The notes under the pieces were generated by a model. The model was not told the origin of the DNA. It did not search any database and worked only from the letters and a program-made list of their open reading frames with translations. From positions 52,018 through 116,017 of the forward strand of contig JAUSCZ010000033.1 in the NCBI GenBank assembly GCA_030674475.1: a stretch of 64,000 nucleotides of DNA, in the 5' to 3' direction. The translations under genes and the position numbers were made by a program. Every line of letters starts with the position of its first letter. Within the stretch, counting starts at the first letter, position 1. Shown here in pieces: positions 1 to 64,000 of this stretch. The stretch comes from Candidatus Omnitrophota bacterium. GTDB lineage: Bacteria; Omnitrophota; Gorgyraeia; Gygaellales; UBA12090.

Positions 1-729
1 CGCTGTGTTAATCCCTGGTGTCCGGCCCAGATGGAAAAAGGGCTGACCCATTTTGCCGGCCGGAGCTGTATGGATATTGAGGGCTTGGGAGAGGCGGCAG
101 TCCGGCAGTTGATTGAAAAAGAATTGGTCCGGGATTTTGCCGATGTGTATTATTTGAAGAAAGAACAGCTTTTAACCTTAGAGCTTTTTAAAGACAAAAA
201 AGCCGATAATTTACTTTTGGCTATTGAAAAAAGCAAGACTCGCCCCTTGGGCAGGCTTATTTATGGATTGGGGATTCGCCATGTAGGTGAGAAGGCGGCT
301 TATGTCTTGGCTCAAAGGTTTAAAAGCTTAGACAAGATAGTCTTATTAAAAAAAGAAGATTTAGACGCCGTCTATGAGGTTGGGCCGGCCATATCCGGCT
401 CTCTCGCGGCTTTTTTTGCCCAGGAGCCGGTAAAAAAGTTGATTAAAAAATTAAAGGAAGCCGGGGTTAATATTAAGGAAGATGAGGAAGGATTACTGTA
501 TATGCCTTTAGCCGGCAAGACGCTTGTCTTTACCGGAGGGCTTGAGTTTTTAAGCCGCCGCCAGGCCGAAGATTTAGCGCGAAAAGCCGGGGGAAGCCCC
601 GCCTCAGCCGTAAGCAAAAATACCGATTTTCTGGTGGCCGGAAAAAATCCCGGCTCAAAATATGACCAGGCGCTTAAATTAGGGGTAAAGAGTATCAGTG
701 AAGCGGAATTTAGGGGGATGCTTGGATGA
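1..729 (+). CDS. ligA: NAD-dependent DNA ligase LigA, C-terminal part (HhH + BRCT); 5' end lies outside the window
   Basis: Reading frame is open from base 1. HhH motif (DIEGLGEAAVRQL) and a C-terminal BRCT-like segment (TLVFTGGL...DFLVAGKNPGSK) are present. Confidence 0.85.
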   Translation, partial: RCVNPWCPAQMEKGLTHFAGRSCMDIEGLGEAAVRQLIEKELVRDFADVYYLKKEQLLTLELFKDKKADNLLLAIEKSKTRPLGRLIYGLGIRHVGEKAAYVLAQRFKSLDKIVLLKKEDLDAVYEVGPAISGSLAAFFAQEPVKKLIKKLKEAGVNIKEDEEGLLYMPLAGKTLVFTGGLEFLSRRQAEDLARKAGGSPASAVSKNTDFLVAGKNPGSKYDQALKLGVKSISEAEFRGMLG

Positions 730-1238
730 AATTCAAAATTCAAAATTCAAAATTCAAAATTACCGCTCTGGTTATGGTTTTTTTAATGATAATTTCTCTC
801 ACTGGCTGCGAGGCCTTTGTGAAGAAATTTAGACGTAAGCCTAAAGAAGAAAAGATGGAAGAGCCGATAATTCAGCCGGAGAGTTATCCTGATGTTGCCT
901 TAAATAAAGATGAATTATACCGGGATTATTTTCTTTTTTGGGAGAGCTGGGCGGATGAGCTGGTATCTTTTTTAAAGGATAATGCCAATACCAAAAAACA
1001 GAAGGAATGTATCCAGCAGGCAATGGATAATCTGCTTAAGATGCAATCGCTTTTAAATGAAGAAAAGGCTGTGTCTTTGGATAAGTTTGTGATAGAGCTG
1101 ACCACGGTTAAGAATGTCTTATTCCAGAGTTATCTTAACAGCGCGGATTTCTCCTATTTAAAAAACAAGGTAGAGAGAGTCAAGGCCAAGGTGCATCGGG
1201 ATTTTGTTTTTTCTAAGATTAAAAAGGACCTAAGGTAG
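726..1238 (+). CDS. hypothetical lipoprotein (signal peptide + LTGC lipobox)
   Basis: N-terminal hydrophobic segment followed by a Cys lipobox. The start region contains an (aaattca)x4 tandem repeat. Confidence 0.5.
   Translation: MKFKIQNSKFKITALVMVFLMIISLTGCEAFVKKFRRKPKEEKMEEPIIQPESYPDVALNKDELYRDYFLFWESWADELVSFLKDNANTKKQKECIQQAMDNLLKMQSLLNEEKAVSLDKFVIELTTVKNVLFQSYLNSADFSYLKNKVERVKAKVHRDFVFSKIKKDLR
729..760. repeat. heptanucleotide tandem repeat (aaattca)x4
   Basis: Direct reading of the sequence. Confidence 0.9.
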
Positions 1239-1846
1239 TGCGCCTTGACGCTCTTTCGGTAGGAGAGCTGCAGGTGAACTGTTATATCCTCTCCAGTTCT
1301 CAAACCCGAAATGCCATTATCATTGACCCGGGAGACGATTACCCGAAGATAAAATCTTTCTTAGGACTGCATAAGCTCAACCCCAAATTTATCGTGCATA
1401 CCCACGGTCATATTGATCACATCCAGGCGGATGATGAATTCGGCCTCGCGGTCTACGCGCATACATTGGATGTGGAGCTTTTAAAAGACCCGAATAAGAA
1501 TCTCTCTAATTTCTTAAGCTTTCCCTTTAAGGTGAATTCTCCGGTTAAGCCTTTAGAGGACGGCGAGAACATTACCCTGGATGACATATCCTTGGAGGTG
1601 ATGCATACCCCGGGGCATACCCCCGGAGGGATATGCCTAAGAGCCGGGAATGTTGTCTTTACCGGTGATACCCTGTTTGCCGGAAGCGTCGGCAGGACTG
1701 ATTTTCCCGGGGCCTCAGGCAAGCAGTTGATTAAATCAATCAAAGATAGATTATTGACTCTTCCGGATGAGACCCTGGTGTATCCCGGCCACGGCCCTTC
1801 CTCAAGCATAGGAGAAGAAAAAAGGGATAATCCTTTTTTAAAATAA
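1238..1846 (+). CDS. MBL-fold metallo-hydrolase (glyoxalase II-like)
   Basis: HTHGHIDH metal-binding motif; ~200 aa. Confidence 0.8.
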   Translation: MRLDALSVGELQVNCYILSSSQTRNAIIIDPGDDYPKIKSFLGLHKLNPKFIVHTHGHIDHIQADDEFGLAVYAHTLDVELLKDPNKNLSNFLSFPFKVNSPVKPLEDGENITLDDISLEVMHTPGHTPGGICLRAGNVVFTGDTLFAGSVGRTDFPGASGKQLIKSIKDRLLTLPDETLVYPGHGPSSSIGEEKRDNPFLK

Positions 1847-1849
1847 CAC

Positions 1850-2740
1850 ATGCAAGAATTAGTTGAGAATTTTCTTAATTATCTTTCGGTGGAGAGGTCT
1901 TTAAGCAAGAACACCATACTCTCTTACCGTCGGGATTTAGAGAAATACATACACTACCTTAAGAATTCTAATATAAATTCTTTATCCCAGACTGCCCGAA
2001 AAAATATCAGCGATTTTATGTTTGGCCTTAAAGACGGAGGCTTATCCGCGGTATCCATTGCCCGGAATCTGGTAGCCATTAAGGTGTTGTATCGTTTCTT
2101 GGTGCGCGAGAGAATCTTGACCACGGATCCTTCCAGCCTTTTAGATTCGCCGAAATTATGGAAGAAGATACCCGACGTTCTCTCAGGACTTGAGGTAGAA
2201 GCTTTGCTTGAGGTCCCTGATCTTAAGACTGCGCGAGGCCTGAGGGATAAGGCGATTCTGGAACTGATGTATGCCACGGGACTGCGGGTTTCCGAAGCGG
2301 TTAATCTTAAGACGCAGGATGTAAACTTTGATGTGGGTTTTCTGCGTTGTATAGGTAAAGGCTCCAAGGAAAGGATAGTGCCTTTAGGAAAAGAGTCTAT
2401 TCAGGCTATAAAAAAGTATTTAGCGCAGGCGCGGCCAAAATTAGCCCGGGGCACAGGCGGGGATTCATTTTTATTTCTCAGCCGTTTGGGCAAAAAGATA
2501 TCCCGGCAGTCTTTCTGGAAATTGGTAAAGCATTATGCCGAAAGCGCCCGGATAAAAAAGAATATCCGGCCGCATACTCTTCGTCATTCCTTTGCTACCC
2601 ATCTTTTAGAAAGAGGGGCGGATTTAAGGAGCGTGCAGGAGATGCTTGGCCACGCCGATATCTCCACTACCCAGATTTATACTCACATTGATAAGAACCG
2701 GCTCAAGATGATCCATAAAAATTTTCATCCCCGCCCATAA
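1850..2740 (+). CDS. xerD: tyrosine recombinase XerD/XerC family
   Basis: Conserved R..HxxR..Y catalytic region (LRHSFATHLLERGADLRSVQEMLGHADISTTQIYTH). Confidence 0.85.
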   Translation: MQELVENFLNYLSVERSLSKNTILSYRRDLEKYIHYLKNSNINSLSQTARKNISDFMFGLKDGGLSAVSIARNLVAIKVLYRFLVRERILTTDPSSLLDSPKLWKKIPDVLSGLEVEALLEVPDLKTARGLRDKAILELMYATGLRVSEAVNLKTQDVNFDVGFLRCIGKGSKERIVPLGKESIQAIKKYLAQARPKLARGTGGDSFLFLSRLGKKISRQSFWKLVKHYAESARIKKNIRPHTLRHSFATHLLERGADLRSVQEMLGHADISTTQIYTHIDKNRLKMIHKNFHPRP

Positions 2741-2742
2741 TT

Positions 2743-4077
2743 ATGGAAAATTTAGCCGATAAGCTTAACCGGGAACCACCGGAGGTCCTGCGGAGCCTAA
2801 AACTTATAAGCGCTATTGCCGGAGAACTTGGTTATCCGGTGTATGCCGTGGGAGGTTTTGTGCGGGATATTATCCTGGGGGTTGAGGATTTTGACTTAGA
2901 TATAGTGGTGGAAGGAGACGGGATAAATTTCACTCGGGAGTTAAGCCGTAAGTTGAATGTTGGTTGGACCGCGCATATGAGGTTTAAAACGGCAACGATA
3001 CATATTCCCGGCGAAGTGAAAATAAAATTAGATGTAGCCACGGCCAGGCAAGAGATTTATGATTCACCCGCCGCGCTTCCTAAAGTGAATTTTGGGAGCA
3101 TAAAAGATGATTTGAAAAGGCGGGACTTCACTATCAATGCCATGGCAATTGATATATCCCAGGATAGTTTTGGCGGGCTGGTAGATTTTTTTGACGGTAG
3201 AAAAGACCTGCGCGATAAAGTCCTCAGGGTCATGCACGATTTAAGCTTTATTGATGACCCCACCCGGATATTAAGGGCGGTGCGCTTTGAACAGAGGTTC
3301 GGCTTTTACATTGAGCCGCGCACCTTAAAACTGCTCAAGGAATCGCTTGCCCAAGGAATGTTAGAGAGGGTGCATAATCATCGCCTGCGCGATGAACTTA
3401 TCTTAATTCTTAAGGAACCGGATCCGGTTAAATCCTTAAAGCGGATACACGCATTGCGCGGTTTTAAATTTATCCATCCGGGTTTAGCCGTTGATGAAAA
3501 AACCTTCGCTTTATTAAAGCGGATAAATAAGCTTTACCAGTGGTTCGCCCAGAATTTTGTCCATAAGCATAAACATAAGGTTGAAAGTTGGCTTCTTTAT
3601 CTTATTGTTTTACTTGAAAATCTAAGCATAGTAAAGCTTAAGAGAACCTTGCAGAGCTTCGCCTTTCATAAAAAAGATATTCAGAAAGTTATTTCTTTTA
3701 AGAAAGATGCCGCTAAAGTTATAGCTAAGTTAAAAAAGGAAATTCCAATCAGCGGTATCCATAAAATTCTTTTCCCCTTAAGTTATGAAGTCGTCTTGCT
3801 GATGCTTTTAAGGTCCGGGGATGGCCGGGTTAAGAGAAAGATTCAGGATTTCTTACGCGTTTACAGCGGTATTCAAATCCATCTGCGGGGAGATGAGCTT
3901 AAGGAATTAGGCGTCCGGCCGGGCCCGGATTTTAAATTGATTTTGAAGGAGCTTCTGGACGCCAAATTAGACGGAAAATTCAGCACCAGGGAAGAGGAAT
4001 TATTATACTTAAAGAATGAGATTCTTTCCGACAGTGCCGCAATCCCGATTTTTAGCCGGGAAAGCAAAAAACCGTAA
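2743..4077 (+). CDS. CCA-adding enzyme / poly(A) polymerase family class II nucleotidyltransferase
   Basis: GGFVRDIILG...DFDLD nucleotidyltransferase motif; RRDFTINAMA motif. Confidence 0.75.
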   Translation: MENLADKLNREPPEVLRSLKLISAIAGELGYPVYAVGGFVRDIILGVEDFDLDIVVEGDGINFTRELSRKLNVGWTAHMRFKTATIHIPGEVKIKLDVATARQEIYDSPAALPKVNFGSIKDDLKRRDFTINAMAIDISQDSFGGLVDFFDGRKDLRDKVLRVMHDLSFIDDPTRILRAVRFEQRFGFYIEPRTLKLLKESLAQGMLERVHNHRLRDELILILKEPDPVKSLKRIHALRGFKFIHPGLAVDEKTFALLKRINKLYQWFAQNFVHKHKHKVESWLLYLIVLLENLSIVKLKRTLQSFAFHKKDIQKVISFKKDAAKVIAKLKKEIPISGIHKILFPLSYEVVLLMLLRSGDGRVKRKIQDFLRVYSGIQIHLRGDELKELGVRPGPDFKLILKELLDAKLDGKFSTREEELLYLKNEILSDSAAIPIFSRESKKP

Positions 4078-4128
4078 AAATTCGAAAAATATTACCATTT
4101 TTTTAACTTTTATGATATACTTTCTCCT

Positions 4129-4506
4129 ATGGCTAAGAAGATATTGATAGCGGATGATGATCCCGCGGTTTCCCAGACCTTAAAAACAGCTTTGGAAAGA
4201 AGCGGTTATGAGGCTGACATAGCCGCCAACGGCGAGGAATGTCTGCAGAAGGTTTTGATAAATAAGCCGGATTTACTGTTATTGGATATTATGATGCCGC
4301 GGATGGACGGATTTTCTTTTTTGGTGGCCATCAAAGAGTTAAGGGCTTTAACCGGGAGCGCGCCCCAGATGCCGGTGATGGTGATTACCGGCAAAGATAA
4401 TGAAGTAAACCGGAGCTTGATGACCCATGAGGATATTAAGGATTACATCTTAAAGCCGTTTGATCTGAAAGAGCTTTTAAGCAAGATTAAGAAAACCTTA
4501 GAGTGA
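4129..4506 (+). CDS. single-domain response regulator (CheY-like receiver)
   Basis: DDD...LLLLDIMMP...K receiver signature; 125 aa. Confidence 0.8.
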   Translation: MAKKILIADDDPAVSQTLKTALERSGYEADIAANGEECLQKVLINKPDLLLLDIMMPRMDGFSFLVAIKELRALTGSAPQMPVMVITGKDNEVNRSLMTHEDIKDYILKPFDLKELLSKIKKTLE

Positions 4507-4542
4507 TTGCCGGTCTGAGAATAATTTTTGCCTGTTCCCCTT

Positions 4543-4572
4543 GACAAATTAAAATTTTGTGTTATACTTTAA
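4543..4572 (+). promoter_or_regulatory. sigma70-like promoter (TTGACA, 16 bp spacer, extended -10 TGtTATACT)
   Basis: Near-consensus hexamers read directly from the sequence. Confidence 0.55.
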
Positions 4573-4674
4573 TTAGAAATTTGCACTTTGACAATTAAAC
4601 AAGAAATACCATTTGTCCCGCAGAAAAGCGGGATCCCGCTAAAGTGTTAAAATACCAAAGCGGGAAAAAAGGCA

Positions 4675-4760
4675 AATTATCCGCAAGGATAAGACGCAAA
4701 GCTTCCGGTCCCTCGATGCTAAAGTAAGGGATAGCGGAGCTACCAAAGGGTGAAAGCACT
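4675..4760 (+). promoter_or_regulatory. candidate c-di-GMP-I (GEMM) riboswitch aptamer
   Basis: GCAAGG...GACGCAAAGCttCCGGtCC...AGCGGaGcUACC matches the GEMM hallmarks (GACGCAAAGC, GG.C, AGC.GGG.UACC) recalled from the Vc2 aptamer. Sits between a promoter and a terminator. Confidence 0.5.
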
Positions 4761-4765
4761 AATTA

Positions 4766-4799
4766 ACCCTAAAAAATAAGCCTTTAGGGTTTTTTATTG
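4766..4799 (+). terminator. rho-independent terminator (ccctaaa / tttaggg stem + T-run); likely expression platform of the riboswitch
   Basis: 7 bp GC-containing stem followed by TTTTTTATT. Confidence 0.6.
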
Positions 4800-5007
4800 C
4801 CGTTTAAAGAAGAAGATTTCAAAGCCCTTACGGAAAGTTTGCCTTGTGATTCGGTAACTTTAAGTCTGTAAGGGCTTTTTGTTTGAATCTAACCTACCAG
4901 CCACGGTAAGTTTTTTCAATATAGTTATCGCTAATTGGAGAGGAAAGTCTATTCCCCTGGATAAAGCGGTAATTATATTGAAAAGGGGTTAGCCCCGGGA
5001 GGAGAAA

Positions 5008-5286
5008 ATGAAAAAAGATGTAAGTACTCATAGGGTGGTAACCTTTTTGACCAGGGAAGAGCTGGAATTTTTGGATAAACTGGAGAAAGATATGATGTTT
5101 TCTACCGGCAGGCATCTCTCGCGCTCCCAGATTCTTCAGGATATGGCTGAGCTTTTGTCTAAGACCACGATGAACGCGATAGGGATAAAGAGTGATGATG
5201 AGCTCAAAAAGAAAATACAGGAAGCCATATCCAAAATGAACCAACAGGATAAAGAAAAAAATCCCCAGGATAAAAGTGAGGTGTAG
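5008..5286 (+). CDS. small hypothetical protein, possible ribbon-helix-helix DNA-binding protein
   Basis: GGGAGGAG RBS. N-terminus VVTFLTREELEFLDKL resembles the RHH beta-strand/helix. Confidence 0.45.
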   Translation: MKKDVSTHRVVTFLTREELEFLDKLEKDMMFSTGRHLSRSQILQDMAELLSKTTMNAIGIKSDDELKKKIQEAISKMNQQDKEKNPQDKSEV

Positions 5287-5287
5287 A

Positions 5288-5482
5288 ATGAATATCTATC
5301 CGAATAATTTAAAACTGCGGGAACTCTTTACCAAGGGCGGGGTGTTGCTTTTTAATATTTATCGGCCCGAAGCTGTCTATAAAGGCGAGATAACATTATT
5401 ACCCGTGGTGGATTGTTTTCAGAAGCGGGTTGTGCATATAAGGGAATATCTGTATAAGGAAAATGATGGAGAGGAGGAGTAA
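5288..5482 (+). CDS. small hypothetical protein (64 aa from the internal ATG)
   Basis: ORF with GTGAGGTG upstream; no recognisable domain. Confidence 0.3.
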   Translation: MNIYPNNLKLRELFTKGGVLLFNIYRPEAVYKGEITLLPVVDCFQKRVVHIREYLYKENDGEEE

Positions 5483-5484
5483 AG

Positions 5485-6519
5485 ATGAAGTCAAGCAAAT
5501 TATTTTTATTGGTGGGTGTCTTAGACTTGTGTTTTCTGATTGGAGTGCTTCCAAGATTGCAGGCCCAGGAAGAAGCGGCATCTCAGGTTGAGCCTTCCGC
5601 GAGCGCGCCAGAAGTGTCCGGCTCAGGCACCTGGAAGCAGGAGCTTATTTCTGACCGGCAGGCTCTTAAAGAACAGCATCAGTCAATAGCGGAAAATGCT
5701 CAAGCCGCCAAGCAGGAGGAGCAGCAGTTAAAGGATCAGATTCATCAGGCGGTACAGTCAGGCGATTATGAAACAGCCAGGAGCCTGAAAGATCAGTTTA
5801 AAGAAACCCATCAGGAAAACATTGAACAGATACATGGCGATATTCAGGCGTTTCAGGAATCAAGGCAGGAGTTTAAAAGTGATTTGCAGAGCGCCCGCCA
5901 GGAAAAGAGGGATTACCAATCACAGGGAGAGGGGGAAACATCAGGTTTTAATCCTCCCGGAGTTGGCCCGAATAATCCCCCGGGCAGAGATTTGCCGCCA
6001 GGACTAAGAGATAAAGCGGAAAACAAGTTTGATCGCCGGGAAGACTTGCGAGACAGACGTGAAGATGTCTGGGATAAGAAGGAAGATGCCCGGGATAAGA
6101 GAGAAGATATCCAGGATAAGAGAGAGGATATCTATGACCGCAGGCACGATGGCGGATTTTTAGACAAGTTAGAGGATAAGGCCGATAGGGCTGAAGATAA
6201 ATTTGACCGCAAGGAGGATGTCCGCGATAAAGCTGAAAACAAGTTTGATCGCCGGGAAGATAGGCGGGATAGGCGTGAGGATGTCCGGGATAGAAAAGAA
6301 AATTTGGGAGATAAAGTCCGGGCGCATCAAGACCGCGGCGTCCGAGATCACGGCGCGGGTGTCGGAGCTGGCAGGGGGCAAGGTGGTGAGCATAGGGCGG
6401 ATGCCTCAATGCATAGGGAAAATAAACCCGCGCGTGCCGGAGGCGGCGAACATAGAGGTGGCGGCGCTCCAGCGCGTGCCGGCGGAGGTGGTCATGGAGG
6501 CGGAGGCGGCCATCATTGA
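5485..6519 (+). CDS. secreted low-complexity protein with R/D/E/K-rich repeats and a Gly/His-rich C-terminus
   Basis: Signal peptide; duplicated DKxENKFDRREDxRDRREDV blocks (nt 6001-6060 vs 6226-6300); GGGGHGGGGGHH tail. Confidence 0.6.
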   Translation: MKSSKLFLLVGVLDLCFLIGVLPRLQAQEEAASQVEPSASAPEVSGSGTWKQELISDRQALKEQHQSIAENAQAAKQEEQQLKDQIHQAVQSGDYETARSLKDQFKETHQENIEQIHGDIQAFQESRQEFKSDLQSARQEKRDYQSQGEGETSGFNPPGVGPNNPPGRDLPPGLRDKAENKFDRREDLRDRREDVWDKKEDARDKREDIQDKREDIYDRRHDGGFLDKLEDKADRAEDKFDRKEDVRDKAENKFDRREDRRDRREDVRDRKENLGDKVRAHQDRGVRDHGAGVGAGRGQGGEHRADASMHRENKPARAGGGEHRGGGAPARAGGGGHGGGGGHH

Positions 6520-6663
6520 GGAGGTTCAAGGCGTTGATTCTTTGGATAAGGTAAAGGCTTAAAGATGAATAGAGAGGCTGTTATCTGAAAATGGTATCAG
6601 CCTCTTTTGTTTGTGGATTTTGCTATTGCAAAATCCAGGTTTATGCGTTAATATGATGGTTAT

Positions 6664-7665
6664 ATGCGTGCTATAAATAAAATCACAATCTTAGGTGATG
6701 GCGGATGGGGGACGACCTTAGCTATACTCTTGGCTAGGAAGGGCTATAAAATAACCCTCTGGGGGGCGTTTAAAGATAATATAGCTGAAGTCAATAAGAC
6801 GCGGATTAATCAAAAATTCCTTCCCGGCATTAGATTGCCTTCCTCAATTGTTCTTACCTCTGATTTGGTTTTGGCCCTTAAAGCCGCGGATTTAATCGTC
6901 TTGGCCATTCCTTCCCAGTTTATCCGTCAGGTATTAAAACGGGTTAAGGAATTAGATGTTAGTTTTATTCCTTTCTTAAGCGTGGTAAAGGGCATTGAAA
7001 CTGAGACCCAGATGCGCGTTTCGGAAATAATTTACCAGGAGTTGGGAAAAAACCTAAGGTTGGCGGTGCTTTCCGGGCCGACCATTGCCTTAGAGGTGGC
7101 TAAAGAGGTGCCCACCACCGCGGTGATCAGCTCATCTGATGAAAAATTAGCCAAGTCATTACAGCGCGTTTTTATGACCCGTAGATTCCGGGTTTATACT
7201 AATCCGGATGTGGTTGGCGTGGAATTGGGCGGGAGCCTTAAGAATGTTATTGCCATAGCCTGCGGGATTTCCGATGGATTAGGCTTTGGCGCTAATACCA
7301 AGGCCGCGCTTTTGGCCCGGGGCCTGGCGGAAATCAGCCGGATGGGGATAGCGGCAGGCGCGAAAAAAGAAACCTTCAGCGGCATAACCGGCTTGGGTGA
7401 TTTAGTTACCACTTGTATCAGTCAGCATAGCCGCAACCGTTCAGTGGGCGAGCAGATCGGAAAGGGCGGGAAATTAAAGAATATCTTATCGCGCATGAAT
7501 ATGGTGGCGGAAGGCGTGGCCACTGCTAAGGCGGCGTACCTCTTAGGAAAGAAATACCGTGTCTCCATGCCGATTACTAATGAGGTCTATTCCGTGCTTT
7601 ACAAAAACAAAGACCCCTTTAGGGCGGTCAATGACCTGATGACCCGGCAGAGAAAAGAAGAATAG
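6664..7665 (+). CDS. gpsA: NAD(P)H-dependent glycerol-3-phosphate dehydrogenase
   Basis: ITILGDGGWGTTLA Rossmann motif; length and overall match to GpsA. Confidence 0.9.
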   Translation: MRAINKITILGDGGWGTTLAILLARKGYKITLWGAFKDNIAEVNKTRINQKFLPGIRLPSSIVLTSDLVLALKAADLIVLAIPSQFIRQVLKRVKELDVSFIPFLSVVKGIETETQMRVSEIIYQELGKNLRLAVLSGPTIALEVAKEVPTTAVISSSDEKLAKSLQRVFMTRRFRVYTNPDVVGVELGGSLKNVIAIACGISDGLGFGANTKAALLARGLAEISRMGIAAGAKKETFSGITGLGDLVTTCISQHSRNRSVGEQIGKGGKLKNILSRMNMVAEGVATAKAAYLLGKKYRVSMPITNEVYSVLYKNKDPFRAVNDLMTRQRKEE

Positions 7666-7861
7666 CTTCTTAATCCGCGGTTTTGTTGGTATATCTAATT
7701 ATTCAACTCACAAATCAGCCCTGGGTAGTGCTATTGATAAAACTTTCCTTTACAGCCTTGGAAAAGGCAGGTATAATCAAATGTTATTATGGAGATTTTA
7801 TCTGCTTAAAGTAATTATTATGCCGCGTGTGATTTCCGCGGCAAGAAGTGAAAATTTATAC

Positions 7862-7936
7862 CGGGGCGTGGCTCAGTTTGGCTAGAGCACTTGAATGGGG
7901 TTCAAGAGGTCACAGGTTCAAGTCCTGTCGCCCCGA
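7862..7936 (+). tRNA. tRNA-Pro (anticodon GGG)
   Basis: Manual cloverleaf: acceptor CGGGGCG/CGCCCCG, D-arm GCTC..GAGC, anticodon stem CTTGA/TCAAG with loop ATGGGGT, T-arm ACAGG TTCAAGT CCTGT, discriminator A. Confidence 0.85.
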
Positions 7937-8020
7937 CTAAAATATTATCACGCGAAGGACTTGAACAAAAGAGGAGTTTGAGGGGAAAAGATGATTTTCC
8001 CCTCAAGAGACGCTTCTTTG
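7916..8020 (+). repeat. direct repeat copy 1 (tRNA-Pro 3' 21 nt + 84 nt downstream)
   Basis: Identical, with one mismatch, to 8103-8207. Confidence 0.9.
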
Positions 8021-8102
8021 ATAAAGCTGCGGGGGTGACAGCGAAGCCCTGATGACACATCGGGGCTGAGCGTCAGAGGGGGCGGGGAGCCCCCTATGAA
8101 AA

Positions 8103-8207
8103 GTTCAAGTCCTGTCGCCCCGACTAAAATATTATCACGCGAAGGACTTGAACAAAAGAGGAGTTTGAGGGGAAAAGATGATTTTCCCCTCAAGAAACGC
8201 TTCTTTG
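8103..8207 (+). repeat. direct repeat copy 2 (duplicate tRNA-Pro 3' end + downstream hairpin)
   Basis: ttcaagtcctgtcgccccgact... repeated 187 bp downstream of copy 1. Confidence 0.9.
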
Positions 8208-8246
8208 CGCCATCAATCATCAACTAAAACTGACGGAGGTGAAATT

Positions 8247-8603
8247 ATGGTTTACGCCGGATCTGAAAGAAGAAAACAGCCACGGGTGGCGGGAAAGTTT
8301 GTGGTGTCTTACCGGATCAAGGCCGAGGTGGACAACTATGACATTTCCCAAACTCGTAACTTAAGCCTGGGAGGAATGATGTTGACTACCAATCGGGAAT
8401 TTACTTTAGGGACGGTTTTGGCTATTGATATACGACTTCCCTTTTTCATTGACGCCATAAATCTAACCGGAAGGGTTATTGATTCAAAAGAGGTGGTCAA
8501 GGATTTGATTTATGATACCAGGATTCAGTTTTTAGAGATTGATTCCAAGTCCGCGGGCATAGTTAATGATACGGTGGGATATTATTTAAAGACCCAGAAA
8601 TAA
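8247..8603 (+). CDS. PilZ-domain protein (c-di-GMP binding)
   Basis: RRKQPR and NLSLGGMML motifs (RxxxR ... D/NxSxxG). Start placed at the internal ATG, because the upstream part of the ORF lies in the duplicated sequence. Confidence 0.7.
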   Translation: MVYAGSERRKQPRVAGKFVVSYRIKAEVDNYDISQTRNLSLGGMMLTTNREFTLGTVLAIDIRLPFFIDAINLTGRVIDSKEVVKDLIYDTRIQFLEIDSKSAGIVNDTVGYYLKTQK

Positions 8604-8652
8604 GCTTAAAAGAGAATTAATATAATGGCTCCCGGCGCGTGGGGAGCTATTT

Positions 8653-9957
8653 TTGAGTATCGCTATGGATAAGATTAATGTGGGATTAATTGGTTTTGGA
8701 ACGGTAGGTGAGGGCGTGGTCAGGGCATTGCTTACCAGGGAAAAGTTCCTGAAAGAGAAGGTTGGCGCGGGCCTGGTTTTAAAAGCCGTCTGCGATAAGG
8801 ATATCCGGCGTCCGCGTGAGATAAAGGTAAAATCGGGTATTTTAACCACGGATATAAATAGGATTTTAAATGATTCGGATATCCGGATTGTGGTTGAGCT
8901 TATCGGGGGGATACATCCGGCCAAGGAATTTATTTTGGAGGCTTTTAAGCGGGGTAAGCATGTGGTTACCGCTAACAAGGCCCTTTTGGCTGAGTGCGGT
9001 GAAGAGATTTTCCAGGCGGCCAGAAACTACAAGGTTGACCTTTATTTTGAGGCTTCAGTGGGAGGGGGGATTCCGATTATCAAGGCCCTGAGAGAGTCTT
9101 TGGGGGCTAACCATATTGATACCGTGCTGGGAATCGTCAATGGGACATCTAATTATATTCTTACCTCAATGGAAAAGGATGGCTTAAGTTTCAATCAGGC
9201 CCTTTTAGAGGCTAAGAAAAAAGGCTATGCCGAGAAAAACTCAGGCCTAGACATTAAAGGTTTTGACTCCGCGCATAAGCTGGCGATTTTGGCTTTGCTG
9301 GGCTTCGGCAAGAGCGTGAACATAAAAGATATTTATGTGGAGGGAATCGAAGATATCTCTTTAAGCGATATTGAATACGCCCGGGATTTTGGTTATGTGA
9401 TTAAGTTATTAGCTATTGCCAAGAATGTCCGCGGCCAGCTTGAGGTGAGGGTGCATCCCACACTTTTATCCAAAGAGCATCTGCTTTCTAATGTCAGCGG
9501 CGTCTATAATGCTATCTATGTGCACGGAGATTACGCGGGAGGAACGCTTTTCTACGGCAGGGGCGCGGGTTCACGCCCCGCGGCAAGCTCGGTGCTGGGG
9601 GATATAATTGATGTAGCCAGAAACATAAAGAGTGGTTCTGTGGGCCGCGTGCCGGTGTATACCGCGGATAAGACGATTAAGAATCTGCGTCCGATCAGCG
9701 AGATCGAAACCCGCTACTATCTTAGGCTTTCGGTTATTGACCGTCCGGGCGGTTTAGCCAGGATTGCCGATATTCTAGGCCGGCAGGGAATTTCTATCGC
9801 TTCGGTGACTCAAAAAGAAAGGCAGCAGGCCAGGATGGTTCCGGTAGTGATGATGACCCACGACGCCAGGGAAAAGAATATGCGCCTGGCTCTGGATGAG
9901 ATTGACAGACTTGACGCGGTTAAGAAAAAAACCGTGGCCATCAGGGTTGAGCGATAG
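8653..9957 (+). CDS. hom: homoserine dehydrogenase
   Basis: GLIGFGTVGEGV NAD-binding motif, central catalytic domain, C-terminal ACT domain. Confidence 0.9.
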   Translation: MSIAMDKINVGLIGFGTVGEGVVRALLTREKFLKEKVGAGLVLKAVCDKDIRRPREIKVKSGILTTDINRILNDSDIRIVVELIGGIHPAKEFILEAFKRGKHVVTANKALLAECGEEIFQAARNYKVDLYFEASVGGGIPIIKALRESLGANHIDTVLGIVNGTSNYILTSMEKDGLSFNQALLEAKKKGYAEKNSGLDIKGFDSAHKLAILALLGFGKSVNIKDIYVEGIEDISLSDIEYARDFGYVIKLLAIAKNVRGQLEVRVHPTLLSKEHLLSNVSGVYNAIYVHGDYAGGTLFYGRGAGSRPAASSVLGDIIDVARNIKSGSVGRVPVYTADKTIKNLRPISEIETRYYLRLSVIDRPGGLARIADILGRQGISIASVTQKERQQARMVPVVMMTHDAREKNMRLALDEIDRLDAVKKKTVAIRVER

Positions 9958-10120
9958 TGCGCTGTGAATTAATTATTAATATGACAGCGCACAGAGCAAT
10001 TGAGCAATAGAAAATAGAACAATAGAGAAAATAAAAGCTCAATTGCGGTCTAATGCTCAATTGTTCTATTGTTCAAAACAGCAGTTTTGCTATCAATAAC
10101 TAATTTCACAGAGCATTAGA

Positions 10121-11179
10121 ATGTATAGCGGCATAATTGAAAGATTTCGTAAACAGCTTCCTGTTTCTAGAGATACTCCGGTAGTCAGCCTCAAAGAAGG
10201 AAATACCCCTTTAATACTTTCGGATTGCCTGAGCCGAATTATAGGCAAAGGTTTTGAGGTGTATCTGAAATATGAAGGCCTGAATCCCACCGGTTCTTTT
10301 AAAGACCGGGGGATGACCATGGCAGTCTCAAAAGCTAAGGAAGCTGGGAGCAGAGTTATAATCTGTGCCTCAACCGGAAACACCTCGGCTTCGGCAGCCG
10401 CCTACGCCGCCAAGGCTGGCATTAAATGCGTGGTTTTAATCCCGGAGGGGGCGATTGCCCTGGGTAAGCTGGCTCAGGCCCTTATCCACGGGGCCAAGGT
10501 TCTGGCGGTCAGGGGAAATTTTGACCAGGCCCTTAGCTTAGTCAAGGAGATTGCCGCCAAATATTCAATTACTTTGGTAAATTCCCTTAATCCTTATCGC
10601 TTAGAAGGGCAGAAGACCGCGGCCTTTGAAATTTGCGAGGATTTAGGATGTGCCCCGGATTTTCAATGTATTCCGGTAGGCAACGCCGGAAACATCACTG
10701 CTTATTGGAAAGGTTATAAGGAATATAAACAGAACGGTAAGATTGAATTTCTACCTAAAATGCTGGGATTTCAAGCTCGGGGAGCAGCCCCGATTGTGAA
10801 AGGGCACCCCATAAAAAATCCTAAAACTATCGCTACCGCCATCAGGATAGGTAACCCGGCAAGCTGGCGTCAGGCGGAGGCGGCCCGCGATGAATCCCGC
10901 GGTTTAATTGACGCGGTCAGCGACGCTGAGATAATCTCGGCCTATAAATTACTGGCTTCTCGTGAAGGCATCTTTGTTGAGCCGGCCTCGGCGGCCTCAG
11001 TTGCCGGTTTATTGAAATTAGTCAAAAGCGGATATTTTAAGAAATCACCAATCACCAAGATAGTTTGTATTCTGACTGGCCATGGCCTTAAGGATCCGGA
11101 GCGGGTAATTAAAGTTATCAAAAGACCCAAAGTGGTTAAGGCGGAATTGAAAGCTGTTCTTAAAGAAATTGGATATTAA
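10121..11179 (+). CDS. thrC: threonine synthase
   Basis: PLP lysine motif SFKDRGM; sits downstream of hom. Confidence 0.9.
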
Positions 11180-11846
11180 AGCAGAGCTAAGAACTAAGAA
11201 TCCAAAATTAAGAAATAAGCGGGTTTTGATTACTGCCGGGCCGACCTGGGTTCCTGTAGATGAGGTGAGGGTTATTTCAAATATAGCCAGCGGGGAGACC
11301 GGAATCCTGCTGGCGGAAAAACTGCTTAAACATGGAGCCGGGGTAACTCTGGTCCTGGGTCCGGTAGAGTCCTGTAGTATCAGTGGTTCGACTACGCCCA
11401 GGATTGATAAAAAGATTAAGCTGGTAAGATTTAAATTCTTTGATCAGCTAAGAAGCCGGCTTAAAAAAGAACTTCTTTCTAAAAACTACGATTGTGTCAT
11501 CCACTGCGCGGCAGTCTCTGATTTTAGGCCGTTAAATCCAATCAAGGGAAAACTTGCTTCGAATAAGACCCATAATCTGAAATTAACCGTTTTACCTAAG
11601 ATAGTCAACGAAATACGGAAATTACACCCCGCGGCAAAATTAGTGATGTTTAAGCTGGAGGCGGGTATTTCCGATATTGAGTTGATCCGCAGGGCCCGCG
11701 AAGCCTTGCTTAAGGCTCGAGCGGATTTAATAGTGGCCAATAGAATTACTCCTTCCTATAAAGCTTTTATTCTTAATAAGAATGAAACCCTGGGCTGTGT
11801 CCATTCCAAGAAAGAATTAGCGGATAAATTGGCTGATTTAATTTAG
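11169..11846 (+). CDS. coaB: phosphopantothenate--cysteine ligase (stand-alone CoaB domain)
   Basis: [25 protein letters not shown] matches the CoaB motif; ~225 aa. Confidence 0.7.
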
Positions 11847-11886
11847 ATTGAGCAGAATTGTCTAAGAAAATACTTGAGGTGAAGTT

Positions 11887-13080
11887 TTGAAATATCTTAT
11901 CTTAGTCGGGGATGGGATGGGGGATTATCCTATTGAGAGCCTGGGGAATAAAACTCCTCTGGAATACGCCAAGACCCCGAATATGGATTTCCTGGCCACA
12001 AACGGTAAGCTGGGATTAGTCAGAACTATCCCCGAGGGCCTGTCCCCGGCCTCGGATGTGGCTAACCTGGCCATATTCGGCTATGATCCTAAGGTTTACT
12101 ATTCCGGAAGAGGGCCGTTTGAGGCGGCTAATTTAGGGGTCGCGCTTAAGGATGATGAGATTGCCTTTCGTTGTAATTTAATTACGGCGAGCGCGGATAA
12201 ACTCATTGACTACAGCGCCGGCCATATTTCCACCAAAGAGGCTAAGGTCTTGATAGAATTCTTAGATGAGAAATTAGGCTCTCCGGAGCTGAAATTTTAT
12301 CCCGGGGTAAGTTATCGGCACCTGGTAGTGGTCAAGGCTAAAGGCTTAACAGCGCGCTGTGTCCCCCCGCACGATATTACCGGAAGAGAATTCAAAAAAT
12401 ACCTGCCTAAGGGCCCGGATGCCCAATTTTTGGTATCTCTGATGCAGGAATCGGCGAAGATTTTAGCCGAGCACGAGGTAAATCAGGTCAGGATTGACCT
12501 GAAAGAAAACCCGGCGAATATGATTTGGCTCTGGGGTCAGGGAAAAAGGCCGTCCCTGGTCAGCCTTAAAGACAAATATGGAATAAGCGGCTCAGTTATT
12601 TCAGCGGTGGACTTGATCAAAGGGATTGGCCGCGTAGCCGGTTTAGAGGTTATAAATGTTCCCGGGGCCACCGGTTATTATGATACTAATTACCTGGGGA
12701 AAGCCGAGGCGGCAATCGCTGCGTTTAAAACTAAAGATTTAGTGTATCTGCATGTGGAGGCCCCGGACGAGGCCTCCCATAACGGCAATATGCAGGAGAA
12801 GATTTTGGCCATTGAGCGATTTGACCAATTAGTGGTAGGAACAATCTTAGAGGCTTTAAAAAAGAAAGAGGATTTTAGAATCCTTCTTCTGCCTGACCAC
12901 GCCACACCCCTGGCCCTGCGCACCCATACCGCTGACAGCGTTTGTTTCGCGCTGTACGGAAAGGGTATTTCCGCCTGCGGTCTAGAGGGATTTAACGAGG
13001 CCCAGGCCAAGAAAAGCGGCATATTCCTGGACCAGGCCCATATCCTGATGGATAGGCTGATTAAGGAAGAGGAAATATAG
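11887..13080 (+). CDS. cofactor-independent phosphoglycerate mutase (ApgM) family; probable non-canonical homoserine kinase
   Basis: N-terminal LILVGDGMGD and C-terminal LLPDHATP metal-binding motifs of the ApgM/PF01676 family. Embedded between thrC and lysC. Confidence 0.7.
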   Translation: MKYLILVGDGMGDYPIESLGNKTPLEYAKTPNMDFLATNGKLGLVRTIPEGLSPASDVANLAIFGYDPKVYYSGRGPFEAANLGVALKDDEIAFRCNLITASADKLIDYSAGHISTKEAKVLIEFLDEKLGSPELKFYPGVSYRHLVVVKAKGLTARCVPPHDITGREFKKYLPKGPDAQFLVSLMQESAKILAEHEVNQVRIDLKENPANMIWLWGQGKRPSLVSLKDKYGISGSVISAVDLIKGIGRVAGLEVINVPGATGYYDTNYLGKAEAAIAAFKTKDLVYLHVEAPDEASHNGNMQEKILAIERFDQLVVGTILEALKKKEDFRILLLPDHATPLALRTHTADSVCFALYGKGISACGLEGFNEAQAKKSGIFLDQAHILMDRLIKEEEI

Positions 13081-13088
13081 ATTTGGGT

Positions 13089-13135
13089 GCGATAAATCGC
13101 ACCGCTACGGTAGCGGCGCCATTTATGGCGCTAAT
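13089..13135 (+). repeat. triple-hairpin intergenic element, copy 1 (gcgataaatcgc / ccgctacggtagcgg / gcgccatttatggcgc)
   Basis: Near-identical 47 nt copy at 47349-47395. Both lie immediately 5' of an RBS. Confidence 0.85.
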
Positions 13136-13153
13136 GTGCTAGGAGGTAATTGC

Positions 13154-14422
13154 GTGGGAAGACTGATTGTGCAGAAATACGGCGGCTCTTCGGTAGCTAA
13201 TCCTGAAAGAATCAAGAATGTGGCTCGCCGGGTGGTTGACTATAAGAAAAAAGGCAATGATTTGGTGGTGGTGGTTTCGGCCTTAGGAGACACTACCGAC
13301 GAGTTGATTGAGCTGGCCGCTAAAATTTCAGACAATCCTCCGGAAAGGGAGATGGATATGCTGCTTTCTACCGGTGAGCAGATTTCAGTTGCCCTTCTGG
13401 CTATGGCCATTCAGGAATTGGGGTTTGAGGCAATTTCTTTAACCGGCTCGCAGGTGGGCATTATTACCGATACCGTGCACACCAAGGCCCGGATTGTCAA
13501 AATTGAGGCCCAGAAACTGCGCCAGGAACTAAAAAAAGGCAGGATTGTGATTGTCGCCGGTTTCCAGGGGATGACCCCGGATCAGGATATTACCACCCTG
13601 GGAAGAGGGGGCTCGGATTTAAGCGCGGTGGCCCTGGCTAAGACCCTGGGGGCTGATGAGTGCGAGATCTATACCGATGTTGAGGGGATATTTACCGCTG
13701 ATCCGCGCGTTGAGCCCAGGGCGCGTAAACTTGAAAACATCACTTATGATGAGATGTTGGAGATGGCCTCATTAGGCGCCCAGGTAATGCAGGCGCGCTC
13801 AATCGAGGTGGCTAAGAAATTTGATGTGCCGATACATGTCAGGTCCTCATTTTCACGAAAACGAGGGACAATGATTATCAGGGAGGTAAAGAATATGGAA
13901 GATGTTTTGGTTACCGGGGTAACCTTAAATAAGAATGAGTCTAAAATTACTGTGTGCGATGTCCCGGATAAGCCCGGTATCGCCGCCAGGATTTTTACTC
14001 AGCTTTCCGAGGGCGGCATCAATGTGGATATGATTGTGCAGAATGTCTCGCATACCAAGCAGACTGATATTTCTTTTACTGTTCCTAAAAACGACGGGGC
14101 CAGGGCAATCAGGTTGACTAAAAAGGCGGCCAGCGGCTTGGGCTATGGGAAGCCCAACCACGGCCCTCTGGCCAGCGGCTTGGGAGAGCTTCAGGTGTTG
14201 GAGGATTCGGATATCGCTAGGATTTCCATAGTCGGGGTAGGGATGAAAACTCATTCCGGGGTAGCCGCTAAAATGTTTGAAACCCTGGCTGAGGAGAAGA
14301 TAAATATTGAGATGATTTCTACCTCCGAGATCAGCATCTCTTGTATCATCAAGAAAAAATCCGCCGAAATCGCCCTCAGGGCCCTGCATCATAAATTCGG
14401 CTTGGATAAAATAAATAAATAA
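13154..14422 (+). CDS. lysC: aspartate kinase with ACT domains
   Basis: IVQKYGGSS start motif; AGGAGG RBS before GTG 13154 (the ORF is open from 13136); two C-terminal ACT repeats. Confidence 0.9.
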   Translation: MGRLIVQKYGGSSVANPERIKNVARRVVDYKKKGNDLVVVVSALGDTTDELIELAAKISDNPPEREMDMLLSTGEQISVALLAMAIQELGFEAISLTGSQVGIITDTVHTKARIVKIEAQKLRQELKKGRIVIVAGFQGMTPDQDITTLGRGGSDLSAVALAKTLGADECEIYTDVEGIFTADPRVEPRARKLENITYDEMLEMASLGAQVMQARSIEVAKKFDVPIHVRSSFSRKRGTMIIREVKNMEDVLVTGVTLNKNESKITVCDVPDKPGIAARIFTQLSEGGINVDMIVQNVSHTKQTDISFTVPKNDGARAIRLTKKAASGLGYGKPNHGPLASGLGELQVLEDSDIARISIVGVGMKTHSGVAAKMFETLAEEKINIEMISTSEISISCIIKKKSAEIALRALHHKFGLDKINK

Positions 14423-14546
14423 AAGACATCCTACTAATGAGAAAGAAACGGGGATGTCTGATTACAACGATTAAAAGGCAGATTACAGAGATTAAAACAG
14501 GTATAATCTTTATGTTTATCTCTGAAGATTACACCAGAGAGGGACT

Positions 14547-16112
14547 ATGCGTAAAATAGAACTTTACGATACCACTTTGCGTGACGGGGCCCAGACCGAG
14601 GGGATTTCCTATTCGGTCCAGGATAAGGTGCGGATTGCCCGAAAGCTTGATCAGATGGGAGTCCACTTTATTGAGGCGGGCTGGCCGGCTAACCCTAAGG
14701 ATAAGGAAGTTTTTAAGATTTTAAGAAACCAGCCGCTTAAGAACGCCGTCCTTACCGCTTTTGGGGCCACTCGCCGGGCGGATAAAAAAGTAAATCTTGA
14801 CCCCAGCCTAAAAAGCATACTTGAGGCCCAAACCAAAGCGGTTACCATCTTCGGTAAGACCTGGGATTTGCATATTAAGGATGTTTTAAAGATTTCTTTG
14901 GAGGAAAATCTTAAAATAATCGCGGATACGGTTTTCTATCTGGTTTCCAAAGGAAAGACCGTGATTTATGACTGCGAGCATTTTTTTGACGGCTATAAGA
15001 GCAATCCCGAATACGCCTTAAAGACGGTTTTGGCCGCCCAGGATGCCGGGGCCGCCAGAATAGTCTTTTGCGATACTAACGGCGGGACAATAAGTTCGGA
15101 GTTGATCCGGATTATTCACCAGGTTGCCCCCAAATTAAAGGCGGCCTTGGGAATCCACGCCCATAATGATTTAGGTTTGGCGGTGGCTAATTCTATCCTC
15201 GCGCTTGAAAACGGCTTTACCCATGTTCAGGGAACCTTTAACGGTTATGGTGAACGCTGCGGTAATGCCGATCTCTCCACCATCATCGGGATTTTAAAGA
15301 CTAAGCTGAATCTTGACTGTATCCCGGACAAGAATCTCAAAGAGCTGACCAAAACCTCGCATTTTATCAGCGAGATTTCCAATCTGCGCCAACAGCCGAA
15401 TCAACCCTTTGTGGGGGCCTCCGCCTTCGCGCATAAGGGCGGGGTGCATATTGATGCCATGCTCAAGAACCCCAAGACCTACGAGCATATTGACCCGGAC
15501 TTGGTTGGCAATCACCGCCGGCTTTTGGCTTCCGAGCTCTCTGGCAAGATGCCTATTGTCTTAAAGGCCAAGGAATTTGCTATTGACTTGGATAAAAAAT
15601 CACCCCAAGCCAGGAAAATCTTAAAGTTACTGCAGGATTTAGAGCACCAGGGTTATCAGTTTGAAGCCGCGGATGCCTCTTTTGAAATCCTGATTAAGCG
15701 CGCCCTTAAACAATACAACAAATTTTTTGATTTGGAGAGTTTTCGGGTGGTGGTGGAAAAAAAGCCTGACGGAAAGATTACCTCGGAGGCGATTATCAAG
15801 GTAAGGGTTAAAGGAATGTTGGAGCATACCGCCGCCGACGGAGACGGCCCGGTGAACGCCCTGGATAATGCCCTGCGTAAAGCCCTGAAATCTTTCTATC
15901 CTAATTTAAGCCGGATGCATCTGTCGGACTTTAAGGTGCGGGTGCTGGACGAGAAGGCCGGCACTGCCGCCAGGGTGCGGGTGCTCATCCAGTCCCAGGA
16001 TGAAAAGGATTCCTGGGGAACGGTAGGGGTATCCGGGAATATCATTGAGGCCAGCTGGCAGGCCCTGGTAGACAGCGTGGAGTATAAGCTGTTAAAAGAC
16101 GGAACAAAATAA
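14547..16112 (+). CDS. cimA: (R)-citramalate synthase / 2-isopropylmalate synthase family
   Basis: YDTTLRDGAQ HMGL-like motif; ~520 aa with a LeuA-dimer C-terminal domain. Confidence 0.8.
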   Translation: MRKIELYDTTLRDGAQTEGISYSVQDKVRIARKLDQMGVHFIEAGWPANPKDKEVFKILRNQPLKNAVLTAFGATRRADKKVNLDPSLKSILEAQTKAVTIFGKTWDLHIKDVLKISLEENLKIIADTVFYLVSKGKTVIYDCEHFFDGYKSNPEYALKTVLAAQDAGAARIVFCDTNGGTISSELIRIIHQVAPKLKAALGIHAHNDLGLAVANSILALENGFTHVQGTFNGYGERCGNADLSTIIGILKTKLNLDCIPDKNLKELTKTSHFISEISNLRQQPNQPFVGASAFAHKGGVHIDAMLKNPKTYEHIDPDLVGNHRRLLASELSGKMPIVLKAKEFAIDLDKKSPQARKILKLLQDLEHQGYQFEAADASFEILIKRALKQYNKFFDLESFRVVVEKKPDGKITSEAIIKVRVKGMLEHTAADGDGPVNALDNALRKALKSFYPNLSRMHLSDFKVRVLDEKAGTAARVRVLIQSQDEKDSWGTVGVSGNIIEASWQALVDSVEYKLLKDGTK

Positions 16113-16120
16113 AAGAAGCT

Positions 16121-18943
16121 ATGATTGAGTTGAATAGCCACTACGAACCTAAAGAGGTTGAGGATAGGATATATGCCTTTTGGCAGGAGCGGAATTTATT
16201 TGCCACCAAGGCCAATCCTGGCAAGAAGCCTTTCTGCATTGTTATCCCTCCGCCTAATGTTACCGGTATCTTGCATATGGGCCATGCCTTGAATAATACC
16301 TATCAGGATATTTTAATCCGCCTGAACCGGATGCGGGGTTTTGAGTCTTTATGGATGTCCGGTACCGACCACGCCGGAATTGCCACCCAGAATGTAGTTG
16401 AGCGTAAGCTGGCCAAGGAAGGCTTAAAGCGCCAGGATTTAGGCCGGGATAAGTTTTTAGAGAGGGTTTGGCAGTGGAAGGAGGAATACGGCTCAACCAT
16501 AATTAAACAGCTGAAGAAATTAGGGTCTTCCTGTGATTGGGAGCGCACCAGATTTACTATGGATGAGGAGTATTCTCAAGCGGTGCGGGAGGTTTTTGTC
16601 AGGCTGTGGGATAAGGGCCTGATTTATCAGGGGGATAGGATCATCAACTGGTGCCCCCGCTGCCAGACCGCCTTATCCGATGAAGAGGCAGTGCATCATG
16701 AAATTAACGGGAATTTGTATTACATAAAATATCCAATTAAGCCGACAGCTGACAGCCGACAGCTGACAGCCGACTATATTGTGGTGGCGACTACCCGGCC
16801 GGAGACAATGCTGGGGGATACGGCGGTGGCGGTTAATTCCAAAGACCGGCGGTATAAAAAACTTATCGGCCAGACGGTTATTTTACCTTTACTTGAGCGG
16901 GAAATTAAAATTATCGCCGATGAATTCGTGGATTCAAAATTCGGCACCGGCGCGGTAAAGGTTACTCCGGCGCATGATCCTAATGATTATGAGATGGGCA
17001 AGCGCCATAATCTGGAATTTATCAACATAATGCATCCGGACGCGCTCTTGAATGTCAATGCCGGGGAATACGCGGGCAGGGACAGGTTTGAGGCCCGGGA
17101 GGCCATAATAGAAGATTTAAGAGCAAGAAAGCTTCTGGAGAAGATAGAACCGCATACACATTCGGTCGGTCATTGTTACCGCTGCAATACCATAGTTGAA
17201 CCGTATTTATCCCGGCAGTGGTTTGTGAAGATGAAACCCTTGGCTGAACCGGCAATTAAGGCAGTTAAAGACGGCACAATTAAATTCTACCCTAAGCGCT
17301 GGACGAAGGTATATTTGAATTGGATGGAAAACATCCGCGATTGGTGTATCTCCCGGCAGATTTGGTGGGGACATCGGCTTCCTGTTTATTATTGCAAGAA
17401 ATGTCAGGAAACAGGAAGCCTAAATTCAAAAGTCAAAAGTCAAAACTCAAAATCCGCGTTTAATGGGATAACAGTATCAAAAGATAAATTAGATAAATGC
17501 CCTGTGTGCGGGTCGGGGGATATTTATCAGGATGAAGATGTCTTGGATACCTGGTTTTCTTCCTGGCTGTGGCCTTTTGCCACCTTTGGCTGGCCGTTTC
17601 AGCCCTCAGTCGAAAGCCGAAAGCCGAAAGCCGAAAGCCATAACCCGCAAGCTGACTTAGATTATTTTTATCCCACCTCGGTTTTAGTTACTGCTCCGGA
17701 GATAATTTTTTTCTGGGTGGCCCGGATGATTATGGCTGGTTTTGAGTTTATGGGTAAAGAACCGTTTCGGGATGTCTATATCCATGGCACGGTCCGGGAT
17801 ATCGAAGGTAAAAAGATGTCAAAATCATTAGGCAATATCATTGACCCCTTAAATATTATCGCTCAATACGGCAGTGATGCCTTAAGATTCAGCCTGATGT
17901 CTTTAACCTCCGTGGGTCAGGATGTCTATCTATCGGAGCAGAAATTTGAACTGGGCAGGAATTTTGCCAATAAGCTTTGGAACGCCTCGCGTTTTTCATT
18001 GATGAATCTGGATTTGAAGGTGGTGAATACGGATCTTTGCCTGTTTTTTAAAAAAGAAAAATTGGAATTGCCGGAGCGCTGGATTTTGAGCCGATTTTAC
18101 TCGATGCTTCAATCTTTGAATAAAGCTTTGGACAGCTATAACTTTAATCAGGCCTCTGGTATTCTTTATGAATTTACCTGGCATGAATTCTGCGATTGGT
18201 ATTTAGAATTGGCCAAGCCAATTCTAGTAAACAGAGAACCCTTCGACTCCGCTCAGGGCAGGCAGAGTGCAGAGAACAGAAATACCCAGATAGTTTTATA
18301 TAAAGTTTTAGAAAAGACCCTGAGGTGCCTGCATCCTTTTATGCCGTTTATTACTGAGGAAATCTGGCAGAAATTGATAGTAGGGGCAGGTTCAGAACCT
18401 GCCCCTACCGAAAGCATTATGACTCAGCCCTGGCCGCACATCCAGAAGCAGATGATTGATAAAAAGGCCGAAGGCGCTATGCGAATAGCCATTGAGGTTA
18501 TTACCGCGATCCGGAATCTCAAGGCCCAAATGAAACTCACTTCGGCTCAAATCGTCAAGGTCAGCTTGTTAACCAAAGACCAGAAGACTCAAAAGATTTT
18601 GGATCAGGTCTCTAAATATATTATCAATCTGGCTAAGCTAGAAGGGTTGAATATCGGTTCGGAAGATTTGACGCGTAAAAGAGGCGTCAGCGCTATTGCC
18701 GGGAACATCCAGGTGTTCTTGGAACTGGAGGGGTTGATTGATATAGAAAAAGAGATAGAAAAACTAAATAAAGAAATAGAAAGCTTAAGTAAGGATGTAA
18801 AGGCTAAGGAAGCCCGCTTAGGCAATAAGGAGTTTAATGAGAAGGCCCCTCCTGAGATTGTGGAAAAAGAGAAGGAATTATTAGCCGCGGGTAAAGAAAA
18901 GTTAACTCACCTGAATAAAATCATCCATGAGCTTAAAAAATAA
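16121..18943 (+). CDS. valS: valine--tRNA ligase
   Basis: HMGH and KMSKS motifs, C-terminal coiled coil. Contains three in-frame short tandem repeat insertions. Confidence 0.95.
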   Translation: MIELNSHYEPKEVEDRIYAFWQERNLFATKANPGKKPFCIVIPPPNVTGILHMGHALNNTYQDILIRLNRMRGFESLWMSGTDHAGIATQNVVERKLAKEGLKRQDLGRDKFLERVWQWKEEYGSTIIKQLKKLGSSCDWERTRFTMDEEYSQAVREVFVRLWDKGLIYQGDRIINWCPRCQTALSDEEAVHHEINGNLYYIKYPIKPTADSRQLTADYIVVATTRPETMLGDTAVAVNSKDRRYKKLIGQTVILPLLEREIKIIADEFVDSKFGTGAVKVTPAHDPNDYEMGKRHNLEFINIMHPDALLNVNAGEYAGRDRFEAREAIIEDLRARKLLEKIEPHTHSVGHCYRCNTIVEPYLSRQWFVKMKPLAEPAIKAVKDGTIKFYPKRWTKVYLNWMENIRDWCISRQIWWGHRLPVYYCKKCQETGSLNSKVKSQNSKSAFNGITVSKDKLDKCPVCGSGDIYQDEDVLDTWFSSWLWPFATFGWPFQPSVESRKPKAESHNPQADLDYFYPTSVLVTAPEIIFFWVARMIMAGFEFMGKEPFRDVYIHGTVRDIEGKKMSKSLGNIIDPLNIIAQYGSDALRFSLMSLTSVGQDVYLSEQKFELGRNFANKLWNASRFSLMNLDLKVVNTDLCLFFKKEKLELPERWILSRFYSMLQSLNKALDSYNFNQASGILYEFTWHEFCDWYLELAKPILVNREPFDSAQGRQSAENRNTQIVLYKVLEKTLRCLHPFMPFITEEIWQKLIVGAGSEPAPTESIMTQPWPHIQKQMIDKKAEGAMRIAIEVITAIRNLKAQMKLTSAQIVKVSLLTKDQKTQKILDQVSKYIINLAKLEGLNIGSEDLTRKRGVSAIAGNIQVFLELEGLIDIEKEIEKLNKEIESLSKDVKAKEARLGNKEFNEKAPPEIVEKEKELLAAGKEKLTHLNKIIHELKK
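16741..16774. repeat. tandem repeat (cagctga/cagccga 14-mer x ~2.4) inside valS
   Basis: Direct reading; encodes TADSRQLTAD. Confidence 0.9.
17422..17452. repeat. heptamer tandem repeat (aaattca/aaagtca/aaagtca/aaactca) inside valS
   Basis: Direct reading; encodes LNSKVKSQNSKS. Confidence 0.9.
17611..17638. repeat. heptamer tandem repeat (cgaaagc)x4 inside valS
   Basis: Direct reading; encodes ESRKPKAES. Confidence 0.9.
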
Positions 18944-19811
18944 ATTATCCGAATACGCGCTTCAGGACTTAATCCGTAACGCCCTCAAGGAGGATATCGG
19001 CTCCGGGGATGTTACTACTGAACTTTTGATTCCCAAAAATAGGGTAATCAAGGCGGTGATAATTTTAAAGGAAAAAGCAGTGGTCGCGGGTTTAGAAATT
19101 GCCCAAAAAGTATTCAAGGTGATAGATAAAAATATCCAATTTAAGGCAATTTCAGCAGATGGTTCCGGGGAGAAGCCGGGTAAAATAATCGCGAAAATCC
19201 AAGGGAAGGCCGGTTCAATTTTATCCGGGGAGAGGACTGCCTTAAATTTCCTCAGCCATTTATCCGGCATAGCCACCGTTACTAGGAGTTTTGTGAATGA
19301 GGTTAAGCCTTACAAGGCAAAGATTATGGATACCCGTAAGACCATCCCCGGCCTTAGAGAATTAGAGAAATACGCGGTGGCCCTAGGCGGAGGCTGTAAT
19401 CATCGTATGGGGCTCTGGGACGCGGTTTTGGTCAAGGATAATCACATCGCGGTTTTGAAAGCGGGTGCGAGAGGGATAAATATTAAGGATATCGCCCGTC
19501 TGGTAAAAGAAAAGAAGCCCAAAGGGATGAAAACGGATATAGAAGTGCGGAATTTAAAGGAATTCCAGGAAGTTCTGGAGATTCCCCCGGACATAATTAT
19601 GTTAGACAATATGGATATAAGTCAGATTAAGAAGGCTGTGGCGATGCGCGATGCCCAAGGCCTAAGGCCTAAGGTCCAAATAGAGGTTTCCGGCGGCGTC
19701 CACCTAGGCAATGTCAAGATAATCGCCAAAGCCGGGGTAGATATAATTTCTATCGGCGCCCTGACCCATTCAGCCAAAGCCGTAGACATGTCTTTGGAAG
19801 TTACAGGATAA
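18927..19811 (+). CDS. nadC: nicotinate-nucleotide pyrophosphorylase (quinolinate phosphoribosyltransferase)
   Basis: RTALNFLSHLSGIAT motif, DNH motif, ~290 aa. Confidence 0.9.
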   Translation: MSLKNKLSEYALQDLIRNALKEDIGSGDVTTELLIPKNRVIKAVIILKEKAVVAGLEIAQKVFKVIDKNIQFKAISADGSGEKPGKIIAKIQGKAGSILSGERTALNFLSHLSGIATVTRSFVNEVKPYKAKIMDTRKTIPGLRELEKYAVALGGGCNHRMGLWDAVLVKDNHIAVLKAGARGINIKDIARLVKEKKPKGMKTDIEVRNLKEFQEVLEIPPDIIMLDNMDISQIKKAVAMRDAQGLRPKVQIEVSGGVHLGNVKIIAKAGVDIISIGALTHSAKAVDMSLEVTG

Positions 19812-19814
19812 AGA

Positions 19815-19846
19815 AATTATGGGGGGTCAGAATTATGGGGGGTCAG
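19815..19846. repeat. 16-mer direct repeat x2 (aattatggggggtcag)
   Basis: Direct reading; located in the nadC-uvrB intergenic region. Confidence 0.9.
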
Positions 19847-19878
19847 CCCTTGAAATGTGAAATGATTCGGATTAAGCT

Positions 19879-21852
19879 GTGGAGAAGTTTAAATTAACTA
19901 GTTCTTTCAAGCCGGCCGGGGATCAACCCCAAGCGATTGAGGCTTTAACCCAGGGGATTAAGGATGGCCGGAAATATCAAACCCTCTTGGGAGTTACCGG
20001 CTCAGGCAAGACCTTTGCCCTGGCTAATACAATCGCCAAAATCAATAAACCTACCTTAGTTATTTCCCACAATAAAACCCTGGCCGCCCAGCTTTACGGC
20101 GAATTTAAGGAATTCTTCCCGAAAAACGCGGTAGAATATTTTGTCAGCTATTACGACTATTATCAGCCGGAGGCCTATGTCCCTTCCACTGATACCTATA
20201 TTGAGAAAGACGCCTCGATTAACGACCGGCTGGACCGGCTTCGCCTTTCCAGCACTACTTCTTTGCTCAGCCGGCAGGACTGTTTAGTGGTGGCCTCGGT
20301 TTCCTGTATCTATAATTTGGGCTCACCCGAGGATTACCGGGAGTCTCTGGTTTTTCTGGATTTGGGCCAGATAATCCGGCGCGATGAATTATTAAGACAC
20401 TTAATTGACATCCAATACGAGCGCAATGATTACGAATTTATCCGCGGTAAAATCAGGGTGCGGGGGGACACGATAGAGGTCTACCCGGCTTACGCCCAGA
20501 GCGCCGTCCGGATTGAGCTTTTTGGCGATGAGATAGAAAAGATTATTGAGTTTAACCCGGTTGACGGTAAAAAGATAACCGAACTTTCTAAGATTGCTAT
20601 TTATCCGGCTAAGCATTTTATTATCCGCGGCCCCCGGATAGAAGACGCCCTAAAATCTATTTCTTATGAGCTCAGCCAACAGCTGGAACTTATGCGCTCC
20701 CAAAATAAAATCTTAGAGGCCCAGCGTTTAGAGTCGCGCACCAAATACGATATAGAGATGTTAAAGGAAATCGGCTATTGCCACGGGATAGAAAATTATT
20801 CCCGCCATCTTTCGGCCAGGCCCACCGGGAGCCGGCCGCACTGCCTGATAGATTATTTTCCTAAGGATTTTCTCTTGGTAATTGATGAAAGCCATGTAAC
20901 TATTCCCCAGATAAGGGGAATGTATGAGGGGGATAAGGCCAGAAAAGAGACTCTGGTAGAGTTCGGCTTTCGTCTGCCTTCCTGTTTGGATAACCGGCCC
21001 CTGAAATTTAACGAGTTTGAGGGTTTGATAAATCAGGCAATTTTTGTCTCAGCTACCCCGGCAGAATACGAGCTCAAAAAATCCAAGGGTCAGGTTATTG
21101 AGCAGATAATTCGGCCTACCGGTTTGATTGACCCGGAGATTATTATCAAGCCCATCGAGGGCCAGATTGAGGACCTGGTTAAGGAAATCTCCCAACGGGC
21201 CAAAAATAACGAGCGGGTTTTGGTAACTACCCTGACCAAGAGGATGTCTGAGGATCTATCCGCCTATTTAAAGGAAAAAGGCCTGAAGGTGAGATATCTA
21301 CATTCCGAGATTCAAACCCTTGAAAGGGTCAGGATACTTAAAGAATTGCGCCAGAAGAAGTTTGACTGCCTGGTAGGGGTAAATCTTTTGCGCGAGGGTT
21401 TGGACTTGCCCGAGGTTTCCCTGGTAGCCATATTAGACGCGGACAAGGAAGGCTTTTTAAGGTCAGCCACCAGCCTGATCCAGGTCTCCGGACGGGCCGC
21501 CAGGAATATTAACGGCCAGGTGATTATGTACGCGGATACCATTACCGGCTCAATGCGCCAGGCAATTGAAGAAAGCTCCCGGCGCCGGAAGAAACAGTTT
21601 GAATTTAATCTCAAGAATAAAATCACTCCCCGGAGTATCCAGAAGTCCATCCGCGAAGGCCTTGAGCTTTTGGATGAAGCCGAGAGCCTGGTTGAAGGCC
21701 TCACCGGCTTAGCCAAAGAAGAATACGAGCTGAGCTCCTATATCAGCGAGCTGGAATACCAGATGGAGCTGGCCGCCCGCAACCTGCAGTTTGAAGAAGC
21801 CGCCCGGATAAGGGATAAGATCAAGGAACTAAAGACAGGCAGCCCTGATTAA
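19879..21852 (+). CDS. uvrB: excinuclease ABC subunit B
   Basis: GVTGSGKTF Walker A, helicase motifs, C-terminal UvrB/UvrC interaction domain. GTG start. Confidence 0.95.
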   Translation: MEKFKLTSSFKPAGDQPQAIEALTQGIKDGRKYQTLLGVTGSGKTFALANTIAKINKPTLVISHNKTLAAQLYGEFKEFFPKNAVEYFVSYYDYYQPEAYVPSTDTYIEKDASINDRLDRLRLSSTTSLLSRQDCLVVASVSCIYNLGSPEDYRESLVFLDLGQIIRRDELLRHLIDIQYERNDYEFIRGKIRVRGDTIEVYPAYAQSAVRIELFGDEIEKIIEFNPVDGKKITELSKIAIYPAKHFIIRGPRIEDALKSISYELSQQLELMRSQNKILEAQRLESRTKYDIEMLKEIGYCHGIENYSRHLSARPTGSRPHCLIDYFPKDFLLVIDESHVTIPQIRGMYEGDKARKETLVEFGFRLPSCLDNRPLKFNEFEGLINQAIFVSATPAEYELKKSKGQVIEQIIRPTGLIDPEIIIKPIEGQIEDLVKEISQRAKNNERVLVTTLTKRMSEDLSAYLKEKGLKVRYLHSEIQTLERVRILKELRQKKFDCLVGVNLLREGLDLPEVSLVAILDADKEGFLRSATSLIQVSGRAARNINGQVIMYADTITGSMRQAIEESSRRRKKQFEFNLKNKITPRSIQKSIREGLELLDEAESLVEGLTGLAKEEYELSSYISELEYQMELAARNLQFEEAARIRDKIKELKTGSPD

Positions 21853-21910
21853 ATTTGAATAGGGTTTCACCAAATTCCCTCTTCTTTCAGAGAAAGGGTT
21901 GTCGGTTCAC

Positions 21911-21958
21911 CAAATTCCCTCTCCCTCCGGGAGAGGGCTAGGGCGAGGGGGAATGAAA
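21911..21958. repeat. GC-rich hairpin element family C (aattccctc...gggagagggctagggcgagggggaa), copy 1; likely the uvrB terminator
   Basis: 9 bp perfect stem ccctctccc/gggagaggg. Homologous copy at 53393-53447. Confidence 0.7.
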
Positions 21959-21965
21959 CGATTTT

Positions 21966-21995
21966 CTTGACAGTGTATTCAATTTTGAGTACAAT
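21966..21995 (+). promoter_or_regulatory. sigma70-like promoter (TTGACA-17-TACAAT) for the 22016 gene
   Basis: Consensus hexamers with correct spacing. Confidence 0.5.
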
Positions 21996-22015
21996 CGTAC
22001 TCAAAAGGAGCAGAA

Positions 22016-22588
22016 TTGTTAAATCTTTATATCACCAAATCCAGAATCAGGCAGGATCTGCTTGCCCTATTTTTCACCAATCCTTCTCAAAGGTATTACC
22101 TCAGAGAGATTCAACGTATTCTCGGGCATTCCGCCGGCACTATCCGCAGGGAGCTTTTAAGATTCCAGGAAGACAGCTTATTCACCACCAAGAGAAACGG
22201 CAATCTTTTATACTATTCGTTAAACAGGAAGCATCCTTTATTTGATGAATTAAAAAGTATTATTTCAAAAACAATCGGCATGGAAGGAAGCCTGAAAAAC
22301 GCGTTAGTATCGCTTAAGGGAATAAGTTTTGCCTTTATTTACGGGTCGTTTGCCTCCAGGAAAGAAAAATCCGCGAGCGATATTGACTTGATGGTAATCG
22401 GGGACCCTGATGCGTCTTTACTTAATGAGAAAATAGCTCAGTCGGAAAATAAGCTGAAGAGAGAAATAAACCACCTGGTGTATTCTTTAGAAGAATACAA
22501 GGCGAAGAAAAAGACAAAAAGCGGTTTTATCACGGATATTCTGAATAATCCCAAAATAATGCTGATAGGACAGGAAAGTGAATTATAA
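22016..22588 (+). CDS. winged-HTH (ArsR-like) + minimal nucleotidyltransferase fusion protein
   Basis: YYLREIQRILGHSAGTIRRELLRF HTH; GSFASR...DIDLMVIGD Pol-beta nucleotidyltransferase motif. Confidence 0.65.
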   Translation: MLNLYITKSRIRQDLLALFFTNPSQRYYLREIQRILGHSAGTIRRELLRFQEDSLFTTKRNGNLLYYSLNRKHPLFDELKSIISKTIGMEGSLKNALVSLKGISFAFIYGSFASRKEKSASDIDLMVIGDPDASLLNEKIAQSENKLKREINHLVYSLEEYKAKKKTKSGFITDILNNPKIMLIGQESEL

Positions 22589-22605
22589 TACCAGGAAAAC
22601 TTTCC

Positions 22606-24414
22606 ATGAGTAACCCTAAATATAAAAATAGCCGCGGCCGGCTGCGCATTGGCGACGATTGGAACGCGATAACAATTATCGCGCTTTCGCAAAACAATCC
22701 TTTAAAGGCAATTGCTGAATTGGTGGAAAATAGCATTGACGCCCAGGCCGGACATATTACCATTATCCGCGGTAAAGAACACGGAGAGCACTACCTTAAA
22801 GTTATCGACGATGGACAGGGTATTCCTTGCGATGGGGAAGGTATTCCTGATTTTAAGTATGTGGCAACCCATATCTGTGATTCGCTGAAACGGCGTTTAA
22901 AAGAAGGAGGCTTCCAAAACATTCAGGGAGAATTCGGTATCGGCCTGCTTAGTTTTTGGACCGTCGGACATAAACTATTGATGGTCTCTTCCGGCAAAGA
23001 TGGCAAGGCCTACCAAATGAATATGGAGAAAGGTAAGCCAGGTTATTCAATATCCCACCGTCCCCATCTGCTACCCATAAAAGGAACGCAGTTAACCATA
23101 GCCTCTTTGCTCGCGGGAATACGTATGCTCAGCGGCGAAAAAATTCAACGATATTTAGCCTCCGAGTTAAGAGACCGGATTCGTCATTCAGGCGTGAAGA
23201 TTAAGATTATTGACCGAACCGCTCGCGCGGAGTTTGAGGTTGAACCGCGCCAATATGAAGGCCAGCTTATCCATGATCTTCCTTTGCTTACAACGGCTTT
23301 CGGTGAACCTATTTATGTGGAGATATATATCGCGGGAAAAAATAGCGAAAACAGCGTTAGCCTTTTTCGTTCAGGGACACGGGTGCTCCCTAATATCTCT
23401 ATACTTGATTTCTTTCAATGTGAGCCCTGGACTTCCGGTTATTTTGAGGGAATTATTGATGCTCCCTTCTTACATCTTACGCCCGGCACCAGAGACGGAA
23501 TAATTCATGATGAACTATTGTCCGGATTCTGTGATTCTATAGCGCCTCTTAAAGAACGGCTGACGGCAATTGCTTTGGAGCAAGGCAAAGCTGAAGAAGA
23601 GCGGATGAGCAAGAATATACTCCGTTCCGTGCAGAAGGCATTCCTTGATGCTATGACCGCTTTGCCGCCCGAAGAATATGATTGGTTTGGTATCGAGCAA
23701 AAGAACGCGCATCGTTCGTCCACTGACAACAATGATATCGCGAAGGAAAATGGCGTAATGATGGTTCCTGACGCGCTAAGGCAGGGAGAGAAGAAAAGCG
23801 GGCAGAAAGAGTTTTTCGAAATCGCCGGGCCGCTCTTTTCCACCCGTATCCAGCCAGGTTCGGCACTGGTGCAGGTGGGCAAGACGAAACCTTTCCGGGC
23901 TATCGGATTAGATCGCAACAAACGTCAGGTAGAAGAGAATCTCTCATATCTATGGTGTATTACGGAAGGAAAAGGAGATCTCGATAAATTAGACGGCGAG
24001 ATGGTTGTTTTTAACGCCCCCCTGGAACCCGGCTTGAGTAAATTAAAACTGGTGATTCAACGAGACGATATACGTTGCGAGACAGAAAGCATCGTTACCG
24101 TTGTGGATTCTTTGTTTAAGGTTTCGGCTGAAAACAGTGAATTCCCACGCAAGGGATTACCCGGCTATACGCTAGAAAGCGCCCCTGGATATACCTGGCG
24201 CTCGCGCTATGACGAAAAACGCAATATTGTTATCATCAACAGCGGCCATCGCGATTTCATTTACGCCGGACGCGAGAAAGCCAGAAAACTGCGCTATATC
24301 TGCCGCCTCTTCGCCAAAGAATTGATTTTGCAAAATTTTGCCGGTCTGTCTTCCGGAGAACTCCTGGAGCGTCTGGTCGAATTATCATTATACACTGAAG
24401 AGAATTTGCGCTGA
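22606..24414 (+). CDS. GHKL (Bergerat-fold, MORC/HSP90/MutL-like) ATPase, 602 aa
   Basis: N-box ELVENSIDA, G1 DDGQGI, G2 GEFGIGLLS. Confidence 0.7.
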   Translation: MSNPKYKNSRGRLRIGDDWNAITIIALSQNNPLKAIAELVENSIDAQAGHITIIRGKEHGEHYLKVIDDGQGIPCDGEGIPDFKYVATHICDSLKRRLKEGGFQNIQGEFGIGLLSFWTVGHKLLMVSSGKDGKAYQMNMEKGKPGYSISHRPHLLPIKGTQLTIASLLAGIRMLSGEKIQRYLASELRDRIRHSGVKIKIIDRTARAEFEVEPRQYEGQLIHDLPLLTTAFGEPIYVEIYIAGKNSENSVSLFRSGTRVLPNISILDFFQCEPWTSGYFEGIIDAPFLHLTPGTRDGIIHDELLSGFCDSIAPLKERLTAIALEQGKAEEERMSKNILRSVQKAFLDAMTALPPEEYDWFGIEQKNAHRSSTDNNDIAKENGVMMVPDALRQGEKKSGQKEFFEIAGPLFSTRIQPGSALVQVGKTKPFRAIGLDRNKRQVEENLSYLWCITEGKGDLDKLDGEMVVFNAPLEPGLSKLKLVIQRDDIRCETESIVTVVDSLFKVSAENSEFPRKGLPGYTLESAPGYTWRSRYDEKRNIVIINSGHRDFIYAGREKARKLRYICRLFAKELILQNFAGLSSGELLERLVELSLYTEENLR

Positions 24415-24590
24415 TTGCAGGCCGGGTTACCCTACTAACAGGAGCAAATTGACCCGCGGAAGATAAAAAGCGAGAATGCCAAGATTCAAGACCCCTTTTA
24501 TCCTATCCACGAGAGCAGATTTGCCAACTTAGAGACAAATTTTACCCAACAGACAAGCTTAGCGCCATGTTTGTTGGGTAATTTATTTTG

Positions 24591-24650
24591 TTGACATTTG
24601 TTACCTAACAAGTTAAATTATAGTATGGTTTGTTAGGTAACAGGAGGACT
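24591..24650 (+). promoter_or_regulatory. promoter with inverted-repeat operator (ttgttacctaacaa / ttgttaggtaaca) upstream of small protein A
   Basis: TTGACA ... TATAGT flanked by a 13 nt inverted repeat. Confidence 0.5.
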
Positions 24651-24651
24651 T

Positions 24652-24972
24652 ATGAGAGGTGTTATAAAAGGAGTATTGGCGGAAGAATTGGAAAATTCTC
24701 TTCGCATGAAGAAGGAATACGAAGGAGCTTTGAGGAATTTGCCTAAAGGGTGTCTTGCGGTAAGAAAAATACGAGGCCATGAGTATTGTTACCTGGCAGA
24801 AAGAGTGGATAAGAAAGTAAAGTATATTTACAAAGGTAAACTATCCGCAGAAGAAAAGAAAAGGTATGAAGAGGCCAAAGAATTAAGGGCTAAATACAGG
24901 AAATTATTGTCTCAAGTCAAAAAGCAAATAAGATTCTTAAGGAGTTCTCTGCGTGGAAAAGAAGCAGTCTGA
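24652..24972 (+). CDS. small basic protein, paralog A (putative regulator/antitoxin-like partner of the nucleotidyltransferase)
   Basis: ~60% identical to the 27362-27679 product; operator palindrome upstream. Confidence 0.6.
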   Translation: MRGVIKGVLAEELENSLRMKKEYEGALRNLPKGCLAVRKIRGHEYCYLAERVDKKVKYIYKGKLSAEEKKRYEEAKELRAKYRKLLSQVKKQIRFLRSSLRGKEAV

Positions 24973-25256
24973 TTTATGCCTTGAAATCTTAAGGAGGCTC
25001 CATAAGGCCGGTATCTTGGATGATTTAATCCTTATAGGCAGTTGGTGCGTATATTTCTATAGAGAATATTCCAGCAATGTGTCCTACATGGATCAAACCA
25101 CTATGCGAAATCAGTCATTCAGGACAAAGAAAGACAGAAAACTTGAACTTGTTTTCAACCGAAAAAGAAATTTCCAGGGGATGGCGTAAGATTGCCGTTA
25201 AGGTGGTTGATATTTTTGGTAATGATACGATAAGAGTAATTAAGGTGAATATATAA
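24953..25256 (+). pseudogene. decayed fusion: N-terminal ~45 codons of nucleotidyltransferase paralog A joined to a 3' remnant of a type III mod gene
   Basis: MEKKQSDLCLEIL...LIGSWCVYFY matches the start of the 27660 protein. SFRTKKDRKLEL and, in another frame, RKIAVKVVDIFGNDTIRVIKVNI* match the C-terminus of the 29779-32064 Mod. Confidence 0.7.
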
Positions 25257-25299
25257 GTTTTTATATGGCCAATATATGATAAAAGGGGGGGGGTAATGC

Positions 25300-26991
25300 A
25301 TGAAAAAAAATCTTTTGGATACAAAAACAGCTTCATGGGGGGAGTTAATTAAGAATGGAAGAACCTTTATGGTCCCAAGATTTCAAAGAGATTATTCGTG
25401 GGAGGAAGAGCAATGGGATGATCTTTGGTATGACTTGGTTAATTTAGAGGAAGAAGATTTTCATTATATGGGGTATTTAGTATTACAAAATAGCCCCACG
25501 AATGAATATCTGGTTATCGACGGACAGCAGAGATTGACGACTTTAAGTATTATTGCTTTAGCGGTGATTCAACACATCGCGGAATTGATTGAGAAAGGTA
25601 AGGACCATAAAAACAACGAAGAGCGCAAGAAATTGTTGATGGACTCGTTTCTTGGATATAAAGATCCGGCTTCTTTGGTAGCCAAGAGCAAATTAACGCT
25701 TAATCGTAATAATAATGATTTTTATCAAAGTTACTTATTGCGTTTTAGAAAACCAACGAGTAAAAGTAAACTCAAGCCTTCTGAAAAACTTCTTATTAAC
25801 GCTGTCGAATATTTTTATGAAAAGATAAAGTTTAAGTTCGGTCAGGATATTTCAGGTGAGAAATTGGCTGATTTTCTTGATAAGAAAACGGCGGATAAAT
25901 TTATATTCACGTTTATTACTGTTGATAATGATTTGAATGCTTACAAAGTATTTGAAACACTCAATTCAAGGGGGGTGAGGCTATCTCCCACGGATTTGTT
26001 AAAAAATTATTTGTTTATGGTGGCGGCTCAAAAAGGCGAAACTGATATCGATCAAGCTGAAAGACAATGGCAAAGTATTAATAATATTTTAGGTGGAATA
26101 GAGCTTACCACATATCTAAGGCATTTTTGGAATTCGAGAAATATGATCGCCAGAAAGCAGAATTTATTTAAAGTTGTTAAGAATTCAATTACTGACGCGG
26201 ATCAGGCCTTCGCTTTATTGGATGAACTTGAAAATAACGCGCAACTTTACGCGGCTTTTTCTCAGCCAGAAGATGAGCTTTGGAAACAGGCTGAGCAAAG
26301 CGAATATATTAGACAATTAAAATTATTCGGCGTGACCCAGTGTTATCCTCTTTTGTTGGCGGCTTATAAGAAGTTTGACCCGAATGAATACGCTCGTTTA
26401 TTGAGATGCTGTTGTGTGATTGCTTTTCGATACAATGTGATTGGCGGGCTAAATCCCAATAAGCTGGAAGATGAATACAGCAAAACGGCTCAGGATGTTT
26501 ATGCCGGCACGCTGAAAAACGCGCGGGAAATATTTCATAACCTGAAATCGGTTTATGTCATTGATGAAGAGTTTGAAAGCTCATTCGCCGCGAAAAGTAT
26601 TACCACCAAGGGAAAGGGCGCGAAATTAGTCAGATATATCCTTTTCTCATTGGAAAATCAGATAAGCAATAAAAAATATGATTTTAGTGATAGCTCCGTA
26701 ACTATCGAGCATATATTACCGGAAAATCCTTCTCAAAGCTGGGAGTCAAATTTTACTATTGAAGAGCAAATTCAATTTGTATTTCGTTTAGGCAATTACG
26801 CGCTTTTGGAAGAATCAAAAAATAAAATGTGTCAAAACGACTTTTATCCGACAAAGAAAGAAATTTACAAAACAAGCAGTTATAAAATAACAGCCCAAGA
26901 TAGCGTATGCGATGAATGGAACCCCGAAAGAATTTCAGAGAGACAAAAGAAGTTGGCAAAATACGCTAAAACTGTCTGGAAATTTGAGTGA
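25300..26991 (+). CDS. GmrSD-like type IV (modification-dependent) restriction enzyme, DUF262 + DUF1524
   Basis: N-terminal DUF262 (ParB-like) motifs (...VIDGQQRLTT), C-terminal His-Me/HNH-like SVTIEHILPEN. Confidence 0.75.
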   Translation: MKKNLLDTKTASWGELIKNGRTFMVPRFQRDYSWEEEQWDDLWYDLVNLEEEDFHYMGYLVLQNSPTNEYLVIDGQQRLTTLSIIALAVIQHIAELIEKGKDHKNNEERKKLLMDSFLGYKDPASLVAKSKLTLNRNNNDFYQSYLLRFRKPTSKSKLKPSEKLLINAVEYFYEKIKFKFGQDISGEKLADFLDKKTADKFIFTFITVDNDLNAYKVFETLNSRGVRLSPTDLLKNYLFMVAAQKGETDIDQAERQWQSINNILGGIELTTYLRHFWNSRNMIARKQNLFKVVKNSITDADQAFALLDELENNAQLYAAFSQPEDELWKQAEQSEYIRQLKLFGVTQCYPLLLAAYKKFDPNEYARLLRCCCVIAFRYNVIGGLNPNKLEDEYSKTAQDVYAGTLKNAREIFHNLKSVYVIDEEFESSFAAKSITTKGKGAKLVRYILFSLENQISNKKYDFSDSSVTIEHILPENPSQSWESNFTIEEQIQFVFRLGNYALLEESKNKMCQNDFYPTKKEIYKTSSYKITAQDSVCDEWNPERISERQKKLAKYAKTVWKFE

Positions 26992-26994
26992 TTT

Positions 26995-27222
26995 ATGGCG
27001 CCGCGCGCGCAAGGTTATGAAAAACTATTCCCGCCTTTTGTGCCGGAGCTTAGGAAGCGGGTTAAGGAGTGGCGGGATAAGGGCTACGAGGGGGCGAGCG
27101 CGACATCAAGGGCTCTTTTAAGCTGGCGGTTCAAAGAAGACCTCTTGCTTATGGAATATAAGCTTACAGTGAGAGAAAGACGAGATAATGTCTACTGTCC
27201 GGGTCTGACCCCTAAAACCTAA
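26995..27222 (+). pseudogene. 5' fragment of a type III res gene (duplicate of the 33113 gene N-terminus)
   Basis: GYEKLFPPFVPELRKRVKEWRDKGYEGASA; ~90% nt identity to 33205-33345, then diverges and stops. Confidence 0.7.
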
Positions 27223-27361
27223 AACCGCTTGAAAGTTACCATACTTAGTATGACATTCCTGCATTTGTATGGTAACTTTTTTGTTTGACAATGGTTGTCA
27301 TACAATATATACTATTATATAGTTTGTATGGTAACTAATTCAATCGAACGGAGAGTTTAAT

Positions 27362-27679
27362 ATGGGAGTCATAAAAGGAGTGCTTAAAGAAGAACTCGAG
27401 AATTCTATACGCATGAAAAGCGACTATGAGCGTGAATTGGCAAAGCTGCCTAAAGGCAGCCTCATTAAGAAAAAGGTTAAGGGGCATGAGTACTATTATC
27501 TTTTGTTGCGGGAGAAAGGGAAGGTAAGATTCATCTATAGAGGGAAAGTGTCTGATGAAGAAATAAAAAAATACAAAGAAGCAAAAGAATACAGGGCTAA
27601 GTACAGAAAATTATTATCTCAGGTAAAAAAACAAATTAGATTCTTAAGGAGCACTCTGCGTGGAAAAGAATCAATATGA
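27362..27679 (+). CDS. small basic protein, paralog B
   Basis: Paralog of the 24652 product; upstream inverted repeats agttaccatac / gtatggtaact. Confidence 0.6.
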   Translation: MGVIKGVLKEELENSIRMKSDYERELAKLPKGSLIKKKVKGHEYYYLLLREKGKVRFIYRGKVSDEEIKKYKEAKEYRAKYRKLLSQVKKQIRFLRSTLRGKESI

Positions 27680-28352
27680 ACTATGCATTAAGGTTCTAAA
27701 AAGATTTGATAAGGCCGGAGTTCTAAAAGACGTTATTCTTATAGGTAGTTGGTGTATTCCATTCTATAAAGAATATTTTGCGGGCATAAAGTATATCTCG
27801 ACCATTAAGACAAGAGATGTAGATTTCTTGATTCCCAACCCGCGCGGAATCAGGGCTAATGTGAATATCCCAGAATTATTAAAAGACTTAGGATTTATCA
27901 TTGGTTATAGGGGAGCAAAAGGATATATTAAATTAGAACATCCTGATCTGGTAGTGGAATTTTTATCTCCAGAGAAAGGAAAAGGCACCGATAGGCCAAT
28001 CCCCTTACCGAAGTTAGGCGTTAACGCGGTTGCTCTGAGATTTTTGAGTTTGCTTACTGATAATGTAATTAAGGCTAAAGTTGAAGATTTTGAAGTCTTA
28101 TTACCTCATCCTGCCAATTTCGCCCTCCACAAATTAATAATTTTCCAGCGTAGACTCAAAGAAGATAAAGCAATAAAAGACAGAAATGCGGCGGTAGAAA
28201 TTCTTAAAGCTTTGATAACTAAGGGCGAAGCGGTAACTATCAAGCACGTTTTTAATTCCATGCTTCCAAAATGGCAGAAAAAAGTTATAAAAGGATTGCA
28301 GGAAGCCAAAGAAAGAGAGATTATTCTTATACTACAAAATGCCGGAAAATAG
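27660..28352 (+). CDS. Pol-beta superfamily nucleotidyltransferase, paralog B (AbiEii/DUF1814-like toxin candidate)
   Basis: LIGSWCIPFY...TRDVDFLIPN (hGS ... DxD). Start overlaps the small protein. Confidence 0.55.
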   Translation: MEKNQYELCIKVLKRFDKAGVLKDVILIGSWCIPFYKEYFAGIKYISTIKTRDVDFLIPNPRGIRANVNIPELLKDLGFIIGYRGAKGYIKLEHPDLVVEFLSPEKGKGTDRPIPLPKLGVNAVALRFLSLLTDNVIKAKVEDFEVLLPHPANFALHKLIIFQRRLKEDKAIKDRNAAVEILKALITKGEAVTIKHVFNSMLPKWQKKVIKGLQEAKEREIILILQNAGK

Positions 28353-28451
28353 TCTATGTAGTGTATGTATAAAGGAATAAGGGGTTATGCCTCAAAACTC
28401 CAAAATAGTCCTTGACGTTGGAATTGATAAGAGATTGGATAAATTGTAAAT

Positions 28452-29732
28452 TTGAGGTCTGACCCTATTAGCTCATTGACTGTTCACATAGGAGAATTAA
28501 ATGTGGCCATATATTTTTTCAATCAATACAGTGCTTTAATTAATGAATTTAACATAGACAATGATAAGGTGGGGCAACAAAAAAAGAAGATTTTTGTTTC
28601 GATGTGGTATGGAGAAGAAAATGATGGCACTAAGCAAGAACAATCGGATCTTTATGACGAATATTTTAAAGGAGCAATCGAGAAAAAAGGAATCTACAAA
28701 GTAATTTCTACAAAGATAAAAGATAATGATAAGGATATTGATATTGATTTTGGTCTGAAATATTTGCTTGAAACCACGATAGCTGATGATACTAGAAAAG
28801 ATGATATAAGTTTTGACATTTTCAGAAAGATTATCGAAGCCAGTCTAATTATTTGTGATGTTACGCCGATTGGAAAAATTCAGGATAAAGAAAAGCCGGT
28901 ATTTTGCGATAATGTCATGGCAGAATTAGGATTAAGCTTAGCATGGAAACTACCCGAACAAGTTATCATCCTTTTTAATATAGAAAATAGTTTTAAATTC
29001 TCCTTGAACGAGCTTCCATTCAATATCAAAGGCTATTTTGTCCACAGATTAGATTTCAATAATCAAAATTTTAAAAAAGACTTATTAAAGATTATTAAAG
29101 TAAGATTTGAAGGCATAAATGAAAAAAAGAGTATTTTTATAAAAAATATAAAGAGCAAGCTTGATCAGGATTCTATTAGCGCTTTAGCGGGACGAAATGG
29201 ATTGATGTTTTTTGATCAGAAAGTAGATGTGCATACGATTCGCTATTTATTATCTCTTGGTATTATACGAACCGAACAATTTCCATCAAGACCTATTAGT
29301 TTTGGATATTGTTTGACCGAAATGGGCAAAGTTGTTCTTACTCAACTCGGTATACAGTTATTTCCAGAAGAATTCATTGATTTTTATTTAGTGCGTTACT
29401 GGGAGGGATATTCTGCTGCGAAGGGTTATGCCCCGCACAATTTTGAAGAAAAGCAGAAAGCTTTCGAAAAAGCTTATGGAATTAAAGATTGGAAAGATAG
29501 TCTACGAATTTTTGTAGAACAAATACTGCAAGAGGTTAAAAAAGTAATTGAAGATGCTCCGACAGTAAAAAGAGGAATAGAAGAGCGTTCTAAGGAAAAA
29601 CAAAATGGATATAGTCATGATTTAGAGATTTTTCCCTATTTCGTTGATTCCTATCCCTTTGAGTTGGTGAATTCAACAGTTTCAAAATGGTTGAAGTTGA
29701 CGCATAATAAGAAGAAAAATGAATCAGCATGA
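28452..29732 (+). CDS. hypothetical protein with N-terminal nucleoside 2-deoxyribosyltransferase/SLOG-like domain
   Basis: IFVSMWYG ... LIICDVTP ... NVMAELGLSLAW...VIIL resembles the N-deoxyribosyltransferase/TIR-like Rossmann signature. Start uncertain: TTG at 28452 or GTG at 28503. Confidence 0.4.
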   Translation: MRSDPISSLTVHIGELNVAIYFFNQYSALINEFNIDNDKVGQQKKKIFVSMWYGEENDGTKQEQSDLYDEYFKGAIEKKGIYKVISTKIKDNDKDIDIDFGLKYLLETTIADDTRKDDISFDIFRKIIEASLIICDVTPIGKIQDKEKPVFCDNVMAELGLSLAWKLPEQVIILFNIENSFKFSLNELPFNIKGYFVHRLDFNNQNFKKDLLKIIKVRFEGINEKKSIFIKNIKSKLDQDSISALAGRNGLMFFDQKVDVHTIRYLLSLGIIRTEQFPSRPISFGYCLTEMGKVVLTQLGIQLFPEEFIDFYLVRYWEGYSAAKGYAPHNFEEKQKAFEKAYGIKDWKDSLRIFVEQILQEVKKVIEDAPTVKRGIEERSKEKQNGYSHDLEIFPYFVDSYPFELVNSTVSKWLKLTHNKKKNESA

Positions 29733-29778
29733 ACCAATTTAAGCGTCTCTACAATGTTACCCTCGGCTGATCCAGGAT

Positions 29779-32064
29779 TTGTTTTTTAAAGGTAAAAAGA
29801 TAATGAGATTATCGGATAACGAAAAAAGAGACGCGATAAAGTTGCTTCAGGAAGGGAAGCCTTTGCCTGATAAATACCGCTTTCTTTTGTTTGCTGATGA
29901 CCGGGAGGTTGAGCTGGTGTGGAATGGGAAGACGCAGGAAGTTTGCAATCTGGTTTTGCCCTTTCAGACTATTGAGCATATTGATGAGCCGAGGAGTGAG
30001 AGAATAAAAAAGGGCGGTTATGTTGGGGATTTGTTTGATCCCTCCGGGCGTCAGATTCGGGGATGGACGAATAAGCTGATATGGGGAGATAACAAGCTGA
30101 TTTTATCGTCTTTAAAGAATGGGCCAATGAGGCGGGAAATTGAAAAACAGGGCGGTTTAAAGCTGATCTATATTGACCCGCCGTTTGACGTGGGAGCGGA
30201 TTTTTCAATGAATGTTGAGATCGGAGACGAATCCTTCACCAAAAAGCCGTCAGTTATTGAAGAGGTAGCTTATCGGGATACCTGGGGGCAAGGTGCGGAT
30301 AGCTTTATTGCTATGATTTACGAGCGGTTGAAGCTCATGCACGGACTTTTGGCGGATGACGGCAGTATTTATGTGCATTGTGATACACGTGTTAGTTCAT
30401 ATATGAAATTAGTACTAGATGATGTGTTTTCCAAAGAAAATTTCATCAATGAAATCATTTGGAAAAGATCAACTGCCCATAGCGACAATAGAGCTTATGG
30501 AAATCTGCATGATACGATTTTCTATTACACAAAAAGCGATGATGCAGTCTTTAATCCCGTTTATGATCCCTATTCGGAAGACTACATTCAAACCTATTAT
30601 CGGCATGATGACGCTAAGGGTAAATTCTTGGATCGAGATTTGTCTGCAAAAGGTTTATCAGGCGGAGGCTATCAGTATGAATGGAAAGGTAAAAATGGAA
30701 TTTGGCGTTGTCCAAAGACCACTATGGAGCGATACGAAGCCGAGGATAAAATATATTACACTTCCAACGGTACACCACGATATAAGCAATATCTAAATGA
30801 GATGCCGGGTATTTCTGCGCAAGACATTTGGACCAATATATTTGCGGTTAATTCACAAGCCAAAGAGCGAATAGACTATCCAACACAAAAACCAGAGACT
30901 CTTCTTGAGCGTATTATCAAAGCGTCTTCCAACGAAGGCGATCTTGTTGCTGATTTCTTTTGTGGTTCCGGCACGACTTTAGCAGTTGCGGAAAAATTGG
31001 GGCGGAAATGGATTGGTGCAGATCTCGGACGTTTTGCTATTCATACATCCCGTAAGCGGTTAATTCAGGTTCAGCGCGAGATGAAAAAAGAGGGTAAGAA
31101 TTTTAGGGCGTTTGAGATTCTTAACCTCGGCAAATATGAGCGGGAGCAATATGTCAATGTTGATGTGGATATCCGGGAGCAGGAAAAACAGCAGATTTTA
31201 GAAAACAAAGAAAAGCAGTTTATTGAACTGATCCTTTCTGCCTATAACGCCCAAGCTGTGGATTCTTACAATTCGTTTGTCGGTAAGAAGCGTGACCGGC
31301 TGGTTGCGGTCGGTCCTGTTGATACGCCGGTATCAGCCGCTTTTGTTGATCAGGCGATTAAGGAAGCTAAGGAGAAAGGAATCACTAAATTTGATGTTCT
31401 CGGTTTTGATTATGAGATGGGGATTGATTTCGCGCAACTTAGCCGCCAGGGCGTTGATGTGCAGTTTAAGGTTATTCCCCGGGAAGTTTTTGACCGCCGC
31501 GCGGTGGAAAAAGGGCAGGTGAAATTCTACGATGTTGCCTACATTGAAGTGAAGCCGATCATCAAAGGGCGGGGGAATAATAAAACGATAGCGGTTGAAC
31601 TGTGCGATTTCAGCGTATTTTATAATCAGGACAGCGTTGAAGAGATAGAGGGATCGCTTAAAGAAGGTTCAAGTAAGATCGTAATTGAGAATGGACAAGT
31701 TATTAAGGTATCCAAAGACAAAAAGACAGCGGTGGTAACTAAAGAAGTTTTGACCAAGAAATGGACGGACTGGGTGGATTACTGGTCGGTTGATTTTAAT
31801 ATGGAGAACAGAAAAGAGATTGTCCGGGTGCCGGTAAATCCCCCCTTGCTCCCCTTTTCCAAAGGGGGGTTGGAATTTGAAGAAAAATGGACTGGCGGGT
31901 ATATATTTGAAAATGAGTGGCAGTCATTCAGGACAAAAAAAGAGAGAAAACTTGAGCTTATATCTGCTGAGAAAGAAGTTTCCCTGGGGCGGCGTAAGAT
32001 TGCCGTTAAGGTGGTTGATATTTTCGGCAATGATACGACAAGAGTAATTGAGGTTAATATATGA
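29779..32064 (+). CDS. mod: type III restriction-modification DNA N6-adenine methyltransferase (Mod)
   Basis: Motif IV IYIDPPF and motif I DFFCGSGTT in the beta-class order. Start may be the ATG at 29803. Confidence 0.85.
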   Translation: MFFKGKKIMRLSDNEKRDAIKLLQEGKPLPDKYRFLLFADDREVELVWNGKTQEVCNLVLPFQTIEHIDEPRSERIKKGGYVGDLFDPSGRQIRGWTNKLIWGDNKLILSSLKNGPMRREIEKQGGLKLIYIDPPFDVGADFSMNVEIGDESFTKKPSVIEEVAYRDTWGQGADSFIAMIYERLKLMHGLLADDGSIYVHCDTRVSSYMKLVLDDVFSKENFINEIIWKRSTAHSDNRAYGNLHDTIFYYTKSDDAVFNPVYDPYSEDYIQTYYRHDDAKGKFLDRDLSAKGLSGGGYQYEWKGKNGIWRCPKTTMERYEAEDKIYYTSNGTPRYKQYLNEMPGISAQDIWTNIFAVNSQAKERIDYPTQKPETLLERIIKASSNEGDLVADFFCGSGTTLAVAEKLGRKWIGADLGRFAIHTSRKRLIQVQREMKKEGKNFRAFEILNLGKYEREQYVNVDVDIREQEKQQILENKEKQFIELILSAYNAQAVDSYNSFVGKKRDRLVAVGPVDTPVSAAFVDQAIKEAKEKGITKFDVLGFDYEMGIDFAQLSRQGVDVQFKVIPREVFDRRAVEKGQVKFYDVAYIEVKPIIKGRGNNKTIAVELCDFSVFYNQDSVEEIEGSLKEGSSKIVIENGQVIKVSKDKKTAVVTKEVLTKKWTDWVDYWSVDFNMENRKEIVRVPVNPPLLPFSKGGLEFEEKWTGGYIFENEWQSFRTKKERKLELISAEKEVSLGRRKIAVKVVDIFGNDTTRVIEVNI

Positions 32065-32165
32065 ATCAATTAAGCAATGACCATTTCGAGGATATCCTCG
32101 AAATGGTAGATAGCAGAAAACATAAAAAAGATTACGAGCAAAAAAAGCAAGAGGTTATTATTTAG

Positions 32166-32963
32166 ATGAAGTGTATCCATATTTATTCAGATGAAAGTCG
32201 GCATAGAAATGAACGATTTTTGCTCCTGGCGGGCTTATGGATTGAGGAATCAAAAATCAAAGCGGCTGAGAATGAAATTACTGCTTTCCGCAAAAAACAC
32301 GGTTTCGTTAATTCTCAAGGGCAGCATGCCGATTTTCTTGGTGAGTTTAAGTGGACAAAGGTTTCTCAGCGTTATTTGCCGGTCTATAAAGAATTGGCTG
32401 ATATAGCGTTTAAATGGATTGCGGAAGATAGAGCTCGTTTTAATGTGATTCTTGTTGACACTCAGGATGCAGCTGTTACGGCGTTCGGAAACATAAAGGA
32501 AGAGGGATATTTTAAGCTTCTTTATCAGCTTTATTACCACAATTCAAAAACTCCTGCTCTATATAAAATCTATCCTGACAGTATCACTAATCCGGTTCAA
32601 GCGCGCGTTAGTCTTGATAAGCTACAGCAGTGTCTTGAAGTGGCCCTGCGCAACAGGTTTCTACCGCTTCTGAACCCCGCGGAGACTCAAGAGCCGGTCT
32701 CTTTTGTGAATAATATTTTACCAATTGATTCAAAGCATGCGCCGTTTATTCAGATTGCCGATGTGATCATGGGCGCGATCGGGTACTTACAAAACGGTTT
32801 GTTTAGAAATCCCGCGGCGAAAAAGGCAAAAGTTGAATTGATGAAATATATTTTTGATAAAATAACTCTATCGGGCGCTATACAGGTGCAAGGAAAGAAA
32901 TACTTTGTCGCGCGGTCAACGAAGTTTAATATATGGTTGTTCCGGCCAAAAAAAACCTCTTAA
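32166..32963 (+). CDS. DUF3800-family protein
   Basis: N-terminal IHIYSDESRH and the overall pattern of DUF3800; located between mod and res. Confidence 0.6.
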   Translation: MKCIHIYSDESRHRNERFLLLAGLWIEESKIKAAENEITAFRKKHGFVNSQGQHADFLGEFKWTKVSQRYLPVYKELADIAFKWIAEDRARFNVILVDTQDAAVTAFGNIKEEGYFKLLYQLYYHNSKTPALYKIYPDSITNPVQARVSLDKLQQCLEVALRNRFLPLLNPAETQEPVSFVNNILPIDSKHAPFIQIADVIMGAIGYLQNGLFRNPAAKKAKVELMKYIFDKITLSGAIQVQGKKYFVARSTKFNIWLFRPKKTS

Positions 32964-33112
32964 AATTTTAAGAGGTTTTTTTGGAGTCCTGGGCCCTGGG
33001 TCAATGCCCCGTGTGACATCAGTCACAGGATACGTGACCCAGTAACTCCAAAAATAGGATATCACAAATCTCGAGTTTGTCAAGGTTTTAGATAGATAGA
33101 GAGAGAAATAAT

Positions 33113-35797
33113 ATGGCATTGCATAAAGATTTTCCTAAGGATAAGTTCGCGATTTTAGAACCGGAGATTCGCTGGTTTCCGGCTGATGAGGCGTTGCGTG
33201 CCCCGGGAGGCTATGAAAAACTGCTCCCGCCTTTTGTGCCGGAATTGAGAAAGCGTGTTAAGGAGTGGCGGGATAAGGGCTACGAGGGGGCGAGCGCGGT
33301 ATCAAAGGCTCTTTTAAGCTGGTGGTTCAAAGAAGAACATCTTGGCTTTGGGGTGGACGGCAACGCGTTTTCATTCCGGTATTATTTTGCCCAGCGTGAG
33401 GCAGTTGAAACTATTATCTGGTTGTATGATGTTGCCGGAGTACGAAACAAATATGACCTTTTGCCGTTTGATTCATTGGGGCGGGTAAGCCCGAATATGT
33501 TTGATGAGGACTGGCTTAGGTTAGTTATTAAGATGGCCACCGGAAGCGGCAAAACAAAGGTAATGAGTTTGCTTCTGGCATGGTCTTATTTTCATAAGCT
33601 CTATGAGCCGGAGTCGGGGCTTTCCCGCAATTTTCTTTTAATTACGCCGAATATTATCGTGCTTGAGCGTATCAAGACCGATTTTGGCGGATTAAAGATA
33701 TTCCATCATGACCCTGTTTTGCCGGATAATGGATATGAAGGTAGAAACTGGCAGGATGATTTTCAGATAACCTTGCATTTACAAGATGATTTGACCGCGA
33801 TTTCTCCTACCGGAAATATTTTTCTTACCAATATACACCGTGTTTATGAGGGCGATGTCAAGGAGTCGTCTTTTAGCGATGGGGATTTGACGGATTATTT
33901 TTTAGGGAAAAAGCCTGTTTCAAAAACAAACGAATCCTTGGTTGAGCTTAGTAATGTGGTCCGGGAAATTGATGAGATCGTTGTTTTTAACGATGAAGCC
34001 CATCACATTCACGATCCCAAGATGGCCTGGTGGACATCAATCCAAGATATAAATAATAAATTGAAACAGAAAGGCAGGCAGATTTCTTTACAGATAGACT
34101 GCACGGCAACGCCAAAACATGATAATGGATCAATCTTCGTGCAGACGATTTCCGATTATCCGCTGGTTGAGGCAATTTATCAAGGGGTGGTTAAGACTCC
34201 CGTGCTTCCGGATCAGGCCAGCCGGGCCAAATTACAGGAAAAACAGAGCGCGCTGTTTACCGAGAAATATGAAGATTATATCAATCTTGGTATCGAAGAA
34301 TGGAAAAAGGCTTCCAAGGAACTTGAACCGACCGGGAAAAAAGCTATTTTGTTTATTATGACCGATGATACAAAAAACTGTGATGAGGTGCAGGCGTATT
34401 TAGAAAAGAATTATTCCGCTTTAAACGGTAAAGTTTTGACTATTCATACGAATAAAAGCGGTGATATATCGGAAAAGGTAACCGGTAAGGCCAAGGAAGA
34501 ATTGGATCGCCTGCGGAAAGAAGCCAATGAAATTGATGGACTGGAAAGCCCTTATCAGGTAATCGTTTCGGTTTTAATGCTCAAGGAAGGATGGGATGTT
34601 AAGAACGTTACCACAATAGTAGGCCTTCGAGCATACGCGGCGGCATCAAACATTTTGCCGGAGCAAACGCTTGGCCGGGGTTTGAGGCGGATGTTTTTCG
34701 GCCAGGAAGATGTGGAAGAATATGTAAGCGTGGTGGGAACGCCGGCATTTATGGATTTTGTGGAGTCAATTAAGGCGGAAGGCGTGGATTTGGAAAAGCG
34801 AAAGATGGACTTAACGACAAAGGCGATTACGCCGACGGTCATTGAAGTTGACCGGGACAATCCCAAAAAAGATATTCAAAGGTTGGATATTGAGCTTCCG
34901 ATTTTAACGCCGAGGATTCAGAGGGAATACAAAGACTTGGCGAGTTTGAATGTAGCAGGTTTTCAGCATGGTAAGTTGAAGGTAAAGACGTTTAGCGAGC
35001 AGGAGCAGCGAGAGATTGTGTTCAAGCACGTGGTTGAAGAAAAGGTTCACCATACGACTATTCTGGAAAGCAATATTGAGCCGAACTATCAGAGCGTGGT
35101 TGGTTTTTTCGCTCAAAGCATTATGCGGGAGCTTCGCCTTTTTGGGTGTTACGACATTTTATTCGGTAAGGTTAAAGAGTTTATTTATTCGCGCCTGTTT
35201 GAAACAGCGGTTGACCTTAATGACAAGAATGTTTTAAGAAACCTTTCAGAAATTGAAGCCATAAAGACAATAATCCAGACTTTTAAGAATGAAATCAACG
35301 CCTTAACGGTGAAGGATGTTGGTGATACCGAGATTAAGAATTATATTAAGGTCAGCAGCAGCCGCCCGTTTGTCGTTAATGACCGGATGTATTTAGTGCC
35401 CAAGAAAAGCGTATTTAACAGAATTGTCGCAGATAATCAGTTTGAGCTTGATTTCGCGGATTTCCTGGAACGATTGGGCGATGATGAAGTTATTTCCTTC
35501 GCGAAGAATTATTATGGAGTGCATTTTAAGATAGACTATAAGAACGCCGACGGGACGATAGCGAATTATTACCCGGACTTCTTTGTTAAAACTGATGAAA
35601 AGACGGTGTATATCGTTGAGACTAAGGGGCGCGAGGATTTGGATGATTCTTTGAAGATTAAAAGGCTTGCTCAATGGTGCGATGACGCGAACGCCCGGCA
35701 GAAAAAGATTACTTATAAAATGCTCTATGTGAAGCAGGAAGTTTGGGAGAAGTATAAGCCTAAGAATTGGAAAGAGCTTATTGTTGCTTGCAATTAA
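33113..35797 (+). CDS. res: type III restriction enzyme Res subunit (SF2 helicase + nuclease)
   Basis: Walker A MATGSGKTKV, DEAH box FNDEAHH, helicase C-terminal motifs; ~890 aa. Confidence 0.85.
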   Translation: MALHKDFPKDKFAILEPEIRWFPADEALRAPGGYEKLLPPFVPELRKRVKEWRDKGYEGASAVSKALLSWWFKEEHLGFGVDGNAFSFRYYFAQREAVETIIWLYDVAGVRNKYDLLPFDSLGRVSPNMFDEDWLRLVIKMATGSGKTKVMSLLLAWSYFHKLYEPESGLSRNFLLITPNIIVLERIKTDFGGLKIFHHDPVLPDNGYEGRNWQDDFQITLHLQDDLTAISPTGNIFLTNIHRVYEGDVKESSFSDGDLTDYFLGKKPVSKTNESLVELSNVVREIDEIVVFNDEAHHIHDPKMAWWTSIQDINNKLKQKGRQISLQIDCTATPKHDNGSIFVQTISDYPLVEAIYQGVVKTPVLPDQASRAKLQEKQSALFTEKYEDYINLGIEEWKKASKELEPTGKKAILFIMTDDTKNCDEVQAYLEKNYSALNGKVLTIHTNKSGDISEKVTGKAKEELDRLRKEANEIDGLESPYQVIVSVLMLKEGWDVKNVTTIVGLRAYAAASNILPEQTLGRGLRRMFFGQEDVEEYVSVVGTPAFMDFVESIKAEGVDLEKRKMDLTTKAITPTVIEVDRDNPKKDIQRLDIELPILTPRIQREYKDLASLNVAGFQHGKLKVKTFSEQEQREIVFKHVVEEKVHHTTILESNIEPNYQSVVGFFAQSIMRELRLFGCYDILFGKVKEFIYSRLFETAVDLNDKNVLRNLSEIEAIKTIIQTFKNEINALTVKDVGDTEIKNYIKVSSSRPFVVNDRMYLVPKKSVFNRIVADNQFELDFADFLERLGDDEVISFAKNYYGVHFKIDYKNADGTIANYYPDFFVKTDEKTVYIVETKGREDLDDSLKIKRLAQWCDDANARQKKITYKMLYVKQEVWEKYKPKNWKELIVACN

Positions 35798-35837
35798 AAG
35801 AAAGTCTGAAGAAGCAACTTGGACAAAGAATTGAAAT

Positions 35838-36632
35838 ATGGATGAAGGAATACTTAGGGTTTTTCAGGGGCGGGAGATTGAGGCGGCGCGCAATCATATA
35901 ATCGGGAAGAGAATCTACAAGTATGATACTGCCGGCTCGACTAATGATTTGGCTTTTCTTAATGCCTTAAAGGGCGAAAAAGAAGGCAGTGTTTTTTGGG
36001 CTCGGGCCCAGACTAAGGGCCGGGGGAGGCTTGGCCGGCGCTGGGTTTCCCATAAGGATAAAGGGCTTTATTTTTCGGTAATCTTAAGGCCGGATATTCA
36101 GCTTAAGGAAGCGCCGAAGATTACCCTCTTGGGCGCCCTGGCTATGTGCCAGGCCTTGCGTAAGTTTTCCGGCCAGCCTTTTTTAATCAAATGGCCCAAC
36201 GACCTGGTTATTGAGGATAAAAAGATCGGCGGGATACTTACCGAGATGGATGCTGAAATCAACAAGGTCCGATTTATCATTATCGGTATCGGCCTGAATA
36301 CCAATCTCGCCCAGGGCGAACTGCCGATTAAGGAAGCAGTGTCTTTAAAGATACTGCTTAAGCAAGAGATAAATCCGGAAGGCCTCTTAAGTGTATGCCT
36401 TAAGGAATTAGACGGTTATTATTATCAATTCCAAAAAGAAGGTTTTTCGGGTATAATTAAAGAAATTAGGAATTTCTCCAGCCTCTGGGGTAAGCAGGTC
36501 AAGGTCAATGGCGTAGACGCGGGCACGGCTATTGACTTTGATGAAGAGGGGGCATTGGTGGCGCGTCAGGCCAGCGGTGTGCGTAAGCATATTTATGCCG
36601 GCGATGTGGAGTTGTTGAGGTCGGGCTTATGA
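35838..36632 (+). CDS. birA: biotin--[acetyl-CoA-carboxylase] ligase (group I, no HTH)
   Basis: QTKGRGRLGRRW motif. Confidence 0.9.
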   Translation: MDEGILRVFQGREIEAARNHIIGKRIYKYDTAGSTNDLAFLNALKGEKEGSVFWARAQTKGRGRLGRRWVSHKDKGLYFSVILRPDIQLKEAPKITLLGALAMCQALRKFSGQPFLIKWPNDLVIEDKKIGGILTEMDAEINKVRFIIIGIGLNTNLAQGELPIKEAVSLKILLKQEINPEGLLSVCLKELDGYYYQFQKEGFSGIIKEIRNFSSLWGKQVKVNGVDAGTAIDFDEEGALVARQASGVRKHIYAGDVELLRSGL

Positions 36633-37390
36633 TTTTAGTTTATGATATAGGAAACACCAATATCACCGCGGGTTTATTCCAAGGGAAGCGGTTAGTTTAT
36701 AAAACTAAATTCCCAACTGCTAAAGTAGGGAACGGTTTAGAACCGTTCCCTACGAGAATTGCCTTTTCTCAAATAAAGGCGATAATTATTTGTAGCGTGG
36801 TTCCCCGGGCACTTACATCTTTAAAGGCCTCTTTTAAAACCTTAAAAAATATCCCGGTCTATTGTTTGGGCAAGAATCTTACTGCCCCAATTAAAAATCT
36901 CTATGCCCGGCCTAAGCAGGTGGGCCAGGACCGCTTAGTCAATGCCTATGCCGCCTCCAGGCTTTACGGCGCGCCTTTAGTGGTTATTGACTTTGGCACG
37001 GCAGTTACTTTGGATGTGATTTCTAAGAACCAGGAGTATCTGGGAGGGATGATCCTTCCCGGATTAGAGCTTTCCTTAGACGCCCTCTCTACGCGCGCCG
37101 CTTTACTGCCTAAAGTAAAATTAGAAAGACCTAAGGAATTTATCGGCCGGGATACTAAAAGCAGTATGCTTAGCGGCGTAGTTTATGGCTTCGCGGCTTT
37201 AATTGATAGTCTAAGCCAAAGGATAAAAAAGGAAATAGGCGATTCGGCCAAAGTCATCGGTACCGGAGGAAACATTAATTTGATGGCTAAATATTGCCAA
37301 AGCTTAGATAAGATTGACCCGGATTTAACCCTCAAAGGCTTGAATTTGGTATTTCGGCATTATGAGGAAAAAAGACCAGAGTTAAATTAA
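36629..37390 (+). CDS. coaX: type III pantothenate kinase
   Basis: MILVYDIGNTNIT start motif; ~250 aa. Confidence 0.9.
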   Translation: MILVYDIGNTNITAGLFQGKRLVYKTKFPTAKVGNGLEPFPTRIAFSQIKAIIICSVVPRALTSLKASFKTLKNIPVYCLGKNLTAPIKNLYARPKQVGQDRLVNAYAASRLYGAPLVVIDFGTAVTLDVISKNQEYLGGMILPGLELSLDALSTRAALLPKVKLERPKEFIGRDTKSSMLSGVVYGFAALIDSLSQRIKKEIGDSAKVIGTGGNINLMAKYCQSLDKIDPDLTLKGLNLVFRHYEEKRPELN

Positions 37391-37637
37391 GTCTGGCGGA
37401 TAATGGTAAAATAGGGTAAAATAATAAAGGTTAAGGCTTAGGTCAAGGCTAAGACAAGCTTAACCTAAACCTTAGCCTCAGCCTTTTCTTTTAACCATTT
37501 GTTAACCGCGGAGGCGCGGAAGATAAGGGAAACAAAAGATTCCGCGGAAACGCAGAAGAAGACTTATTGAATTTCCGCGCTTCAGCGGAGAGTATTTATC
37601 TTAATTCAGCGTTTCAGCGGTTGCAAGGGAGGAAGAT

Positions 37638-37973
37638 ATGGCTATTTCCAGAAAGGGTTTTTTAAAGTTATCGCTAGGAATTGTTTCCGGTCTTTTATTA
37701 GGCGGCGCGGCTAAGGGGGCGAAATCGTTATTGGCCCAGACTGAGACAACAAAAGTAATAGAAACTATGTATAAAGTGGGAGATAAGGTTCTCCAGGCCG
37801 GCAGGTATCAGTGCAGTGTGTGTAAATTTATTGTGGAATACCTGCCTAAGCATATTGAAAATGGAGTAACCTTTGGAATTTGCACGGTTTGTTATTCCGG
37901 AACCGAAAAAGGGCCCAAAAAGCCCAACGAAGAATTTTGGAAATATATTGGACAAGCCGCCAACGGCGGGTAA
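37638..37973 (+). CDS. small secreted 4-Cys (CxxC...CxxC) protein
   Basis: Signal peptide; CSVC...CTVC motifs. Confidence 0.4.
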   Translation: MAISRKGFLKLSLGIVSGLLLGGAAKGAKSLLAQTETTKVIETMYKVGDKVLQAGRYQCSVCKFIVEYLPKHIENGVTFGICTVCYSGTEKGPKKPNEEFWKYIGQAANGG

Positions 37974-37990
37974 ATTAAGAAAGGAAAAAA

Positions 37991-39211
37991 ATGAATTCAA
38001 CCCAAAACCAAAACAGTTTTTACGGGCTGGGTATAGCTCCGGGGCTTCTGGAGGTGCTGGATAAACTTAAGTTTAAGGTACCCACCCCAATTCAGTATAA
38101 GGCCATACCTATAGCCATTGAAGGTAAGGATATTATCGGGATTGCCCAGACCGGCACCGGTAAGACCCTGGCCTTTGGAATTCCGATGATTCAGCAGTTG
38201 GCCCAGAAAAGAGGCCGGGGCCTGGTGTTGGTTCCTACGCGCGAGCTCGCGATTCAGGTTAACGAAGCCCTGGTAAAGTTTGCCCCGATACTCAAGATGA
38301 GAACCACGGTGCTTATTGGTGGAGAATCTATGCATCTGCAGATCCAATCTTTAAGGAATGATCCCCGGATTATTATCGCCACCCCCGGCCGGCTGATTGA
38401 CCATATCGGCCAGCATACCCTGCGGCTTGACGATGTGGTTATTCTGGTGCTTGATGAGGCCGATCGCATGCTGGATATGGGCTTTGCCCCGCAAATAGAG
38501 CGTATCTTAAGACTCATTCCCCGGGAGCGCCAGACCATGCTTTTTTCAGCCACAATACCCCCCAGCATAGTGAAGATTGCCTCCGCCTATATGCATCTTC
38601 CGGTGCGCACCGAGATAGCCCCGACCGGGACCGCGGCCGAGCTGGTTTCCCAGGAGCTGTTTATTGTCAGCCGGGATCTAAAAGGAAGGCTGTTGGGTGA
38701 ATTGCTTAAACAATACAGTGGTTCGGTGCTTTTGTTTATCCGAACCAAAATCGGGGCCCGGAAAGTGACCCGCGTCTTAAGAACAATGGGTCATTCTGTC
38801 GCCGAGATCCACGCCGATCGGACCTTAGCCCAGCGCAAAGAAGCCTTGAGCGGCTTTAAGTCCGGAAAATACCGTATCCTCGCGGCTACCGACATCGCGG
38901 CCAGAGGCATTGACGTGAAAGGAATTGAGCTGGTTATAAATTACGACCTGCCGGATGACCCGGAAAATTATGTCCACAGGATAGGCCGCACCGGAAGAGC
39001 CGGGTTAAAAGGCCGGTCCATATCCCTGGCCACCCCGGATCAGGGAGATGATGTGCGCAATATTGAAAAGATCATGCGAACATCTATTCCTTTGTCTAAG
39101 CATCCCGGTGTTCCCACGGAAAGTTTTTCTTCCGCGCATAAAGCGCCGGCCCGGGCACATAAACCTTATCGTCCCCAGGGGCAGAATTTTAGCCGCTTTC
39201 ATCGAAGATAA
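37991..39211 (+). CDS. DEAD-box ATP-dependent RNA helicase
   Basis: AQTGTGKT, DEAD, SAT and HRIGRTGRAG motifs. Confidence 0.9.
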   Translation: MNSTQNQNSFYGLGIAPGLLEVLDKLKFKVPTPIQYKAIPIAIEGKDIIGIAQTGTGKTLAFGIPMIQQLAQKRGRGLVLVPTRELAIQVNEALVKFAPILKMRTTVLIGGESMHLQIQSLRNDPRIIIATPGRLIDHIGQHTLRLDDVVILVLDEADRMLDMGFAPQIERILRLIPRERQTMLFSATIPPSIVKIASAYMHLPVRTEIAPTGTAAELVSQELFIVSRDLKGRLLGELLKQYSGSVLLFIRTKIGARKVTRVLRTMGHSVAEIHADRTLAQRKEALSGFKSGKYRILAATDIAARGIDVKGIELVINYDLPDDPENYVHRIGRTGRAGLKGRSISLATPDQGDDVRNIEKIMRTSIPLSKHPGVPTESFSSAHKAPARAHKPYRPQGQNFSRFHRR

Positions 39212-39344
39212 ACCCCGTCAGAAAGAGCGATGTTTTCGGCTCTGGCCTTTTCTGATTATGTTTGTCCTCCAACTTTAGGGAGCTTTCTAACGGGGTAAAG
39301 GCTAACCGGTTACACCTCAAAAAAAGTAACCCTAAAAAAAATAC

Positions 39345-39398
39345 TTGACAGATTTTTTTTTACGATTATAATTAGCACTCTGGCACTTAGAGTGCTAA
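39345..39398 (+). promoter_or_regulatory. groESL promoter (TTGACA-16-TATAAT) overlapping a CIRCE operator (TTAGCACTC-N9-GAGTGCTAA)
   Basis: Perfect CIRCE inverted repeat at 39372-39398. Confidence 0.9.
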
Positions 39399-39480
39399 TT
39401 CAGGAGGATAGGCTTTCCTGCTCATTGAAGGAAAGGTCTAAATAAACAAAAATCAGTTAAATTTAAGGAGGAGGTATAGG

Positions 39481-39771
39481 ATGAACATACAACCACTTGG
39501 AGACAGGGTAATAATCAAACCGCTGGAGGCGGAGAGTAAGACTAAGGGCGGGATTGTCATTCCGGATACAGCCAAAGAGAAGCCGCAGGAAGGCAAAGTC
39601 GTGGCGGTAGGTAAGGGCAAGATTTCTGATGACGGTAAACTGCAGGTTTTAGAGGTAAAGGCCGGAGACAAGGTTCTTTACGGAAAATATTCCGGGACTG
39701 AAATCACCACTAAAGAAGGCGAAGAACTGTTAATCATGAAGGAAGAGGATATTTTAGCGATAATCAAATAA
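39481..39771 (+). CDS. groES: co-chaperonin GroES
   Basis: 96 aa; conserved mobile-loop region. Confidence 0.95.
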
Positions 39772-39780
39772 TAATCTTAA

Positions 39781-41433
<1,653 letters not shown>

Positions 41434-41464
41434 AAATTGCCATAATTCAGCAAGGCAATAAAAA

Positions 41465-41510
41465 CCAAAAGGGCTTCGAGATAAAACTCGAAGCCCTTTT
41501 GGTTGTGTAT
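41465..41510 (+). terminator. rho-independent terminator after groEL (a second hairpin follows at 41511-41540)
   Basis: ccaaaagggcttcgag / ctcgaagcccttttgg stem followed by a T-run. Confidence 0.7.
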
Positions 41511-41581
41511 GTAGGGGTCCTTCGCGAAGGGCCCCTACATTTTCTCTATGCTGTTTTTAGCGGTTATGTTATAATTTAAAT

Positions 41582-42556
41582 ATGCTTACCTATATAATCA
41601 AAAGACTATTGGGGATGTTTCCGCTCTTGTGGGGGATAATCACTATTTCCTTTATGGTTATCCATCTTGCTCCCGGCAAGCCGTCCGCTTTAACCGAGGC
41701 CATGAATCCCAGGGTTTCCTCAGAGGTGAGAGAGAGGCTGAATAAGCTCTACGGTTTAGACCGGCCGCTGCCTATTCAGTATTTTGATTGGTGTCGAAAA
41801 ATAGTTACTTTGGATTTCGGCGTTTCGTTTATTGACGGCAGGCCGGTTATCCGAAAGATTGGCGAGCGTCTGCCCTTGACGGTTTTTATCAACCTCACGT
41901 CGCTTTTTATTATTCTCTTTCTGGGGATTATCATTGGTTTAAAATGCGCTTCTCAGGCGGGTTCTCTTTATGACCATTTTATGAGTCTGTTGGTTTTTAT
42001 CGGTTTTGCCATGCCGGGATTTTGGCTGAGTTTGCTGCTGATGGATTTTTTTGGGCTTAAGTTAAGATGGCTTCCTATTTCCGGGATAACCTCTTTGGAT
42101 TTTGAATATTTTACTTTCTGGGGCAAGGCGGGGGATTTACTTAGACATCTGGCTTTGCCTCTTTTTGTTTCTTGTTTTGGCGGCCTGGCCGGGATTTCCC
42201 GCTATATCCGTCAGAATACCTTAGAGATATTAAAGACACCTTATATTCGCGCCGCCCGGGCCAGAGGGTTAACCCGTTCTGCCGTGCTTATTCAACACGC
42301 CCTTCCCAATACCTTACTTCCGGTAGTTACTATTCTGGGATTATCTATTCCTGGTTTAATCGGTGGAAGCGTTATTTTTGAGTCTATTTTTGCCTTGCCT
42401 GGGGTGGGGAGGCTTTTTTATGAGGCGGTAATGGCCCGGGATTACCCGATGATAATGGCGGAGTTGGTTATTGGCGCGGCCTTGACCTTGTGGGGAAATT
42501 TTCTGGCGGATATTGCCTATAGCTATGTTGATCCCCGGATAAGATATAAAAGATGA
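41582..42556 (+). CDS. ABC transporter permease, peptide/nickel (OppB/DppB) family
   Basis: Six predicted TM segments; EAA-like motif region. Confidence 0.8.
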   Translation: MLTYIIKRLLGMFPLLWGIITISFMVIHLAPGKPSALTEAMNPRVSSEVRERLNKLYGLDRPLPIQYFDWCRKIVTLDFGVSFIDGRPVIRKIGERLPLTVFINLTSLFIILFLGIIIGLKCASQAGSLYDHFMSLLVFIGFAMPGFWLSLLLMDFFGLKLRWLPISGITSLDFEYFTFWGKAGDLLRHLALPLFVSCFGGLAGISRYIRQNTLEILKTPYIRAARARGLTRSAVLIQHALPNTLLPVVTILGLSIPGLIGGSVIFESIFALPGVGRLFYEAVMARDYPMIMAELVIGAALTLWGNFLADIAYSYVDPRIRYKR

Positions 42557-43344
42557 AGCCTAAATTATTAGCCGGAATAATTATTATCGGTATATTGAGC
42601 GTGGGCGCGATTTTTGCCCCGCTTTTGGCTAAGTATGACCCGAACAAAATTGTCCTTGAGGATGTCCTTGCCGGGCCAACGCAGAAACACATCTTAGGCG
42701 CCGACCAATTGGGCAGGGATCTTTTTAGCCGGATGCTTTTTGGGGCTCGGGTGTCTTTATTGGTCGGGGTGATAGCCGTGGGCATAGCGGTTTTGGCGGG
42801 CTTGGTTTTGGGTTCTCTGGCCGGATTTCTGGGCGGGATTACGGATACCCTGATTATGCGTTTTGTGGATATTATGCTTTGTTTTCCGGCCTTCTTCCTG
42901 ATTCTGGCGGTGGCGGCAATTTTAGAGCCTTCCATATTTAATATTATGCTGATTATTGGTTTGACTAGTTGGATGGGGATAGCCCGTTTAGTCCGGGCTG
43001 AGATTTTGTCTTTAAAAGAGAAGGAATTTATTCTGGCGGCCAGGGCAATCGGTTTGAGTAATTTCAGGATAATCCTGGGCCACCTTATCCCTAATGCCCT
43101 AAATCCGGTGATAGTCAATGCCGCCTTAGGGGTAGGCTCGGCCATACTTTTAGAGTCATCGTTGAGTTTTCTGGGCCTGGGGGTCCAGCCGCCTCAGGCC
43201 AGCTGGGGAAATATCCTGGCTGAGTCTAAGGCGGTTTTAGGGGCAGCCTGGTGGATGTCGGTTTGTCCGGGCCTGGCCATACTTCTGACAGTCTTGGGTT
43301 TTAATTTATTAGGAGAAGGCTTAAGAGAAACCAGTAACCAGTAA
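42553..43344 (+). CDS. ABC transporter permease, peptide/nickel (OppC/DppC) family
   Basis: Permease topology. The C-terminal ETSNQ* is encoded by an (aaccagt) repeat. Confidence 0.8.
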   Translation: MKPKLLAGIIIIGILSVGAIFAPLLAKYDPNKIVLEDVLAGPTQKHILGADQLGRDLFSRMLFGARVSLLVGVIAVGIAVLAGLVLGSLAGFLGGITDTLIMRFVDIMLCFPAFFLILAVAAILEPSIFNIMLIIGLTSWMGIARLVRAEILSLKEKEFILAARAIGLSNFRIILGHLIPNALNPVIVNAALGVGSAILLESSLSFLGLGVQPPQASWGNILAESKAVLGAAWWMSVCPGLAILLTVLGFNLLGEGLRETSNQ

Positions 43345-43354
43345 CCAGTAACCA
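43329..43354. repeat. heptamer tandem repeat (aaccagt)x3.5
   Basis: Direct reading. Confidence 0.9.
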
Positions 43355-43359
43355 GATAA

Positions 43360-44148
43360 ATGAACAAGCTATTAGAGATTAGAAATTTGAGCATTCAGTT
43401 TTGCCAGCAGCGGCAGATAATTCAGGCGGTGGAGAAAGTAGATTTGGATCTATTTGAGGATGAGATTCTGGCCTTAGTGGGTGAGTCCGGAAGCGGCAAG
43501 ACCATGACCGCTTTAAGTATTACGAAAATTCTTCCTCAATCCGCCACAATAACCGAAGGCAAGGTTATTTTTCAAGGCCGCGATTTGTTAAAAACCGCAG
43601 AGCGGGATTTAGAGGCAATCCGGGGCAAGGAAATCTCTTATATATTTCAGGAGGCTCAGGCCTCTTTAAATCCGGTTTTACCTATTGGCCGGCAGATTCA
43701 GGAGAGCATTATTTTGCATCATCAGGCAAAGGATAAAAAGGAAGCCTTAAGTATGGCTGGAGATTTATTAGAGCTGGTGAGACTGCCCCACCCGCAAAGG
43801 ATATTAAGAAGCTATCCCCACCAGCTCTCCGGAGGGATGAACCAGCGGGTAATGATCGCTTTGGGTTTAAGCTCCGGGCCTAAGCTTTTGATCGCCGATG
43901 AGCCGACCAGTTCTTTGGATGTTACCGTTGAGGCCCAAATTATCCGGATGCTCTTAGAGCTTAAAGAAAAATTGCGTTTCAGTATTTTATTTATTACCCA
44001 TAATCTGGCCTTGGCTGAACGGTTCGCTTCCCGGATTGCTATTATGTTTAAAGGTAAAATTGTGGAAGCGGGGCTAACCAAAGATATTTTCTCAGCGCCC
44101 CAACATCCGCACACCCGGGAGTTGATTAATTCTATAATTCGAATATGA
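43360..44148 (+). CDS. ABC transporter ATP-binding protein (OppD/DppD-like)
   Basis: Walker A GESGSGKT, LSGGMNQR signature, Walker B. Confidence 0.85.
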   Translation: MNKLLEIRNLSIQFCQQRQIIQAVEKVDLDLFEDEILALVGESGSGKTMTALSITKILPQSATITEGKVIFQGRDLLKTAERDLEAIRGKEISYIFQEAQASLNPVLPIGRQIQESIILHHQAKDKKEALSMAGDLLELVRLPHPQRILRSYPHQLSGGMNQRVMIALGLSSGPKLLIADEPTSSLDVTVEAQIIRMLLELKEKLRFSILFITHNLALAERFASRIAIMFKGKIVEAGLTKDIFSAPQHPHTRELINSIIRI

Positions 44149-44882
44149 TTCTTGAAGTAATAAACCTGAAAAAATATTTTCCCATTGAAAGGGGCATCTT
44201 CAGAACTGCCGGCGGTTTTATTAAGGCCGTTGACGGAGTAAGTTTTTTTCTTGCCGAAGGAGAGGTTTTGGGGGTGCTGGGTGAGTCCGGATGCGGCAAG
44301 AGCACCCTGGCCAAGTTAATCTTAAAGTTAATGGAACCTACCAGCGGTAAAATAGTTTTTTCTCCTTTACTAGCTAATATTAGAAGGTCGGTGGGGATTA
44401 TTTTTCAGGATCCGTTTTTAAGCTTAGACCCCAAGATGCGCGTCAGGGATATTCTCCGCGAGCCGTTTTTAGCGCATAAATTAGAAGTCAGCGATGATAA
44501 AATAGGGGAATTGCTTGGGTTGGTTGGGCTGGACGGAGATTTATTGAGACGTTTCCCCCACCAGCTCAGCGGCGGCCAGCGCCAGAGGGTCTGTATCGCC
44601 AGGAGCTTAAGCCTAAAGCCTAAGCTTTTAGTTCTGGATGAGCCGCTTTCTTCCTTAGACTTGATTAGCCAGAAGCAGATTTTAGAATTATTGCTGGGCC
44701 TGCGAATAAAATTTAAAATGTCTTATCTGTTTATCAGCCATAATATCGCGCTTATCCGAGAAATCTCTGACCGGATAATGGTGATGTCTGCCGGTAAAAT
44801 AGCAGAGGAAGGAAAGACGGCAGAAATTTTTAATTTCCCTAAATCCAGTTACACAAAAAAACTCCTTGAAGCGGCAAGTTAG
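44145..44882 (+). CDS. ABC transporter ATP-binding protein (OppF/DppF-like)
   Basis: GESGCGKST, LSGGQRQR, LVLDEP. Confidence 0.85.
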   Translation: MILEVINLKKYFPIERGIFRTAGGFIKAVDGVSFFLAEGEVLGVLGESGCGKSTLAKLILKLMEPTSGKIVFSPLLANIRRSVGIIFQDPFLSLDPKMRVRDILREPFLAHKLEVSDDKIGELLGLVGLDGDLLRRFPHQLSGGQRQRVCIARSLSLKPKLLVLDEPLSSLDLISQKQILELLLGLRIKFKMSYLFISHNIALIREISDRIMVMSAGKIAEEGKTAEIFNFPKSSYTKKLLEAAS

Positions 44883-44993
44883 ATAAGCTATAATAACTTA
44901 GCTTTTTTTCGTATTTAGGGTAATAAATAACAAAATGTAAATGATAAAAAGTAGTTTATAGTTGATGGTGTATAGTTTATAGCCATTACTTTA

Positions 44994-45035
44994 AAACCAT
45001 AAACCATAAACCATAAACTATCAACTATCAACTAT
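44994..45035. repeat. heptamer tandem repeats (aaaccat)x3 + (caactat)x3, with an imperfect inverted copy at ~44950-44968
   Basis: Direct reading; lies in the intergenic region upstream of marC. Confidence 0.85.
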
Positions 45036-45048
45036 TTAACATTAATCT

Positions 45049-45645
45049 ATGCCAGAATTTCTCAGGCCGTATGTATTAACTTTTATTCCTATCTTTGTGG
45101 CGGTGGATGCCCTGGGGAATATTCCTCTCTTTGTCTCTCTGACTCATTCTTTAAACAAGAAACAGAAGCAAAGGGTGATTCGGGAATCGCTTTTAACGGC
45201 AACGGTAATCGCGGTTTCCTTTATGTTTTTAGGTAAGGCAATTTTAAGGGTCTTGAATATCAGCGTGGCTGATTTTCAGATAGCCGGGGGAATATTGCTT
45301 TTGGTTATCTCCACTAATCTTCTTTTGGCTGGTAAGGGCCGGGATTCAGTTTTAAGCAAGGGAAGCTCGGAGGCCGGGGTTTTTCCTTTAGGCACGCCCT
45401 TAGTTACCGGGCCGGCGGTGTTGACCATGATCTTGATGGTGGTGGATAACTTTGGCTGGATGCCGTCTTTGATTTCTTTGCTTTTAAATATGCTGATTGT
45501 CTGGTTTACTTTTCGTTACGCCGATCTTTTTACCGCGTTAATCGGCGAGTCCGGGATGCGCGCGTTTTCCAAGATTATCTATATTTTTCTGGCGGCTATC
45601 GCGGTAATGATGATGCGTAAAGGCATATCGGGGTTTCTTTTATGA
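45049..45645 (+). CDS. MarC/UPF0056 family membrane protein
   Basis: NIPLFVSLT motif; six TM segments. Confidence 0.75.
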   Translation: MPEFLRPYVLTFIPIFVAVDALGNIPLFVSLTHSLNKKQKQRVIRESLLTATVIAVSFMFLGKAILRVLNISVADFQIAGGILLLVISTNLLLAGKGRDSVLSKGSSEAGVFPLGTPLVTGPAVLTMILMVVDNFGWMPSLISLLLNMLIVWFTFRYADLFTALIGESGMRAFSKIIYIFLAAIAVMMMRKGISGFLL

Positions 45646-46889
45646 GTAGTAAGGTTCTGACTTTTATTCTGGCCGGGGGTAAGGGAGAGCGGTTGCATCC
45701 TTTGACTAAGGACCGGGCTAAACCGGCAGTTCCTTTTGGGGGAATTTACCGGATTATTGATTTTACTTTATCCAACTGCATAAACTCCGGACTGCGCCGC
45801 ATCCACGTTTTGATTCAGTATAAGTCCATATCCTTACAGCGTCATCTGAGGATAGGGTGGAATGTCTTTAATTCCGACCTGGGAGAATTCATTGATGTGA
45901 TCCCGGCCCAGCAAAGGGTGGGTTCGGATTGGTACCGGGGCACCGCCGATGCCATTTATCAGAATATTTACACCATTGAACAGGAAAAGGCGGATGATGT
46001 CTTGATTCTGGCCGGAGACCATGTCTATAAGATGAACTATTATAAGATGATTGATTATCACCGTCAATTGGGAGCGGACCTTACGGTGGGCGTGTGTGAG
46101 ATGGAAAAAGAGAAATCTTCCCAGCTGGGCGTGCTTGAGGTGGACGATAAGGGGAGAGTTTTGGGTTTTGAGGAAAAACCGGATAAACCTAAAACTATTC
46201 CCAAAAAATCAGATAAAATATACGCCTCAATGGGAATTTATGTTTTTAACCGCCGGGTGCTGGCGGAGGAATTGATTGAGGATTGCGCCAAAAATACCGA
46301 TCATGACTTTGGAAAGAATATCATTCCTCAGATGATTAAAAAGGCAAAATTAGTCTACGCCTATAATTTTTCTTCCATAAAACGCGAAGGCGAGCAATGC
46401 CTGGCAGGTGAATCAGCGAACTATTGGAGGGATATCGGGACCATTGATGCTTATCACGAGGCCAATATGGACCTCCTGGGGCCGGAGCCGATTTTTAATC
46501 TCTACGACCGGGAATGGCCGATTAGGACCTATCAGGAGCAGTTCCCTCCGGCCCGGACCGTGCATTCCGGAGAAGAAACCAAGGAGAGGATTGGCTTGTT
46601 TTTGGATTCTCTGGTTTCCAGCGGCTGTGTTATCAGCGGGGGAAAGGTCCAACGTTCAATACTTTCGCCCAATGTGCGGATTAACAGTTTCTCCGAGGTT
46701 TATGATTCCATCCTGATGGAAGGGGTGGATGTGGGCAGGTATGCCAGGATAAAACGGGCAATTATTGATAAAGAAGTTAAGCTTCCCCAGGGAGTAATAA
46801 TCGGATACGATTCGGCTGAAGATAAAAAAAGGTTTCATGTTACTGATTCGGGGATTGTGGTGGTGGGAAAAGGAACCGAGATAAGATAG
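45642..46889 (+). CDS. glgC: glucose-1-phosphate adenylyltransferase
   Basis: LAGGKGERLHPLTKDRAKPAVPFGG motif. Confidence 0.9.
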   Translation: MSSKVLTFILAGGKGERLHPLTKDRAKPAVPFGGIYRIIDFTLSNCINSGLRRIHVLIQYKSISLQRHLRIGWNVFNSDLGEFIDVIPAQQRVGSDWYRGTADAIYQNIYTIEQEKADDVLILAGDHVYKMNYYKMIDYHRQLGADLTVGVCEMEKEKSSQLGVLEVDDKGRVLGFEEKPDKPKTIPKKSDKIYASMGIYVFNRRVLAEELIEDCAKNTDHDFGKNIIPQMIKKAKLVYAYNFSSIKREGEQCLAGESANYWRDIGTIDAYHEANMDLLGPEPIFNLYDREWPIRTYQEQFPPARTVHSGEETKERIGLFLDSLVSSGCVISGGKVQRSILSPNVRINSFSEVYDSILMEGVDVGRYARIKRAIIDKEVKLPQGVIIGYDSAEDKKRFHVTDSGIVVVGKGTEIR

Positions 46890-46895
46890 GTCCTC

Positions 46896-47345
46896 ATGAT
46901 AAGAAAGGCCAAGGTCGGCGATATAAAACGGATACAAGAGTTGATTAATTATTTTGCCGGCCAGGACCTAATGCTGCCGCGCTCTTTGAATATCCTGTAT
47001 GAGAATTTAAGGGATTTCTTTGTCTGTGAGGATAAAAATAAAATTGTCGGCTGTTCGGCCCTGCATATCTCCTGGGATGATCTGGCTGAGATAAAGTCTT
47101 TGGCGGTGGCCAAGAATTATCAGAATAAGGGAATAGGCAGAAAGTTAGCTGAGGCCTGCATCCTGGAGGCCAAGGAAATTGGGGCGGGAAGGGTATTTGT
47201 GTTGACTTACGCGCCGGATTTTTTTAAGAAACTCGGGTTTAGGCAGACAGCCCATAACAAATTGCCGCATAAGATTTGGGCGGAGTGTATTAATTGCCCG
47301 AAGTTCCCGGATTGCCAGGAAACGGCGTTAATTAAGAAAATATGA
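46896..47345 (+). CDS. GNAT family N-acetyltransferase (short ArgA-like)
   Basis: QNKGIGRKL acetyl-CoA binding motif. Confidence 0.7.
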   Translation: MIRKAKVGDIKRIQELINYFAGQDLMLPRSLNILYENLRDFFVCEDKNKIVGCSALHISWDDLAEIKSLAVAKNYQNKGIGRKLAEACILEAKEIGAGRVFVLTYAPDFFKKLGFRQTAHNKLPHKIWAECINCPKFPDCQETALIKKI

Positions 47346-47348
47346 GGC

Positions 47349-47395
47349 GCGATAAATCGTACCGCTACAGTAGCGGCGCCATTTATGGCGCTAAT
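47349..47395 (+). repeat. triple-hairpin intergenic element, copy 2
   Basis: Matches 13089-13135 with 2 substitutions. Confidence 0.85.
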
Positions 47396-47413
47396 ACGCG
47401 AGGGAGATAATAA

Positions 47414-48565
47414 ATGGATTATTTGTTTACTGAAGAACAGAAAATGATCAGGGATTTATGCCGCCAGATTGCCAGAGAAAAAATAGCTCCGATAGCGGCA
47501 GAATATGACCGCAGTGAAAAGTTTCCTCATGAGGCAATTAAGATAATCGCCGATTCCGACCTTTTCGCGATTTTCGTGCCGGTGGAATACGGCGGCACCG
47601 GAGGCGGGGTTTTGGATTTATCCATTGCTACCGAAGAGCTGTCCCGGGCCTGCGGCGGTATTGCCGTGTGCTACGCGGCGTCAGCCTTGGGGACATTCCC
47701 CATAGTCTTATTCGGAAACGACCAGCAGAAGAGGAAATATCTGCCGGATTTAGCTAAGGGTAAGACGATTGCCGCTTTTGGAATTACTGAGCCTGAGGCC
47801 GGATCGGATGCCTCGGCAATTAAGACTACCGCTCTAAAAAAAGGGGATCACTATATCTTAAACGGCACCAAGCATTTTATCACCAACGGGGGTGAGGCCG
47901 GGATCTATACCATAATCGCGAAGAGTGATCGTAGTAAGGGGGCCAGGGGAGCCTCCGCCTTTATCGTGGAAAAAGGCACTCCCGGATTTACCTTTGGCAA
48001 AAAAGAAGACAAGCTGGGTATCCGGGCTTCCATTACCAGCGAGCTTATCTTTACTGACTGTAAGATTCCCCAAGAAAATCTGATTGCCAAGGAAGGAATG
48101 GGTTTTGTTGTTACTATGAAGACCTTTGATATGTCCCGTCCCGGGGTAGCGGCCCAGGCCCTGGGGATTGCTCAGGGAGCCTTGGATGTGGCGGTTAAAT
48201 ACGCGCGGGAAAGGCGTCAGTTCGGAAAATCTATCGCCAGCTTTCAAGGGATTCAATGGATGCTCGCGGATATGGCCACTAAAATAGAGGCATCGCGGGC
48301 CCTGATTTATTCTTGCGCTAAGATGATTGACAGCGGCAATACCAATGTGGCTAAAGAGTCGGCAATGGCTAAACTGTTTGCCTCGGATACGGCAATGCAG
48401 GTATCTACCGACGCGGTGCAGATTTTAGGCGGTTACGGCTATATGCGGGATTATCCGGCCGAAAAATATATGCGCGATGCCAAGATCACCCAGATATATG
48501 AAGGAACAAACCAGATTCAACGCAACATCATCGCCTTGCAGTTAATTAGGGAAGCGGCAAAATAA
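47414..48565 (+). CDS. acyl-CoA dehydrogenase (butyryl-CoA dehydrogenase-like)
   Basis: Complete ACAD domain architecture; catalytic Glu near the C-terminus (YEGTNQIQR). Confidence 0.9.
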   Translation: MDYLFTEEQKMIRDLCRQIAREKIAPIAAEYDRSEKFPHEAIKIIADSDLFAIFVPVEYGGTGGGVLDLSIATEELSRACGGIAVCYAASALGTFPIVLFGNDQQKRKYLPDLAKGKTIAAFGITEPEAGSDASAIKTTALKKGDHYILNGTKHFITNGGEAGIYTIIAKSDRSKGARGASAFIVEKGTPGFTFGKKEDKLGIRASITSELIFTDCKIPQENLIAKEGMGFVVTMKTFDMSRPGVAAQALGIAQGALDVAVKYARERRQFGKSIASFQGIQWMLADMATKIEASRALIYSCAKMIDSGNTNVAKESAMAKLFASDTAMQVSTDAVQILGGYGYMRDYPAEKYMRDAKITQIYEGTNQIQRNIIALQLIREAAK

Positions 48566-48593
48566 AGTCAAAAGGTAAAAGTAAAGAGGGGAA

Positions 48594-49373
48594 ATGAATA
48601 TAATTGTTTGTATTAAGCAGGTTCCGGAAACCACGGAAGTCCGGATCAACCCTGAGACTAATACCTTGATGCGCGAGGGGGTAAAGTCCATTATTAACCC
48701 TTTTGATATGTACGCTATTGAGGAAGGGGTGCGGCTAAAGGAGAAGTTTGGGGGTAAGGTTACGGTATTGACTATGGGCCCGCCCCAAGCAGAGGCGGCT
48801 TTAAAAGAGGCAATATCTCTGGGCGCGGATGAGGCGGTATTATTGTCTGACCGGGCCTTTGCCGGAAGCGACACCTGGGCCACCAGCTATACTCTGGCCG
48901 CGGGGGTGCGCAAGCTCAAGGAGTATGATTTGATTATCTGCGGCAAGCAGGCCTCTGATGGAGACACTGCCCAGGTGGGCCCGGGAATAGCCACTCACTT
49001 AGATATTCCGCAGGTAACGTATGTAAAGAAAATAGAGGAAGTCAAGGATAAGACTATCAAAGTGGAACGGATGACCGAGGAGGGCTACGAGATAATTGAA
49101 TCTTCTTTACCTTTATTGATTACCGTGGTTAAAGAGATTAACACTCCCCGCGTGCCTTCCTTACGTGGACTGATGCGTTCCAAGCAGGCCAAGATAACTG
49201 TATTGGGGGTTAAGGATTTAGATGTGGAGACCGCCAACCTTGGGTTGTGCGGTTCTCCTACCCAGGTGGCCAAGATATTTACCCCTCCCGCGCGGCCTGA
49301 AGGAGAAAAAATTAAGGGCACTGCTGAAGAGATTGTGGTTAAATTAGCCGAAATATTAAAGCGGGAAAAATAA
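48594..49373 (+). CDS. etfB: electron transfer flavoprotein beta subunit
   Basis: MNIIVCIKQVPE start motif. Confidence 0.9.
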   Translation: MNIIVCIKQVPETTEVRINPETNTLMREGVKSIINPFDMYAIEEGVRLKEKFGGKVTVLTMGPPQAEAALKEAISLGADEAVLLSDRAFAGSDTWATSYTLAAGVRKLKEYDLIICGKQASDGDTAQVGPGIATHLDIPQVTYVKKIEEVKDKTIKVERMTEEGYEIIESSLPLLITVVKEINTPRVPSLRGLMRSKQAKITVLGVKDLDVETANLGLCGSPTQVAKIFTPPARPEGEKIKGTAEEIVVKLAEILKREK

Positions 49374-49374
49374 T

Positions 49375-50592
49375 ATGCCTATACAAATCATTGTAGAGAA
49401 GTGCACCGGATGCACCCTTTGCCTGAAGACCTGTCCGTTTGACGCCATCCGGATGATGGATAAGAAAGGCCTGCCTACCGGCAGGCAGGCAGTGATTAAT
49501 TTTGATAAATGCACCCTTTGCGGCGCTTGTGTACCGGCCTGCAAATTTAAGGCCATTCTTTTGCAGAAGGAAGTCTGCCCGGTTAAGGTTGATTTTAATG
49601 ATTATAAGGGGGTTTGGGTTTTTGCTGAGCAGAAAAAGGGCAAGGTTCAGCCGATAGCCTTTGAGCTTTTGGGTAAGGCCAGGGAACTGGCCGCGGATTT
49701 AGGCACCGATGTTTCCGCGGTGTTGCTGGGGGATCGGCTGGAGGAGGAAATCCAGGAGTTGATCTGGCGGGGCGCGGATAAGGTCTATGCGGTGGAAAAA
49801 TTTGAATTAGCTAATTATCAGGATGAGCCTTACACCAATGTTATAGTTGAGTTAATCAATAAATATAAACCGGAGGCTTTTCTCTGCGGGGCCACTTCCA
49901 TAGGCCGGTCATTGATTTCCCGGATTGCCATTAAGATAAAGGCCGGGCTTACCGCGGATTGCACGGAATTGGCTGTGGATAAAGAGAAGAAGATTCTTCT
50001 GCAGACCCGCCCGGCCTTCGGCGGAAATATTATGGCAACAATAGTCTGCCCGAATTACCGGCCCCAGATGGCTACGGTCCGGCATAAGGTGTTTCCGGAG
50101 GCAATTTCGGATATGAAACGTAAAGGCAAGGTTATCCGGGAGAATTTTGACGGAGCGATTTTAAACAGCCGCACCCGGCTTCTGGATATCATTGATGAGA
50201 TTGAGTCTACGGTGAATATAGCTGATGCCGATATCATTGTGGCCGGAGGAAGAGGGATGAAGTCCCCGGAAAATTTTAAGCTTTTAGAAGAGCTGGCTAA
50301 GGCTTTGGGCGGGGCAGTGGGGGCCTCCCGGGCCGCGGTAGATTCCGGCTGGATGCCCTATTCGCATCAGGTGGGCCAGACCGGCAAGACCGTCTGTCCC
50401 AAGGTGTATATCGCCTGTGGTATCTCAGGCCAAATCCAGCATTTAGTGGGGATGCAGTCTTCCCGGACCATTATTGCCATAAATTCTGATCCCTATGCCC
50501 CAATTTTTAAAGTGGCTAATTATGGGATTGTGGGAGATATTTTGGAGATAGTACCTCTTTTGACTAAAAAACTAAAAGAAGGTACGAGATGA
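49375..50592 (+). CDS. etfA: electron transfer flavoprotein alpha subunit with N-terminal 2x[4Fe-4S] ferredoxin domain
   Basis: [12 protein letters not shown] and [11 protein letters not shown] clusters followed by the EtfA FAD-binding domain. Confidence 0.9.
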
Positions 50593-51521
50593 AAAATAAC
50601 GCGCTCATAACCGGAGGCGCCGGGTTTTTAGGTTCTTATCTTTGCCAGCGTTTGCTGCATTCAGGATTAAAGGTATTTTGCTTAGATAATCTGATTACCG
50701 GAAGCCTGAAGAATATTATTCAGTTGAAAAACGATAAAAACTTTGAGTTTATTAAACACGATATTAGCAAGCAAATAGTTATTAAAGACAAGATAAGTTT
50801 TATTCTGCATTTTGCCTCACCGGCCAGCCCGGTTGATTATTTAAAATATCCCATCCAGACCCTAAAAGTGGGCTCTTTGGGAACGCATAACGCCTTAGGC
50901 ATCGCCAAAGAAAAAAAGGCCAGGTTCCTTCTGGCTTCCACCTCTGAGGTTTACGGCGATCCCTTAATGCATCCTCAGAATGAAGACTATTGGGGCAATG
51001 TCAATTGTATCGGCCCGCGGGGTGTATACGATGAGGCTAAACGTTTTGCCGAGGCCATCACTATGGCCTATCACCGGGTGCATAAGGTGGATACCAGGAT
51101 AGTACGCATTTTTAACACCTACGGACCCCGGATGCGTAAAAACGACGGCCGGGCAATTCCTAATTTTATCTCTCAAGCCATCCGGAATAAACCCTTGACG
51201 GTTTACGGAAAAGGCCTGCAGACCCGCTCTTTTTGCTATGTGGATGATTTGATTGAGGGGATATGGAGGCTCATTAATAGTGATACCAATTTACCGGTTA
51301 ACATAGGAAACCCTGATGAGATGTGTTTGGTTGATTTGGCTAAACACATAATCCGAATCTCTCAAAGCAAAAGTAAAATTGAATACCGGAAGCTTCCCAT
51401 AGATGACCCAAAGCAAAGGCGTCCGGATATATCCCGGGCCAAGAAGTATCTTAAGTGGCAAGCCGGGGTAGCCCTTGAAGACGGCCTGATCAGAACTATC
51501 GAGTGGTTTAGGCAAAACTAA
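50589..51521 (+). CDS. UDP-glucuronate decarboxylase (UDP-xylose synthase), SDR family
   Basis: GGAGFLGS Rossmann motif, YDEAKR catalytic motif, ~310 aa. Confidence 0.8.
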
Positions 51522-51527
51522 ATTTTT

Positions 51528-52952
51528 TTGAGGATGGTATATGTAATTACGATAGTTATCAGTATCTTGATTGCCCTGGCATTGGTTTATTTTTCGGGTT
51601 TATCCGCCCAAGGGGAGACGGGCCCGGGTAAAAAGAAATCAGATGGTGAACCAAAATCAATAGATGAGCCGGCCGTAGATGAGTCTTTAGAACAGGCCAT
51701 AAATGAGAAGCTGGGAAGTCTGGCCGGTTCCGCCGGCCACAGCCGCCAGGTAACCAAGATAATATCCGAGGTTTTTAATAAAGAGTTAGAGAAAAGAGTA
51801 ACTCAAACCAGCCAGGAGATAACCAGGAAATATGAGACTATTGTCCAGGATAAAGTCAAGAGCGAGGAGATAGCCTGGAAGAAGTTAGAGAAAGTCTCCG
51901 AGGATAAAAAAGAGACCGAAGCGGTTATCCGCAGTATTTCCGACGGGCTGGTAGTGGTGGATGCCAAAGGTAATGTAATGATGATGAATCCAGCGGCTGA
52001 GAAGCTTTTAGGAATGTCCGGAAAAAGCAAGATGGGCCGGCCTTTAACTGAAAACCTCAGAGAGGAACAGCTGGTATCTTTGATTAAGACCGGACAAGAA
52101 AGAAAGAATAGGGAAATAGAGTTAGTCAGTCAACAGGATGAGACCAGAAAGATTTTAAGGGCCTCCAGCGCGGTTATTGAGGACGCCGACGGTAAGACAG
52201 TGGGCATGGTTTCAGTCTTGAGCGATATCACTAAGCAGAGAGAACTGGATGAGCTAAAAGCGAATTTCGTGGCCAGCGTTACCCATGAACTGCGCACGCC
52301 TTTGGTGGCCATGGATAAATCCATTGCTCTTATCCTGAATAAAGACGCCGGTGAGCTTTCCCAGCCCCAGGAGGAAATTTTAAATATTGCCCAGCGCAAT
52401 TTAAAACGTTTGAGTTTCCTGATTAATGATCTGCTGGATTTATCCAAGCTGGAGGCCAGGAAGATGGCCTTTTCACGGCAGGCTTCAAGTTTAGAGAAAA
52501 TAGTTATTGATGCCGCGGAGGGTTTAACCAACTGGGCCAAGACTAAAGGAATTGAGATTATCAAAAAAATTCCTCAAGGCCTGCCCGATGTTGATGTTGA
52601 CCCCAACAGGATGATTCAGGTGTTTAATAACCTGATCGGCAATGCCATCAAATTTACCCCGCATGGCGGAAATGTTACTATTGAAGCAAGGATGGGTTCT
52701 GACAACTTGTATCTGGAGGTGAGTATTTTGGATACCGGAATCGGCATCACTAAAGAAAACTTACCTAAGGTTTTTGATAAGTTTTATCAGATTGGAGAGA
52801 GGTCTCCGGCGGATGTGAGCGGAACTGGGATAGGTCTGTCTATTGCCAAAGAGATTGTTGAGCTGCACGGGGGCAGGATCTGGGTAGAGAGTGAAAAAGG
52901 AAAAGGCGCTCAGTTCAACTTTACCCTGCCGATTGTCTCTCTTAAGGGATAA
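51528..52952 (+). CDS. sensor histidine kinase (TM + PAS + HisKA + HATPase_c)
   Basis: H-box [12 protein letters not shown] boxes [10 protein letters not shown] ... [18 protein letters not shown]. Confidence 0.85.
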
Positions 52953-52957
52953 AAACT

Positions 52958-53368
52958 ATGGAACCCAAAAATATTAAGGTGTTAGTTACCGATGATGAGG
53001 ATGATTTTCGTTATCTTTTAAGATACTGGCTCCAGGCCAGGGGGTATTCGGTGATAATGGCCTCTAGCGGAGAAGAGGCCATTAAGCTTACCAGAGAACA
53101 GAATCCGGATATTATTTTTATGGACTTAAGGATGCCGGCGATGGACGGAGTTCAGGCCATCGGAAAAATCCGCGAGTTTAACCACGATGTGCCGGTAATA
53201 ATCATCAGCGCTTATCTAGAGGATTTAAAGATAAAAGAGGCAAACAATTACGGCATTTCCGGCGTTTTTTATAAGGGCAAGGATTTTCAGCAGAGCATGC
53301 CTTTGATTGAATCAGCCTTAAGAACCCACAAAAAATTAAAAAAACCAGACCCGAATCCGAATGTGTAG
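52958..53368 (+). CDS. single-domain response regulator
   Basis: Receiver-domain Asp/Lys signature. Confidence 0.8.
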   Translation: MEPKNIKVLVTDDEDDFRYLLRYWLQARGYSVIMASSGEEAIKLTREQNPDIIFMDLRMPAMDGVQAIGKIREFNHDVPVIIISAYLEDLKIKEANNYGISGVFYKGKDFQQSMPLIESALRTHKKLKKPDPNPNV

Positions 53369-54392
53369 AGTTCTGTCTAATAATTTATTGCTAATTCCCT
53401 CCACCCTTCCCTCCCCCTTGTGGGGAGGGTTAGGGAGGGGGGAAATAAAAGCCTATCAGAAATTAATTAGACAATGCAGCATAAGTATAGTGTTACTATT
53501 ATTCAGTGTATTGTGCGGCCTTTCTCACGCGTATGCCGATGAGCCGGCTATGGAAGCCAGGAGGCATTATGAGAAGGGGAATCTTTATTACCAGCAAGGT
53601 TACTACCAAGAGGCCCTGGAGGAATTTCAAAAGGCCCTGGATGTTTCTGAGCCAAAAATTCCTCTGGGGGATATTTCTGAGGGCGCTTTAGCTGAAGAGA
53701 AGATCGTTAAATTAGCGGTTAGGAGAAAGGTGGAAGAGGAAGATTCATCTTCCGGTAACAGAGAGTATACTATAGACGTAGGTGATACCCTGGATATTTC
53801 AGTCTGGAAGGTCCCGGACTTATCTTCTTCTGAGGTGATTGTGCGCCCGGATGAAAAGATTTCTCTGCCTTTAATCGGGGATATTCAGGCGGTCGGGCGG
53901 ACCTTAACTGAGCTGGACGCGGAGGTTACCGAAAAATACGCCCTTTATGTGCGCGAACCCCAGGTATCGGTGATGATTAAGAAATTCGGCGGAAGCAAGG
54001 TGGTGGTTTTGGGAGACGTAAAAACTCCCGGGGTTTACAGCTTTAGCGGAGCTATTCGCCTGGCTGAGGCTATTGCCCTGGCCGGCGACTGCACCAAATA
54101 CGCGGTGAGAAACAATATCCTGGTGATAAGGGGAGATATTCATAATAATCCTGAGATAATTTCCGCCAATATGATTTCATTTGTTAAAAACGCGAAGTTA
54201 GGCGAAAACATATTAATCCAGCCCCAGGATGTGGTCTTTGTTCCCCGCAGTGTTATCGGCAATGTCAGTTCTTTCTTTGAAACAATCGCCCCGATTATAG
54301 ACGGTGTCTACAAGACCTCAACCACGGATATCTACATCAAAAATGCCAGAAGGGTAATGGAGAAAAGATCCACTGTCAGCATTTCCCAATAA
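53361..54392 (+). CDS. polysaccharide export protein (Wza/KpsD family, PES + SLBB) with N-terminal TPR-like segment
   Basis: DTLDISVW ... ISLPLIGDIQAVGRTLTEL ... VLGDVKTPG motifs. True start probably downstream (GTG ~53495), because a hairpin repeat occupies 53393-53447. Confidence 0.7.
   Translation: MCRVLSNNLLLIPSTLPSPLWGGLGRGEIKAYQKLIRQCSISIVLLLFSVLCGLSHAYADEPAMEARRHYEKGNLYYQQGYYQEALEEFQKALDVSEPKIPLGDISEGALAEEKIVKLAVRRKVEEEDSSSGNREYTIDVGDTLDISVWKVPDLSSSEVIVRPDEKISLPLIGDIQAVGRTLTELDAEVTEKYALYVREPQVSVMIKKFGGSKVVVLGDVKTPGVYSFSGAIRLAEAIALAGDCTKYAVRNNILVIRGDIHNNPEIISANMISFVKNAKLGENILIQPQDVVFVPRSVIGNVSSFFETIAPIIDGVYKTSTTDIYIKNARRVMEKRSTVSISQ
53393..53447. repeat. GC-rich hairpin element family C, copy 2 (aattccctcc...ggggagggttagggaggggggaa)
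   Basis: Homologous to 21911-21958. Confidence 0.7.
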
Positions 54393-54449
54393 GCCAAGAA
54401 TATCCAGTAGTTACCGCTTTTTCCTCTAAATAGGGGTTCAGTTTCTTAT

Positions 54450-54890
54450 ATGATGTATAGCAATAACAAGCAGGATGTCCTGGCCCGGTTATTGGTAGAG
54501 TCTTTGCGATACGCTGATGTATGGGTAAAGGTAAAAGGCGGCAGCATGGCCCCATGTTTAAAAGACGGGATGCTCGTGCTGGTAAGTAGTCCGGAAAGAA
54601 TATTTTGTTCAGATATATTGGTGTATCATTACGAAGGCGGAATTATTATTCATAGGTTAATGAGAAGATATAGGAAAGATGGGGGCAGCGCGCTCTATCA
54701 GACTAAGGCTGATAATGGATACGCCTTAGATGAACCGGTTAGTTTGGAAGATATCTGCGGAAAGGTTGTTGCTTTAAAAAGCGGTTCAGATATTATTAGG
54801 CTGGATAGTTTTTGGGGGCGGATAAGGGCAACGTGTTCTTACCTAGCTTCTTTGAGCAAGCTTGTGTTTCATAAATATGTCAAGGCATAA
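54450..54890 (+). CDS. S24/S26-family (signal peptidase/LexA-like) serine peptidase
   Basis: KGGSMAP Ser motif; ~146 aa. Confidence 0.55.
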   Translation: MMYSNNKQDVLARLLVESLRYADVWVKVKGGSMAPCLKDGMLVLVSSPERIFCSDILVYHYEGGIIIHRLMRRYRKDGGSALYQTKADNGYALDEPVSLEDICGKVVALKSGSDIIRLDSFWGRIRATCSYLASLSKLVFHKYVKA

Positions 54891-55674
54891 AGTAAGCTTT
54901 AGTATTGCCGGGGTTAATTTTGAGCTTGAGTCTGATAAAGCTGAACCTGTTCGGTGGCTAAGAGCAAGATACGCTCCCTATCTTAGTCAAGCAATGCCCG
55001 GGGTAAGAATCAGCCTTTGTTATAACTCGAGAAGATTACCTCCTCCGGGGAAGAAATTACTATGCGGACCATACATCATCTATGAAAACAGGGGTAGAAA
55101 TCTTGAATTTAAGATTTATGCCAAAGGCAGCTACATTGCCTTAGGAGATGTGCTGCGGTTTTTAATCTCGTTGGTACTTCTTGAAAATGGGGGCTTCTTG
55201 CTGCATTCCTGCGGAGTAATAATTGATGGCGGGGCGTATCTTTTTTCCGGTCCTTCCGGGGCGGGAAAGACCACCCTTGCCAGGCTTTTGCCTCAAGAAA
55301 ATGGCGAGACCATCTTAAGCGATGAAACTACCGCCATCACTAAAAACAGCGGCGGCTATTACGGTTGGGCGACCCCTTTTTTTGGGGACTTTGGCAGTAT
55401 CGGGGCAAATAATAAATCAGCTCTTAAGGCAATATTTTTCTTAAAACAGGCCAGGCGCTTTAAACTCAAAAGGCTTGAACCTGTTTATAGTTCGGCCAGG
55501 CTTTTAGGAAATATATTTCTCCTTGGCGGTAATTGGAGGTATAATTATAACATAGACAGGTTGTGTGATGCCGCCTTAGGCTGCAGCAGGAAGGTCGCGG
55601 CATACGAGTTGGAATTTTTGCCCAATAAGCGGGTATGGAACTATATAAAAGAAAAAATATCCCCTGGCGGATAA
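54862..55674 (+). CDS. HPr kinase/phosphorylase-related P-loop kinase (HprK C-terminal-like)
   Basis: FSGPSGAGKTTLA Walker A in an HprK-like context. Likely start at MSRHK (54877). Confidence 0.6.
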   Translation: MCFINMSRHKVSFSIAGVNFELESDKAEPVRWLRARYAPYLSQAMPGVRISLCYNSRRLPPPGKKLLCGPYIIYENRGRNLEFKIYAKGSYIALGDVLRFLISLVLLENGGFLLHSCGVIIDGGAYLFSGPSGAGKTTLARLLPQENGETILSDETTAITKNSGGYYGWATPFFGDFGSIGANNKSALKAIFFLKQARRFKLKRLEPVYSSARLLGNIFLLGGNWRYNYNIDRLCDAALGCSRKVAAYELEFLPNKRVWNYIKEKISPGG

Positions 55675-55895
55675 TTGATAAAGAAGCGCTGGTGGTTGAT
55701 CCCCAGAGCAGTCTGGTGTATCCATTCAATCGGGTTGCCGCGCGGATATGGCAATTGCTTGACGGCACCCACGGCCTTCAAGAGATAGCCGGTATAATTT
55801 ACAACGAATTTGAGGCGGATCAGGAAATCGCGGCTGAAGATACCAGGAATTTTATTTCTCAACTAAAAGAAGCCCGCCTGATTGAAAAGTTATGA
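55635..55895 (+). CDS. PqqD-family peptide-binding protein (RRE)
   Basis: VARIWQLLDG...LQEIAGIIYNEFE pattern; ~86 aa. Confidence 0.65.
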   Translation: MELYKRKNIPWRIIDKEALVVDPQSSLVYPFNRVAARIWQLLDGTHGLQEIAGIIYNEFEADQEIAAEDTRNFISQLKEARLIEKL

Positions 55896-56977
55896 GCAGC
55901 TTATTAGACGCAATTTATCAAAAGGCTGAAGACCTGCGCATCCCGCTTAATGTCTTGCTTGAGCTTACTAACCGATGCAATGAAGATTGTCTGCATTGCT
56001 ATATAAAAGACGCCAGGGACATAAATAGTCTTTCTAACGATGATAAGGAATTAACCTGCGCGCAGGTAACGGCCCTGTTGGATGAATTAGCCCGCGAGGG
56101 CGCCTTAAATCTTATCTTGAGCGGTGGAGAAGCGATGCTGCGGGAGGATTTTTTTGACATAGCTTATTTTGCCCGGTCCAGAAATTTTGCCCTAACCATC
56201 TTCTCCAACGGTCAGTTGATTGATCAAGCCAAGGCGAAAAGACTGGCGGATTTATCTCCGGTATGTATTTATTTTAGCCTTTACGGCTCAAGCGCCGATA
56301 CCCATGACCGTATTACCAGGGTGCCGGGTTCTTTTGAGAAGCTGCAAAACGCGATCATACTGCTTAAGCAAAATGGCCTTAAGGTCGGGTTGAAAACAAT
56401 CTTGATGCGCGGTAATATAGCTGAGCTTAAGGAAATATATGATTTAGGCCTGAGGCTGGGGATAGAAACGCATCAATTCGCGGAAGAGATAACCTCCCGG
56501 ATCGACGGCTCTGGCGCTTCTGAGGCCGCGCAGATTGATGAACCCGCGCTTTTTGCTTATTATCGCCAGGATGTGCCTAATCCTCCGGAATATATAAAAG
56601 AACTGCCTCAGGAAGAGGCCCGGAAAAAAGAGATTTGTTCCGCCGGGACATACGGGGTGGCTGTCTCTTGCTACGGAGATGTGTATCCTTGCGCGGAGTT
56701 GAGGCTTTCTTTGGGAAATATAAAAAATGAAACCTTTGGGGCTATATGGCAAAGGCAGGATAGTTTTCTGGACAAACTGCGCTCAATCAAACAATACGGG
56801 GATTTAGAAGATTGCCGGGATTGCGCTTTAGTGAATTTCTGCCGCAGGTGCCACGGCCGGGCCTGGTATGAGGCGGGTGATTGGAGCTCCTGTTATGAAA
56901 ACGCCCAGAAGAGGGCCTTTTTAAATAAAAGGATAAATACTGAAATCAGGCGAAAGAAGGAGGTGAACTTAGGATGA
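55892..56977 (+). CDS. radical SAM / SPASM-domain peptide-modifying enzyme
   Basis: CNEDCLHCY (CxxxCxxC) plus C-terminal Cys-rich SPASM (C...C...C ... CRDCALVNFCRRC). Confidence 0.85.
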   Translation: MSSLLDAIYQKAEDLRIPLNVLLELTNRCNEDCLHCYIKDARDINSLSNDDKELTCAQVTALLDELAREGALNLILSGGEAMLREDFFDIAYFARSRNFALTIFSNGQLIDQAKAKRLADLSPVCIYFSLYGSSADTHDRITRVPGSFEKLQNAIILLKQNGLKVGLKTILMRGNIAELKEIYDLGLRLGIETHQFAEEITSRIDGSGASEAAQIDEPALFAYYRQDVPNPPEYIKELPQEEARKKEICSAGTYGVAVSCYGDVYPCAELRLSLGNIKNETFGAIWQRQDSFLDKLRSIKQYGDLEDCRDCALVNFCRRCHGRAWYEAGDWSSCYENAQKRAFLNKRINTEIRRKKEVNLG

Positions 56978-57123
56978 CGAAAAAGGATAACTACGAGAAG
57001 CCGCAGCTTAAAGGTGAAAGGTTATTTGAGGCCGGGGCCAAGACTTGCTGTAAGGGCGCCGCTTGTACTACTTCCGAGAAAACCGGCGGGGGTAAAAGCT
57101 CTAATTCCAACACCACTTCTTAA
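56974..57123 (+). CDS. candidate RiPP precursor peptide, 49 aa (MTKKDNYEKPQLKGERLFEAGAKTCCKGAACTTSEKTGGGKSSNSNTTS)
   Basis: AAGGAGG RBS; ATG overlaps the radical-SAM stop codon (ATGA). Three Cys residues in a Gly/Ser/Thr-rich core. Absent from the ORF track because it is under 60 aa. Confidence 0.5.
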   Translation: MTKKDNYEKPQLKGERLFEAGAKTCCKGAACTTSEKTGGGKSSNSNTTS

Positions 57124-57128
57124 GCATA

Positions 57129-57899
57129 ATGCGTCGTAAGAATAAGGGCATAGCTTGGGAGTGGGGTAGATATTTAATTAATCTGCGAAAAAAGTACGAA
57201 GAGCAGGCAGAGGTAGGGTATTTTATCAGAGAGGTTTCTTTAGGGCTGGATGAGTCTGAAGTATTCCTGGTAAACGGTCCGATGAAAAAGCCCGGCTATG
57301 TTTTGGATGTGGGCTGCGGCGCGGGAAGAGAAGCCATAGTCCTGGCCAAGCTTGGTTACCGGCTAAAGGCAATTGATATCTCCATGGCTATGATCGAGGC
57401 AGCCAAAAAAGAAAGCCGGAAAGAGGGTTTGAACATAGATTTTGAAAGATTAGACATTACGGAATTGAATCCTGATGGCCTTTTTGATTATTGCCTTTTC
57501 TCAAGCGGGGTATATAATAGCATCCCGGCCCGGGCACTACGGATACAAACGCTTAAAAGGGTGGTAAGTTCTCTTAAGCCCCAGGGCAGGCTATTTCTTC
57601 CTATAGGTATTGCCCGGCGTCCCAAAATGATTTTTTCCCGCAGTTTTATAAAATATAATTTATCCGCCGGGCTAAAGTTTGTTCTGGGAGATAGGTGTAA
57701 AATTGAACCCGGGGATACCCTGATTAGTCAGGTGAGTCCGGTTAGTAAAAGCAGGGTGAAGGTATTTCACCACTTTTTTTTTAGCTTTTCAGAGATAAAG
57801 GATGAGCTTGAGGCTTCGGGCCTTTGTGCGCGGATGCTCAGCCCCGGGCTCTGGCAGGTAAGTAAGCCTTTCGCGGATGATATCCAGCCTCCGGTATAG
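57129..57899 (+). CDS. class I SAM-dependent methyltransferase
   Basis: VLDVGCGAGREA motif I. Confidence 0.75.
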   Translation: MRRKNKGIAWEWGRYLINLRKKYEEQAEVGYFIREVSLGLDESEVFLVNGPMKKPGYVLDVGCGAGREAIVLAKLGYRLKAIDISMAMIEAAKKESRKEGLNIDFERLDITELNPDGLFDYCLFSSGVYNSIPARALRIQTLKRVVSSLKPQGRLFLPIGIARRPKMIFSRSFIKYNLSAGLKFVLGDRCKIEPGDTLISQVSPVSKSRVKVFHHFFFSFSEIKDELEASGLCARMLSPGLWQVSKPFADDIQPPV

Positions 57900-58842
57900 A
57901 GAAAGGGCAGGCTTTAATATCGCCTCTTTGGATAAGCTGAATACATTGTTTAAGGAGTTAGAGCCTTTTCTGAAGATTCTTCTTTTAAAGGGAATTTCCC
58001 TGCTTAATACAGTATATGCCTGTGATATCGGAGCAAGGCATTTAGGCGACGTAGATATATTAGTAAGAAAGAAAGATTTCCCCCGCCTAAAAAAAACTCT
58101 TCACGACAAAGGCTACCTATTCAATAATAACATTACCCGGCCCCTGGATACGTGTTATTTAAATAGCGCGACCTGCGCAAAAGAAGATAAATTCTGCCCC
58201 CCATTTCATATCCATTGGCACTTAAGCAACGCCGCCTTTTCTACCGCTCTGTTTAGCCCCAGGATTAACCTGGAGAAAATCTGGCAAGAGGCAGAGCCCT
58301 TGAGCGGTTTTAAGAATGTCTGGATAATGTCTAGCCATCATCAGCTTATTCATCTTGGCGAGCACGCTTTAAAGCATAGCTATGACCGTCCTTATCTCCT
58401 GGAAGATATTCAGAGGGTGATTGAGTATTACCAGCGGAACCTTTGCTGGGAGAAGCTCATTGTTGACGCTAAGGCCTTTAATTTGACCCGTCCGCTATAT
58501 CATAGTTTGCACTTTGCCGCGGACATGCGAGGAGCGCGGGTTCCCGCGCGGGTATTGTCAAGCCTTAAGCCTGAAAGATTTAGTTTTTTGGAAAAGCGTT
58601 TTATCGCCGCGGTCAGGAAAGGAAAACGTTCGGAGCGTTTATCCGGCATAGTATATCTGGAAATGAATAAAACCTGCCTGGATAAGGTAAGCTACGTCTG
58701 GAGGACCTTTTTTCCTCCCGTAAAAATGATGGCCCAATTCAGAAATAGCTCAGGCCTTAAGCGTCTGAACCCTATTGATTATTGCCGCAGGGCCTATAAA
58801 GGGCTGAATTATTTTCTGGATATCGGACGCTGCCTCTTTTAG
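57877..58842 (+). CDS. nucleotidyltransferase-family protein
   Basis: CDIGARHLGDVDILV Pol-beta-like motif. Confidence 0.5.
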   Translation: MISSLRYRERAGFNIASLDKLNTLFKELEPFLKILLLKGISLLNTVYACDIGARHLGDVDILVRKKDFPRLKKTLHDKGYLFNNNITRPLDTCYLNSATCAKEDKFCPPFHIHWHLSNAAFSTALFSPRINLEKIWQEAEPLSGFKNVWIMSSHHQLIHLGEHALKHSYDRPYLLEDIQRVIEYYQRNLCWEKLIVDAKAFNLTRPLYHSLHFAADMRGARVPARVLSSLKPERFSFLEKRFIAAVRKGKRSERLSGIVYLEMNKTCLDKVSYVWRTFFPPVKMMAQFRNSSGLKRLNPIDYCRRAYKGLNYFLDIGRCLF

Positions 58843-58857
58843 GCCGCGGCACAGGCC

Positions 58858-59679
58858 TCAGGAATACAAGAGGCTGCCGTTTTTTTGGGCCTTTTTCAAA
58901 GCCGATTTAAAACTAAAAATACTCAAAGGGAAAAATAGAGCGGAAAAGAAAACTAAGGATAAAATTTGGGGGAGAATTTCTTTTACTGAACTGCCCAAAA
59001 TCAGGCTTTTGCGAACTGCCTCTAAGCAATAGGTAAGGGGAAGAAAAAAAGATATTTTTTGTAACCCTATCGGCAGCACCGCGATGGGAAAATATACTCC
59101 TCCCAGCAAACGAGATGCTCCGTAAAATAGCCAGTTTAGGGGATCCCCGCGTTTAAAGATTAAGGTAAAGCTGGCAGAGAGTATCCCTAATGCGCTAAAA
59201 GAGATGATGGTCAGCGCTAAAATAATCAGCGAAGAAGAAAGATTGGCCCGGCTTAAATTAAGGTCAAAGAATAGCCAGCCCAAGAATAAGTAGACTATAA
59301 CCCTAAAGGAAGTAAAAATAAATTTCCAGATAGAACTGCAGATGAGAACAGTAGATATTTTTGTAGGAGAAAGAACAATTGCCTCCAGCGTTCCGTAAGC
59401 TTGTTCTTCGGAAATTGCCTCGGTAAAGCTGCCCATTGCCGCGCTCATATAGCCGGAAAAAGCTATCCCGATTAAGACAAAAGAAAAATAATCTCCGCCG
59501 TAATCAGCCAGATGTTCCGCGGCTTTTCCGCCAAAAAGTTTGGCAATAAAAAAGAAGGTGACCACTGAAGATAGAATACTGATCAAGTCAAATAAGAATG
59601 CCGCCCGGTAGCTGGCGTTAATCAACAAATCCCTCTTGAGAAAAGCCAGGAGTTTTCTCAAAGATATATCAGGCTTCAT
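58858..59679 (-). CDS. ABC-2 type transporter permease
   Basis: Six TM segments; ABC-2 topology. Confidence 0.75.
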   Translation of the reverse strand: MKPDISLRKLLAFLKRDLLINASYRAAFLFDLISILSSVVTFFFIAKLFGGKAAEHLADYGGDYFSFVLIGIAFSGYMSAAMGSFTEAISEEQAYGTLEAIVLSPTKISTVLICSSIWKFIFTSFRVIVYLFLGWLFFDLNLSRANLSSSLIILALTIISFSALGILSASFTLIFKRGDPLNWLFYGASRLLGGVYFPIAVLPIGLQKISFFLPLTYCLEAVRKSLILGSSVKEILPQILSLVFFSALFFPLSIFSFKSALKKAQKNGSLLYS

Positions 59680-60451
59680 TTTCTTCGTTGATTGTTTTTA
59701 AATATAATTCTTCCAGGGTAGAATCTTTATTCAGGCCGTATTTTATCTTTATTTCATCCGGTTTCCCGAAAGCCTTGATTCTCCCTTTATCCATAATCGC
59801 GATTTCATCAGCCAGGCTTTCCGCCTCTGATATCTGGTGGGTGGTAAAAAATACGGTTTTACCCAATTCTCTCACTAATTTTTCTTTAATGAATTTCCTG
59901 AAATTTAAGGCCCCGGCGGGGTCAAGTCGGGAAGTGGGTTCATCCATAAAGATAATTTCAGGTTCACTCAGTAGACACCTTAGCAGGCTCAGGCGTTGTT
60001 TCATTCCACTGGAATAATTCTGAAAGGGTTTATCCAGGTCATCAATCTCTAATAGGTTAGAAAGATAGCGCGTTTTTTCCTTTATCCGGGCCGGGGAAAG
60101 ATTATAGAGTATGCCGAAGAATTCCAGGTTTTGCCTTCCGCTGAGGCGCCAATAAAATCCCTTTTCTTCAGAGAACACCAGGCCGATCCGGGATTTTAGG
60201 CTTTGGCTCTGGGTAATTAGATCATATCCCAGAATTTTGGCTGTGCCTTGATCAGGTAATATTAAGGTAGAGAGTATTTTTAGGAGTGTGGTTTTACCCG
60301 CGCCATTAGGCCCTAATAGCGCCAGTATCCGGCCGGGGTTTAATTTAAAGCTTACCTGGTCTAAGGCCAGGATTTCTTTATTTTTCTGGAAAGGCGAAAA
60401 TAAAGGTTTAGGCAGAAAAAATCTTTTGCTGATATTGTGGACCTCAAGCAT
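59669..60451 (-). CDS. ABC transporter ATP-binding protein (start chosen at MLEVHNISKRF; the ORF extends to 60733)
   Basis: LLGPNGAGKTTL Walker A, LSGRQN signature-like, IIFMDEP Walker B. Confidence 0.8.
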   Translation of the reverse strand: MLEVHNISKRFFLPKPLFSPFQKNKEILALDQVSFKLNPGRILALLGPNGAGKTTLLKILSTLILPDQGTAKILGYDLITQSQSLKSRIGLVFSEEKGFYWRLSGRQNLEFFGILYNLSPARIKEKTRYLSNLLEIDDLDKPFQNYSSGMKQRLSLLRCLLSEPEIIFMDEPTSRLDPAGALNFRKFIKEKLVRELGKTVFFTTHQISEAESLADEIAIMDKGRIKAFGKPDEIKIKYGLNKDSTLEELYLKTINEENEA

Positions 60452-60659
60452 ATTTTTAACTTTATCAGAACCCCAGAGCTGTGTCAATACATTCATATAA
60501 AACCAATGACCACGGAAGAAGTCTTTTTCGCGGCCAGGCAATTGTTGAATAAACCCCGTTAGAAAGGACGGGGCTTTTATCCTGCCATTTCTACAAGGAA
60601 TTAAACTTTCATATCTTTCATCCCCGCCATAAATGGCGGGGCTTTCTAACGGGGTAAAG

Positions 60660-61829
60660 ATGCTTAAGAGAGTCCTGCATATACATACCTTGCCGGTAAT
60701 TAGCGGTTCGGGAATCCATACCTTGATTACCATGCGGGGATTGAAAGGCCGGGGTTATGAGGTGGAGTTTGCCTGCGCTCCCGGCGGGGCGTTGATTGAT
60801 GAGGTTATTAAGATGGGGATACCTTTTCATCCCATAAGATTTTCCGCGCAAAAGATTAATATATTTGCTGATGGTTACGCTTTAATTGAGCTGGTTTGGT
60901 TAATGCGCCGGCGAAAATACACGATTATTCATACCCACAATACTAAGGCGGGATTTTTAGGAAGATTAGCCGGGGCCTTGACTGGTGTGCCGGTCATTGT
61001 GCATACGGTTCATGGATTCGCCTTTCATGATTTTGAGAAACCAGCGTTTCGTAAATTATTTATTATTCTGGAGAGGATTGCTTCTAGATTTGCCGATAAA
61101 TTGATTGCCGTGTCCACGCCTTTAAAAGAGTGGGGATTAAGGCTTAAGGTGGGTAGTAAAGAAAAATACGTGATAATTCACGACGGAATTGAAATAGAAA
61201 GGTTCAATATAAAGATTGATCCGGAAGAAGTAAAACAAAAACTCGGAATTCAGAGGGGAAATTTAGTAGTGGGAACAGTGGCAAAGTTGTGGCCGGGGAA
61301 AGGTCATCACATTATTCTTGAAGCGGCTCCTGCTATTATTAAGGCGGTTCCCAATGTCCAGTTTCTTTTTGTTGGAGACGGATATCTACGTCCTGATTTA
61401 GAAAGGATCGTTGAGGGAAAAGGCCTGAGTAATTATGTGATATTTACCGGTTTTAGGGCGGATATACCCGAAATCACCGCGATTTTCGATCTGGCGGTAT
61501 TGGCTTCTTTCTTTGAGGGATTGGGCCGGGTGCTTTTAGAAGCCATGGTCTTAGGTAAGCCGGTGGTGGCTAGTCGGGTAGGTGGCATCCCGGAGGTAGT
61601 TATTGAAGGGGTGAATGGTTTTTTAGTTTCTCCGGATGATTCTCAAACTTTGGCCCGGCAGATAGTCAAACTGCTAAAAGATGAGGAGCTTCGCCGGAGA
61701 ATGGGGCAGGCGGGAAAAAGGATGATTGATGAAAGATTTTCCGCCCAGAGGATGGTAAGCGATATTGTGAATGTATACGAGGAATTACTGAAAATGAAAG
61801 GCATTTATAGGAAATCAGCCATTGGATAA
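60660..61829 (+). CDS. glycosyltransferase family 4 (GT1-fold)
   Basis: C-terminal EGLGRVLLEAM...GKPVVAS...GGIPEV motif. Start taken at MLKRV (the ORF is open from 60633). Confidence 0.8.
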   Translation: MLKRVLHIHTLPVISGSGIHTLITMRGLKGRGYEVEFACAPGGALIDEVIKMGIPFHPIRFSAQKINIFADGYALIELVWLMRRRKYTIIHTHNTKAGFLGRLAGALTGVPVIVHTVHGFAFHDFEKPAFRKLFIILERIASRFADKLIAVSTPLKEWGLRLKVGSKEKYVIIHDGIEIERFNIKIDPEEVKQKLGIQRGNLVVGTVAKLWPGKGHHIILEAAPAIIKAVPNVQFLFVGDGYLRPDLERIVEGKGLSNYVIFTGFRADIPEITAIFDLAVLASFFEGLGRVLLEAMVLGKPVVASRVGGIPEVVIEGVNGFLVSPDDSQTLARQIVKLLKDEELRRRMGQAGKRMIDERFSAQRMVSDIVNVYEELLKMKGIYRKSAIG

Positions 61830-61891
61830 AATCATTGTAAATAAAGAGGTTATGAGCTATAATCTTCCCTATAAAAGGAGAAACTAAATAA

Positions 61892-63814
61892 GTGGCTCAG
61901 TATGAATTAAATCTAAGGGATTATTGGCAGATTATCCGCAAGAGGCGAGAGGTGTTGATAACGATATTTCTTTCTGTTTCTATTTTTTCCGTTATCTACG
62001 CCAATACACAAAGCCCAGTTTACCAGGCAAGTGCTTCGGTGCGGTGGATAGAGCGCCGGCCGTTGGGAAGTTTATTGACCGAGTTGGTCCAGGTAGATAC
62101 AGGCGACCCCCTGGCCACTCAGAAGATGCTAATCACCAGCCTCCCGGTTATGGAGAGGGTGGTGATGGACCTGGGGCTGGTTGGTGAGCCAAACGCAAGC
62201 GCCCCAACGACAGAAGTTATGCGTAAGGCTGAGGAATTGCAGGGGGCGGTCTCGGTAGAGGTGATTGGCGATACCAATATATTGAAGATAACGGTAACCT
62301 ATCCCGAGCCTAAGATGGCGGCGGATATAGCTAATAAGGCCGCGGAGTCTTATATCGCCGAGAATTTAAAGGAAAAAACCAGGGAAAGTCGTGGCGTCAG
62401 GGAGTTTATCGAGAGGCAATTGACCGAGGTAAGCGCGAAATTGAGGACTTCCGAAGATGAACTGGCCAGGTTTAATGAAATAGAGTCCCCCTCGGGCATA
62501 GCCGTGCCTTTACAGAACAGGCTCGCGGAATTGGATTCTAAGCGGCAGGGCCTGCTTCAGATCTATACCCCGCTGCATCCGGATGTCAAGGCCATTGATG
62601 AGCAGATAGAGGAAGTAAAGCAGCGGCTCAGGAAACTTCCTCAAAAGGAGCTGGACTTCAGCCGTTTAAGCCGGGAGGTGGAAATCAACTCCAAGCTGTA
62701 TCTTGACCTGAAAGGCAAATTAGAGGGCGCCCGTATTTCCGAGGCGGAAAAAACCGAGGATGTAAGCCTGGTTGATCGGGCTGTTCCGCCCAGCTCTCCG
62801 ATCAGTCCGAATAAACCCTTGAATTATCTTTTCGGGGTAATTGTCGGCGCGATGCTGGGTTTGGCCGGGGCATTTATGACGGAGCAGGTAGATACCTCTA
62901 TCGGCACGATTGAAGATGTGGAGAATTTCTTGAAACTGCCCGCGCTGGGAATTATCCCATATTTAAAGGTTAAAGGTGAAAAACCCCGGGGCTTCATTCA
63001 AAGGCTAATCCCTAAGAAACTCAAGTTTGAAGAAAAGATGGCTTTGGTAAAGAAGCAGTTGGTGATTTATTATTCGGCCTCATCTACTATTTCTGAGGCC
63101 TATAGAATGCTCCGGGCCAAGATTCAGACCGAAATATTTAAGGAAAAAATACAAGGGAAGATACTTTTGTTGAGCAGTTCCAGCCCAGAGGAGGGCAAAT
63201 CCATTACTTCTTCTAATCTGGCGGTGGTGATGGCCCAGGGAGGCTTACGCACCTTATTGATTGACGCGGATATGCGCCGCTCGACCATTCATCATATCTT
63301 TGGATTAAAGAAAAAGGAACCGGGTTTATGCGATATTTTAAGAGGAACGGTCAAGCCGGAAGAGGCCATTCGCACTTTTACTGATATCCTGATGGGTGAG
63401 CTGGGTTTTGATGAGGCCCTGAAGATTCCCGGACTGGACAATCTAAGCATCCTGACCAGCGGCTCGGTCCCCAATATTCCGGCTGAGCTTATTTCCTCCG
63501 GAGAGATGTTCGACTTGTTGGATAAACTGCGTTTGAAGTTTGATCTTATCTTGATTGATTCTCCTCCGGTTTTGGCGGTAGCGGACGCGGTGATTTTGGC
63601 CCCTAAGGCTGACGGGGTAATTCTGGTATACAGGGTAGGGTCTGTGGCTCGTTCGGTATTGTCCCGGGCAAAATCGCAGTTAATAGAAGCCGGAGGCCAG
63701 GTAAAAGGCATAATCTTAAACAATATTTCCTCCGAGATTGAGACGCGCTATGCCTATTCCTATCAGTATAGAGGTTACGGCAAATATTACGCGGATGAGA
63801 AGAAAGGGGAATAG
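61892..63814 (+). CDS. polysaccharide biosynthesis tyrosine autokinase / chain-length determinant (Wzc/GumC-like)
   Basis: N-terminal Wzz-like TM + coiled coil; C-terminal P-loop (SSSPEEGKS ... DSPP) CpsD/MinD-like ATPase. Confidence 0.8.
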   Translation: MAQYELNLRDYWQIIRKRREVLITIFLSVSIFSVIYANTQSPVYQASASVRWIERRPLGSLLTELVQVDTGDPLATQKMLITSLPVMERVVMDLGLVGEPNASAPTTEVMRKAEELQGAVSVEVIGDTNILKITVTYPEPKMAADIANKAAESYIAENLKEKTRESRGVREFIERQLTEVSAKLRTSEDELARFNEIESPSGIAVPLQNRLAELDSKRQGLLQIYTPLHPDVKAIDEQIEEVKQRLRKLPQKELDFSRLSREVEINSKLYLDLKGKLEGARISEAEKTEDVSLVDRAVPPSSPISPNKPLNYLFGVIVGAMLGLAGAFMTEQVDTSIGTIEDVENFLKLPALGIIPYLKVKGEKPRGFIQRLIPKKLKFEEKMALVKKQLVIYYSASSTISEAYRMLRAKIQTEIFKEKIQGKILLLSSSSPEEGKSITSSNLAVVMAQGGLRTLLIDADMRRSTIHHIFGLKKKEPGLCDILRGTVKPEEAIRTFTDILMGELGFDEALKIPGLDNLSILTSGSVPNIPAELISSGEMFDLLDKLRLKFDLILIDSPPVLAVADAVILAPKADGVILVYRVGSVARSVLSRAKSQLIEAGGQVKGIILNNISSEIETRYAYSYQYRGYGKYYADEKKGE

Positions 63815-63865
63815 CTTTCAGAAAGGAATAGATATAAAACCAACCCCTACGTTGGGGTTATTTTT

Positions 63866-64000
63866 ATGAATACGCGCTGGATGCATATTGTGTGTCTGCA
63901 TATTTTTTTAGCAGGCATATGCCTTTCCCGCGCCTTTGCCCAGGAAAAACTTTCAGCCTACCCCGCGGTTATCCATATCCATTCTACCATCAGCCAGGCT
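63866..64000 (+). CDS. partial ORF with signal peptide (continues past the window); possibly a PHP-type phosphatase (HIHS motif)
   Basis: MNTRWMHIVCLHIFLAGICLSRAFA then AVIHIHSTIS; truncated by the window edge. Confidence 0.25.
   Translation, partial: MNTRWMHIVCLHIFLAGICLSRAFAQEKLSAYPAVIHIHSTISQA

Follow-up and report, generated by a model that had tools for sequence, protein, structure and literature searches.

How does an uncultured Omnitrophota bacterium control the small operon at 5008–6519 (+ strand), and does the long leader in front of it sense a second messenger? We analysed a 64-kb stretch of DNA around this operon, hereafter the window. The leader lies on the + strand and is that of a class I c-di-GMP riboswitch, with a promoter, an aptamer, two terminators and the operon in this order. 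It is far more structured than its composition would predict: the fold of 4575–4900 has a z-score of -5.4 against shuffled sequences, none of which was equally stable (0/100). We consider it likely, from sequence and folding models, that this is a canonical c-di-GMP-I riboswitch in an Omnitrophota-specific operon leader, which would turn transcription OFF at two successive checkpoints. The sequence features listed in a preliminary description of this DNA were all recovered, at the positions given there or a few bases away.

Transcription of the leader is expected to start from a sigma-70-type promoter at 4541–4568 (+). It has a -35 box TTGACA (4541–4546), a 16-nt spacer and an extended -10 box TGtTATACT (4560–4568), agreeing with the consensus at 11 of 12 positions in addition to the TG of the extended -10. 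An extended -10 promoter had been proposed at 4543–4572, essentially the same place. The pattern TTGAC(A/G)-N17-TGTTATACT is kept in the related loci L002, L012, L041, L043 and L008. We infer a transcription start near position 4575, which puts a second TTGACA box (ACTTTGACAATTAA, 4585–4598, + strand), located 48 nt 3' of the -35 box, within the 5' leader. Such pairs of TTGACA boxes, spaced by 47–52 nt, occur in many related loci irrespective of the P1 sequence. We rejected the second box as a second promoter, as inspection revealed no plausible -10 box 16–18 nt downstream in any relative, and a start at this position would also remove P1. We likewise rejected it as an alternative P1 strand. 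In the RNAfold prediction for the window, its UUUGC.ACUUUG does pair with the P1 3' strand, but the box is kept in relatives with a different P1 sequence and an RNA role is therefore unsupported. One possibility is that it serves as a DNA operator, and the TTGACAATT boxes may be a candidate DNA target.

Is the aptamer a genuine member of the c-di-GMP-I class? A cmscan search of the whole 64-kb window with Rfam gathering thresholds gave a single riboswitch match, at 4662–4748 (+), with 59.0 bits and an E-value of 2e-11. The match belongs to clan CL00126. With the clan filter only the best clan member is reported, and both this figure and that for the core alone (51.9 bits) concern RF03167, the c-di-GMP-I-GGC model. 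The gathering score of this model is 59 bits, so that the window is exactly at the borderline, while that of RF01051 is 35 bits. A covariance model of our own (R1), built from 28 relatives with the window's own clade left out, matches 4666–4743 with 65 bits (E 5.8e-16). R1 also gave a second, aptamer-like match at 40860–40930 (16.9 bits, E 0.027), which we rejected as chance because it falls within the coding sequence of groEL and is without P1a. The Rfam match, R1 and covariation in relatives together delimit the aptamer core at 4665–4743 (+). It comprises, all on the + strand, the J1/2 junction AAAAAAG, the P1a helix (4672–4697) capped by a GCAA tetraloop (4683–4686), A47 (4698), the P1b helix (4700–4741), and A91 and C92 (4742–4743). 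The GEMM motifs quoted in the preliminary description fall on these elements: GCAAGG (4683–4688) is the tetraloop followed by the first bases of the P1a 3' strand, GACGCAAAGCTTCCGGTCC lies at 4693–4711 and AGCGGAGCTACC at 4733–4744.

Covariation in the 28 relatives supports this architecture. Overall, 87.1% of the cells of the alignment can pair, against 73.2% in shuffles, and compensatory changes affect 21 of the 30 pairs, a level reached by 0/500 shuffles. Pairing was 37–50% in controls where the alignment was slid. Both P1a (98.8% of cells paired, compensatory changes in 6/6 pairs) and P1b (95.9%, 10/13 pairs) are strongly supported, and both helices form in the window sequence. P1 is weaker, with 65.5% of cells paired and compensatory changes in 5/9 pairs, because its register varies between relatives; examples of covariation in this helix include UCCUUUUG/CAAAAGGA and ACAUUG/CAAUGU. 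The nucleotides at the binding site are also those of the class. In GEMM-I aptamers, G20, A47 and C92 contact the ligand and C44-G83 is a universal interhelical pair (PMC4744006). All five are invariant in 28/28 relatives and are present in the window, at 4671 (G20), 4698 (A47), 4743 (C92), 4695 (C44) and 4734 (G83). By homology, C4695 and G4734 presumably form the same tertiary pair. The preliminary description had named a score under the gathering threshold and helices lacking covariation as refuting results, and neither was obtained. The identification as GEMM-I thus stands, with an Infernal match at the gathering score and a canonical G20/A47/C92 site: the element is a c-di-GMP-I (GEMM-I) riboswitch that is predicted, from its sequence, to bind this ligand.

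The name of the best Rfam model nevertheless raises the question of whether the window belongs to the c-di-GMP-I-GGC variant class, with an altered binding site and a ligand other than c-di-GMP. We know of no ligand identified for this class. RF03167 is the top clan member for the window, right at its threshold, and it also ranks first for 16 out of 18 related aptamers that were scanned. Its overall consensus is very similar to the window. From the consensus lines GACGCGAA (RF03167) and GACGCAAA (RF01051), the name GGC would refer to positions 20, 47 and 92, with G47 as the defining nucleotide. The two consensuses differ at a single position of the junction, GACGC-G-AA in RF03167 and GACGC-A-AA in RF01051. 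The window has A4698 at this position, where the match line of the RF03167 alignment is blank, and 28/28 aligned relatives have A47. Indeed, A instead of G at positions 47 and 91 are the sole core mismatches of the window to the conserved letters of the model. Several relatives fall below the RF03167 threshold (54.3–57.5 bits). Moreover, L012, which has the core of the window with a different P1b tip, is best matched by RF01051 (68.0 bits) and not by RF03167, and L005 reaches 73.3 bits on RF01051. What drives the preference for RF03167 in this lineage is therefore similarity over the whole sequence and not the defining nucleotide, and we find membership in the variant class very unlikely. A best match to RF03167 can thus mislabel canonical aptamers, as in 16 of 18 related Omnitrophota aptamers, all with A47, which is relevant to automated counts of 'variant' riboswitches.

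A sensor of 3',3'-cGAMP, the ligand of the Geobacter GEMM-Ib riboswitches, would share the fold of the c-di-GMP class, and covariance models hardly tell the two apart. Selectivity for cGAMP accompanies an A at position 20 (PMC6140456). This position is a G in the window (G4671) and in 28/28 relatives, which leaves the cGAMP reading with hardly any probability.

A canonical aptamer needs a P1 helix, and both the Rfam model and R1 align the window without a proper one. The true 5' strand of P1 (UACCAUUUG, 4607–4615, + strand) lies further upstream, with 49 nt of insertion between it and the core. It pairs with the 3' strand (CAAAGGGUG, 4744–4752, + strand) at 8/9 positions. L002 has an identical P1 5' strand that directly adjoins the junction, and the insertion (4616–4664, + strand), which runs from P1 to J1/2, is a clean indel relative to this locus. 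It consists of two tandem GC hairpins, UCCCGC-AGAAAA-GCGGGA and UCCCGCU-...-AGCGGGA, that fold independently (-24.2 kcal/mol). RNAfold closes P1 around them. The exact hairpin pattern has two copies in the 64-kb window, both in the insertion. The idea that these hairpins are a genome-wide REP or MITE-like repeat is unsupported, with five occurrences of CCCGC-N-GCGGG in the window against 2.07 expected; the density of insertion-type hairpins is 18 times higher in leaders than in flanks.

At the ligand-binding junction, the insertion is the direct neighbour of G20, and binding could suffer from it. One may then ask if the riboswitch is decaying or already inactivated, the insertion having broken P1 and J1/2 and left constitutive attenuation by two terminators. 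The gap between the P1 5' strand and the junction, the alignment of covariance models to the core alone and the fact that the terminators are the thermodynamic optimum in folding all speak for this. There is also a precedent in Bc1, an experimentally characterised c-di-GMP-I riboswitch of the Bacillus cereus group with a dual terminator, which was unresponsive to c-di-GMP in vivo (PMC11218506). However, the binding-site and tertiary nucleotides are all intact in the window. The predicted pair probability of P1 with the insertion (0.64–0.96) is as high as in L002 without it (0.58–0.88). The insertion-bearing form is also common to the window (with the identical Logan contig L001), L012 and L019–L021 (three near-identical leader variants), and the two substitutions that the insertion carries in L012 and L019–L021 are compatible with the hairpins, both keeping or adding pairs. 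Comparable two-hairpin insertions recur in family members with intact cores, at the same junction in L040, L043, L008 and L046, and at the C44/G45 site in L011, L030, L032, L034 and L048. We thus regard inactivation as unlikely and retain the reading of a functional c-di-GMP-I riboswitch. The natural series of aptamers with and without junction hairpins could be used to test how much the GEMM-I junction tolerates.

How would ligand binding affect the operon? By sequence and folding, two hairpins between the aptamer and the first gene have the make-up of intrinsic terminators, a GC-containing stem-loop with a U run right behind it. The first (T1, 4765–4798, + strand) has a 9-bp stem (AACCCUAAA/UUUAGGGUU, 4765–4773 with 4783–4791), a 9-nt loop and the U-rich tail UUUUUUAUU, with a predicted energy of -9.0 kcal/mol. 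It corresponds to the terminator anticipated at 4766–4799. A simple terminator scan missed it, apparently because the loop exceeds the 3–8 nt allowed by the scan. A terminator immediately 3' of the aptamer is kept in nearly all relatives. The second (T2, 4821–4885, + strand) is a long hairpin at 4821–4878 (-25.4 kcal/mol); its stem has about 19 bp, and UUUUUGUUUG comes next. It had been described as a long hairpin at 4822–4880; from the models, it appears to be a second terminator with a 5' arm complementary to the aptamer. T2 is kept in most relatives, and so is the tandem arrangement.

Both terminators have potential partners in the aptamer. The AGGGU of the P1 3' strand (4747–4751) can alternatively pair with ACCCU in the 5' arm of T1 (4766–4770), forming a duplex of only 5 bp and -7.9 kcal/mol that is present in the minimum free energy (MFE) structure of the transcript ending at 4778. 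The 5' arm of T2 (4826–4845, CCUUACGGAAAGUUUGCCUU) is 85% complementary over 20 nt to the 5' half of the aptamer (4669–4688). The energy of this duplex is -24.5 kcal/mol, against -13.6 ± 2.3 in shuffled leaders, none of which was as good (0/1000), and the MFE structure of a transcript that stops at 4850 contains the pairing. Compensatory changes between aptamer and T2 are found across the window, L002, L023, L033, L044 and L058, and in the last four the T2 arm co-varies with P1a. Right after the aptamer, the motif UUGCC[U/G], which is complementary to the invariant GGCAA, shows a sevenfold enrichment; it occurs in 25 of 44 leaders. A point against is that, in many relatives, the aptamer–T2 duplex of a locus is no better than that with the aptamers of other loci.

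These pairings are consistent with a switch in which the operon is most likely shut off via two successive terminators, as judged from sequence and modelled folds. Bound c-di-GMP would lock P1 and P1a, leaving T1 and T2 free to form, and the majority of transcripts would stop ahead of the operon. When the ligand is absent, AGGGU would capture the ACCCU of the T1 arm, while the 5' half of the aptamer, G20 and the 5' strand of P1a included, would pair with the T2 arm. With both terminators disabled, the genes for the 92-, 64- and 344-aa proteins would be transcribed. In a full-length fold without a ligand term, the terminator-containing structure (-71.2 kcal/mol) is more stable than the antiterminator state (-64.4 kcal/mol). 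Since terminators are the ligand-free optimum, regulation would have to be kinetic.

Many c-di-GMP-I riboswitches are ON switches, and the polarity is not fixed with certainty by folding predictions. The ligand might instead block termination and induce the operon. In Bc1, T1 unfolds at rising c-di-GMP (PMC11218506), as an ON switch would have it. Such a design requires that a ligand-stabilised strand, the P1 3' strand or another, overlaps a terminator arm. In the window, P1 reaches only to 4752 and T1 begins at 4765, without overlap, and both coexist in a constrained fold of -69.2 kcal/mol. Furthermore, the sequences that can pair with the 5' arms of the terminators belong to the folded aptamer, and the ligand would therefore free the terminators rather than block them. 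We deem an ON switch improbable and favour the OFF polarity.

The leader does not end with T2. The region from 4893 to 5007 (+) folds, in MFE predictions, into a structured element that appears to sequester the ribosome-binding site. It opens with a conserved box (CCUACCAGCCACGGUA, 4893–4908, + strand) for which the folds predict pairing of the CC-rich 5' half with the Shine-Dalgarno region (GGGAGGAG, 4997–5004, + strand); between them lie a 72-nt hairpin (4913–4984, + strand) and a small one (GGGGUUAGCCCC, 4985–4996, + strand). Pairing of 4893–4902 with the Shine-Dalgarno sequence would probably provide additional translational control. In 22 related loci the 10-mer CCAGCCACGG is present as exactly one copy per locus and nowhere but in this leader, and the loop CCAGCCACGG(A/U)AGG is nearly invariant. 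We rejected a pairing of the CCAGCCACGG box with the P1b 5' strand, for which inspection gave no covariation. Rfam returned no family for the element, with limits of E ≤ 10 for the window region and E ≤ 1 for eight related loci. RNAalifold was uninformative, the MAFFT alignment being poor.

The pre-RBS element could be a new class of cis-regulatory RNA, a second sensor or a protein-binding structure, that sequesters the Shine-Dalgarno sequence. GC hairpins of the form (C/U)CCGCC-N7-GGCGG(G/A) are leader-specific. They occur in pairs at the ligand-binding junction, beside G20 or between C44 and G45, and as single copies adjoining the ribosome-binding site. Such hairpins could act as functional modules, e.g. 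as sites to which one of the small operon-encoded proteins binds. If so, a hairpin-binding operon protein would couple c-di-GMP sensing to feedback control. We give a small but appreciable chance to the broader view that, with hairpin modules and pre-RBS element, the leader is more than a plain riboswitch and forms a composite regulatory RNA.

The operon itself has three open reading frames, encoding proteins of 92 aa (5008–5286, + strand), 64 aa (5288–5482, + strand) and 344 aa (5485–6519, + strand), of which the first two are conserved. We found 134 homologs of the 92-aa protein. Most come from unnamed metagenome proteins, and every name given by the source is Omnitrophota or Omnitrophica. 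The 64-aa gene follows the 92-aa gene in many relatives, and the third gene is variable. The aptamer precedes the homolog of the 92-aa gene in 53 of the 65 loci fetched. Among the 12 loci lacking a match, 11 hold at most 296 nt upstream of this gene; in L007 the aptamer was not found in the 700 nt available. None of the three proteins had a significant match in Pfam, NCBIfam, PADLOC, a PDB sequence search or via AlphaFold. The downstream genes of the preliminary description are present as open reading frames, but the ribbon-helix-helix (RHH) label given to the first is unproven: RHH_3 matched one of 25 homologs at the level of noise (E 0.049), and the AlphaFold monomer (pLDDT 60), with an N-terminal coil and helices at 16–33 and 39–52, is compatible with this fold without being diagnostic. 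The 344-aa product, proposed there to be a secreted, highly charged repeat protein, has an N-terminus that resembles a signal peptide, repeats of charged residues (D/E-K/R) and a tail rich in Gly and His. To call these genes typical c-di-GMP-controlled surface or matrix factors is conjecture, as 0/3 proteins match a known family. Two further genes of the preliminary description were confirmed, a PilZ protein (8178–8603, PF07238, E 1e-10) encoded 3.2 kb downstream, which speaks for the c-di-GMP reading as context, and a stand-alone receiver domain (4129–4506, PF00072). A motif search found no GGDEF, EAL or HD-GYP open reading frame in the 64-kb window, and the lack of a GGDEF motif counts against this reading.

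The kind of riboswitch is ordinary, while the leader carries unusual lineage-specific additions. With its canonical binding site, the aptamer is a routine addition to the c-di-GMP-I class. Its interest lies in tying c-di-GMP signalling in Omnitrophota to a conserved cassette of 92- and 64-aa proteins, which gives a handle on both genes. The window shares with the RF01051 prototype, Vc2 of Vibrio cholerae, the P1/P1a/P1b architecture and a GNRA tetraloop on P1a (GAAA there, GCAA here), and with GEMM-I aptamers in general the contacts G20, A47 and C92, the C44-G83 pair and the location in a 5' leader. Vc2, too, is reported to act as an OFF switch (bioRxiv 10.1101/617340). The window differs from Vc2 and GEMM-I by the two-hairpin insertion of 49 nt between P1 and J1/2, by an expression platform made of two terminators and by its context, i.e. 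an uncultured Omnitrophota host and regulated genes that match no known family.

Bc1 offers the closest parallel for the platform, although the two come from unrelated lineages and have unrelated downstream genes. Both combine one aptamer with a long expression platform containing two rho-independent terminators (PMC11218506). The spacing of the stems differs, at about 30 nt in the window and 28 bp in Bc1 (PMC11218506). There is evidence for an extra translational layer in Bc1 (PMC11218506), as we predict for the window. The two differ in how the terminators would respond. In Bc1, T1 unfolds with the ligand and T2 stays folded (PMC11218506). In the window, in contrast, the models suggest that parts of the ligand-free aptamer work against both terminators, an arrangement that would give a coherent OFF design. 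A dual-terminator platform in which T2 is complementary to the aptamer could be a test case for how tandem terminators may sharpen an OFF response.

The Rfam scan at gathering thresholds returned a single riboswitch match in the 64-kb window, at 4662-4748 on the forward strand (E = 2e-11), and the sequence 4575-4900 folds better than its shuffles by 5.4 standard deviations. The GEMM motifs quoted in the preliminary description were located at 4683-4688, 4693-4711 and 4733-4744. We drew on genome and metagenome collections for 64 related loci, added the Logan contig L001, which is identical to the window across the operon, and aligned 28 distinct aptamers found upstream of homologs of the 92-aa gene, leaving out the window's own clade. 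In this alignment, 87.1% of the cells of the three-helix structure are paired (73.2% in shuffles) and 21 of the 30 pairs show compensatory double changes, values that none of 500 shuffles attained. Control structures in which the 3' partners were slid by 1-3 columns gave 37-50% pairing. A covariance model built from the 28 relatives matched the window at 4666-4743 (65 bits, E = 5.8e-16); of the 65 loci, 53 have a match to it upstream of the 92-aa homolog. In 11 of the 12 loci lacking a match, the sequence 5' of the gene is no longer than 296 nt, and locus L007 gave no match to this model despite 700 nt. The aptamer is a real, structured and positionally conserved element, and the initial proposal of a GEMM riboswitch is borne out by the Rfam match, by covariation in the relatives and by the match to a model made from relatives only. 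A weak match to the aptamer model at 40860-40930 of the window (16.9 bits, E = 0.027) lies inside the groEL coding sequence, without P1a, and was set aside as chance.

The best Rfam model for the window is RF03167, the c-di-GMP-I-GGC variant, with 59.0 bits at a gathering score of 59; the scan output gives the top-scoring clan member only, and this value is the RF03167 score. The consensus lines of RF03167 and of RF01051 (c-di-GMP-I) differ at one junction position (GACGC-G-AA versus GACGC-A-AA), which is position 47 in Vc2 numbering. The ligand contacts of GEMM-I are G20, A47 and C92 (PMC4744006). Because the consensus lines differ at one of these contacts, we infer that 'GGC' stands for G20/G47/C92. 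The window has A4698 at position 47, where the match line of the RF03167 alignment is blank. Its G20 (4671), C92 (4743) and the universally conserved interhelical pair C44-G83 (4695 and 4734) are all invariant in the 28 relatives. RF03167 is the best model for 16 of the 18 related aptamers scanned, though all of them carry A47, and five of these 16 fall under its threshold, the scores straddling 59 (54.3-69.7 bits). The top model for locus L012, which shares the core of the window and departs from it only at the P1b tip, is RF01051 (68.0 bits for a threshold of 35), and L005 reaches 73.3 bits on RF01051. Since A47 is present in the window and its relatives, the RF03167 label reflects overall sequence resemblance and not the defining nucleotide; judged by its binding site, the window aptamer is a canonical c-di-GMP-I. 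The criterion for cGAMP specificity concerns position 20 (PMC6140456), and the G found there argues against it. The window has the defining feature of neither the GGC variant nor the cGAMP class, and at the sequence level carries every defining feature of the c-di-GMP-I class testable here. Automated annotation would divide one homogeneous family across two Rfam families.

Neither covariance model, whether from Rfam or from the relatives, gives the window a proper P1 in its alignment. Aligning the leader with its closest relatives showed that this is due to a 49-nt insertion. The sequence of locus L002 reads ...AUACCAUUUG|AAAAAGGCAAA..., where the bar marks the insertion point; 49 additional bases lie there in the window (4616-4664), as they do in the four relatives closest to it. 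The ancestral P1 5' strand UACCAUUUG (4607-4615) pairs with CAAAGGGUG (4744-4752) at 8 of 9 positions, RNAfold closes P1 around the insertion, and the P1 pair probabilities (0.64-0.96) are no lower than in the insertion-free L002 (0.58-0.88). The insertion folds on itself into tandem hairpins (UCCCGC-AGAAAA-GCGGGA and UCCCGCU-...-AGCGGGA, -24.2 kcal/mol), and the two substitutions seen within it among relatives retain or gain pairs. Four other loci have similar paired GC hairpins at this P1/J1-2 boundary (L040, L043, L008 and L046; L006, the sister of L040, has no insertion), and five have them between C44 and G45, which is a second insertion site (L011, L030, L032, L034 and L048). In L048, two adjoining model matches (2617-2788) had the appearance of tandem aptamers; folding gives one aptamer, split by a two-hairpin insertion. 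Across leaders the hairpins are of the type (C/U)CCGCC-N~7-GGCGG(G/A), at a density of 1.87 per kb versus 0.10 per kb in the flanks (18-fold), and they do not form a repeat family within the window. In L043, three hairpins share a CCCGCCA/UGGCGGG stem, and two of these are nearly identical. As the cores that bear them stay intact, the insertions do not have the appearance of inactivating damage.

The promoter proposed initially is a near-consensus sigma-70 promoter (TTGACA at 4541-4546, a 16-nt spacer and TGtTATACT to 4568; 11 of 12 consensus matches), and the two hairpins described downstream of the aptamer were also recovered: an intrinsic terminator with a 9-bp stem followed by a U tract (T1, 4765-4798), and a long hairpin followed by a U tract that reads as a second terminator (T2, 4821-4885). 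A second TTGACAAtTAAA box lies at 4585-4598, 48 nt 3' of the promoter -35 element (the first is at 4541-4553). The box pair, 47-52 nt apart, is kept in many relatives irrespective of the P1 sequence, and may act as the operator of a DNA-binding protein.

Most relatives have tandem terminators after the aptamer. In the window, P1 ends at 4752 and T1 starts at 4765, and a constrained fold accommodates both the locked aptamer and T1 (-69.2 kcal/mol). As P1 and T1 do not overlap, the ligand-locked aptamer and T1 could coexist, an OFF-switch layout. In an alternative pairing, present in the minimum-energy fold of the transcript ending at 4778, the P1 3' strand AGGGU (4747-4751) pairs with the T1 5' arm ACCCU (4766-4770). 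The T2 5' arm (4826-4845, CCUUACGGAAAGUUUGCCUU) and the aptamer 5' half (4669-4688) show 85% complementarity over 20 nt; this part of the aptamer takes in G20, the tetraloop and the 5' strand of P1a. This duplex (-24.5 kcal/mol, versus -13.6 ± 2.3 when shuffled) was equalled in none of 1000 dinucleotide-shuffled leaders, and is found in the minimum-energy fold of the transcript ending at 4850. The T2 arm covaries with P1a across lineages: for example, the window has AUCCG/CGGAA, L023 and L033 have AUUCG/CGAAU, L044 has ACCAUU/AAUGGU and L058 has GCAGUAA/UUACUGC. Directly 3' of the aptamer, sequence complementary to the invariant GGCAA is enriched sevenfold across the family. From these observed parts and complementarities we infer the polarity and kinetics of the switch, the most likely mechanism being an OFF switch that uses both terminators. 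At high c-di-GMP the aptamer would be locked, both T1 and T2 would form and the operon would be off; at low c-di-GMP the aptamer strands would disable both terminators. Three caveats apply to this mechanism. The antiterminator of T1 is short. Even with no ligand present, the terminator-containing fold is thermodynamically optimal, and control would therefore have to be kinetic. Bc1, the only c-di-GMP-I riboswitch with a dual terminator to have been studied, showed complicated behaviour in vivo (PMC11218506).

The relatives share a further element between the terminators and the start codon (4893-5007 in the window). Its parts are, in succession, a box that is nearly invariant, cCACCAGCCACGG(A/U)AGG, then GGGGUCAG, a GC hairpin, and CCCGGAGG with the Shine-Dalgarno sequence. 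The element of the window includes a hairpin of 72 nt (4913-4984). Minimum-energy folding pairs the CC-rich beginning of the box with the Shine-Dalgarno region (4893-4902 with 4997-5004 in the window). The 10-mer CCAGCCACGG of the CCAGCCACGG(A/U)AGG box occurs once per locus in 22 related loci, always in this leader. The element, which matches no Rfam family, looks like a layer of translational control.

The three open reading frames described downstream (92, 64 and 344 aa) are real, being also gene-called on the identical public contig, and the PilZ and receiver domains reported in the window were both found. The 92-aa protein has 134 homologs, most of them unnamed metagenome proteins; all names given by the sources are Omnitrophota or Omnitrophica. 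The 92-aa gene and the 64-aa gene are conserved as a pair in many relatives; the third gene is variable. None of the three proteins has a match in Pfam, NCBIfam, PADLOC or PDB sequences. An N-terminal segment of the 92-aa protein, HRVVTFLTREELEFLDKLEKD, is strongly conserved. The AlphaFold model of this protein, of low confidence (pLDDT 60), consists of a coil followed by helices; the ribbon-helix-helix fold proposed for it is possible. The suggested role of the operon products as surface or matrix factors is a conjecture. The 344-aa product (5485-6519) has a signal-peptide-like N-terminus, an extended series of charged repeats, each 7-8 residues long (D/E-K/R-R-E-D...), and a Gly/His-rich tail (GGGGHGGGGGHH), with homologs in some relatives only (L002, L021 and L027). 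Small arginine/lysine-rich reading frames, such as MKRMHRKLHKKARRQQRRQLSFLEALRLY, are absent from the window and recur 3' of the cassette in several relatives (L004 3430-3621, L011 3139-3321, L035 3541-3687, L046 2168-2314 and L050 3297-3591). A tRNA gene (7862-7936; RF00005, 63.2 bits) lies downstream of gpsA, and is also present in L002 and L012.

By its sequence, the window element is a further c-di-GMP-I riboswitch, of a class already known. Its noteworthy features are lineage-specific: the hairpin-pair insertions at the junction, a T2 complementary to the aptamer and the unannotated element before the ribosome-binding site. With the polarity proposed here, it would work most like Vc2, a reported OFF switch. 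Its T1 and T2 resemble the dual terminator of Bc1.

Follow-up and report, generated by a model that had tools for sequence, protein, structure and literature searches.

The insert beside a tRNA-Pro(GGG) gene in the stretch of Omnitrophota DNA analysed here (64,000 nucleotides, hereafter the window) is a member of a family of miniature elements that lack ORFs and are about 165-190 nt long, each consisting of a left module followed by a two-hairpin core. In Omnitrophota bacteria, nine or more further tRNA and tmRNA genes have related units at the same position, and literature searches found no earlier description of these units. We consider it probable that the locus arose by insertion of this strain-variable element into the 3' part of tRNA-Pro, by a mechanism that would involve a trailer RNA and copying of the target.

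The tRNA-Pro locus and its direct repeat

The tRNA-Pro(GGG) gene (7862-7937, plus strand) was called by ARAGORN, scores 63.2 bits with the Rfam tRNA model over 7862-7936, and appears to be the regenerated, functional gene. A promoter-like site on the same strand (TTTACA-17-TATAAT, 7749-7777, 11 of 12 consensus matches), kept in the strain alignment, lies 5' of the tRNA, and from it the tRNA and the insert are probably transcribed together. On its right side the variable spacer ends at the first host gene downstream, which encodes a PilZ-domain protein (8247-8603, plus strand) and is no part of the element. The insert is too small to accommodate a protein gene, and the only ORF crossing it is a 91-aa reading frame on the minus strand (7948-8223) that spans both copies of the repeat.

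Repeat search identified a single 105-nt direct repeat, 7916-8020 (copy A1, plus strand) against 8103-8207 (copy A2), in which 104 of 105 bases are equal (99%), the copies being spaced 187 nt apart and differing only at G8009 versus A8196. The repeat starts at G53, immediately 5' of the T-loop, and comprises the final 21-22 nt of tRNA-Pro and then 83-84 nt of trailer; A1 is thus the tRNA 3' end from G53 to position 74 plus a first left module. Both copies contain the hairpin TTGAGGGGAAAAGATGATTTTCCCCTCAA (7978-8006 and 8165-8193). Between them lie 82 nt of unique DNA (8021-8102), of which a 38-nt piece occurs once in the window against a chance expectation of 0 matches. The first-pass annotation, which reported a duplication of the tRNA-Pro 3' end and its downstream sequence around 82 unique bases, is borne out on this point. 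The layout is A-B-A rather than S-S, with B in single copy in the window.

The duplication is genuine and not an assembly artefact. The source DNA is metagenomic, and assembly errors are common where a repeat exceeds k. Against this, an independent Logan contig (L002, k=31, run SRR13727527) starts at window position 8166, precisely where the first 31-mer holding the A2-specific base 8196 begins, so both repeat variants must be present in the reads; and relatives that were assembled differently (L011, L034 and L055) have the same layout with homologous inserts. Nor can plain tandem duplication of the tRNA end, the alternative raised in the first-pass annotation, explain the locus, because homologues of the 82-bp segment stand at other tRNA genes. 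Artefact and plain duplication are both refuted, and we assign them practically no probability.

Architecture of the insert

In the window, one full unit occupies 7938-8102; next come a displaced tRNA fragment (8103-8124) and a second left module without a core (8125-8207). The solo module behind the full unit extends the repeat, usually 22-27 nt long, to 105 nt. The full unit begins right after position 74 of the intact tRNA, on the tRNA strand, and is followed by a copy of the 3' end of its cognate tRNA, from the T-loop or T-stem through position 74.

The first left module (83 nt, 7938-8020, plus strand) is kept ahead of the core at eight other tRNA or tmRNA targets. It comprises a T-loop complement, AGGACTTGAAC, at 7956-7966, the motif AAAGAGGAGTTTGA, the hairpin at 7978-8006, and CAAGAGACGCTTCTTTG. 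Across the family the left module is about 80 nt long and contains a complement of the local T-loop, a AAAGGGGAG-TTTGA motif and a G/C hairpin.

The core (8021-8102, plus strand), previously described only as 82 bp of unique DNA, is recognised by our covariance model R1 with 66.9 bits at 8029-8104, the sole copy in the window. It contains a 5' GGGGG (8031-8035), a P1 strand TGAC(A)GC (8036-8042) that pairs with GCGTCA (8070-8075), tandem GA/GA, hairpin 1 at 8045-8067, hairpin 2 (AGGGGGC-GGGGA-GCCCCCT) at 8077-8095 and the tail ATGAAAA at 8096-8102. The family core, of about 80 nt, reads GGGG-UGACAGCGA, a variable hairpin 1, GAGCGUCA-N-AGGGGC, a loop and GCCCCUAUGA. The blocks GTGACAGCGA, GAGCGTCA and AGGG owe their invariance solely to the search patterns, which demanded them. 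The possibility that the 82-nt segment is a diverged tRNA 5' half was rejected, there being no in-register similarity while the flanking repeat is 99% identical.

The displaced tRNA-Pro 3' fragment (8103-8124, plus strand; from repeat search and folding) contains the T-loop, the 3' strands of the T stem and acceptor stem, and the discriminator plus one base. It is predicted to pair with CGGGGGTGACAG at the 5' end of the core, forming a minihelix like an acceptor/T-arm (fold -58.1 kcal/mol, z = -5.7). The second left module (8125-8207, plus strand; from repeat search and strain alignment) has no core after it, an arrangement found at this tRNA-Pro locus only. Inspection of the unit ends found no terminal inverted repeats: the left end, TAAAATATT, and the right end, TATGAAAA, are not inverted copies, and the only inverted repeats in the unit are the internal hairpins and the T-loop complement.

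A conserved and covarying fold

Far from being a decayed remnant, the 82-nt segment is a conserved, covarying structured core. Bases pair in 93% of the alignment cells. The pairs of hairpin 1 covary (GC10/AU6/CG3/UA1 and CG9/GC7/AU1/UA1), with none of 500 shuffles reaching the observed score. G-U pairs are confined to the tRNA-sense strand. The whole window unit folds with -89.9 kcal/mol (z = -8.07). A reading of the intervening DNA as an excision remnant, one of the two suggested at first, is not supported, given this covarying core beside many tRNA and tmRNA genes.

Rfam scans at gathering thresholds, covering 17 related loci and the whole window, returned only tRNA, tmRNA, group I introns and c-di-GMP-I riboswitches, and a scan of four related loci at E <= 10 gave nothing further of relevance. 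A hammerhead ribozyme, considered because CTGATGA and GAAA strings occur within the 82 bp, was discarded since neither a ribozyme nor any other Rfam family matches 7600-8400 at E <= 10. Homology to tmRNA was likewise rejected, the tmRNA_permuted match over L015 scoring 27.6 bits against a gathering score of 47.

Related units at other tRNA and tmRNA genes

Searches with the core pattern matched 18 metagenome and 11 genome loci, 3 of which are chance matches; the genome matches are mostly labelled Omnitrophota. The targets are tRNA-Pro, Met, Lys (UUU, CUU), Gly, Thr, Trp, Val (UAC, CAC) and Glu, and tmRNA (L015 and L022). The core lies 84-114 nt 3' of the tRNA-Pro, Lys, Gly, Met and Thr genes and of tmRNA, 70 nt 3' of tRNA-Val(TAC) and 78 nt 3' of tRNA-Trp. 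Units downstream of a tRNA are always on the tRNA strand, and the displaced 3' end of that same tRNA always comes next. At the loci examined, exact repeats of 15-27 nt equal the local tRNA and stop one base past the discriminator. Two related units occur in L030, and L036 and L040 come from the same genome bin; judging from these sequences, the unit appears to proliferate within genomes.

In a second set of loci (L023, L024, L029, L039 and L041) the tRNA genes are complete and lie about 120 nt downstream of the core; these loci lack a tRNA-end repeat, and their cores are closed by a covarying leader stem. In view of these loci, the core may be first and foremost a functional RNA linked to tRNAs and not a selfish element.

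Each left module carries the complement of its local T-loop. In a systematic comparison of cognate and non-cognate targets the complement is cognate-specific in the Pro/Met, Gly, Thr and tmRNA units, and by inspection it is also cognate in the Trp and Glu units. The core in the window is 88% identical to that of a tRNA-Met unit and just 74% identical to that of another tRNA-Pro unit, and these tRNA-Pro and tRNA-Met genes have only the T-loop sequence GTTCAAGTCC in common. The repeat nonetheless equals the local tRNA at the Pro, Met, Lys, Gly, Thr, Trp and tmRNA loci, leaving no constant block derived from an attP. That it fits the local tRNA even though closely related units occupy different tRNAs is evidence against a carried attP. 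Priming of cDNA by mature tRNA, as in Neurospora retroplasmids, was also rejected: three targets have T at position 74 of the repeat, and CCA is absent, indicating that the repeat was copied from DNA. As a separate observation, each unit both holds a T-loop complement and ends in T-loop sequence, which is the basis of the pairing idea discussed below.

Variation among sister strains

In seven contigs from near-identical strains, whose GpsA proteins are 99% identical or fully identical, the repeat is present once and the spacer measures 390 nt, against 581 nt in the window allele. Such single-copy alleles, consisting of tRNA-Pro and one left module, are found among contigs L005-L013, and their sole module corresponds to 8125-8207. 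The tRNA-Pro site is unoccupied, without any module, in L014 and L054. L011 carries a full unit with a 22-nt repeat, while L034 and L055 have a 72-nt repeat, the left end being truncated in L034. The repeat at tRNA-Pro may therefore be 22, 72 or 105 nt long, and the left junction varies too; the right junction (TATGAAxA followed directly by GTTCAAGTCC) is constant.

L040 has a long-repeat layout like that of the window, with a decayed distal copy, and the long repeats of both stop exactly at the border between module and core, which recombination would fit as well. The 104/105 identity of A1 and A2 is equally well explained by an in-situ 105-nt duplication around a core-only insert and by insertion of a full unit followed by gene conversion.

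Search for mobilising enzymes

No integrase was found in or beside the insert among about 30 related loci. The lone tyrosine recombinase in the window is a housekeeping XerD equivalog (1850-2740), about 5 kb upstream and outside the repeats; apart from it, no reverse transcriptase, transposase or other integrase was found among the window ORFs scanned. An all-versus-all BLAST of ORFs within 3.5 kb of the units revealed no recurrent partner protein, only locus-specific synteny.

Three core patterns found no match in viral contigs. An 18-mer from the left module gave 10 matches, of which 8 were taken as chance because the following hairpin is absent and the sequence is coding-like; the remaining two (L045 and L052) have only a similar hairpin in common. 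A phage or attP origin was accordingly rejected, the core being absent from viral contigs and the 18-mer matches being due to chance or to the hairpin.

A small GIY-YIG gene lies between the promoter and tRNA-Pro in L003, where three tandem units carry a tRNA 5' fragment. Truncated GIY-YIG copies are fused to the tRNA 5' end in L008 and L011, and remnants occur in L034 and L055. What had looked like an 85-aa GIY-YIG gene in L008 and L011 is actually a 57-aa N-terminal remnant with in-frame read-through of the tRNA gene. In the window strain no GIY-YIG gene was found, either at the locus or in the 64 kb. A role for GIY-YIG as the mobilising nuclease was rejected: beyond the tRNA-Pro locus, where some strains have it, it occurs only near L026.

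Proposed mechanism and alternatives

In the mechanism that we propose, the unit would be transcribed as a trailer from the tRNA promoter, and the trailer RNA would fold into a compact multi-helix structure. Its 3' end would imitate an acceptor/T-arm minihelix, so that tRNA-processing enzymes could free the unit, as has been proposed for the RtT RNA of E. coli. The geneless unit would then spread in trans to tRNA and tmRNA genes with a matching T-loop sequence, and the rest of the repeat would be copied from the target on insertion, through staggered breaks or replicative or target-primed synthesis, with no attP as cargo. The resulting long direct repeats would allow tandem gain and loss by homologous recombination, giving single-copy alleles like those of most sister strains. 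More tentatively, the units could represent an undescribed class of geneless, RNA-structured mobile elements that home by base pairing to nearly any tRNA or tmRNA T-loop, the target 3' end perhaps being duplicated through an RNA intermediate, as in SINEs, or by staggered integration of the Cas1/casposase kind supplied in trans.

The first-pass annotation took the repeats for the scar of an integrase, and part of that reading stands: the tRNA is regenerated, its 3' fragment is directly repeated, the junction falls in the T-loop and the site is polymorphic, but no integrase was found at the related loci. A classical exchange between an attP with the tRNA 3' end and an attB in the T-loop, catalysed by a tyrosine integrase whose gene lies elsewhere or formerly lay in a larger island, with the unit as a deletion remnant or a cis-mobilizable mini-element between attL and attR, would account for the first three features, which are typical of tDNA islands (PMC4383910; PMC1762012), and for the empty and single-copy sites of sister strains. 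A circular 187-nt unit recombining within the 105-nt homology of a solo-module allele would even give the exact window layout. This explanation is nevertheless unlikely. The integrase-carrying occupied site that was anticipated in relatives is missing from the approximately 30 loci and from the viral contigs, which also lack the core. The 88%-identical units in tRNA-Pro and tRNA-Met each have a repeat that matches their own tRNA beyond the common T-loop, whereas attP exchange inside the T-loop would be expected to leave a hybrid, non-functional tRNA. The left junction and repeat length (22, 72 or 105 nt) differ at one and the same tRNA, and the insert is a conserved covarying structure rather than DNA in decay. 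The evidence points to duplication of the target upon insertion more than to a classical attP x attB exchange.

We hold it no likelier that the units, rather than being mobile, are an RtT-like host RNA gene of tRNA operons. The core and its tRNA-like 3' end would then form a functional small RNA produced by tRNA processing, and copies would be gained and lost at tRNA loci through local duplication and through unequal crossing-over and gene conversion between them. The similar geometry of the E. coli tyrT-tyrV locus, the cores upstream of complete tRNAs with their covarying leader stem, and the strong sense-strand structure all suit such a gene. It is harder to reconcile with presence and absence among near-identical strains, with genome-specific subfamilies, or with the more than nine tRNA species hit and their target-matched repeats, which call for transposition-like spread; no Rfam family, including RtT (RF00391), matches at E <= 10. 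The two readings also overlap, since an element can be both mobile and expressed. Breaks made at tRNA genes by a GIY-YIG nuclease, with microhomology-mediated repair producing duplications or templated insertions, offer a further and very improbable route. The gene in L003, the remnants in four other contigs (L008, L011, L034 and L055) and the tandem units of L003 with their tRNA 5' fragments recall SegB of phages T4 and T6, which adjoins tRNA genes and drives microhomology tandem amplification, with C-terminal truncation of SegB (PMC13096335). Yet GIY-YIG is limited to two groups of loci and missing from the window strain, at the locus and in the whole 64 kb, and it leaves the conserved core at many tRNA loci unexplained.

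Comparison with known systems

The closest known analogue, which has no detectable homology, is the 178-bp repeat of E. coli tyrT encoding RtT RNA (rttR, RF00391). Of the four RtT units at the tyrT-tyrV locus, three are 178 bp long and arranged in tandem. Every unit closes with the final ~19 nt of tRNA-Tyr, beginning within the T-loop (ATCCTTCCCCCACCACCA), and holds GGGGAAGGAT, complementary to its tRNA-Tyr end fragment. RtT RNA, whose function is still unexplained, is reported to participate in tyrT transcript processing (bioRxiv 10.1101/2024.07.17.603846). Like the Omnitrophota units, RtT units lie in a tRNA operon, right after the tRNA and on the same strand, occur in tandem, and end in the 3' fragment of their own tRNA with an internal complement to it. 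The RF00391 model gave no match at E <= 10 in the window or at four long-tail loci, against 133-137 bits for the E. coli positive control. Further, RtT was found here only at E. coli tyrT-tyrV, whereas the Omnitrophota units occur at many tRNAs and tmRNA, vary among strains, and have their target-matched T-loop complement in a separate left module.

Islands and prophages integrated into tDNA by tyrosine integrases interrupt a tRNA or tmRNA gene and restore it with sequence of their own, the displaced 3' fragment marking the far end (Islander, PMC4383910), and in mycobacteriophage Ms6 the attP core lies in the T-loop of tRNA-Ala (PMC1762012). The window likewise has an intact tRNA (7862-7937) and a displaced fragment (8103-8124), as do nine or more other loci; the identity block starts at the T-loop as in Ms6, and tmRNA is also a target (L015 and L022). 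In contrast to these islands, the Omnitrophota inserts are ORF-less and 82-190 bp long with no integrase found nearby, kindred units stand in different tRNAs with fully target-matched repeats, and both the left junction and the length of the repeat can differ at a single tRNA.

The units resemble MITEs and CIMEs, the non-autonomous derivatives of integrative elements, in being small, geneless, dependent on functions in trans and present or absent by strain. They differ in lacking terminal inverted repeats, in having duplications of 15-105 nt rather than a short fixed target duplication, and in keeping an RNA-like structure on one strand. We know of no cognate autonomous element for the unit.

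A long target segment is duplicated at insertion by casposons at tRNA-Pro 3' ends (14-15 bp), in CRISPR repeat duplication and by target-primed retroposons. The Omnitrophota units would share with these a target-derived duplication longer than that of ordinary IS elements, one fixed and one varying junction, and the tRNA 3' end as target. However, we found neither a gene for Cas1/casposase or reverse transcriptase nor inverted-repeat ends or an A-rich tail, and the duplication is longer and more variable than that of casposons. Some sister strains also resemble the SegB system, with a GIY-YIG gene abutting tRNA-Pro, truncation at the tRNA 5' end and tandem units (PMC13096335); the difference is that GIY-YIG is missing from the window and most unit loci, and that amplified SegB units carry whole genes rather than a conserved non-coding core.

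Implications

Genes for tRNA and tmRNA are classic landing sites of integrase-bearing islands. Here an island-type scar encloses a conserved non-coding fold of ~170 nt with no enzyme gene and, at many tRNAs, a target-tailored repeat. In practice, short-read assemblies break at tRNA genes that carry such units, and the units may be taken wrongly for the boundaries of islands. Should the units be mobile, they would exemplify T-loop targeting that is independent of a carried attP and would provide a tractable case of long target-derived duplications in bacteria. If they are instead host RNAs, they would be a second, phylogenetically remote RtT-type RNA of tRNA operons, which would suggest that this architecture is a general solution rather than an oddity of E. 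coli.

The tRNA-Pro repeat and its chromosomal setting

The tRNA-Pro(GGG) gene lies at 7862-7937 on the forward strand (ARAGORN; 63.2 bits against the Rfam tRNA model), and a strong promoter-like site, TTTACA-17-TATAAT, is present at 7749-7777. A repeat search recovered one 105-nt direct repeat, 7916-8020 (A1) and 8103-8207 (A2), with 99% identity and 187-nt spacing, the single difference being G8009 versus A8196. The repeat starts at G53, directly 5' of the T-loop, and comprises the final 21-22 nt of tRNA-Pro plus 83-84 nt of trailer containing a 12-bp hairpin. The 82 nt between the copies (8021-8102), here termed the core, are found nowhere else in the window. In run SRR13727527, an independent k=31 Logan contig begins at window position 8166, the first 31-mer to reach the A2-specific base, indicating that both repeat variants are present in the reads. 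The claim made in the first-pass annotation, of a repeat that includes the tRNA-Pro 3' end, with one mismatch and 82 bp between its copies, is thus upheld by ARAGORN and Rfam, the repeat search, and the Logan contig. In order, the locus consists of tRNA-Pro, a left module (the trailer segment, 7938-8020), the core, a displaced copy of the tRNA 3' end (8103-8124), a second left module (8125-8207), and host DNA.

The DNA around the locus is ordinary Omnitrophota chromosome. The window's GpsA shares 99% identity with the protein of 'Omnitrophica WOR_2 bacterium GWB2_45_9'. Upstream of tRNA-Pro are encoded the C-terminal end of a DNA ligase (HHH and BRCT domains), a metallo-beta-lactamase-fold hydrolase, XerD, a CCA-adding enzyme, a response regulator, and GpsA; downstream are a PilZ gene, homoserine dehydrogenase, and a PLP-dependent enzyme that is probably threonine synthase. 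No phage-type integrase, reverse transcriptase, or transposase emerged from Pfam scans of all larger window ORFs, and the sole tyrosine recombinase (1850-2740) is a XerD equivalog scoring 394 bits against a cut-off of 329.6. A low-GC stretch at 22016-35797 (0.34-0.39 at 24-30 kb) encodes proteins of defence type, namely two nucleotidyltransferases, a HATPase_c_3 protein, GmrSD, an N6/N4 DNA methylase, a DUF3800 protein, and a ResIII helicase; this probable restriction/defence island yielded no integrase. A c-di-GMP-I-GGC riboswitch aptamer matches at 4662-4748, upstream of small ORFs, with 59 bits, exactly the gathering score; the gene following the tRNA-Pro locus encodes a c-di-GMP-binding PilZ domain.

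Strain variation at the tRNA-Pro site

The gpsA-PilZ spacer was taken from 15 contigs of one species complex. Twelve were aligned with the window; of the three outside the alignment, L054 and L055 were read directly and L034 was scanned. Seven contigs (L005, L006, L007, L009, L010, L012, and L013) contain tRNA-Pro, one 83-nt module, and then host gccatcaatc, giving a spacer of 390 nt versus 581 nt in the window. In L014 and L054 there is no module, and unrelated native trailers follow tRNA-Pro. In L011, tRNA-Pro is followed by the module, an 82-bp core homologue, a repeated 22-nt tRNA 3' end, and then an L014-type native trailer. L034 and L055 carry the homologue as in L011, with a module truncated at its left end and a 72-nt repeat (22 nt of tRNA and 50 nt of native trailer, one mismatch). 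Across tRNA-Pro alleles the right junction is constant (..TATGAAxA/GTTCAAGTCC, the slash marking the junction), the repeat length is 22, 72, or 105 nt, and the left end also varies.

The left-module hairpin (7978-8006 and 8165-8193) is cleanly swapped relative to L005-L013, GGGGAAAAGATGATTTTCCCC to CCCCGCCGATGGCGGGG, with identical TTGA/TCAA flanks and a GATG centre in both; on the minus strand a T-rich run comes after it, and its score is terminator-like. In some sister strains tRNA-Pro is separated from its promoter by a small GIY-YIG nuclease gene (L003 4152-4648; also at this locus in L008, L011, L034, and L055). The 85-aa gene is complete in L003, where three ~120-nt units follow it in tandem. 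In every one of them GGGGCGTG (tRNA positions 2-9) is joined to CCCCGTTACAA, which is the start of the tRNA and the flank 5' of it in reverse complement. The L008 and L011 genes break off after codon 57 and continue in frame into the tRNA.

Related units at other tRNA and tmRNA genes

A search pattern derived from two tRNA-Pro copies (GTGACAGCGA, a gap, and GAGCGTCA-N-AGGG(G)) matched 18 metagenome loci and 11 genome loci. Two of the matches, L018 (apparently GC-rich coding sequence) and L042 (apparently coding), were rejected as due to chance. The core-bearing genome records are mostly labelled Omnitrophota, the others being one Edwardsbacteria bin, one 'Planctomycetia' bin (two copies), and one 'Gammaproteobacteria' bin. 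A covariance model finds a single copy in the 64-kb window, at 8029-8104 (66.9 bits), and adds divergent copies missed by the pattern, including a second unit in L030.

The core lies 84-114 nt downstream, on the same strand, of tmRNA (L015/L022), tRNA-Lys UUU (L016/L021 and L031), Gly CCC (L020), Met CAU (L025/L027/L035), and Thr GGU (L030); it follows Val UAC in L037 by 70 nt and tRNA-Trp in the second L030 unit by 78 nt. At these loci it is preceded by a window-type left module (motif AAAGGGGAGTTTGA, hairpin GGGGAAA..TTTCCCCTC, and CAAgGAnnCGCTnCTTTAG) and followed by an exact 15-27-nt copy of the gene's own 3' end. These displaced copies begin in the T-loop or T-stem and end one base beyond the discriminator; that of L036 is 47 nt long and begins in the anticodon stem.

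Each left module contains, near its start, a short segment complementary to the cognate T-loop: AGGACTTGAAC for T-loop GTTCAAGTCC in the Pro and Met units, AATCGAACCC for GGGTTCGATT in Gly, ATTGAACCC for GGGTTCAAT in Thr, and ATTCGAAC for GTTCGAAT in tmRNA. A systematic comparison of eight units found no such match to non-cognate tRNA ends. Outside that comparison, the Trp unit has CGAACCT for AGGTTCG and, by inspection, the Glu unit has GAATCGAACC for GGTTCGATTC.

Several variants were observed. A ~55-nt insert (GGTTCGACTnCGCTCACCAT..CGAACCATCCTGAGCGAAGTCGAAGGA) in the hairpin-2 loop of the otherwise normal cores of L015, L026, and L038 suggests another small nested repeat. In L023, L024, L029, L039, and L041 the core has no tRNA-end repeat, and a complete tRNA (Ser GCU, Ser CGA, or Gly CCC) follows ~120 nt downstream; post-core GAAGCGCGACA, GAAGAGCCAG, or GAAGAGTCAG is complementary to sequence just 5' of the tRNA, forming a covarying long-range stem. 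The L024 core lacks hairpin 1 (GTGACAGCGAAGCGTCAG), and group I introns interrupt tRNA genes adjoining core copies at L024 2621-2843 and L028 2195-2397. In L015, a sub-threshold permuted-tmRNA match (1223-1386; 27.6 bits, E = 0.02) spans the tmRNA 3' end, left module, and start of the core, whose 5' end, GGGGGTGA, is identical to that of the Omnitrophota tmRNA in L022. Another mini-insertion family, unrelated to the first, occupies tRNA-Leu(CAG) (L029 6677-6930, L026 6549-6680 in scan orientation, and L039). Its ~100-nt units (..GTGCGTAAGTGGCCTTGGATGCAGC..GCTGCATA), two in tandem in L029, are each followed by the tRNA 3' end CAAGTCCCTCCTTCCGCA and contain a strand of their own that resembles the 5' acceptor-stem strand.

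Structure of the core and unit

The 82-bp core is conserved and structured. Single-sequence folds agree on a core comprising P1 (UGAC(A)GC with GCGUCA), tandem GA/GA, a variable hairpin 1, and hairpin 2 (AGGGGC-loop-GCCCCU). In a 21-sequence alignment 93% of cells pair, and sliding the register lowers the paired fraction to 36-58% in every case. Invariance of the P1 block is a product of the search requirement only. The basal pairs of hairpin 1 occur as four types each (GC10/AU6/CG3/UA1 and CG9/GC7/AU1/UA1), and the covariation score was reached by 0/500 shuffles. G-U pairs fall on the tRNA-sense strand, which is therefore the structured strand.

In the window only, the 5' end of the core, CGGGGGTGACAG, is predicted to pair with CTGTCGCCCCG of the displaced fragment in a 12-bp helix resembling stacked acceptor and T stems (-58.1 kcal/mol, z = -5.7). 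The whole unit, 7938-8124, has a predicted fold of -89.9 kcal/mol (z = -8.07), closed by a helix between the T-loop complement and the displaced T-loop; the prediction of this helix holds for the Pro and Met units and not consistently for others.

Proposed movement and origin of the repeat

The first-pass annotation read the repeat as an integrase-made integration or excision scar, with an excision remnant or a duplicated attachment site suggested. In favour of this, tDNA islands share the geometry of a regenerated target and displaced fragment (PMC4383910), and the T-loop is the core in Ms6 as it is here (PMC1762012). Unlike tDNA islands, however, the window unit lacks the defining integrase and its repeat behaves differently, and the picture of an integrase scar with debris inside is not borne out. 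The window left module and core are each 88% identical to those of the tRNA-Met unit L025, whereas the core is only 74% identical to that of the other tRNA-Pro unit, L011. The tRNA-Pro and tRNA-Met genes have T-loop GTTCAAGTCC in common and little else within the repeat, and yet the copy beside each unit matches its own tRNA end perfectly. Had a carried attP crossed over in the T-loop, a hybrid tRNA would have resulted; this counts against a carried attP. Lineage-specific features are shared by the units of a single contig (the Thr and Trp units of L030) or a single genome bin (L036, L040). The repeats are tailored to their targets, no recurrent protein lies beside the units, and the core was not found in viral contigs; T-loop-guided copying from the target is therefore favoured. 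T-loop homology or pairing would select the insertion site, and the rest of the repeat would be copied from the target, perhaps by staggered DNA integration, target-primed synthesis from an RNA copy, or break repair.

The distal module (8125-8207), which has no core, is the sole module of single-copy sister alleles, and, in a scan of all retrieved loci, solo modules of this kind occurred nowhere but at this tRNA-Pro locus. The core may have inserted into a solo-module allele with 105 nt duplicated in place, or the full unit may have inserted with the usual 22-nt duplication, followed by gene conversion. The A1/A2 identity of 104/105, versus 84-90% between modules of different units, leans towards the former or very recent conversion. 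L040 (tRNA-Val) has the window-type layout with a degenerate distal core, making tandem arrays with decaying distal copies a family property. Recombination between the 105-nt copies would restore a single-copy allele like that of most strains; single-copy alleles have a different hairpin (ccccgccgatggcgggg) within otherwise identical flanks.

The nearest analogue of the Omnitrophota units is the E. coli tyrT-tyrV locus, with four RtT units that score 133-137 bits with the RF00391 model; three of these follow tyrV as tandem 178-bp units. Every unit ends in ATCCTTCCCCCACCACCA, tRNA-Tyr 3'-end sequence beginning within the T-loop, and holds GGGGAAGGAT, complementary to that fragment. RtT is reportedly involved in processing of the tyrT transcript, its function being still unknown (bioRxiv 10.1101/2024.07.17.603846). 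RF00391 does not match the Omnitrophota units, so the likeness is one of architecture and not of family membership. SegB-driven amplification (PMC13096335) is brought to mind by the GIY-YIG gene that some sister strains have beside tRNA-Pro; this gene is absent from the window and most loci.

Literature searches found no prior description of these units, and to our knowledge the family is undescribed. The identity of the unit is based on computed results; its way of moving and the role of its RNA are inferred. The repeat itself is real and biologically meaningful, and the unit that it delimits belongs to a family of miniature structured elements carried by tRNA and tmRNA genes.

Follow-up and report, generated by a model that had tools for sequence, protein, structure and literature searches.

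Two copies of one short hairpin cluster stand directly upstream of the genes for aspartate kinase (lysC) and an acyl-CoA dehydrogenase in a 64,000-nt stretch of Candidatus Omnitrophota DNA (the window in what follows), which raises the question of whether the cluster is a regulatory structure shared by two operons or a small piece of DNA that was copied into both. The initial annotation had described it as three adjacent palindromes at 13089-13135 and, with two substitutions, at 47349-47395; the substitutions are 13100 C/T and 13109 G/A. This description was borne out by the sequence itself, by a search of the window for the 43-nt core with up to three mismatches (matches only at 13089-13131 and 47349-47391, and 0 in 100 shuffles) and by BLAST of the element region against the window, which returned copy 2 at E = 1.7e-17. 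The extent of 47 nt had to be corrected, since homology starts 3 nt earlier and includes a third difference (13088 T/C), and the best-folding register is slightly shifted. At the other end, a repeat finder stretched the common segment to 13086-13143 and 47346-47403 at 90% identity; strong identity stops abruptly after ...GGCGCTAAT and only RBS-like resemblance lies beyond, for which reason the unit was set at 50 nt. The two copies, at 13086-13135 and 47346-47395, are both on the + strand and differ at 3 of 50 positions. Their homology runs from GGTGCG to GCTAAT at 94-98% identity with sharp ends, and the flanks are unrelated apart from the RBS.

The consensus of the 50-nt unit is GGTGCGATAAATCGCACC / GCTACRGTAGC / GGCGCCATTTATGGCGCT / AAT, which is read as three hairpins and a short tail: H1 (13086-13103 in copy 1, 47346-47363 in copy 2), H2 (13104-13114 and 47364-47374), H3 (13115-13132 and 47375-47392) and AAT (13133-13135 and 47393-47395). 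The whole is a nested palindrome, in which two inverted short palindromes sharing the core GCSATAAATSGC surround a third, GCTACNGTAGC. The outer modules GCGATAAATCGC, with an 'AA' centre, and GCCATTTATGGC, with a 'TT' centre, carry that core in opposite orientation, and a BLAST-type self-comparison in the window matched the element to its own reverse complement at 86% over 35 nt. The outer modules differ at positions 3 and 10 of their 12-mers, and these two positions are complementary within each module, which explains why the small hairpins are each perfect while the long hairpin formed by the whole element is mismatched. A GTAG/CTAC motif is also present, with GTAG inside the central stem. 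Assemblies from ENA, JGI and NCBI, independent of one another, contain the element at both loci, and this excludes an assembly artefact.

As + strand RNA, the element was predicted by ViennaRNA to form three abutting hairpins with 7, 4 and 7 bp (H1, GGUGCGA/UCGCACC; H2, GCUA/UAGC with a 3-nt loop; H3, GGCGCCA/UGGCGCU) at -25.9 kcal/mol. A single long hairpin of 19 pairs with small internal loops was predicted at -25.5 kcal/mol, and the two conformers are thus nearly isoenergetic, 0.4 kcal/mol apart. Compared with dinucleotide shuffles the folding gave z = -4.0 to -5.0, and the minus strand and the single-stranded DNA of the element fold comparably to the + strand RNA. Since spacers between co-directional genes in the window are often structured (several with z below -3.5), structure alone is not unusual here, and only the repetition is. 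In the predicted folds the RBS is unpaired, with no sequestration of the RBS or anti-Shine-Dalgarno pairing by the element.

Gene annotation placed each copy between the stop codon of the upstream gene and the RBS of the downstream gene, and confirmed lysC and the acyl-CoA dehydrogenase gene as the downstream neighbors, both as first proposed. At site 1 the upstream gene encodes a protein of the cofactor-independent phosphoglycerate mutase family (apgM-type, 'proposed homoserine kinase'; 11887-13080, + strand, stop TAG 13078-13080), and lysC follows at 13154-14422 (+ strand) with an AGGAGG RBS at 13141-13146. The open reading frame list starts lysC at GTG 13136; we place the likely start at GTG 13154 because of the position of this RBS and of the N-terminus MGRLIVQKYGG that is common to relatives. 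At site 2 a GNAT N-acetyltransferase gene (46896-47345, + strand, stop TGA 47343-47345) precedes the acyl-CoA dehydrogenase gene (47414-48565, + strand, ATG start, RBS GAGGGAG at 47400-47406), and the ETF genes come next. The best homologues of both downstream genes are in Candidatus Omnitrophota MAGs, and the acyl-CoA dehydrogenase has a 100%-identical database match (P0121). The element begins 5 nt after the stop codon at site 1 and abuts it (0 nt) at site 2, whereas the distance from its end to the start codon is exactly 18 nt at both. Its orientation relative to transcription is the same at both sites, on the sense strand of co-directional operons. The upstream genes end alike, in ..ATTAAGGAAGAGGAAATATAG and ..ATTAAGAAAATATGA (..ATTAAG..AAATAT..), and both downstream flanks carry a purine-rich RBS. 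No consistent direct repeat that could be a target-site duplication was found in the flanks, which read ATTTG|..|GTGCT at site 1 and TATGA|..|ACGCG at site 2. Direct repeats of 3-4 nt (GTGC..GTGC) were considered as such and dropped, as the 5' GGTGC is common to both sites and is thus element sequence. A promoter-like TTGCCA-N18-GAAAAT ends 5 nt upstream of copy 2, and no convincing -10/-35 hexamers occur inside the element.

The copy number was addressed at three scales. An 18-mer spanning H2 and H3, blind to the G>A variant of site 1 described below, was scanned over 185,579 species genomes and gave one true match, the site 2 orthologue, besides 44 chance matches in GC-rich genomes. A 20-mer consisting of H3 plus TAAT was scanned over JGI metagenomes and gave 10 loci, namely 4 at site 1, 4 at site 2 and 2 unrelated hairpins matched by chance; by this 20-mer, samples that contain the organism have the two sites and no further locus. 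A covariance model of the four sequence variants, run without filters, detected only the two copies in the 64-kb window and only known orthologues in 180 kb of Omnitrophota loci. The initial annotation had named absence elsewhere in the genome as a finding that would tell against it; with the same two loci only returned by exact patterns, and by the covariance model within the 64-kb window, the evidence points towards such absence. Within the genomes, metagenomes and loci scanned, the element is a two-locus repeat and not a high-copy REP, although diverged or partial copies may lie in the remainder of the genome. Pattern searches of viral, plasmid and phage collections returned no related sequence, at most hairpins matched by chance, and a phage or plasmid origin was rejected on these grounds.

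One further hairpin in the window may be a solo relative of H3. The sequence CCCCGCCATAAATGGCGGGG at 60622-60641 forms a perfect 20-nt hairpin and shares the 14-mer CGCCATAAATGGCG with H3 (BLAST E = 0.014; covariance model 18.8 bits, E about 0.03), and the putative kinship is only marginally above chance. The hairpin lies in a divergent intergenic region, flanked by a minus-strand gene for an ABC-transporter ATPase and by a GT4 glycosyltransferase gene whose likely ATG, at 60660, follows 18 nt downstream. The core GCSATAAATSGC has four exact matches in the window and one with one mismatch; one of the exact matches, at 60626, is outside the elements, and by our estimate about 0.03 exact matches are expected by chance.

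Comparison with relatives suggests that the element is young. A sister lineage ~94% identical in nucleotide sequence, which includes L002 (UBA12090), L046, L047 and L051-L060, has both copies. The site 1 element is present in L046, L047 and L054-L058 (~94% nt identity), with L046 and L047 belonging to the same sister lineage as L054-58, and the site 2 element is present in L002, L051, L053, L057 and L060. At site 1 it is absent from L048 (83% aa), which has an unrelated A-rich spacer of 34 nt, and from L085 and L086 (84% aa), which have no spacer. At site 2 it is missing in L078-80 (acyl-CoA dehydrogenase gene 93.4% identical in nucleotides), L081 (80% nt, with an unrelated 57-nt spacer) and L083 (76% nt, with a spacer of 12 nt). 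Overall, relatives at 84-74% identity have unrelated spacers or none at both junctions, with gene order unchanged. Since these relatives are without the element, it is probably not the ancestral leader of either downstream gene, and an ancient regulator of lysC or acyl-CoA dehydrogenase is unlikely.

The sister lineage also allowed the direction of some changes to be read. Its site 1 copy has one G>A substitution that turns the G-U pair at the base of H3 into A-U, with loss of the long-hairpin alternative. Its site 2 copy (L002) keeps GGTGCG...CGC, with T at the position matching 13088, so that the two site 2 changes of the window are derived; in predicted folds these derived changes favor the long hairpin. 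The balance of conformers is thus predicted to have shifted in opposite directions in the two strains. The inferred ancestral copies differ solely at the loop base of H2.

In the sister strains (L046 3939-3985, L047 1289-1335, also L054-L058) 47 extra nt (cagtgcattcagactgttaaattaatttctatatgttaacggagcac) separate copy 1 from the lysC RBS, and this insert had no match in the window or in the other loci compared; gene callers give lysC in these strains as 434-448 aa, compared with ~420 aa. In the window 124 nt separate lysC from cimA (14423-14546), with GATTACA/GATTAAAA repeats and TATAAT among them, while this spacer measures 9 nt in L047 (2698-2706) and 4 nt in L048 (11222-11225). The C-terminus of LysC likewise varies between strains, from GLDKINK* to a 19-residue extension. 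Operon-internal spacers are therefore very plastic in this lineage. Heptamer runs of AAAATTC/AAAAGTC also occur inside open reading frames of the window, at 725-762 (the start of a putative lipoprotein) and at 17418-17455, where the run is an insertion in the leucyl-tRNA synthetase frame that encodes a KFKSQKSKLKI-like sequence, and the A-rich spacer upstream of lysC in L048 is a periodic sequence similar to them.

At site 2, L078-80 have a wholly different spacer of 188 nt around a ~130-nt palindromic repeat made of an A-rich arm and a T-rich arm. In L078 (and identically in L079) the repeat occurs at 9841-9970 and 12011-12140 with 80% identity between the copies, the second of which occupies the etfB|etfA junction two genes downstream and has a 36-aa open reading frame called over it. 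A gene for a Y1 (HUH) transposase of 225 aa lies 8 kb from this repeat (L078 19591-20268; L079 17712-18389), with REP-associated tyrosine transposase (REP_Tyr_transpos) as its best NCBIfam match at 58.6 bits, below the cutoff of 80, and it is enclosed by unrelated inverted repeats, TAGACGCTTTA and TAAAGCGTCTA. Because L078 has this different palindromic repeat at both the site 2 and the etfB|etfA junctions, palindromic insertions at operon junctions appear to recur in the clade.

Our leading explanation, which we put forward tentatively and at slightly less than an even chance, is that the element is a low-copy, non-autonomous palindromic insertion of the REPIN/MITE kind that was copied once in a single species-level lineage of Candidatus Omnitrophota. 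This reading follows from the sharp borders, the lack of a target-site duplication, the REPIN-like layout, the restriction to a young lineage and the presence in a sister lineage of a different palindrome together with a Y1 transposase. A single copying event, shortly before the divergence of the two lineages sampled, would have left the sharply bounded unit in a stop-codon/RBS junction of each of two unrelated operons, with no target-site duplication, and it would since have been inherited vertically without further spread. We infer both the way in which it was copied and any effect on RNA. The mover would be a trans-acting enzyme of the HUH/Y1 type (RAYT/IS200-like) acting on the folded single strand. 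In a genome this compact, with ancestral junctions of 0-34 nt, the gap that separates a stop codon from the following RBS would be the only place where an insertion does no harm and so survives, and this would explain the identical placement at the two sites. Once transcribed within a polycistronic mRNA, the element would fold at about -26 kcal/mol without occluding the RBS. Its likeliest effect, if any, would be passive, as a barrier to exonucleolytic decay or a cleavage site for a double-strand-specific nuclease between cistrons. Several observations stand against an insertion. The two known copies are far below typical REP/REPIN populations, and no Y1 transposase/RAYT (Y1_Tnp) gene was found in the 64-kb window. 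The same orientation and the 18-nt spacing are also expected of a functional leader, the low substitution count relative to fourfold-degenerate sites (weaker locally, as described below) suggests constraint, and the element is intact in two lineages despite gain and loss in adjacent spacers.

The likeness to REPINs is close in layout. Published REPINs consist of two inverted REPs with AA/TT centres around a hairpin-forming spacer and measure about 89 nt (PMC3337134), and REPs and REPINs are mobilised by RAYT (Y1/HUH) transposases (Bertels & Rainey; PMC3116915, PMC3337134). The element likewise is extragenic, has two short imperfect inverted palindromes (AA versus TT centres) with a hairpin-forming spacer and can form one long hairpin as a whole, and neither it nor the REPIN has a target-site duplication. 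The element differs in its length (47-50 nt against about 89 nt) and in its abundance, being found at two loci against tens to hundreds, with no spread since the strain split; the window contains no RAYT, and GTAG lies in the central stem and not at the foot of each REP. The REP-like option of the initial annotation thus holds for architecture (inverted palindromes, hairpin-forming spacer, extragenic location) and fails for abundance, as tens to hundreds of copies were not found in the scans. The GTAG/CTAC motif of the element is a REP/REPIN-relevant feature that we take only as a lead.

Bacterial MITEs (Correia, RUP, ERIC/IRU) are small, non-coding, palindromic, intergenic elements that are co-transcribed with their neighbors and show lineage-specific presence or absence. 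The element is like them in all of these respects. It differs in having no clear terminal inverted repeats beyond its internal palindromes, no target-site duplication, a much shorter length and only two copies.

An unlikely but serious alternative is that the element is a cis-acting RNA selected by the host, recently acquired by both operons, and serving either as a processing or stability element (a substrate of RNase III type in its 19-bp form, or a protective 3'/5' hairpin cluster) or as a bistable leader tuning lysC and acyl-CoA dehydrogenase. Its placement speaks for such a role, as both copies share one orientation, that of the sense strand in co-directional operons, as well as the 18-nt distance to the start codon and an unpaired RBS; the conformers are only 0.4 kcal/mol apart, the element was kept in both lineages despite neighboring indels, and the promoter-like sequence before copy 2 means that this copy could be a 5' leader. 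The substitution pattern is also in its favor. Between the window and the sister lineage there are 3 substitutions per 100 nt of element, while divergence at fourfold-degenerate sites is 14-19% in three of the four flanking genes and 4% in the fourth, the N-acetyltransferase gene. The element is thus below the gene-wide fourfold-degenerate rate (binomial P = 3e-5); fourfold divergence is low locally (12/155 in the nearest 150-450 nt), and the probability there is about 0.05 by a Poisson estimate. Comparison of these sites suggests purifying constraint on the element that would be marked relative to gene-wide sites and marginal relative to local ones. Two of the three stem substitutions keep pairing (G-C to G-U and G-U to A-U), whereas the third breaks it under either fold.

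Against this role, the element is missing at these junctions in every more distant relative and in one 93%-identical lineage, and the 47 extra nt between copy 1 and the RBS in the sister strains imply that adjacency to the RBS is not required. No pair changed on both sides in the four sequence variants, the three-hairpin and long-hairpin models are equally supported by them (98.6% and 98.7% of cells paired), and the three stem substitutions single out neither a fold nor a strand as functional. The strains move the conformer balance in opposite directions, and the two downstream genes have no obvious shared physiology. Searches of Rfam gave no family at gathering thresholds and nothing but noise at E up to 10, where the best score of 20 bits fell below the threshold of 87; elsewhere in the window, a c-di-GMP-I-GGC riboswitch aptamer was detected at 4662-4748, exactly at its Rfam gathering threshold (59 bits), within a 1.4-kb stretch (4078-5484) without a large open reading frame. 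The shared cis-regulatory RNA initially suggested is thus unlikely as an ancient regulator, though it may be a recently co-opted one: L048, L085, L078, L081 and L083 lack the element at their orthologous junctions, and it matches no Rfam family and shows no two-sided pair changes. The usual leader of lysC is the lysine riboswitch (L-box), of roughly 180 nt. The element resembles it in position upstream of lysC and differs in being 50 nt long, in matching nothing in Rfam, in also preceding an unrelated gene and in being absent from relatives.

Intercistronic RNA hairpins can set differential mRNA stability or serve as RNase III sites, as exemplified by the E. coli malE-malF REP and the R sites of phage T7. 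The element is similar to these as a predicted stable intercistronic hairpin cluster with no U-tract and a free RBS, whose long conformer has 19 bp; it differs in not being conserved in relatives.

A rather less probable explanation is a one-off ectopic copy, in which gene conversion or template switching would have carried the unit from one junction to the other with no mobility machinery and no function, followed by drift. Exactly two copies were found, with no target-site duplication, and a single base, in the loop of H2, separates the inferred ancestral copies, as would be expected after one recent event; the similar upstream gene ends and the purine-rich RBS would provide microhomology on both sides. 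The homology, however, breaks off abruptly at the borders of the element and does not run out within the tracts of microhomology, and a nested palindrome is itself characteristic of mobile hairpin elements. In a sister lineage the site 2 junction was taken over by another palindromic repeat, and so few substitutions would not be expected in DNA without a function.

Less probable again, and a model only, is a bistable RNA module under host selection, recruited recently to the two operon junctions and alternating between three stacked hairpins and one 19-bp hairpin, in which the switch or a double-strand nuclease would couple decay or translation of the aspartate kinase and acyl-CoA dehydrogenase mRNAs. 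If true, it would be a mobile palindrome caught in the act of turning into a regulator.

We consider it quite improbable that the element is a double-stranded DNA operator, in which H1 and H3, as 18-bp palindromes with centres 29 bp apart, would be bound by a dimeric transcription factor co-regulating lysC, the acyl-CoA dehydrogenase operon and perhaps the divergent promoter at 60.6 kb. The differences between H1 and H3 preserve symmetry, the core GCSATAAATSGC has its exact copy outside the elements, and with one mismatch allowed it gave 7 matches against 1.95 in shuffles. Sites of a regulon share a consensus, though, and not 94-98% identity over 50 nt including spacers, which argues that the identity reflects copying. 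Moreover, the copies are inside operons between stop codon and RBS and not at recognisable promoters, about 180 kb of related loci showed no enrichment of the 12-mer core beyond the elements themselves, and relatives lack the element.

An intrinsic terminator or attenuator separating the upstream and downstream genes, also among the options first proposed, is highly improbable: stable GC-rich hairpins do directly follow the stop codon, but H3 is succeeded by AAUGUGC or AAUACGC with no direct U-tract, the terminator scan did not call the element, the clear terminators of the same window (after groEL; 6520-6663; 4761-4798) do have U-tracts, and the downstream genes have no separate strong promoter. 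Among these terminators, the spacer after groEL (41463-41540) contains two tandem hairpins with perfect stems of 18 bp and 14 bp, each followed by a U-rich stretch (MFE -65.5 kcal/mol, z about -9); its stems are GC-rich and come after a stop codon like those of the element, from which it differs by its U-tracts.

Integron attC sites and island att sites were rejected, as the 34 kb between the copies consist of housekeeping genes and are syntenic with L048, which is without the element. Between the element copies, the region 24813-33336 contains long direct repeats (258 nt at 73%, 129 nt at 91%, 94 nt at 88% and 39 nt at 92% identity) in segments 2.7-6.8 kb apart, which suggest paralogous genes or a duplicated cassette. 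Elsewhere in the window, the last 22 nt of tRNA-Pro(GGG) (7862-7937) and the 83 nt downstream of it are repeated with 99% identity 187 nt further on (7916-8020 and 8103-8207; region 7862-8207); the arrangement resembles either a tandem duplication or the scar of integration/excision at the 3' end of the tRNA.

We class the element as a kind of small palindromic intergenic repeat, specific to one lineage and with two copies, for which a regulatory role is not supported. Only a real RNA function behind the weak sign of constraint would give it greater weight. The element may be useful for thinking about how such elements start out, although it opens no new mechanism, and it is useful for the annotation of MAGs, as gene callers extended lysC to 448 aa beside it in the sister strains. 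No REP- or MITE-like elements of Omnitrophota were described in the literature searched, and if the reading as an insertion holds, a very small palindromic insertion with two copies would be added to the catalogue of REP- and MITE-like elements. Taken with the unrelated palindrome at the same junction in a sister lineage, it would mean that the stop-codon/RBS junctions of compact operons are recurrent landing sites for such insertions.

Follow-up and report, generated by a model that had tools for sequence, protein, structure and literature searches.

The three in-frame repeat blocks inside the valyl-tRNA synthetase gene (valS) of this Omnitrophota bacterium are, with a probability that we put at roughly 0.7, heptanucleotide microsatellites of the bacterial long-SSR (LSSR) type, generated by heptamer-biased slippage at the DNA level and filtered by translation. 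The stretch of DNA analyzed, 64,000 nucleotides long and hereafter called the window, holds an excess of arrays of period 7, and those of valS lie in loops. Stop codons are avoided in the one phase where they would arise. Comparison with relatives revealed a length difference of three units, alleles of one or two units, and local seeds at array positions.

The valS gene and its insertions

The open reading frame at 16121-18943 (forward strand, 940 aa) was recognized from the ORF list, its motifs, and the match of its product to the ValRS of PDB entry 1GAX (E 2.9e-219, full-length). The translation contains HMGH at residues 52-55 and KMSKS at residues 565-569, and its best database matches are Omnitrophota ValRS sequences, up to 86% identical, the closest of which carry PF00133, PF13603, PF08264, and PF10458. 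These features identify the product as a class I valyl-tRNA synthetase with editing, anticodon-binding, and C-terminal coiled-coil domains. ValRS is a single essential housekeeping enzyme.

The gene hosts three in-frame heptamer arrays and two further small inserts. TRF and a perfect-run scan recovered the three arrays (4.1-5.0 copies, 85-100% match) where the initial annotation had placed them and with the peptides that it had given. All five insert sites fall at gaps in the alignment to T. thermophilus ValRS (1GAX) and at length-variable columns among 22 aligned Omnitrophota orthologues, which bears out the view that the blocks are insertions into conserved ValRS.

Array 1 (16740-16774, forward strand) is reported by TRF as a 14-mer, (AGCCGAC AGCTGAC)x2.5, with 100% match, equivalent to five heptamer units (AGCCGAC/AGCTGAC). 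The encoded peptide, TADSRQLTAD (residues 209-218), belongs to the loop that joins the CPRC zinc knuckle to the TTRPET editing-domain strand, at an 8-residue gap of 1GAX; folding of the array is limited to a short CAGCTG self-pairing. In the phase where AGCTGAC would give TGA, the sole unit in the codon alignment is AGCCGAC, which reads CGA. Array 2 (17422-17452, forward strand, TRF) runs AAATTCA, AAAGTCA, AAAGTCA, AAACTCA, AAA (x4.4). Its product, LNSKVKSQNSKS (residues 434-445), separates the two Cys pairs of the zinc-binding insertion. The relative L211 lacks the insert, and L001, L002, and L004 have other heptamer arrays in its place. Array 3 (17611-17652, forward strand) consists of (CGAAAGC)x4.1, perfect up to 17639 (TRF span 17611-17639, 100% match), and then the decayed units CATAACC and CGCAAGC. 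It encodes ESRKPKAES (residues 498-506) at a 15-residue gap of 1GAX. Its unit, rotated to AGCCGAA, has one mismatch to the unit of array 1, and the pattern AGCNGANAGCNGA has 6 matches vs 0.2 expected. No fold was predicted for array 2 (z +0.34) or array 3 (z +1.08).

The two further inserts are also in frame on the forward strand. The 24-nt segment CCCTTCGACTCCGCTCAGGGCAGG (18239-18262; PFDSAQGR, residues 707-714) is present in one copy without tandem repetition and is absent in L211, and the same site holds heptamer arrays in L001 and L004. The other insert (18380-18408, inverted repeat I12; VGAGSEPAPT, residues 754-763) is a perfect 14+1+14 palindrome, GTAGGGGCAGGTTC A GAACCTGCCCCTAC, with a predicted DNA hairpin of −15.3 kcal/mol (z −8.8). 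It is kept in L001 and L211, where the loop base is the sole variation, and its site holds (AGGGTTC)x2.7 in L002 and (AGCYGAC)x5.6 in L004.

Heptamer arrays across the window

The perfect-run scan found seven perfect arrays of period 7 in the window and no more than one at any other period between 2 and 24; 200 third-order Markov simulations of the window gave a mean of 0.11 perfect period-7 arrays, with a maximum of 2. The arrays in 84 kb from seven Omnitrophota relatives, close and more distant, were without exception of period 7 (24 arrays) or 8 (3 arrays), densities that are biased because the loci were obtained via valS. Elsewhere the habit is patchy: 181 kb from other Omnitrophota yielded 5 arrays, and 1.06 Mb from other phyla yielded 11. 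The initial annotation had proposed a genome-wide repeat-generating process, and this dominance of period 7, together with arrays in thrC, nadC, a lipoprotein gene, a permease gene, and spacers, agrees with it.

All single arrays described below were called by TRF on the forward strand. In the lipoprotein gene (726-1238), (AAATTCA)x4.7 at 729-761 lies directly after the ATG, in frame, in the signal-peptide n-region MKFKIQNSKFKITALVMVFLMIISLTGC, and adds KFKIQNS. Lipoprotein orthologues of equal length carry MKLKTQNLKLKI, which, judged from the protein only, would back-translate to an (AAACTCA)-type array; the remaining ones have other 7-residue periods or no array. Inside one 90%-identity cluster, the alleles MKVKSIIYF and MKVKSQKSKVKNIIYF differ by seven residues (21 nt).

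Inside thrC (10121-11179), (AATCACC)x2.3 occupies 11043-11058, codon positions at which L002 has (GCGCCAG)x3.6, 15 nt longer. The thrC-coaBC spacer holds a degenerate AGAACTA-like heptamer array (11183-11219, x5.3, 71% match), and in L002 and L211 this spacer contains an inverted pair, (AGCTGTC)n...(GCTGAAA)n. Inside nadC (18927-19811), the array at 19653-19674 is (GCCTAAG)x3.1, and its unit in the would-be TAA phase is GCCCAAG, which reads CAA; at this position, L004 has (CAAGGCC)x4.4, and L001 and L002 have non-repetitive sequence of equal length. At the end of the ABC permease gene (42553-43344), (AACCAGT)x3.9 at 43329-43355 covers the last codons, the TAA stop, and the spacer that leads to the ATPase gene (ATG 43360). 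The unit AACCAGT contains a stop in every phase cycle and ends its ORF. The permease and ATPase genes of L211 overlap at ATGA, and the permease there ends in ...LREQK* without an array.

Two intergenic segments combine arrays in opposite orientation. At 44952-45035 (TRF, inverted repeat I3), 14 nt upstream of a marC-family gene, (TAGTTTA-like)x4.4 at 44952-44982 is separated by an 11-nt spacer from two adjacent partner arrays, (AAACCAT)x3.6 and (AACTATC)x2.9 at 44994-45035; I3 measures 23 nt with 87% complementarity and folds as a bulged hairpin (z −3.5). The 156-nt insert at 9957-10112 (TRF, inverted repeats I5 and I11; fold z −3.4) consists of an inverted 8-mer array pair (9993-10026 and 10049-10074) with a flanking palindrome, and is absent as a whole block from L002.

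The segment 19815-19846 in the nadC-uvrB spacer is a non-heptameric 16-nt tandem duplication (AATTATGGGGGGTCAG x2, forward strand; TRF and perfect-run scan), which corresponds to a 14-nt x2 duplication in L001 and to a single copy in L004 and L002. It had initially been grouped with the arrays at 729-761, 43329-43355, and 44994-45035; the latter three are heptamer arrays as claimed, but 19815-19846 is not. The arrays at 19653-19674, 11043-11058, 11183-11219, and 44952-44982 and the inverted 8-mer pair at 9993-10074 had been overlooked. Two unit families recur in the window, AGCYGAM (valS sites 1 and 3) and AAAKTCA (729 and valS site 2), which could reflect copying between sites or merely shared composition.

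Turnover of arrays among relatives

In close relatives (85-92% DNA identity), these valS loops hold heptamer arrays that differ from those of the window, and orthologues at 85-90% protein identity have unrelated peptides or none at the insert sites. The different peptides are each encoded by a heptamer array of their own; the same peptides without nucleotide repetition were not seen among these orthologues. At site 1, the five units of the window and the AGCCGAC x2 of L001 are exactly 21 nt apart, with identical flanks. Three loci of a related Omnitrophota lineage, L207, L206, and L208, whose valS product is 63% identical to that of the window, are 99.7% identical over 7.3 kb, and no internal indel separates them except in a valS heptamer array, which has 3, 2, or 1 units, respectively. 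The alleles with two units and one unit break the reading frame, in consensus assemblies. L209 and L205 differ in an 8-mer array, with 5 and 4 units, respectively, and P0041 is 24 nt shorter. The initial annotation had spoken of tolerance in valS. The arrays do stand in frame, but single-unit variants occur and break valS in the related lineage, which makes the arrays a mutational hazard that would be held in frame by selection rather than a harmless feature.

Some array positions retain near-repeats where the array itself is missing. Without the insert, site 1 of L211 reads the quasi-repeat AAGTTGACAACTGACTAT; at the position of array 3, L211 has just ...TCGCAAGCGGAA..., a possible local seed, and the ancestral CGCAAGC survives at the 3′ edge of array 3 in the window. 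The position of the permease array reads GAACAGAAATG in the array-free L211. In the units that would give TGA (site 1) or TAA (nadC), C replaces T in the dangerous phase only. The unlike peptides at shared loops and this phase-specific avoidance of stops support the view that selection would act on translation and not on the peptide.

Alternative readings

Many of the relatives' arrays at these valS loops are hairpin-capable inverted pairs, an organization that the initial annotation had overlooked. They consist of (unit)n, an A-rich spacer, and an approximate reverse-complement (unit)m, and most of them form hairpins with periodic bulges (z −3.3 to −6.7; −1.7 for the site-3 pair of L004). L002 carries an inverted-pair element at two valS sites with similar A-rich spacers (few copies sampled); within the window, no copies that share non-repeat internal sequence turned up. 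The (NNTCAGC)n...(GCTGAAA)n type occurs twice in L001 and once in L004 (valS site 2). The polarity of the AGCTGTC family is convergent, with 24 downstream partners vs 0 upstream across 92 metagenome loci. L209 and L205, contigs that are 98% identical, differ in unit family at both valS site 1 and valS site 3, a joint switch, and the DNA between these sites is still ~99% identical. Pure slippage does not predict the repeated element of L002, the joint switching of L209 and L205, or the 24:0 polarity.

These observations would fit arrays that are copies or decayed remnants of tiny non-autonomous palindromic elements (MITE, REPIN, or SDR-like) with heptamer-array arms, inserted in frame, the valS arrays of the window being one-armed remnants; we consider this unlikely, though it deserves to be weighed. 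The hairpin-folding pairs at the same loops, the pair types that recur within L002 and within L001, the pair at valS site 2 of L004, the GCTGAAA-type pair in the thrC-coaBC spacer of L002 and L211, the joint family switch, and the convergent polarity all argue for it, as do a lone CCCTCAG before array 3 in the window that matches the first left-arm unit of L001, and the presence in the window of the 156-nt segment 9957-10112, missing en bloc in L002. However, hairpin-forming terminal inverted repeats, which are seen at 44952-45035, at 9993-10074, and in the relatives' pairs, are not a feature of the window's valS arrays, and arrays 2 and 3 have neither an inverted partner nor a fold. Sites 1 and 3 and the permease end have local seeds in the array-free L211, the codon alignments contain no evident target-site duplications, and a scan of 50 window ORFs turned up no transposase, RAYT, or reverse transcriptase; unit-step length alleles would require slippage anyway. 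It is quite improbable, in our estimate, that the arrays are instead the footprint of an unrecognized directional copy-and-paste or hairpin-templated "repeat-writing", possibly enzyme-driven and cross-phylum, a reading suggested by the 24:0 polarity of AGCTGTC, the joint two-loop family switch, and the frameshifted valS in consensus assemblies, which could hint at recoding or other tolerance of such alleles. If true, repeat-writing would install convergent inverted heptamer-array pairs, homogenize unit families between distant sites of one genome, and keep rewriting surface loops of essential proteins.

Heptamer tracts at the 5′ end of a coding sequence can act as contingency loci, as in neuO of E. 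coli K1 (AAGACTC), which is ON only at a copy number divisible by three and has 3-53 repeats, most commonly 20 (PMC13001214). The window arrays resemble neuO in that a 5′ coding heptamer tract stays in frame at multiples of three, with seven residues per three units, and the tract at 729-761 directly follows the lipoprotein start codon, the lipoprotein orthologues include many N-terminal length alleles and N-terminally shortened calls (e.g., P0232), and out-of-frame valS alleles exist in related populations (consensus contigs). Yet neuO is a dispensable surface-modification gene with a demonstrated switch, whereas valS is essential and its tracts have 4-5 units; an OFF state would be lethal, so that switching cannot be what the tracts are for. 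A neuO-type contingency locus at valS is effectively ruled out by this essentiality, and the initial annotation had likewise dismissed phase variation there. As thrC and nadC encode metabolic enzymes, neither surface nor modification genes, the tracts are short (3-5 units), and many arrays are intergenic, phase variation is very unlikely to explain the arrays in general; a neuO-like on/off switch may operate at the lipoprotein start. Idiosyncratic insertions are a known feature of aminoacyl-tRNA synthetases, and the inserted peptides are hydrophilic and rich in Lys, Ser, and Glu, as might be expected of selected, functional, lineage-specific ValRS extensions (binding tRNA or a partner, for example) in which repetition is incidental. 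This is hardly credible for orthologues that, at 85-90% protein identity, have unrelated peptides or none, with similar arrays also in spacers and at gene ends, and with perfect nucleotide repeats, which imply a recent origin. As the window comes from a metagenome-assembled genome, an assembly or sequencing artefact was also considered; nothing specific points to one, and its probability is negligible. No array exceeds 35 nt, which is shorter than any read, valS stays in frame, and the relatives' arrays recur indel-free in independent assemblies (L002 vs L003, 17 mismatches in 20 kb; L209 vs L210, none in 8.9 kb), which also speaks against the artefact that the initial annotation had allowed for. 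P0229, an NCBI MAG protein, has a repeat-encoded N-terminus identical to that of the window lipoprotein.

Comparison with known repeat systems

The arrays have the features of LSSRs, namely tandem near-perfect units, a compositional excess, and whole-unit copy-number differences between relatives. In many bacteria, no class of long SSR is more abundant than the heptanucleotides, for which polymerase slippage has been proposed, and the unit lengths of intragenic repeats tend to be divisible by three (Mrazek, Guo & Shah 2007, as summarized in PMC4679880 and PMC4692102). As far as those summaries go, the window arrays share with that class the dominance of 7-nt units, a sporadic distribution over lineages, length variation between close relatives, and a proposed origin by slippage, but heptamers here dominate even in ORFs, and the survey as summarized does not cover Omnitrophota.

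Cyanobacterial STRR, Nostoc GGGGA(C/T)T, and Xanthomonas GGGAATC repeats likewise form many dispersed arrays that vary in length and sequence between close species, and the 70-75 convergent inverted pairs per genome of the Xanthomonas repeats resemble the inverted pairs seen here (PMC4692102). For the most part, those arrays lie between genes and have G-rich units that could form G-quadruplexes (PMC4692102), whereas the units of the window are A-rich or AGCNGAN, several stand in frame in essential genes, and the phylum is different. The window arrays were rejected as strict cyanobacterial STRR, which belong to heterocystous cyanobacteria and have the units CCCCAGT, TTGGTCA, and CAACAGT, the host being an Omnitrophota and the units differing; the likeness is behavioral. 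Only the relative L004 carries (AGTCCCC)n, a rotation of the STRR1 unit CCCCAGT.

Geobacter metallireducens has elements of four heptamers within genes (PMC2700814). As here, there are about four units per array, in intragenic and intergenic positions, and several arrays per gene are possible; the Geobacter elements, however, belong to one unit family annotated as a putative regulatory RNA, whereas the arrays studied here belong to many families with demonstrated turnover at orthologous sites. The TAACTGA direct repeats of marine Beggiatoaceae, cyanobacteria, and Bacteroidetes are also short arrays just upstream of starts or over stop codons, their orientation in ORFs is likewise limited by stop content, and their occupancy of termini has been put down to tolerance (PMC4679880). 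They form a single family with a proposed role in translational regulation, in contrast to the diverse units and mid-gene loop insertions of the window. Nostoc small dispersed repeats are reportedly embedded in heptamer arrays (Elhai et al. 2008, a study cited in PMC3116915). Like these repeats, and like Rickettsia palindromic elements (RPEs) and other intragenic MITEs (PMC10969869), the arrays include small hairpin-forming repeats, in frame, in housekeeping genes, and at structurally tolerated sites. RPEs are ~150 bp long with a conserved peptide per family, whereas the heptamer-array arms measure ~25-35 nt without a conserved peptide, and any transposition would be putative.

A proposed mechanism for the valS arrays

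In the slippage reading that we favor, a coding-blind process at the DNA level would strongly prefer 7-nt units in this Omnitrophota lineage, most likely slipped-strand mispairing during replication or repair. We infer slippage as the enzymatic step, and replication slippage as the origin, from the unit-step alleles and the literature. Slippage would create, extend, shrink, and homogenize short arrays out of local near-repeats. Selection would then leave intragenic arrays only at permissive places, such as ValRS surface loops, the signal-peptide n-region, and protein termini, and only if units have been gained or lost, on balance, in threes (21 nt, or seven codons) and no unit reads as a stop in its own phase. 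An array read in all three unit phases would yield a hydrophilic peptide with a period of seven residues, for which no function is required. Single-unit changes would persist in arising and ruin the frame, so that the arrays would be a standing mutational hazard and no switch.

The valS arrays would thus represent a fast-changing, lineage-wide 7-base habit that is known from other bacteria and appears here in a new phylum.

Heptanucleotide arrays in valS and across the window

The valS gene corresponds to an ORF of 940 aa (16121-18943) that contains the HMGH and KMSKS motifs and matches the Thermus thermophilus ValRS of known structure (1GAX) over its full length (E 2.9e-219). The best matches of its product are Omnitrophota MAG proteins from groundwater metagenomes, with at most 86% identity by BLASTP and 90% in a MAFFT alignment. 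Nearly all genes of the window, which comes from an uncultured Candidatus Omnitrophota bacterium, lie on the + strand, and its G+C content is ~45%.

Arrays were detected in two ways, with Tandem Repeats Finder (TRF) and with a separate scan for perfect runs. Both confirmed the three in-frame heptamer arrays within valS described in the initial annotation, all on the + strand: array 1 (16740-16774, (AGCCGAC AGCTGAC)x2.5), array 2 (17422-17452, AAATTCA/AAAGTCA/AAACTCA x4.4), and array 3 (17611-17639, (CGAAAGC)x4.1), which encode TADSRQLTAD, LNSKVKSQNSKS, and ESRKPKAES, respectively. The perfect-run scan of the window returned seven arrays of period 7 and zero or one for every other period from 2 to 24, where 200 third-order Markov simulations gave an expectation of 0.11 period-7 arrays and a maximum of 2. 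Other heptamer arrays were found in the lipoprotein gene (729-761, (AAATTCA)n), at the end of the permease gene (43329-43355, (AACCAGT)x3.9), in nadC (19653-19674), in thrC (11043-11058, (AATCACC)), in a degenerate form at 11183-11219, and as three adjoining arrays at 44952-45035. The further sites listed initially were thus heptameric at 729-761, 43329-43355, and 44994-45035, but not at 19815-19846, which is a 16-nt duplication. An Rfam scan of the arrays gave no RNA-family match on any of them.

Two repeats of other types were observed. The 19815-19846 repeat (16 nt x2, not heptamer-based) lies in the nadC-uvrB spacer, a segment of which was duplicated in tandem independently in the window and in the syntenic contig L001 (14 nt x2, 4461-4488) and is present in one copy in the syntenic contigs L004 and L002; this segment may be prone to duplication or may serve in regulation upstream of uvrB. 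At 6061-6129, a 21-nt unit, GAAGATGTCCGGGATAAGAAA, which itself has no 7-nt periodicity, is repeated 3.3 times with an 83% match, in frame in an ORF without a Pfam family (5485-6519).

Inserts occupy length-variable positions of ValRS

ValRS was aligned with 22 Omnitrophota orthologues and with 1GAX, and our loop calls rest on the alignment to this solved sequence. An AlphaFold2 model built from a 23-sequence alignment was too poor to call surface loops (mean pLDDT 54.6, pTM 0.45). Five insert sites were delimited (residues 209-218, 434-445, 498-506, 707-714, and 754-763), of which sites 1-3 carry the three arrays, site 4 a 24-nt non-repetitive insert, and site 5 a perfect 29-nt palindrome. 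Thermus ValRS has gaps at all five, and the same sites are the length-variable columns of the 22-orthologue alignment. The inserts had been described as interrupting conserved ValRS regions, and they do fall at gaps between invariant flanks, which include the Cys ligands and the TTRPET, WWGHR, and DVLDTWFSS motifs.

The palindrome (18380-18408) is in frame and encodes VGAGSEPAPT. It is kept in L001 and in another syntenic contig, L211, with the loop base alone varying, and is replaced by heptamer arrays in L002 and L004; it is single copy in the window and, among the compared loci, occurs only at the orthologous valS site. The in-frame PFDSAQGR insert (18239-18262, 24 nt) is missing from L211, is single copy in the window, and is found among the compared loci in the window only; the GAGAAC/AACAGA-like copies that bracket it might represent a duplicated target. 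These data make no case for either as a dispersed family.

Arrays turn over between close relatives

The contigs L001, L002/L003, and L004, with 85-92% DNA identity to the window, and L211 share its gene order. A scan of GTDB genomes returned no relative above 63% identity and was used as a control set. At valS site 1, L001 carries two AGCCGAC units against five units in the window, with identical flanks and a gap of exactly 21 nt in the codon alignment. L211 has no inserts at sites 1-3, yet keeps quasi-repeats there that could be seeds for arrays, such as AAGTTGACAACTGAC at site 1 and, at site 3, CGCAAGC on the 3' edge. Other heptamers occupy these loops in the remaining relatives: those of L001 and L004 are (AGCTGTC)n and (AAGCAGA)n, those of L002 are (AGTCCAC)n and (ATGGACT)n, and L004 also has (AGTCYCC)n. 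At site 5, which holds the palindrome in the window, L004 harbors (AGCYGAC)x5.6, built from the site-1 unit of the window. The initial annotation had considered that orthologues might carry the same peptides without DNA repetition; instead, the peptides are unrelated and other arrays stand in their place.

Similar replacements were found outside valS. At the same thrC codons, the window has (AATCACC) and L002 has (GCGCCAG)x3.6. The nadC site is equally long in all four contigs, with heptamer periodicity in the window and L004 and none in L001 and L002. Where the permease and ATPase genes meet, L211 has an ATGA overlap and the window has (AACCAGT)x3.9. Across 84 kb from seven relatives, perfect arrays comprised 24 heptamer and three octamer arrays and none of other periods, at a density biased upward by the valS-based retrieval of these loci. 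Elsewhere the heptamer habit is patchy: two of ten further Omnitrophota species representatives have it, and other phyla showed ~1 array per 100 kb (70 loci).

Unit-step changes and broken alleles

Members of 90%-identity protein clusters differ chiefly at the valS hot spots. Three independent assemblies of a related Omnitrophota lineage (L207, L206, and L208), whose ValRS (P0048) is 63% identical to that of the window, are 99.7% identical over 7.3 kb, with a single internal indel, in a heptamer array of valS: (GCAGCCT) x3, x2, or x1. In the x2 and x1 alleles valS falls into two ORFs, and nothing compensates for the shift. Similarly, the octamer array at site 5 has five units in L209/L210 and four in L205, whose valS is frameshifted, and in the protein P0041 it is 24 nt shorter with the frame kept. 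The frameshifted alleles are thus one or two units short among strains 98-99.7% identical. The frameshifted positions lie in consensus short-read assemblies (L206 4318-4331, L208 4318-4324, and L205 5266-5300), and candidate explanations for a broken essential gene in a consensus contig are an assembler-picked minority allele, a second gene copy, or recoding. That the arrays as a whole are assembly artefacts is unlikely.

In one cluster of the lipoprotein family, alleles beginning MKVKSIIYF (164 aa) and MKVKSQKSKVKNIIYF (171 aa) coexist, and the 7-residue gain, equivalent to 21 nt or three heptamer units, arose from a local seed. An orthologue of the window lipoprotein carries MKLKTQNLKLKI, equal in length to the (AAATTCA)n array of the window; back-translated from the protein alone, it would correspond to an (AAACTCA)-type array in which all units had changed together. 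The repeat-bearing N-terminus of the window lipoprotein (726-1238) has an exact match in the NCBI protein MDO8748891.1 (locus tag Q7J72_07265).

Translation as a probable filter

Translation runs through a heptamer array in all three phases. In array 1, the codon alignment places the TGA-containing unit AGCTGAC in two harmless phases, and the dangerous phase is taken by a single unit, AGCCGAC, which yields CGA. Likewise, the TAA-phase unit of the nadC array is GCCCAAG, read as CAA, and (AACCAGT)n, which cannot avoid TAA, ends its own ORF. Only one orientation of the A-rich units is possible within genes because the opposite strand has stops in every phase. The peptides at the valS loops are unrelated between orthologues. 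Together with the pattern of harmless and dangerous phases, this means that selection keeps the frame open rather than the peptide, and a role of the inserted peptides as functional extensions is unlikely. The filter is visible in one gene as 'three units or nothing', as phase-specific stop repair (TGA to CGA, TAA to CAA), and as survival in loops only.

Inverted pairs and joint switching

Many arrays in the relatives form inverted pairs, in which n copies of a unit, a spacer, and m copies of an approximate reverse-complement unit follow one another. Two were found in the window, at 44952-45035 and as an 8-mer pair at 9993-10074. Most pairs fold into hairpins with periodic bulges (z -3.3 to -6.7), and the L004 site-3 pair reaches only z -1.7. 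In L002, one and the same pair, with a similar A-rich spacer, is present at two valS loops. Between L209 and L205, which are 98% identical, the units at valS sites 1 and 3 changed jointly from AGTCACA-type to AGTCCAC-type. A recombination tract was ruled out for this switch, as the mismatches are concentrated within the arrays and the 750 bp between the two sites are ~99% identical.

A metagenome scan for (AGCTGTC)x3 gave at least 120 matches, of putative taxonomy, with G+C of 0.37-0.73 in 80 of those listed. Among the matches listed with enough flank, 24 of 92 have, within 250 nt on the downstream side, an array of the reverse-complement family, and 0 of 92 have one upstream; spacers among the matches listed measure 4-153 nt. 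The polarity is the same for the (NNTCAGC)n...(GCTGAAA)n pairs of L001, L002, L004, and L211. (AGCTGTC)n also lies in frame (SCQLSAVS) in RnfC, RimO/MiaB-type, TilS, PyrK-like, and RluA-type genes (L097, L110, L142, L124, and L136); as these are housekeeping genes of putatively unrelated metagenomic organisms, in-frame heptamers in such genes are not peculiar to this lineage.

Other features of the region

A defence-type island spans ~21900-35800, with G+C dropping to 0.34-0.39 at 24-30 kb. It encodes a nucleotidyltransferase (its orthologue in L002 has a HEPN gene as partner), a HATPase_c_3 protein, a DUF3800 protein, GmrSD (25300-26991), an N6/N4 DNA methylase (29779-32064), and a ResIII/TnsA-like helicase-nuclease (33113-35797). 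The syntenic L211 lacks it, uvrB being followed directly by birA and coaX. L002 lacks 112 nt of the spacer that separates the aspartate kinase gene from leuA (14424-14535 in the window). It has extra genes absent from the window between leuA and valS (L002 6821-9991; AAA ATPase, DUF1257, and DUF2997) and between nadC and uvrB (L002 13739-14376). The valS neighbourhood is a hot spot for gene insertion and for repeats. A c-di-GMP-I-GGC riboswitch match at 4662-4748, exactly at the Rfam gathering score (59 bits), follows a response-regulator gene and precedes the ORF at 5485-6519 (no Pfam match).

Origin and significance of the arrays

We favor, at a probability of about 0.7, a heptamer-biased, slippage-type process that makes microsatellites, with translation filtering them. 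A sequence-blind 7-nt slippage bias would generate the arrays, and translation would then screen them for frame, stops, and loop position. Simple slippage does not explain the inverted pairs, the paired copies in valS, the joint switching, and the strict polarity. Inter-site copying or a small palindromic mobile element behind the inverted pairs is thus a live rival, if a rather improbable one: the window has single arrays in valS, two of which (2 and 3) do not fold, and no transposase, RAYT, or reverse transcriptase was found among the 50 window ORFs scanned. valS is an essential gene, which excludes phase variation there; the initial annotation had likewise argued against phase variation. 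For the lipoprotein gene, whose array follows the start directly, phase variation would be possible by analogy with neuO (PMC13001214).

According to the accounts of Mrazek et al. 2007 in PMC4679880 and PMC4692102, heptanucleotides are the most abundant long-SSR class in many bacteria, and a hypothesis of polymerase-contact slippage has been proposed for them. Xanthomonas genomes each carry 70-75 convergent inverted pairs of GGGAATC arrays (PMC4692102), and Geobacter metallireducens has 49 four-heptamer elements, part of them intragenic (PMC2700814). TAACTGA repeats are placed at protein termini and over stop codons (PMC4679880), a placement with the same stop-content reasons as that of the window arrays. 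In-frame insertion into housekeeping genes is known for Rickettsia palindromic elements (PMC10969869). Membership of the window arrays among STRRs was rejected on lineage and unit sequence.

A narrow literature search found nothing on such repeats in Omnitrophota, the main survey of which does not mention repeats. To our knowledge, there is no previous description of several in-frame arrays within one essential synthetase, of stop repair that is phase-specific, of natural populations with frameshift alleles that differ in unit steps, or of strict pair polarity. The heptanucleotide-SSR phenomenon is now extended to Omnitrophota, an uncultured phylum of mostly ultra-small cells. The arrays can split genes in MAG annotation and are candidate strain-typing markers. 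Their convergent polarity and the joint change of unit families across sites could point to a mechanism that goes beyond slippage. They explain length differences between Omnitrophota orthologues at fixed hot spots, and they are a steady supply of new loop sequence for essential proteins and also of lethal frameshift alleles.
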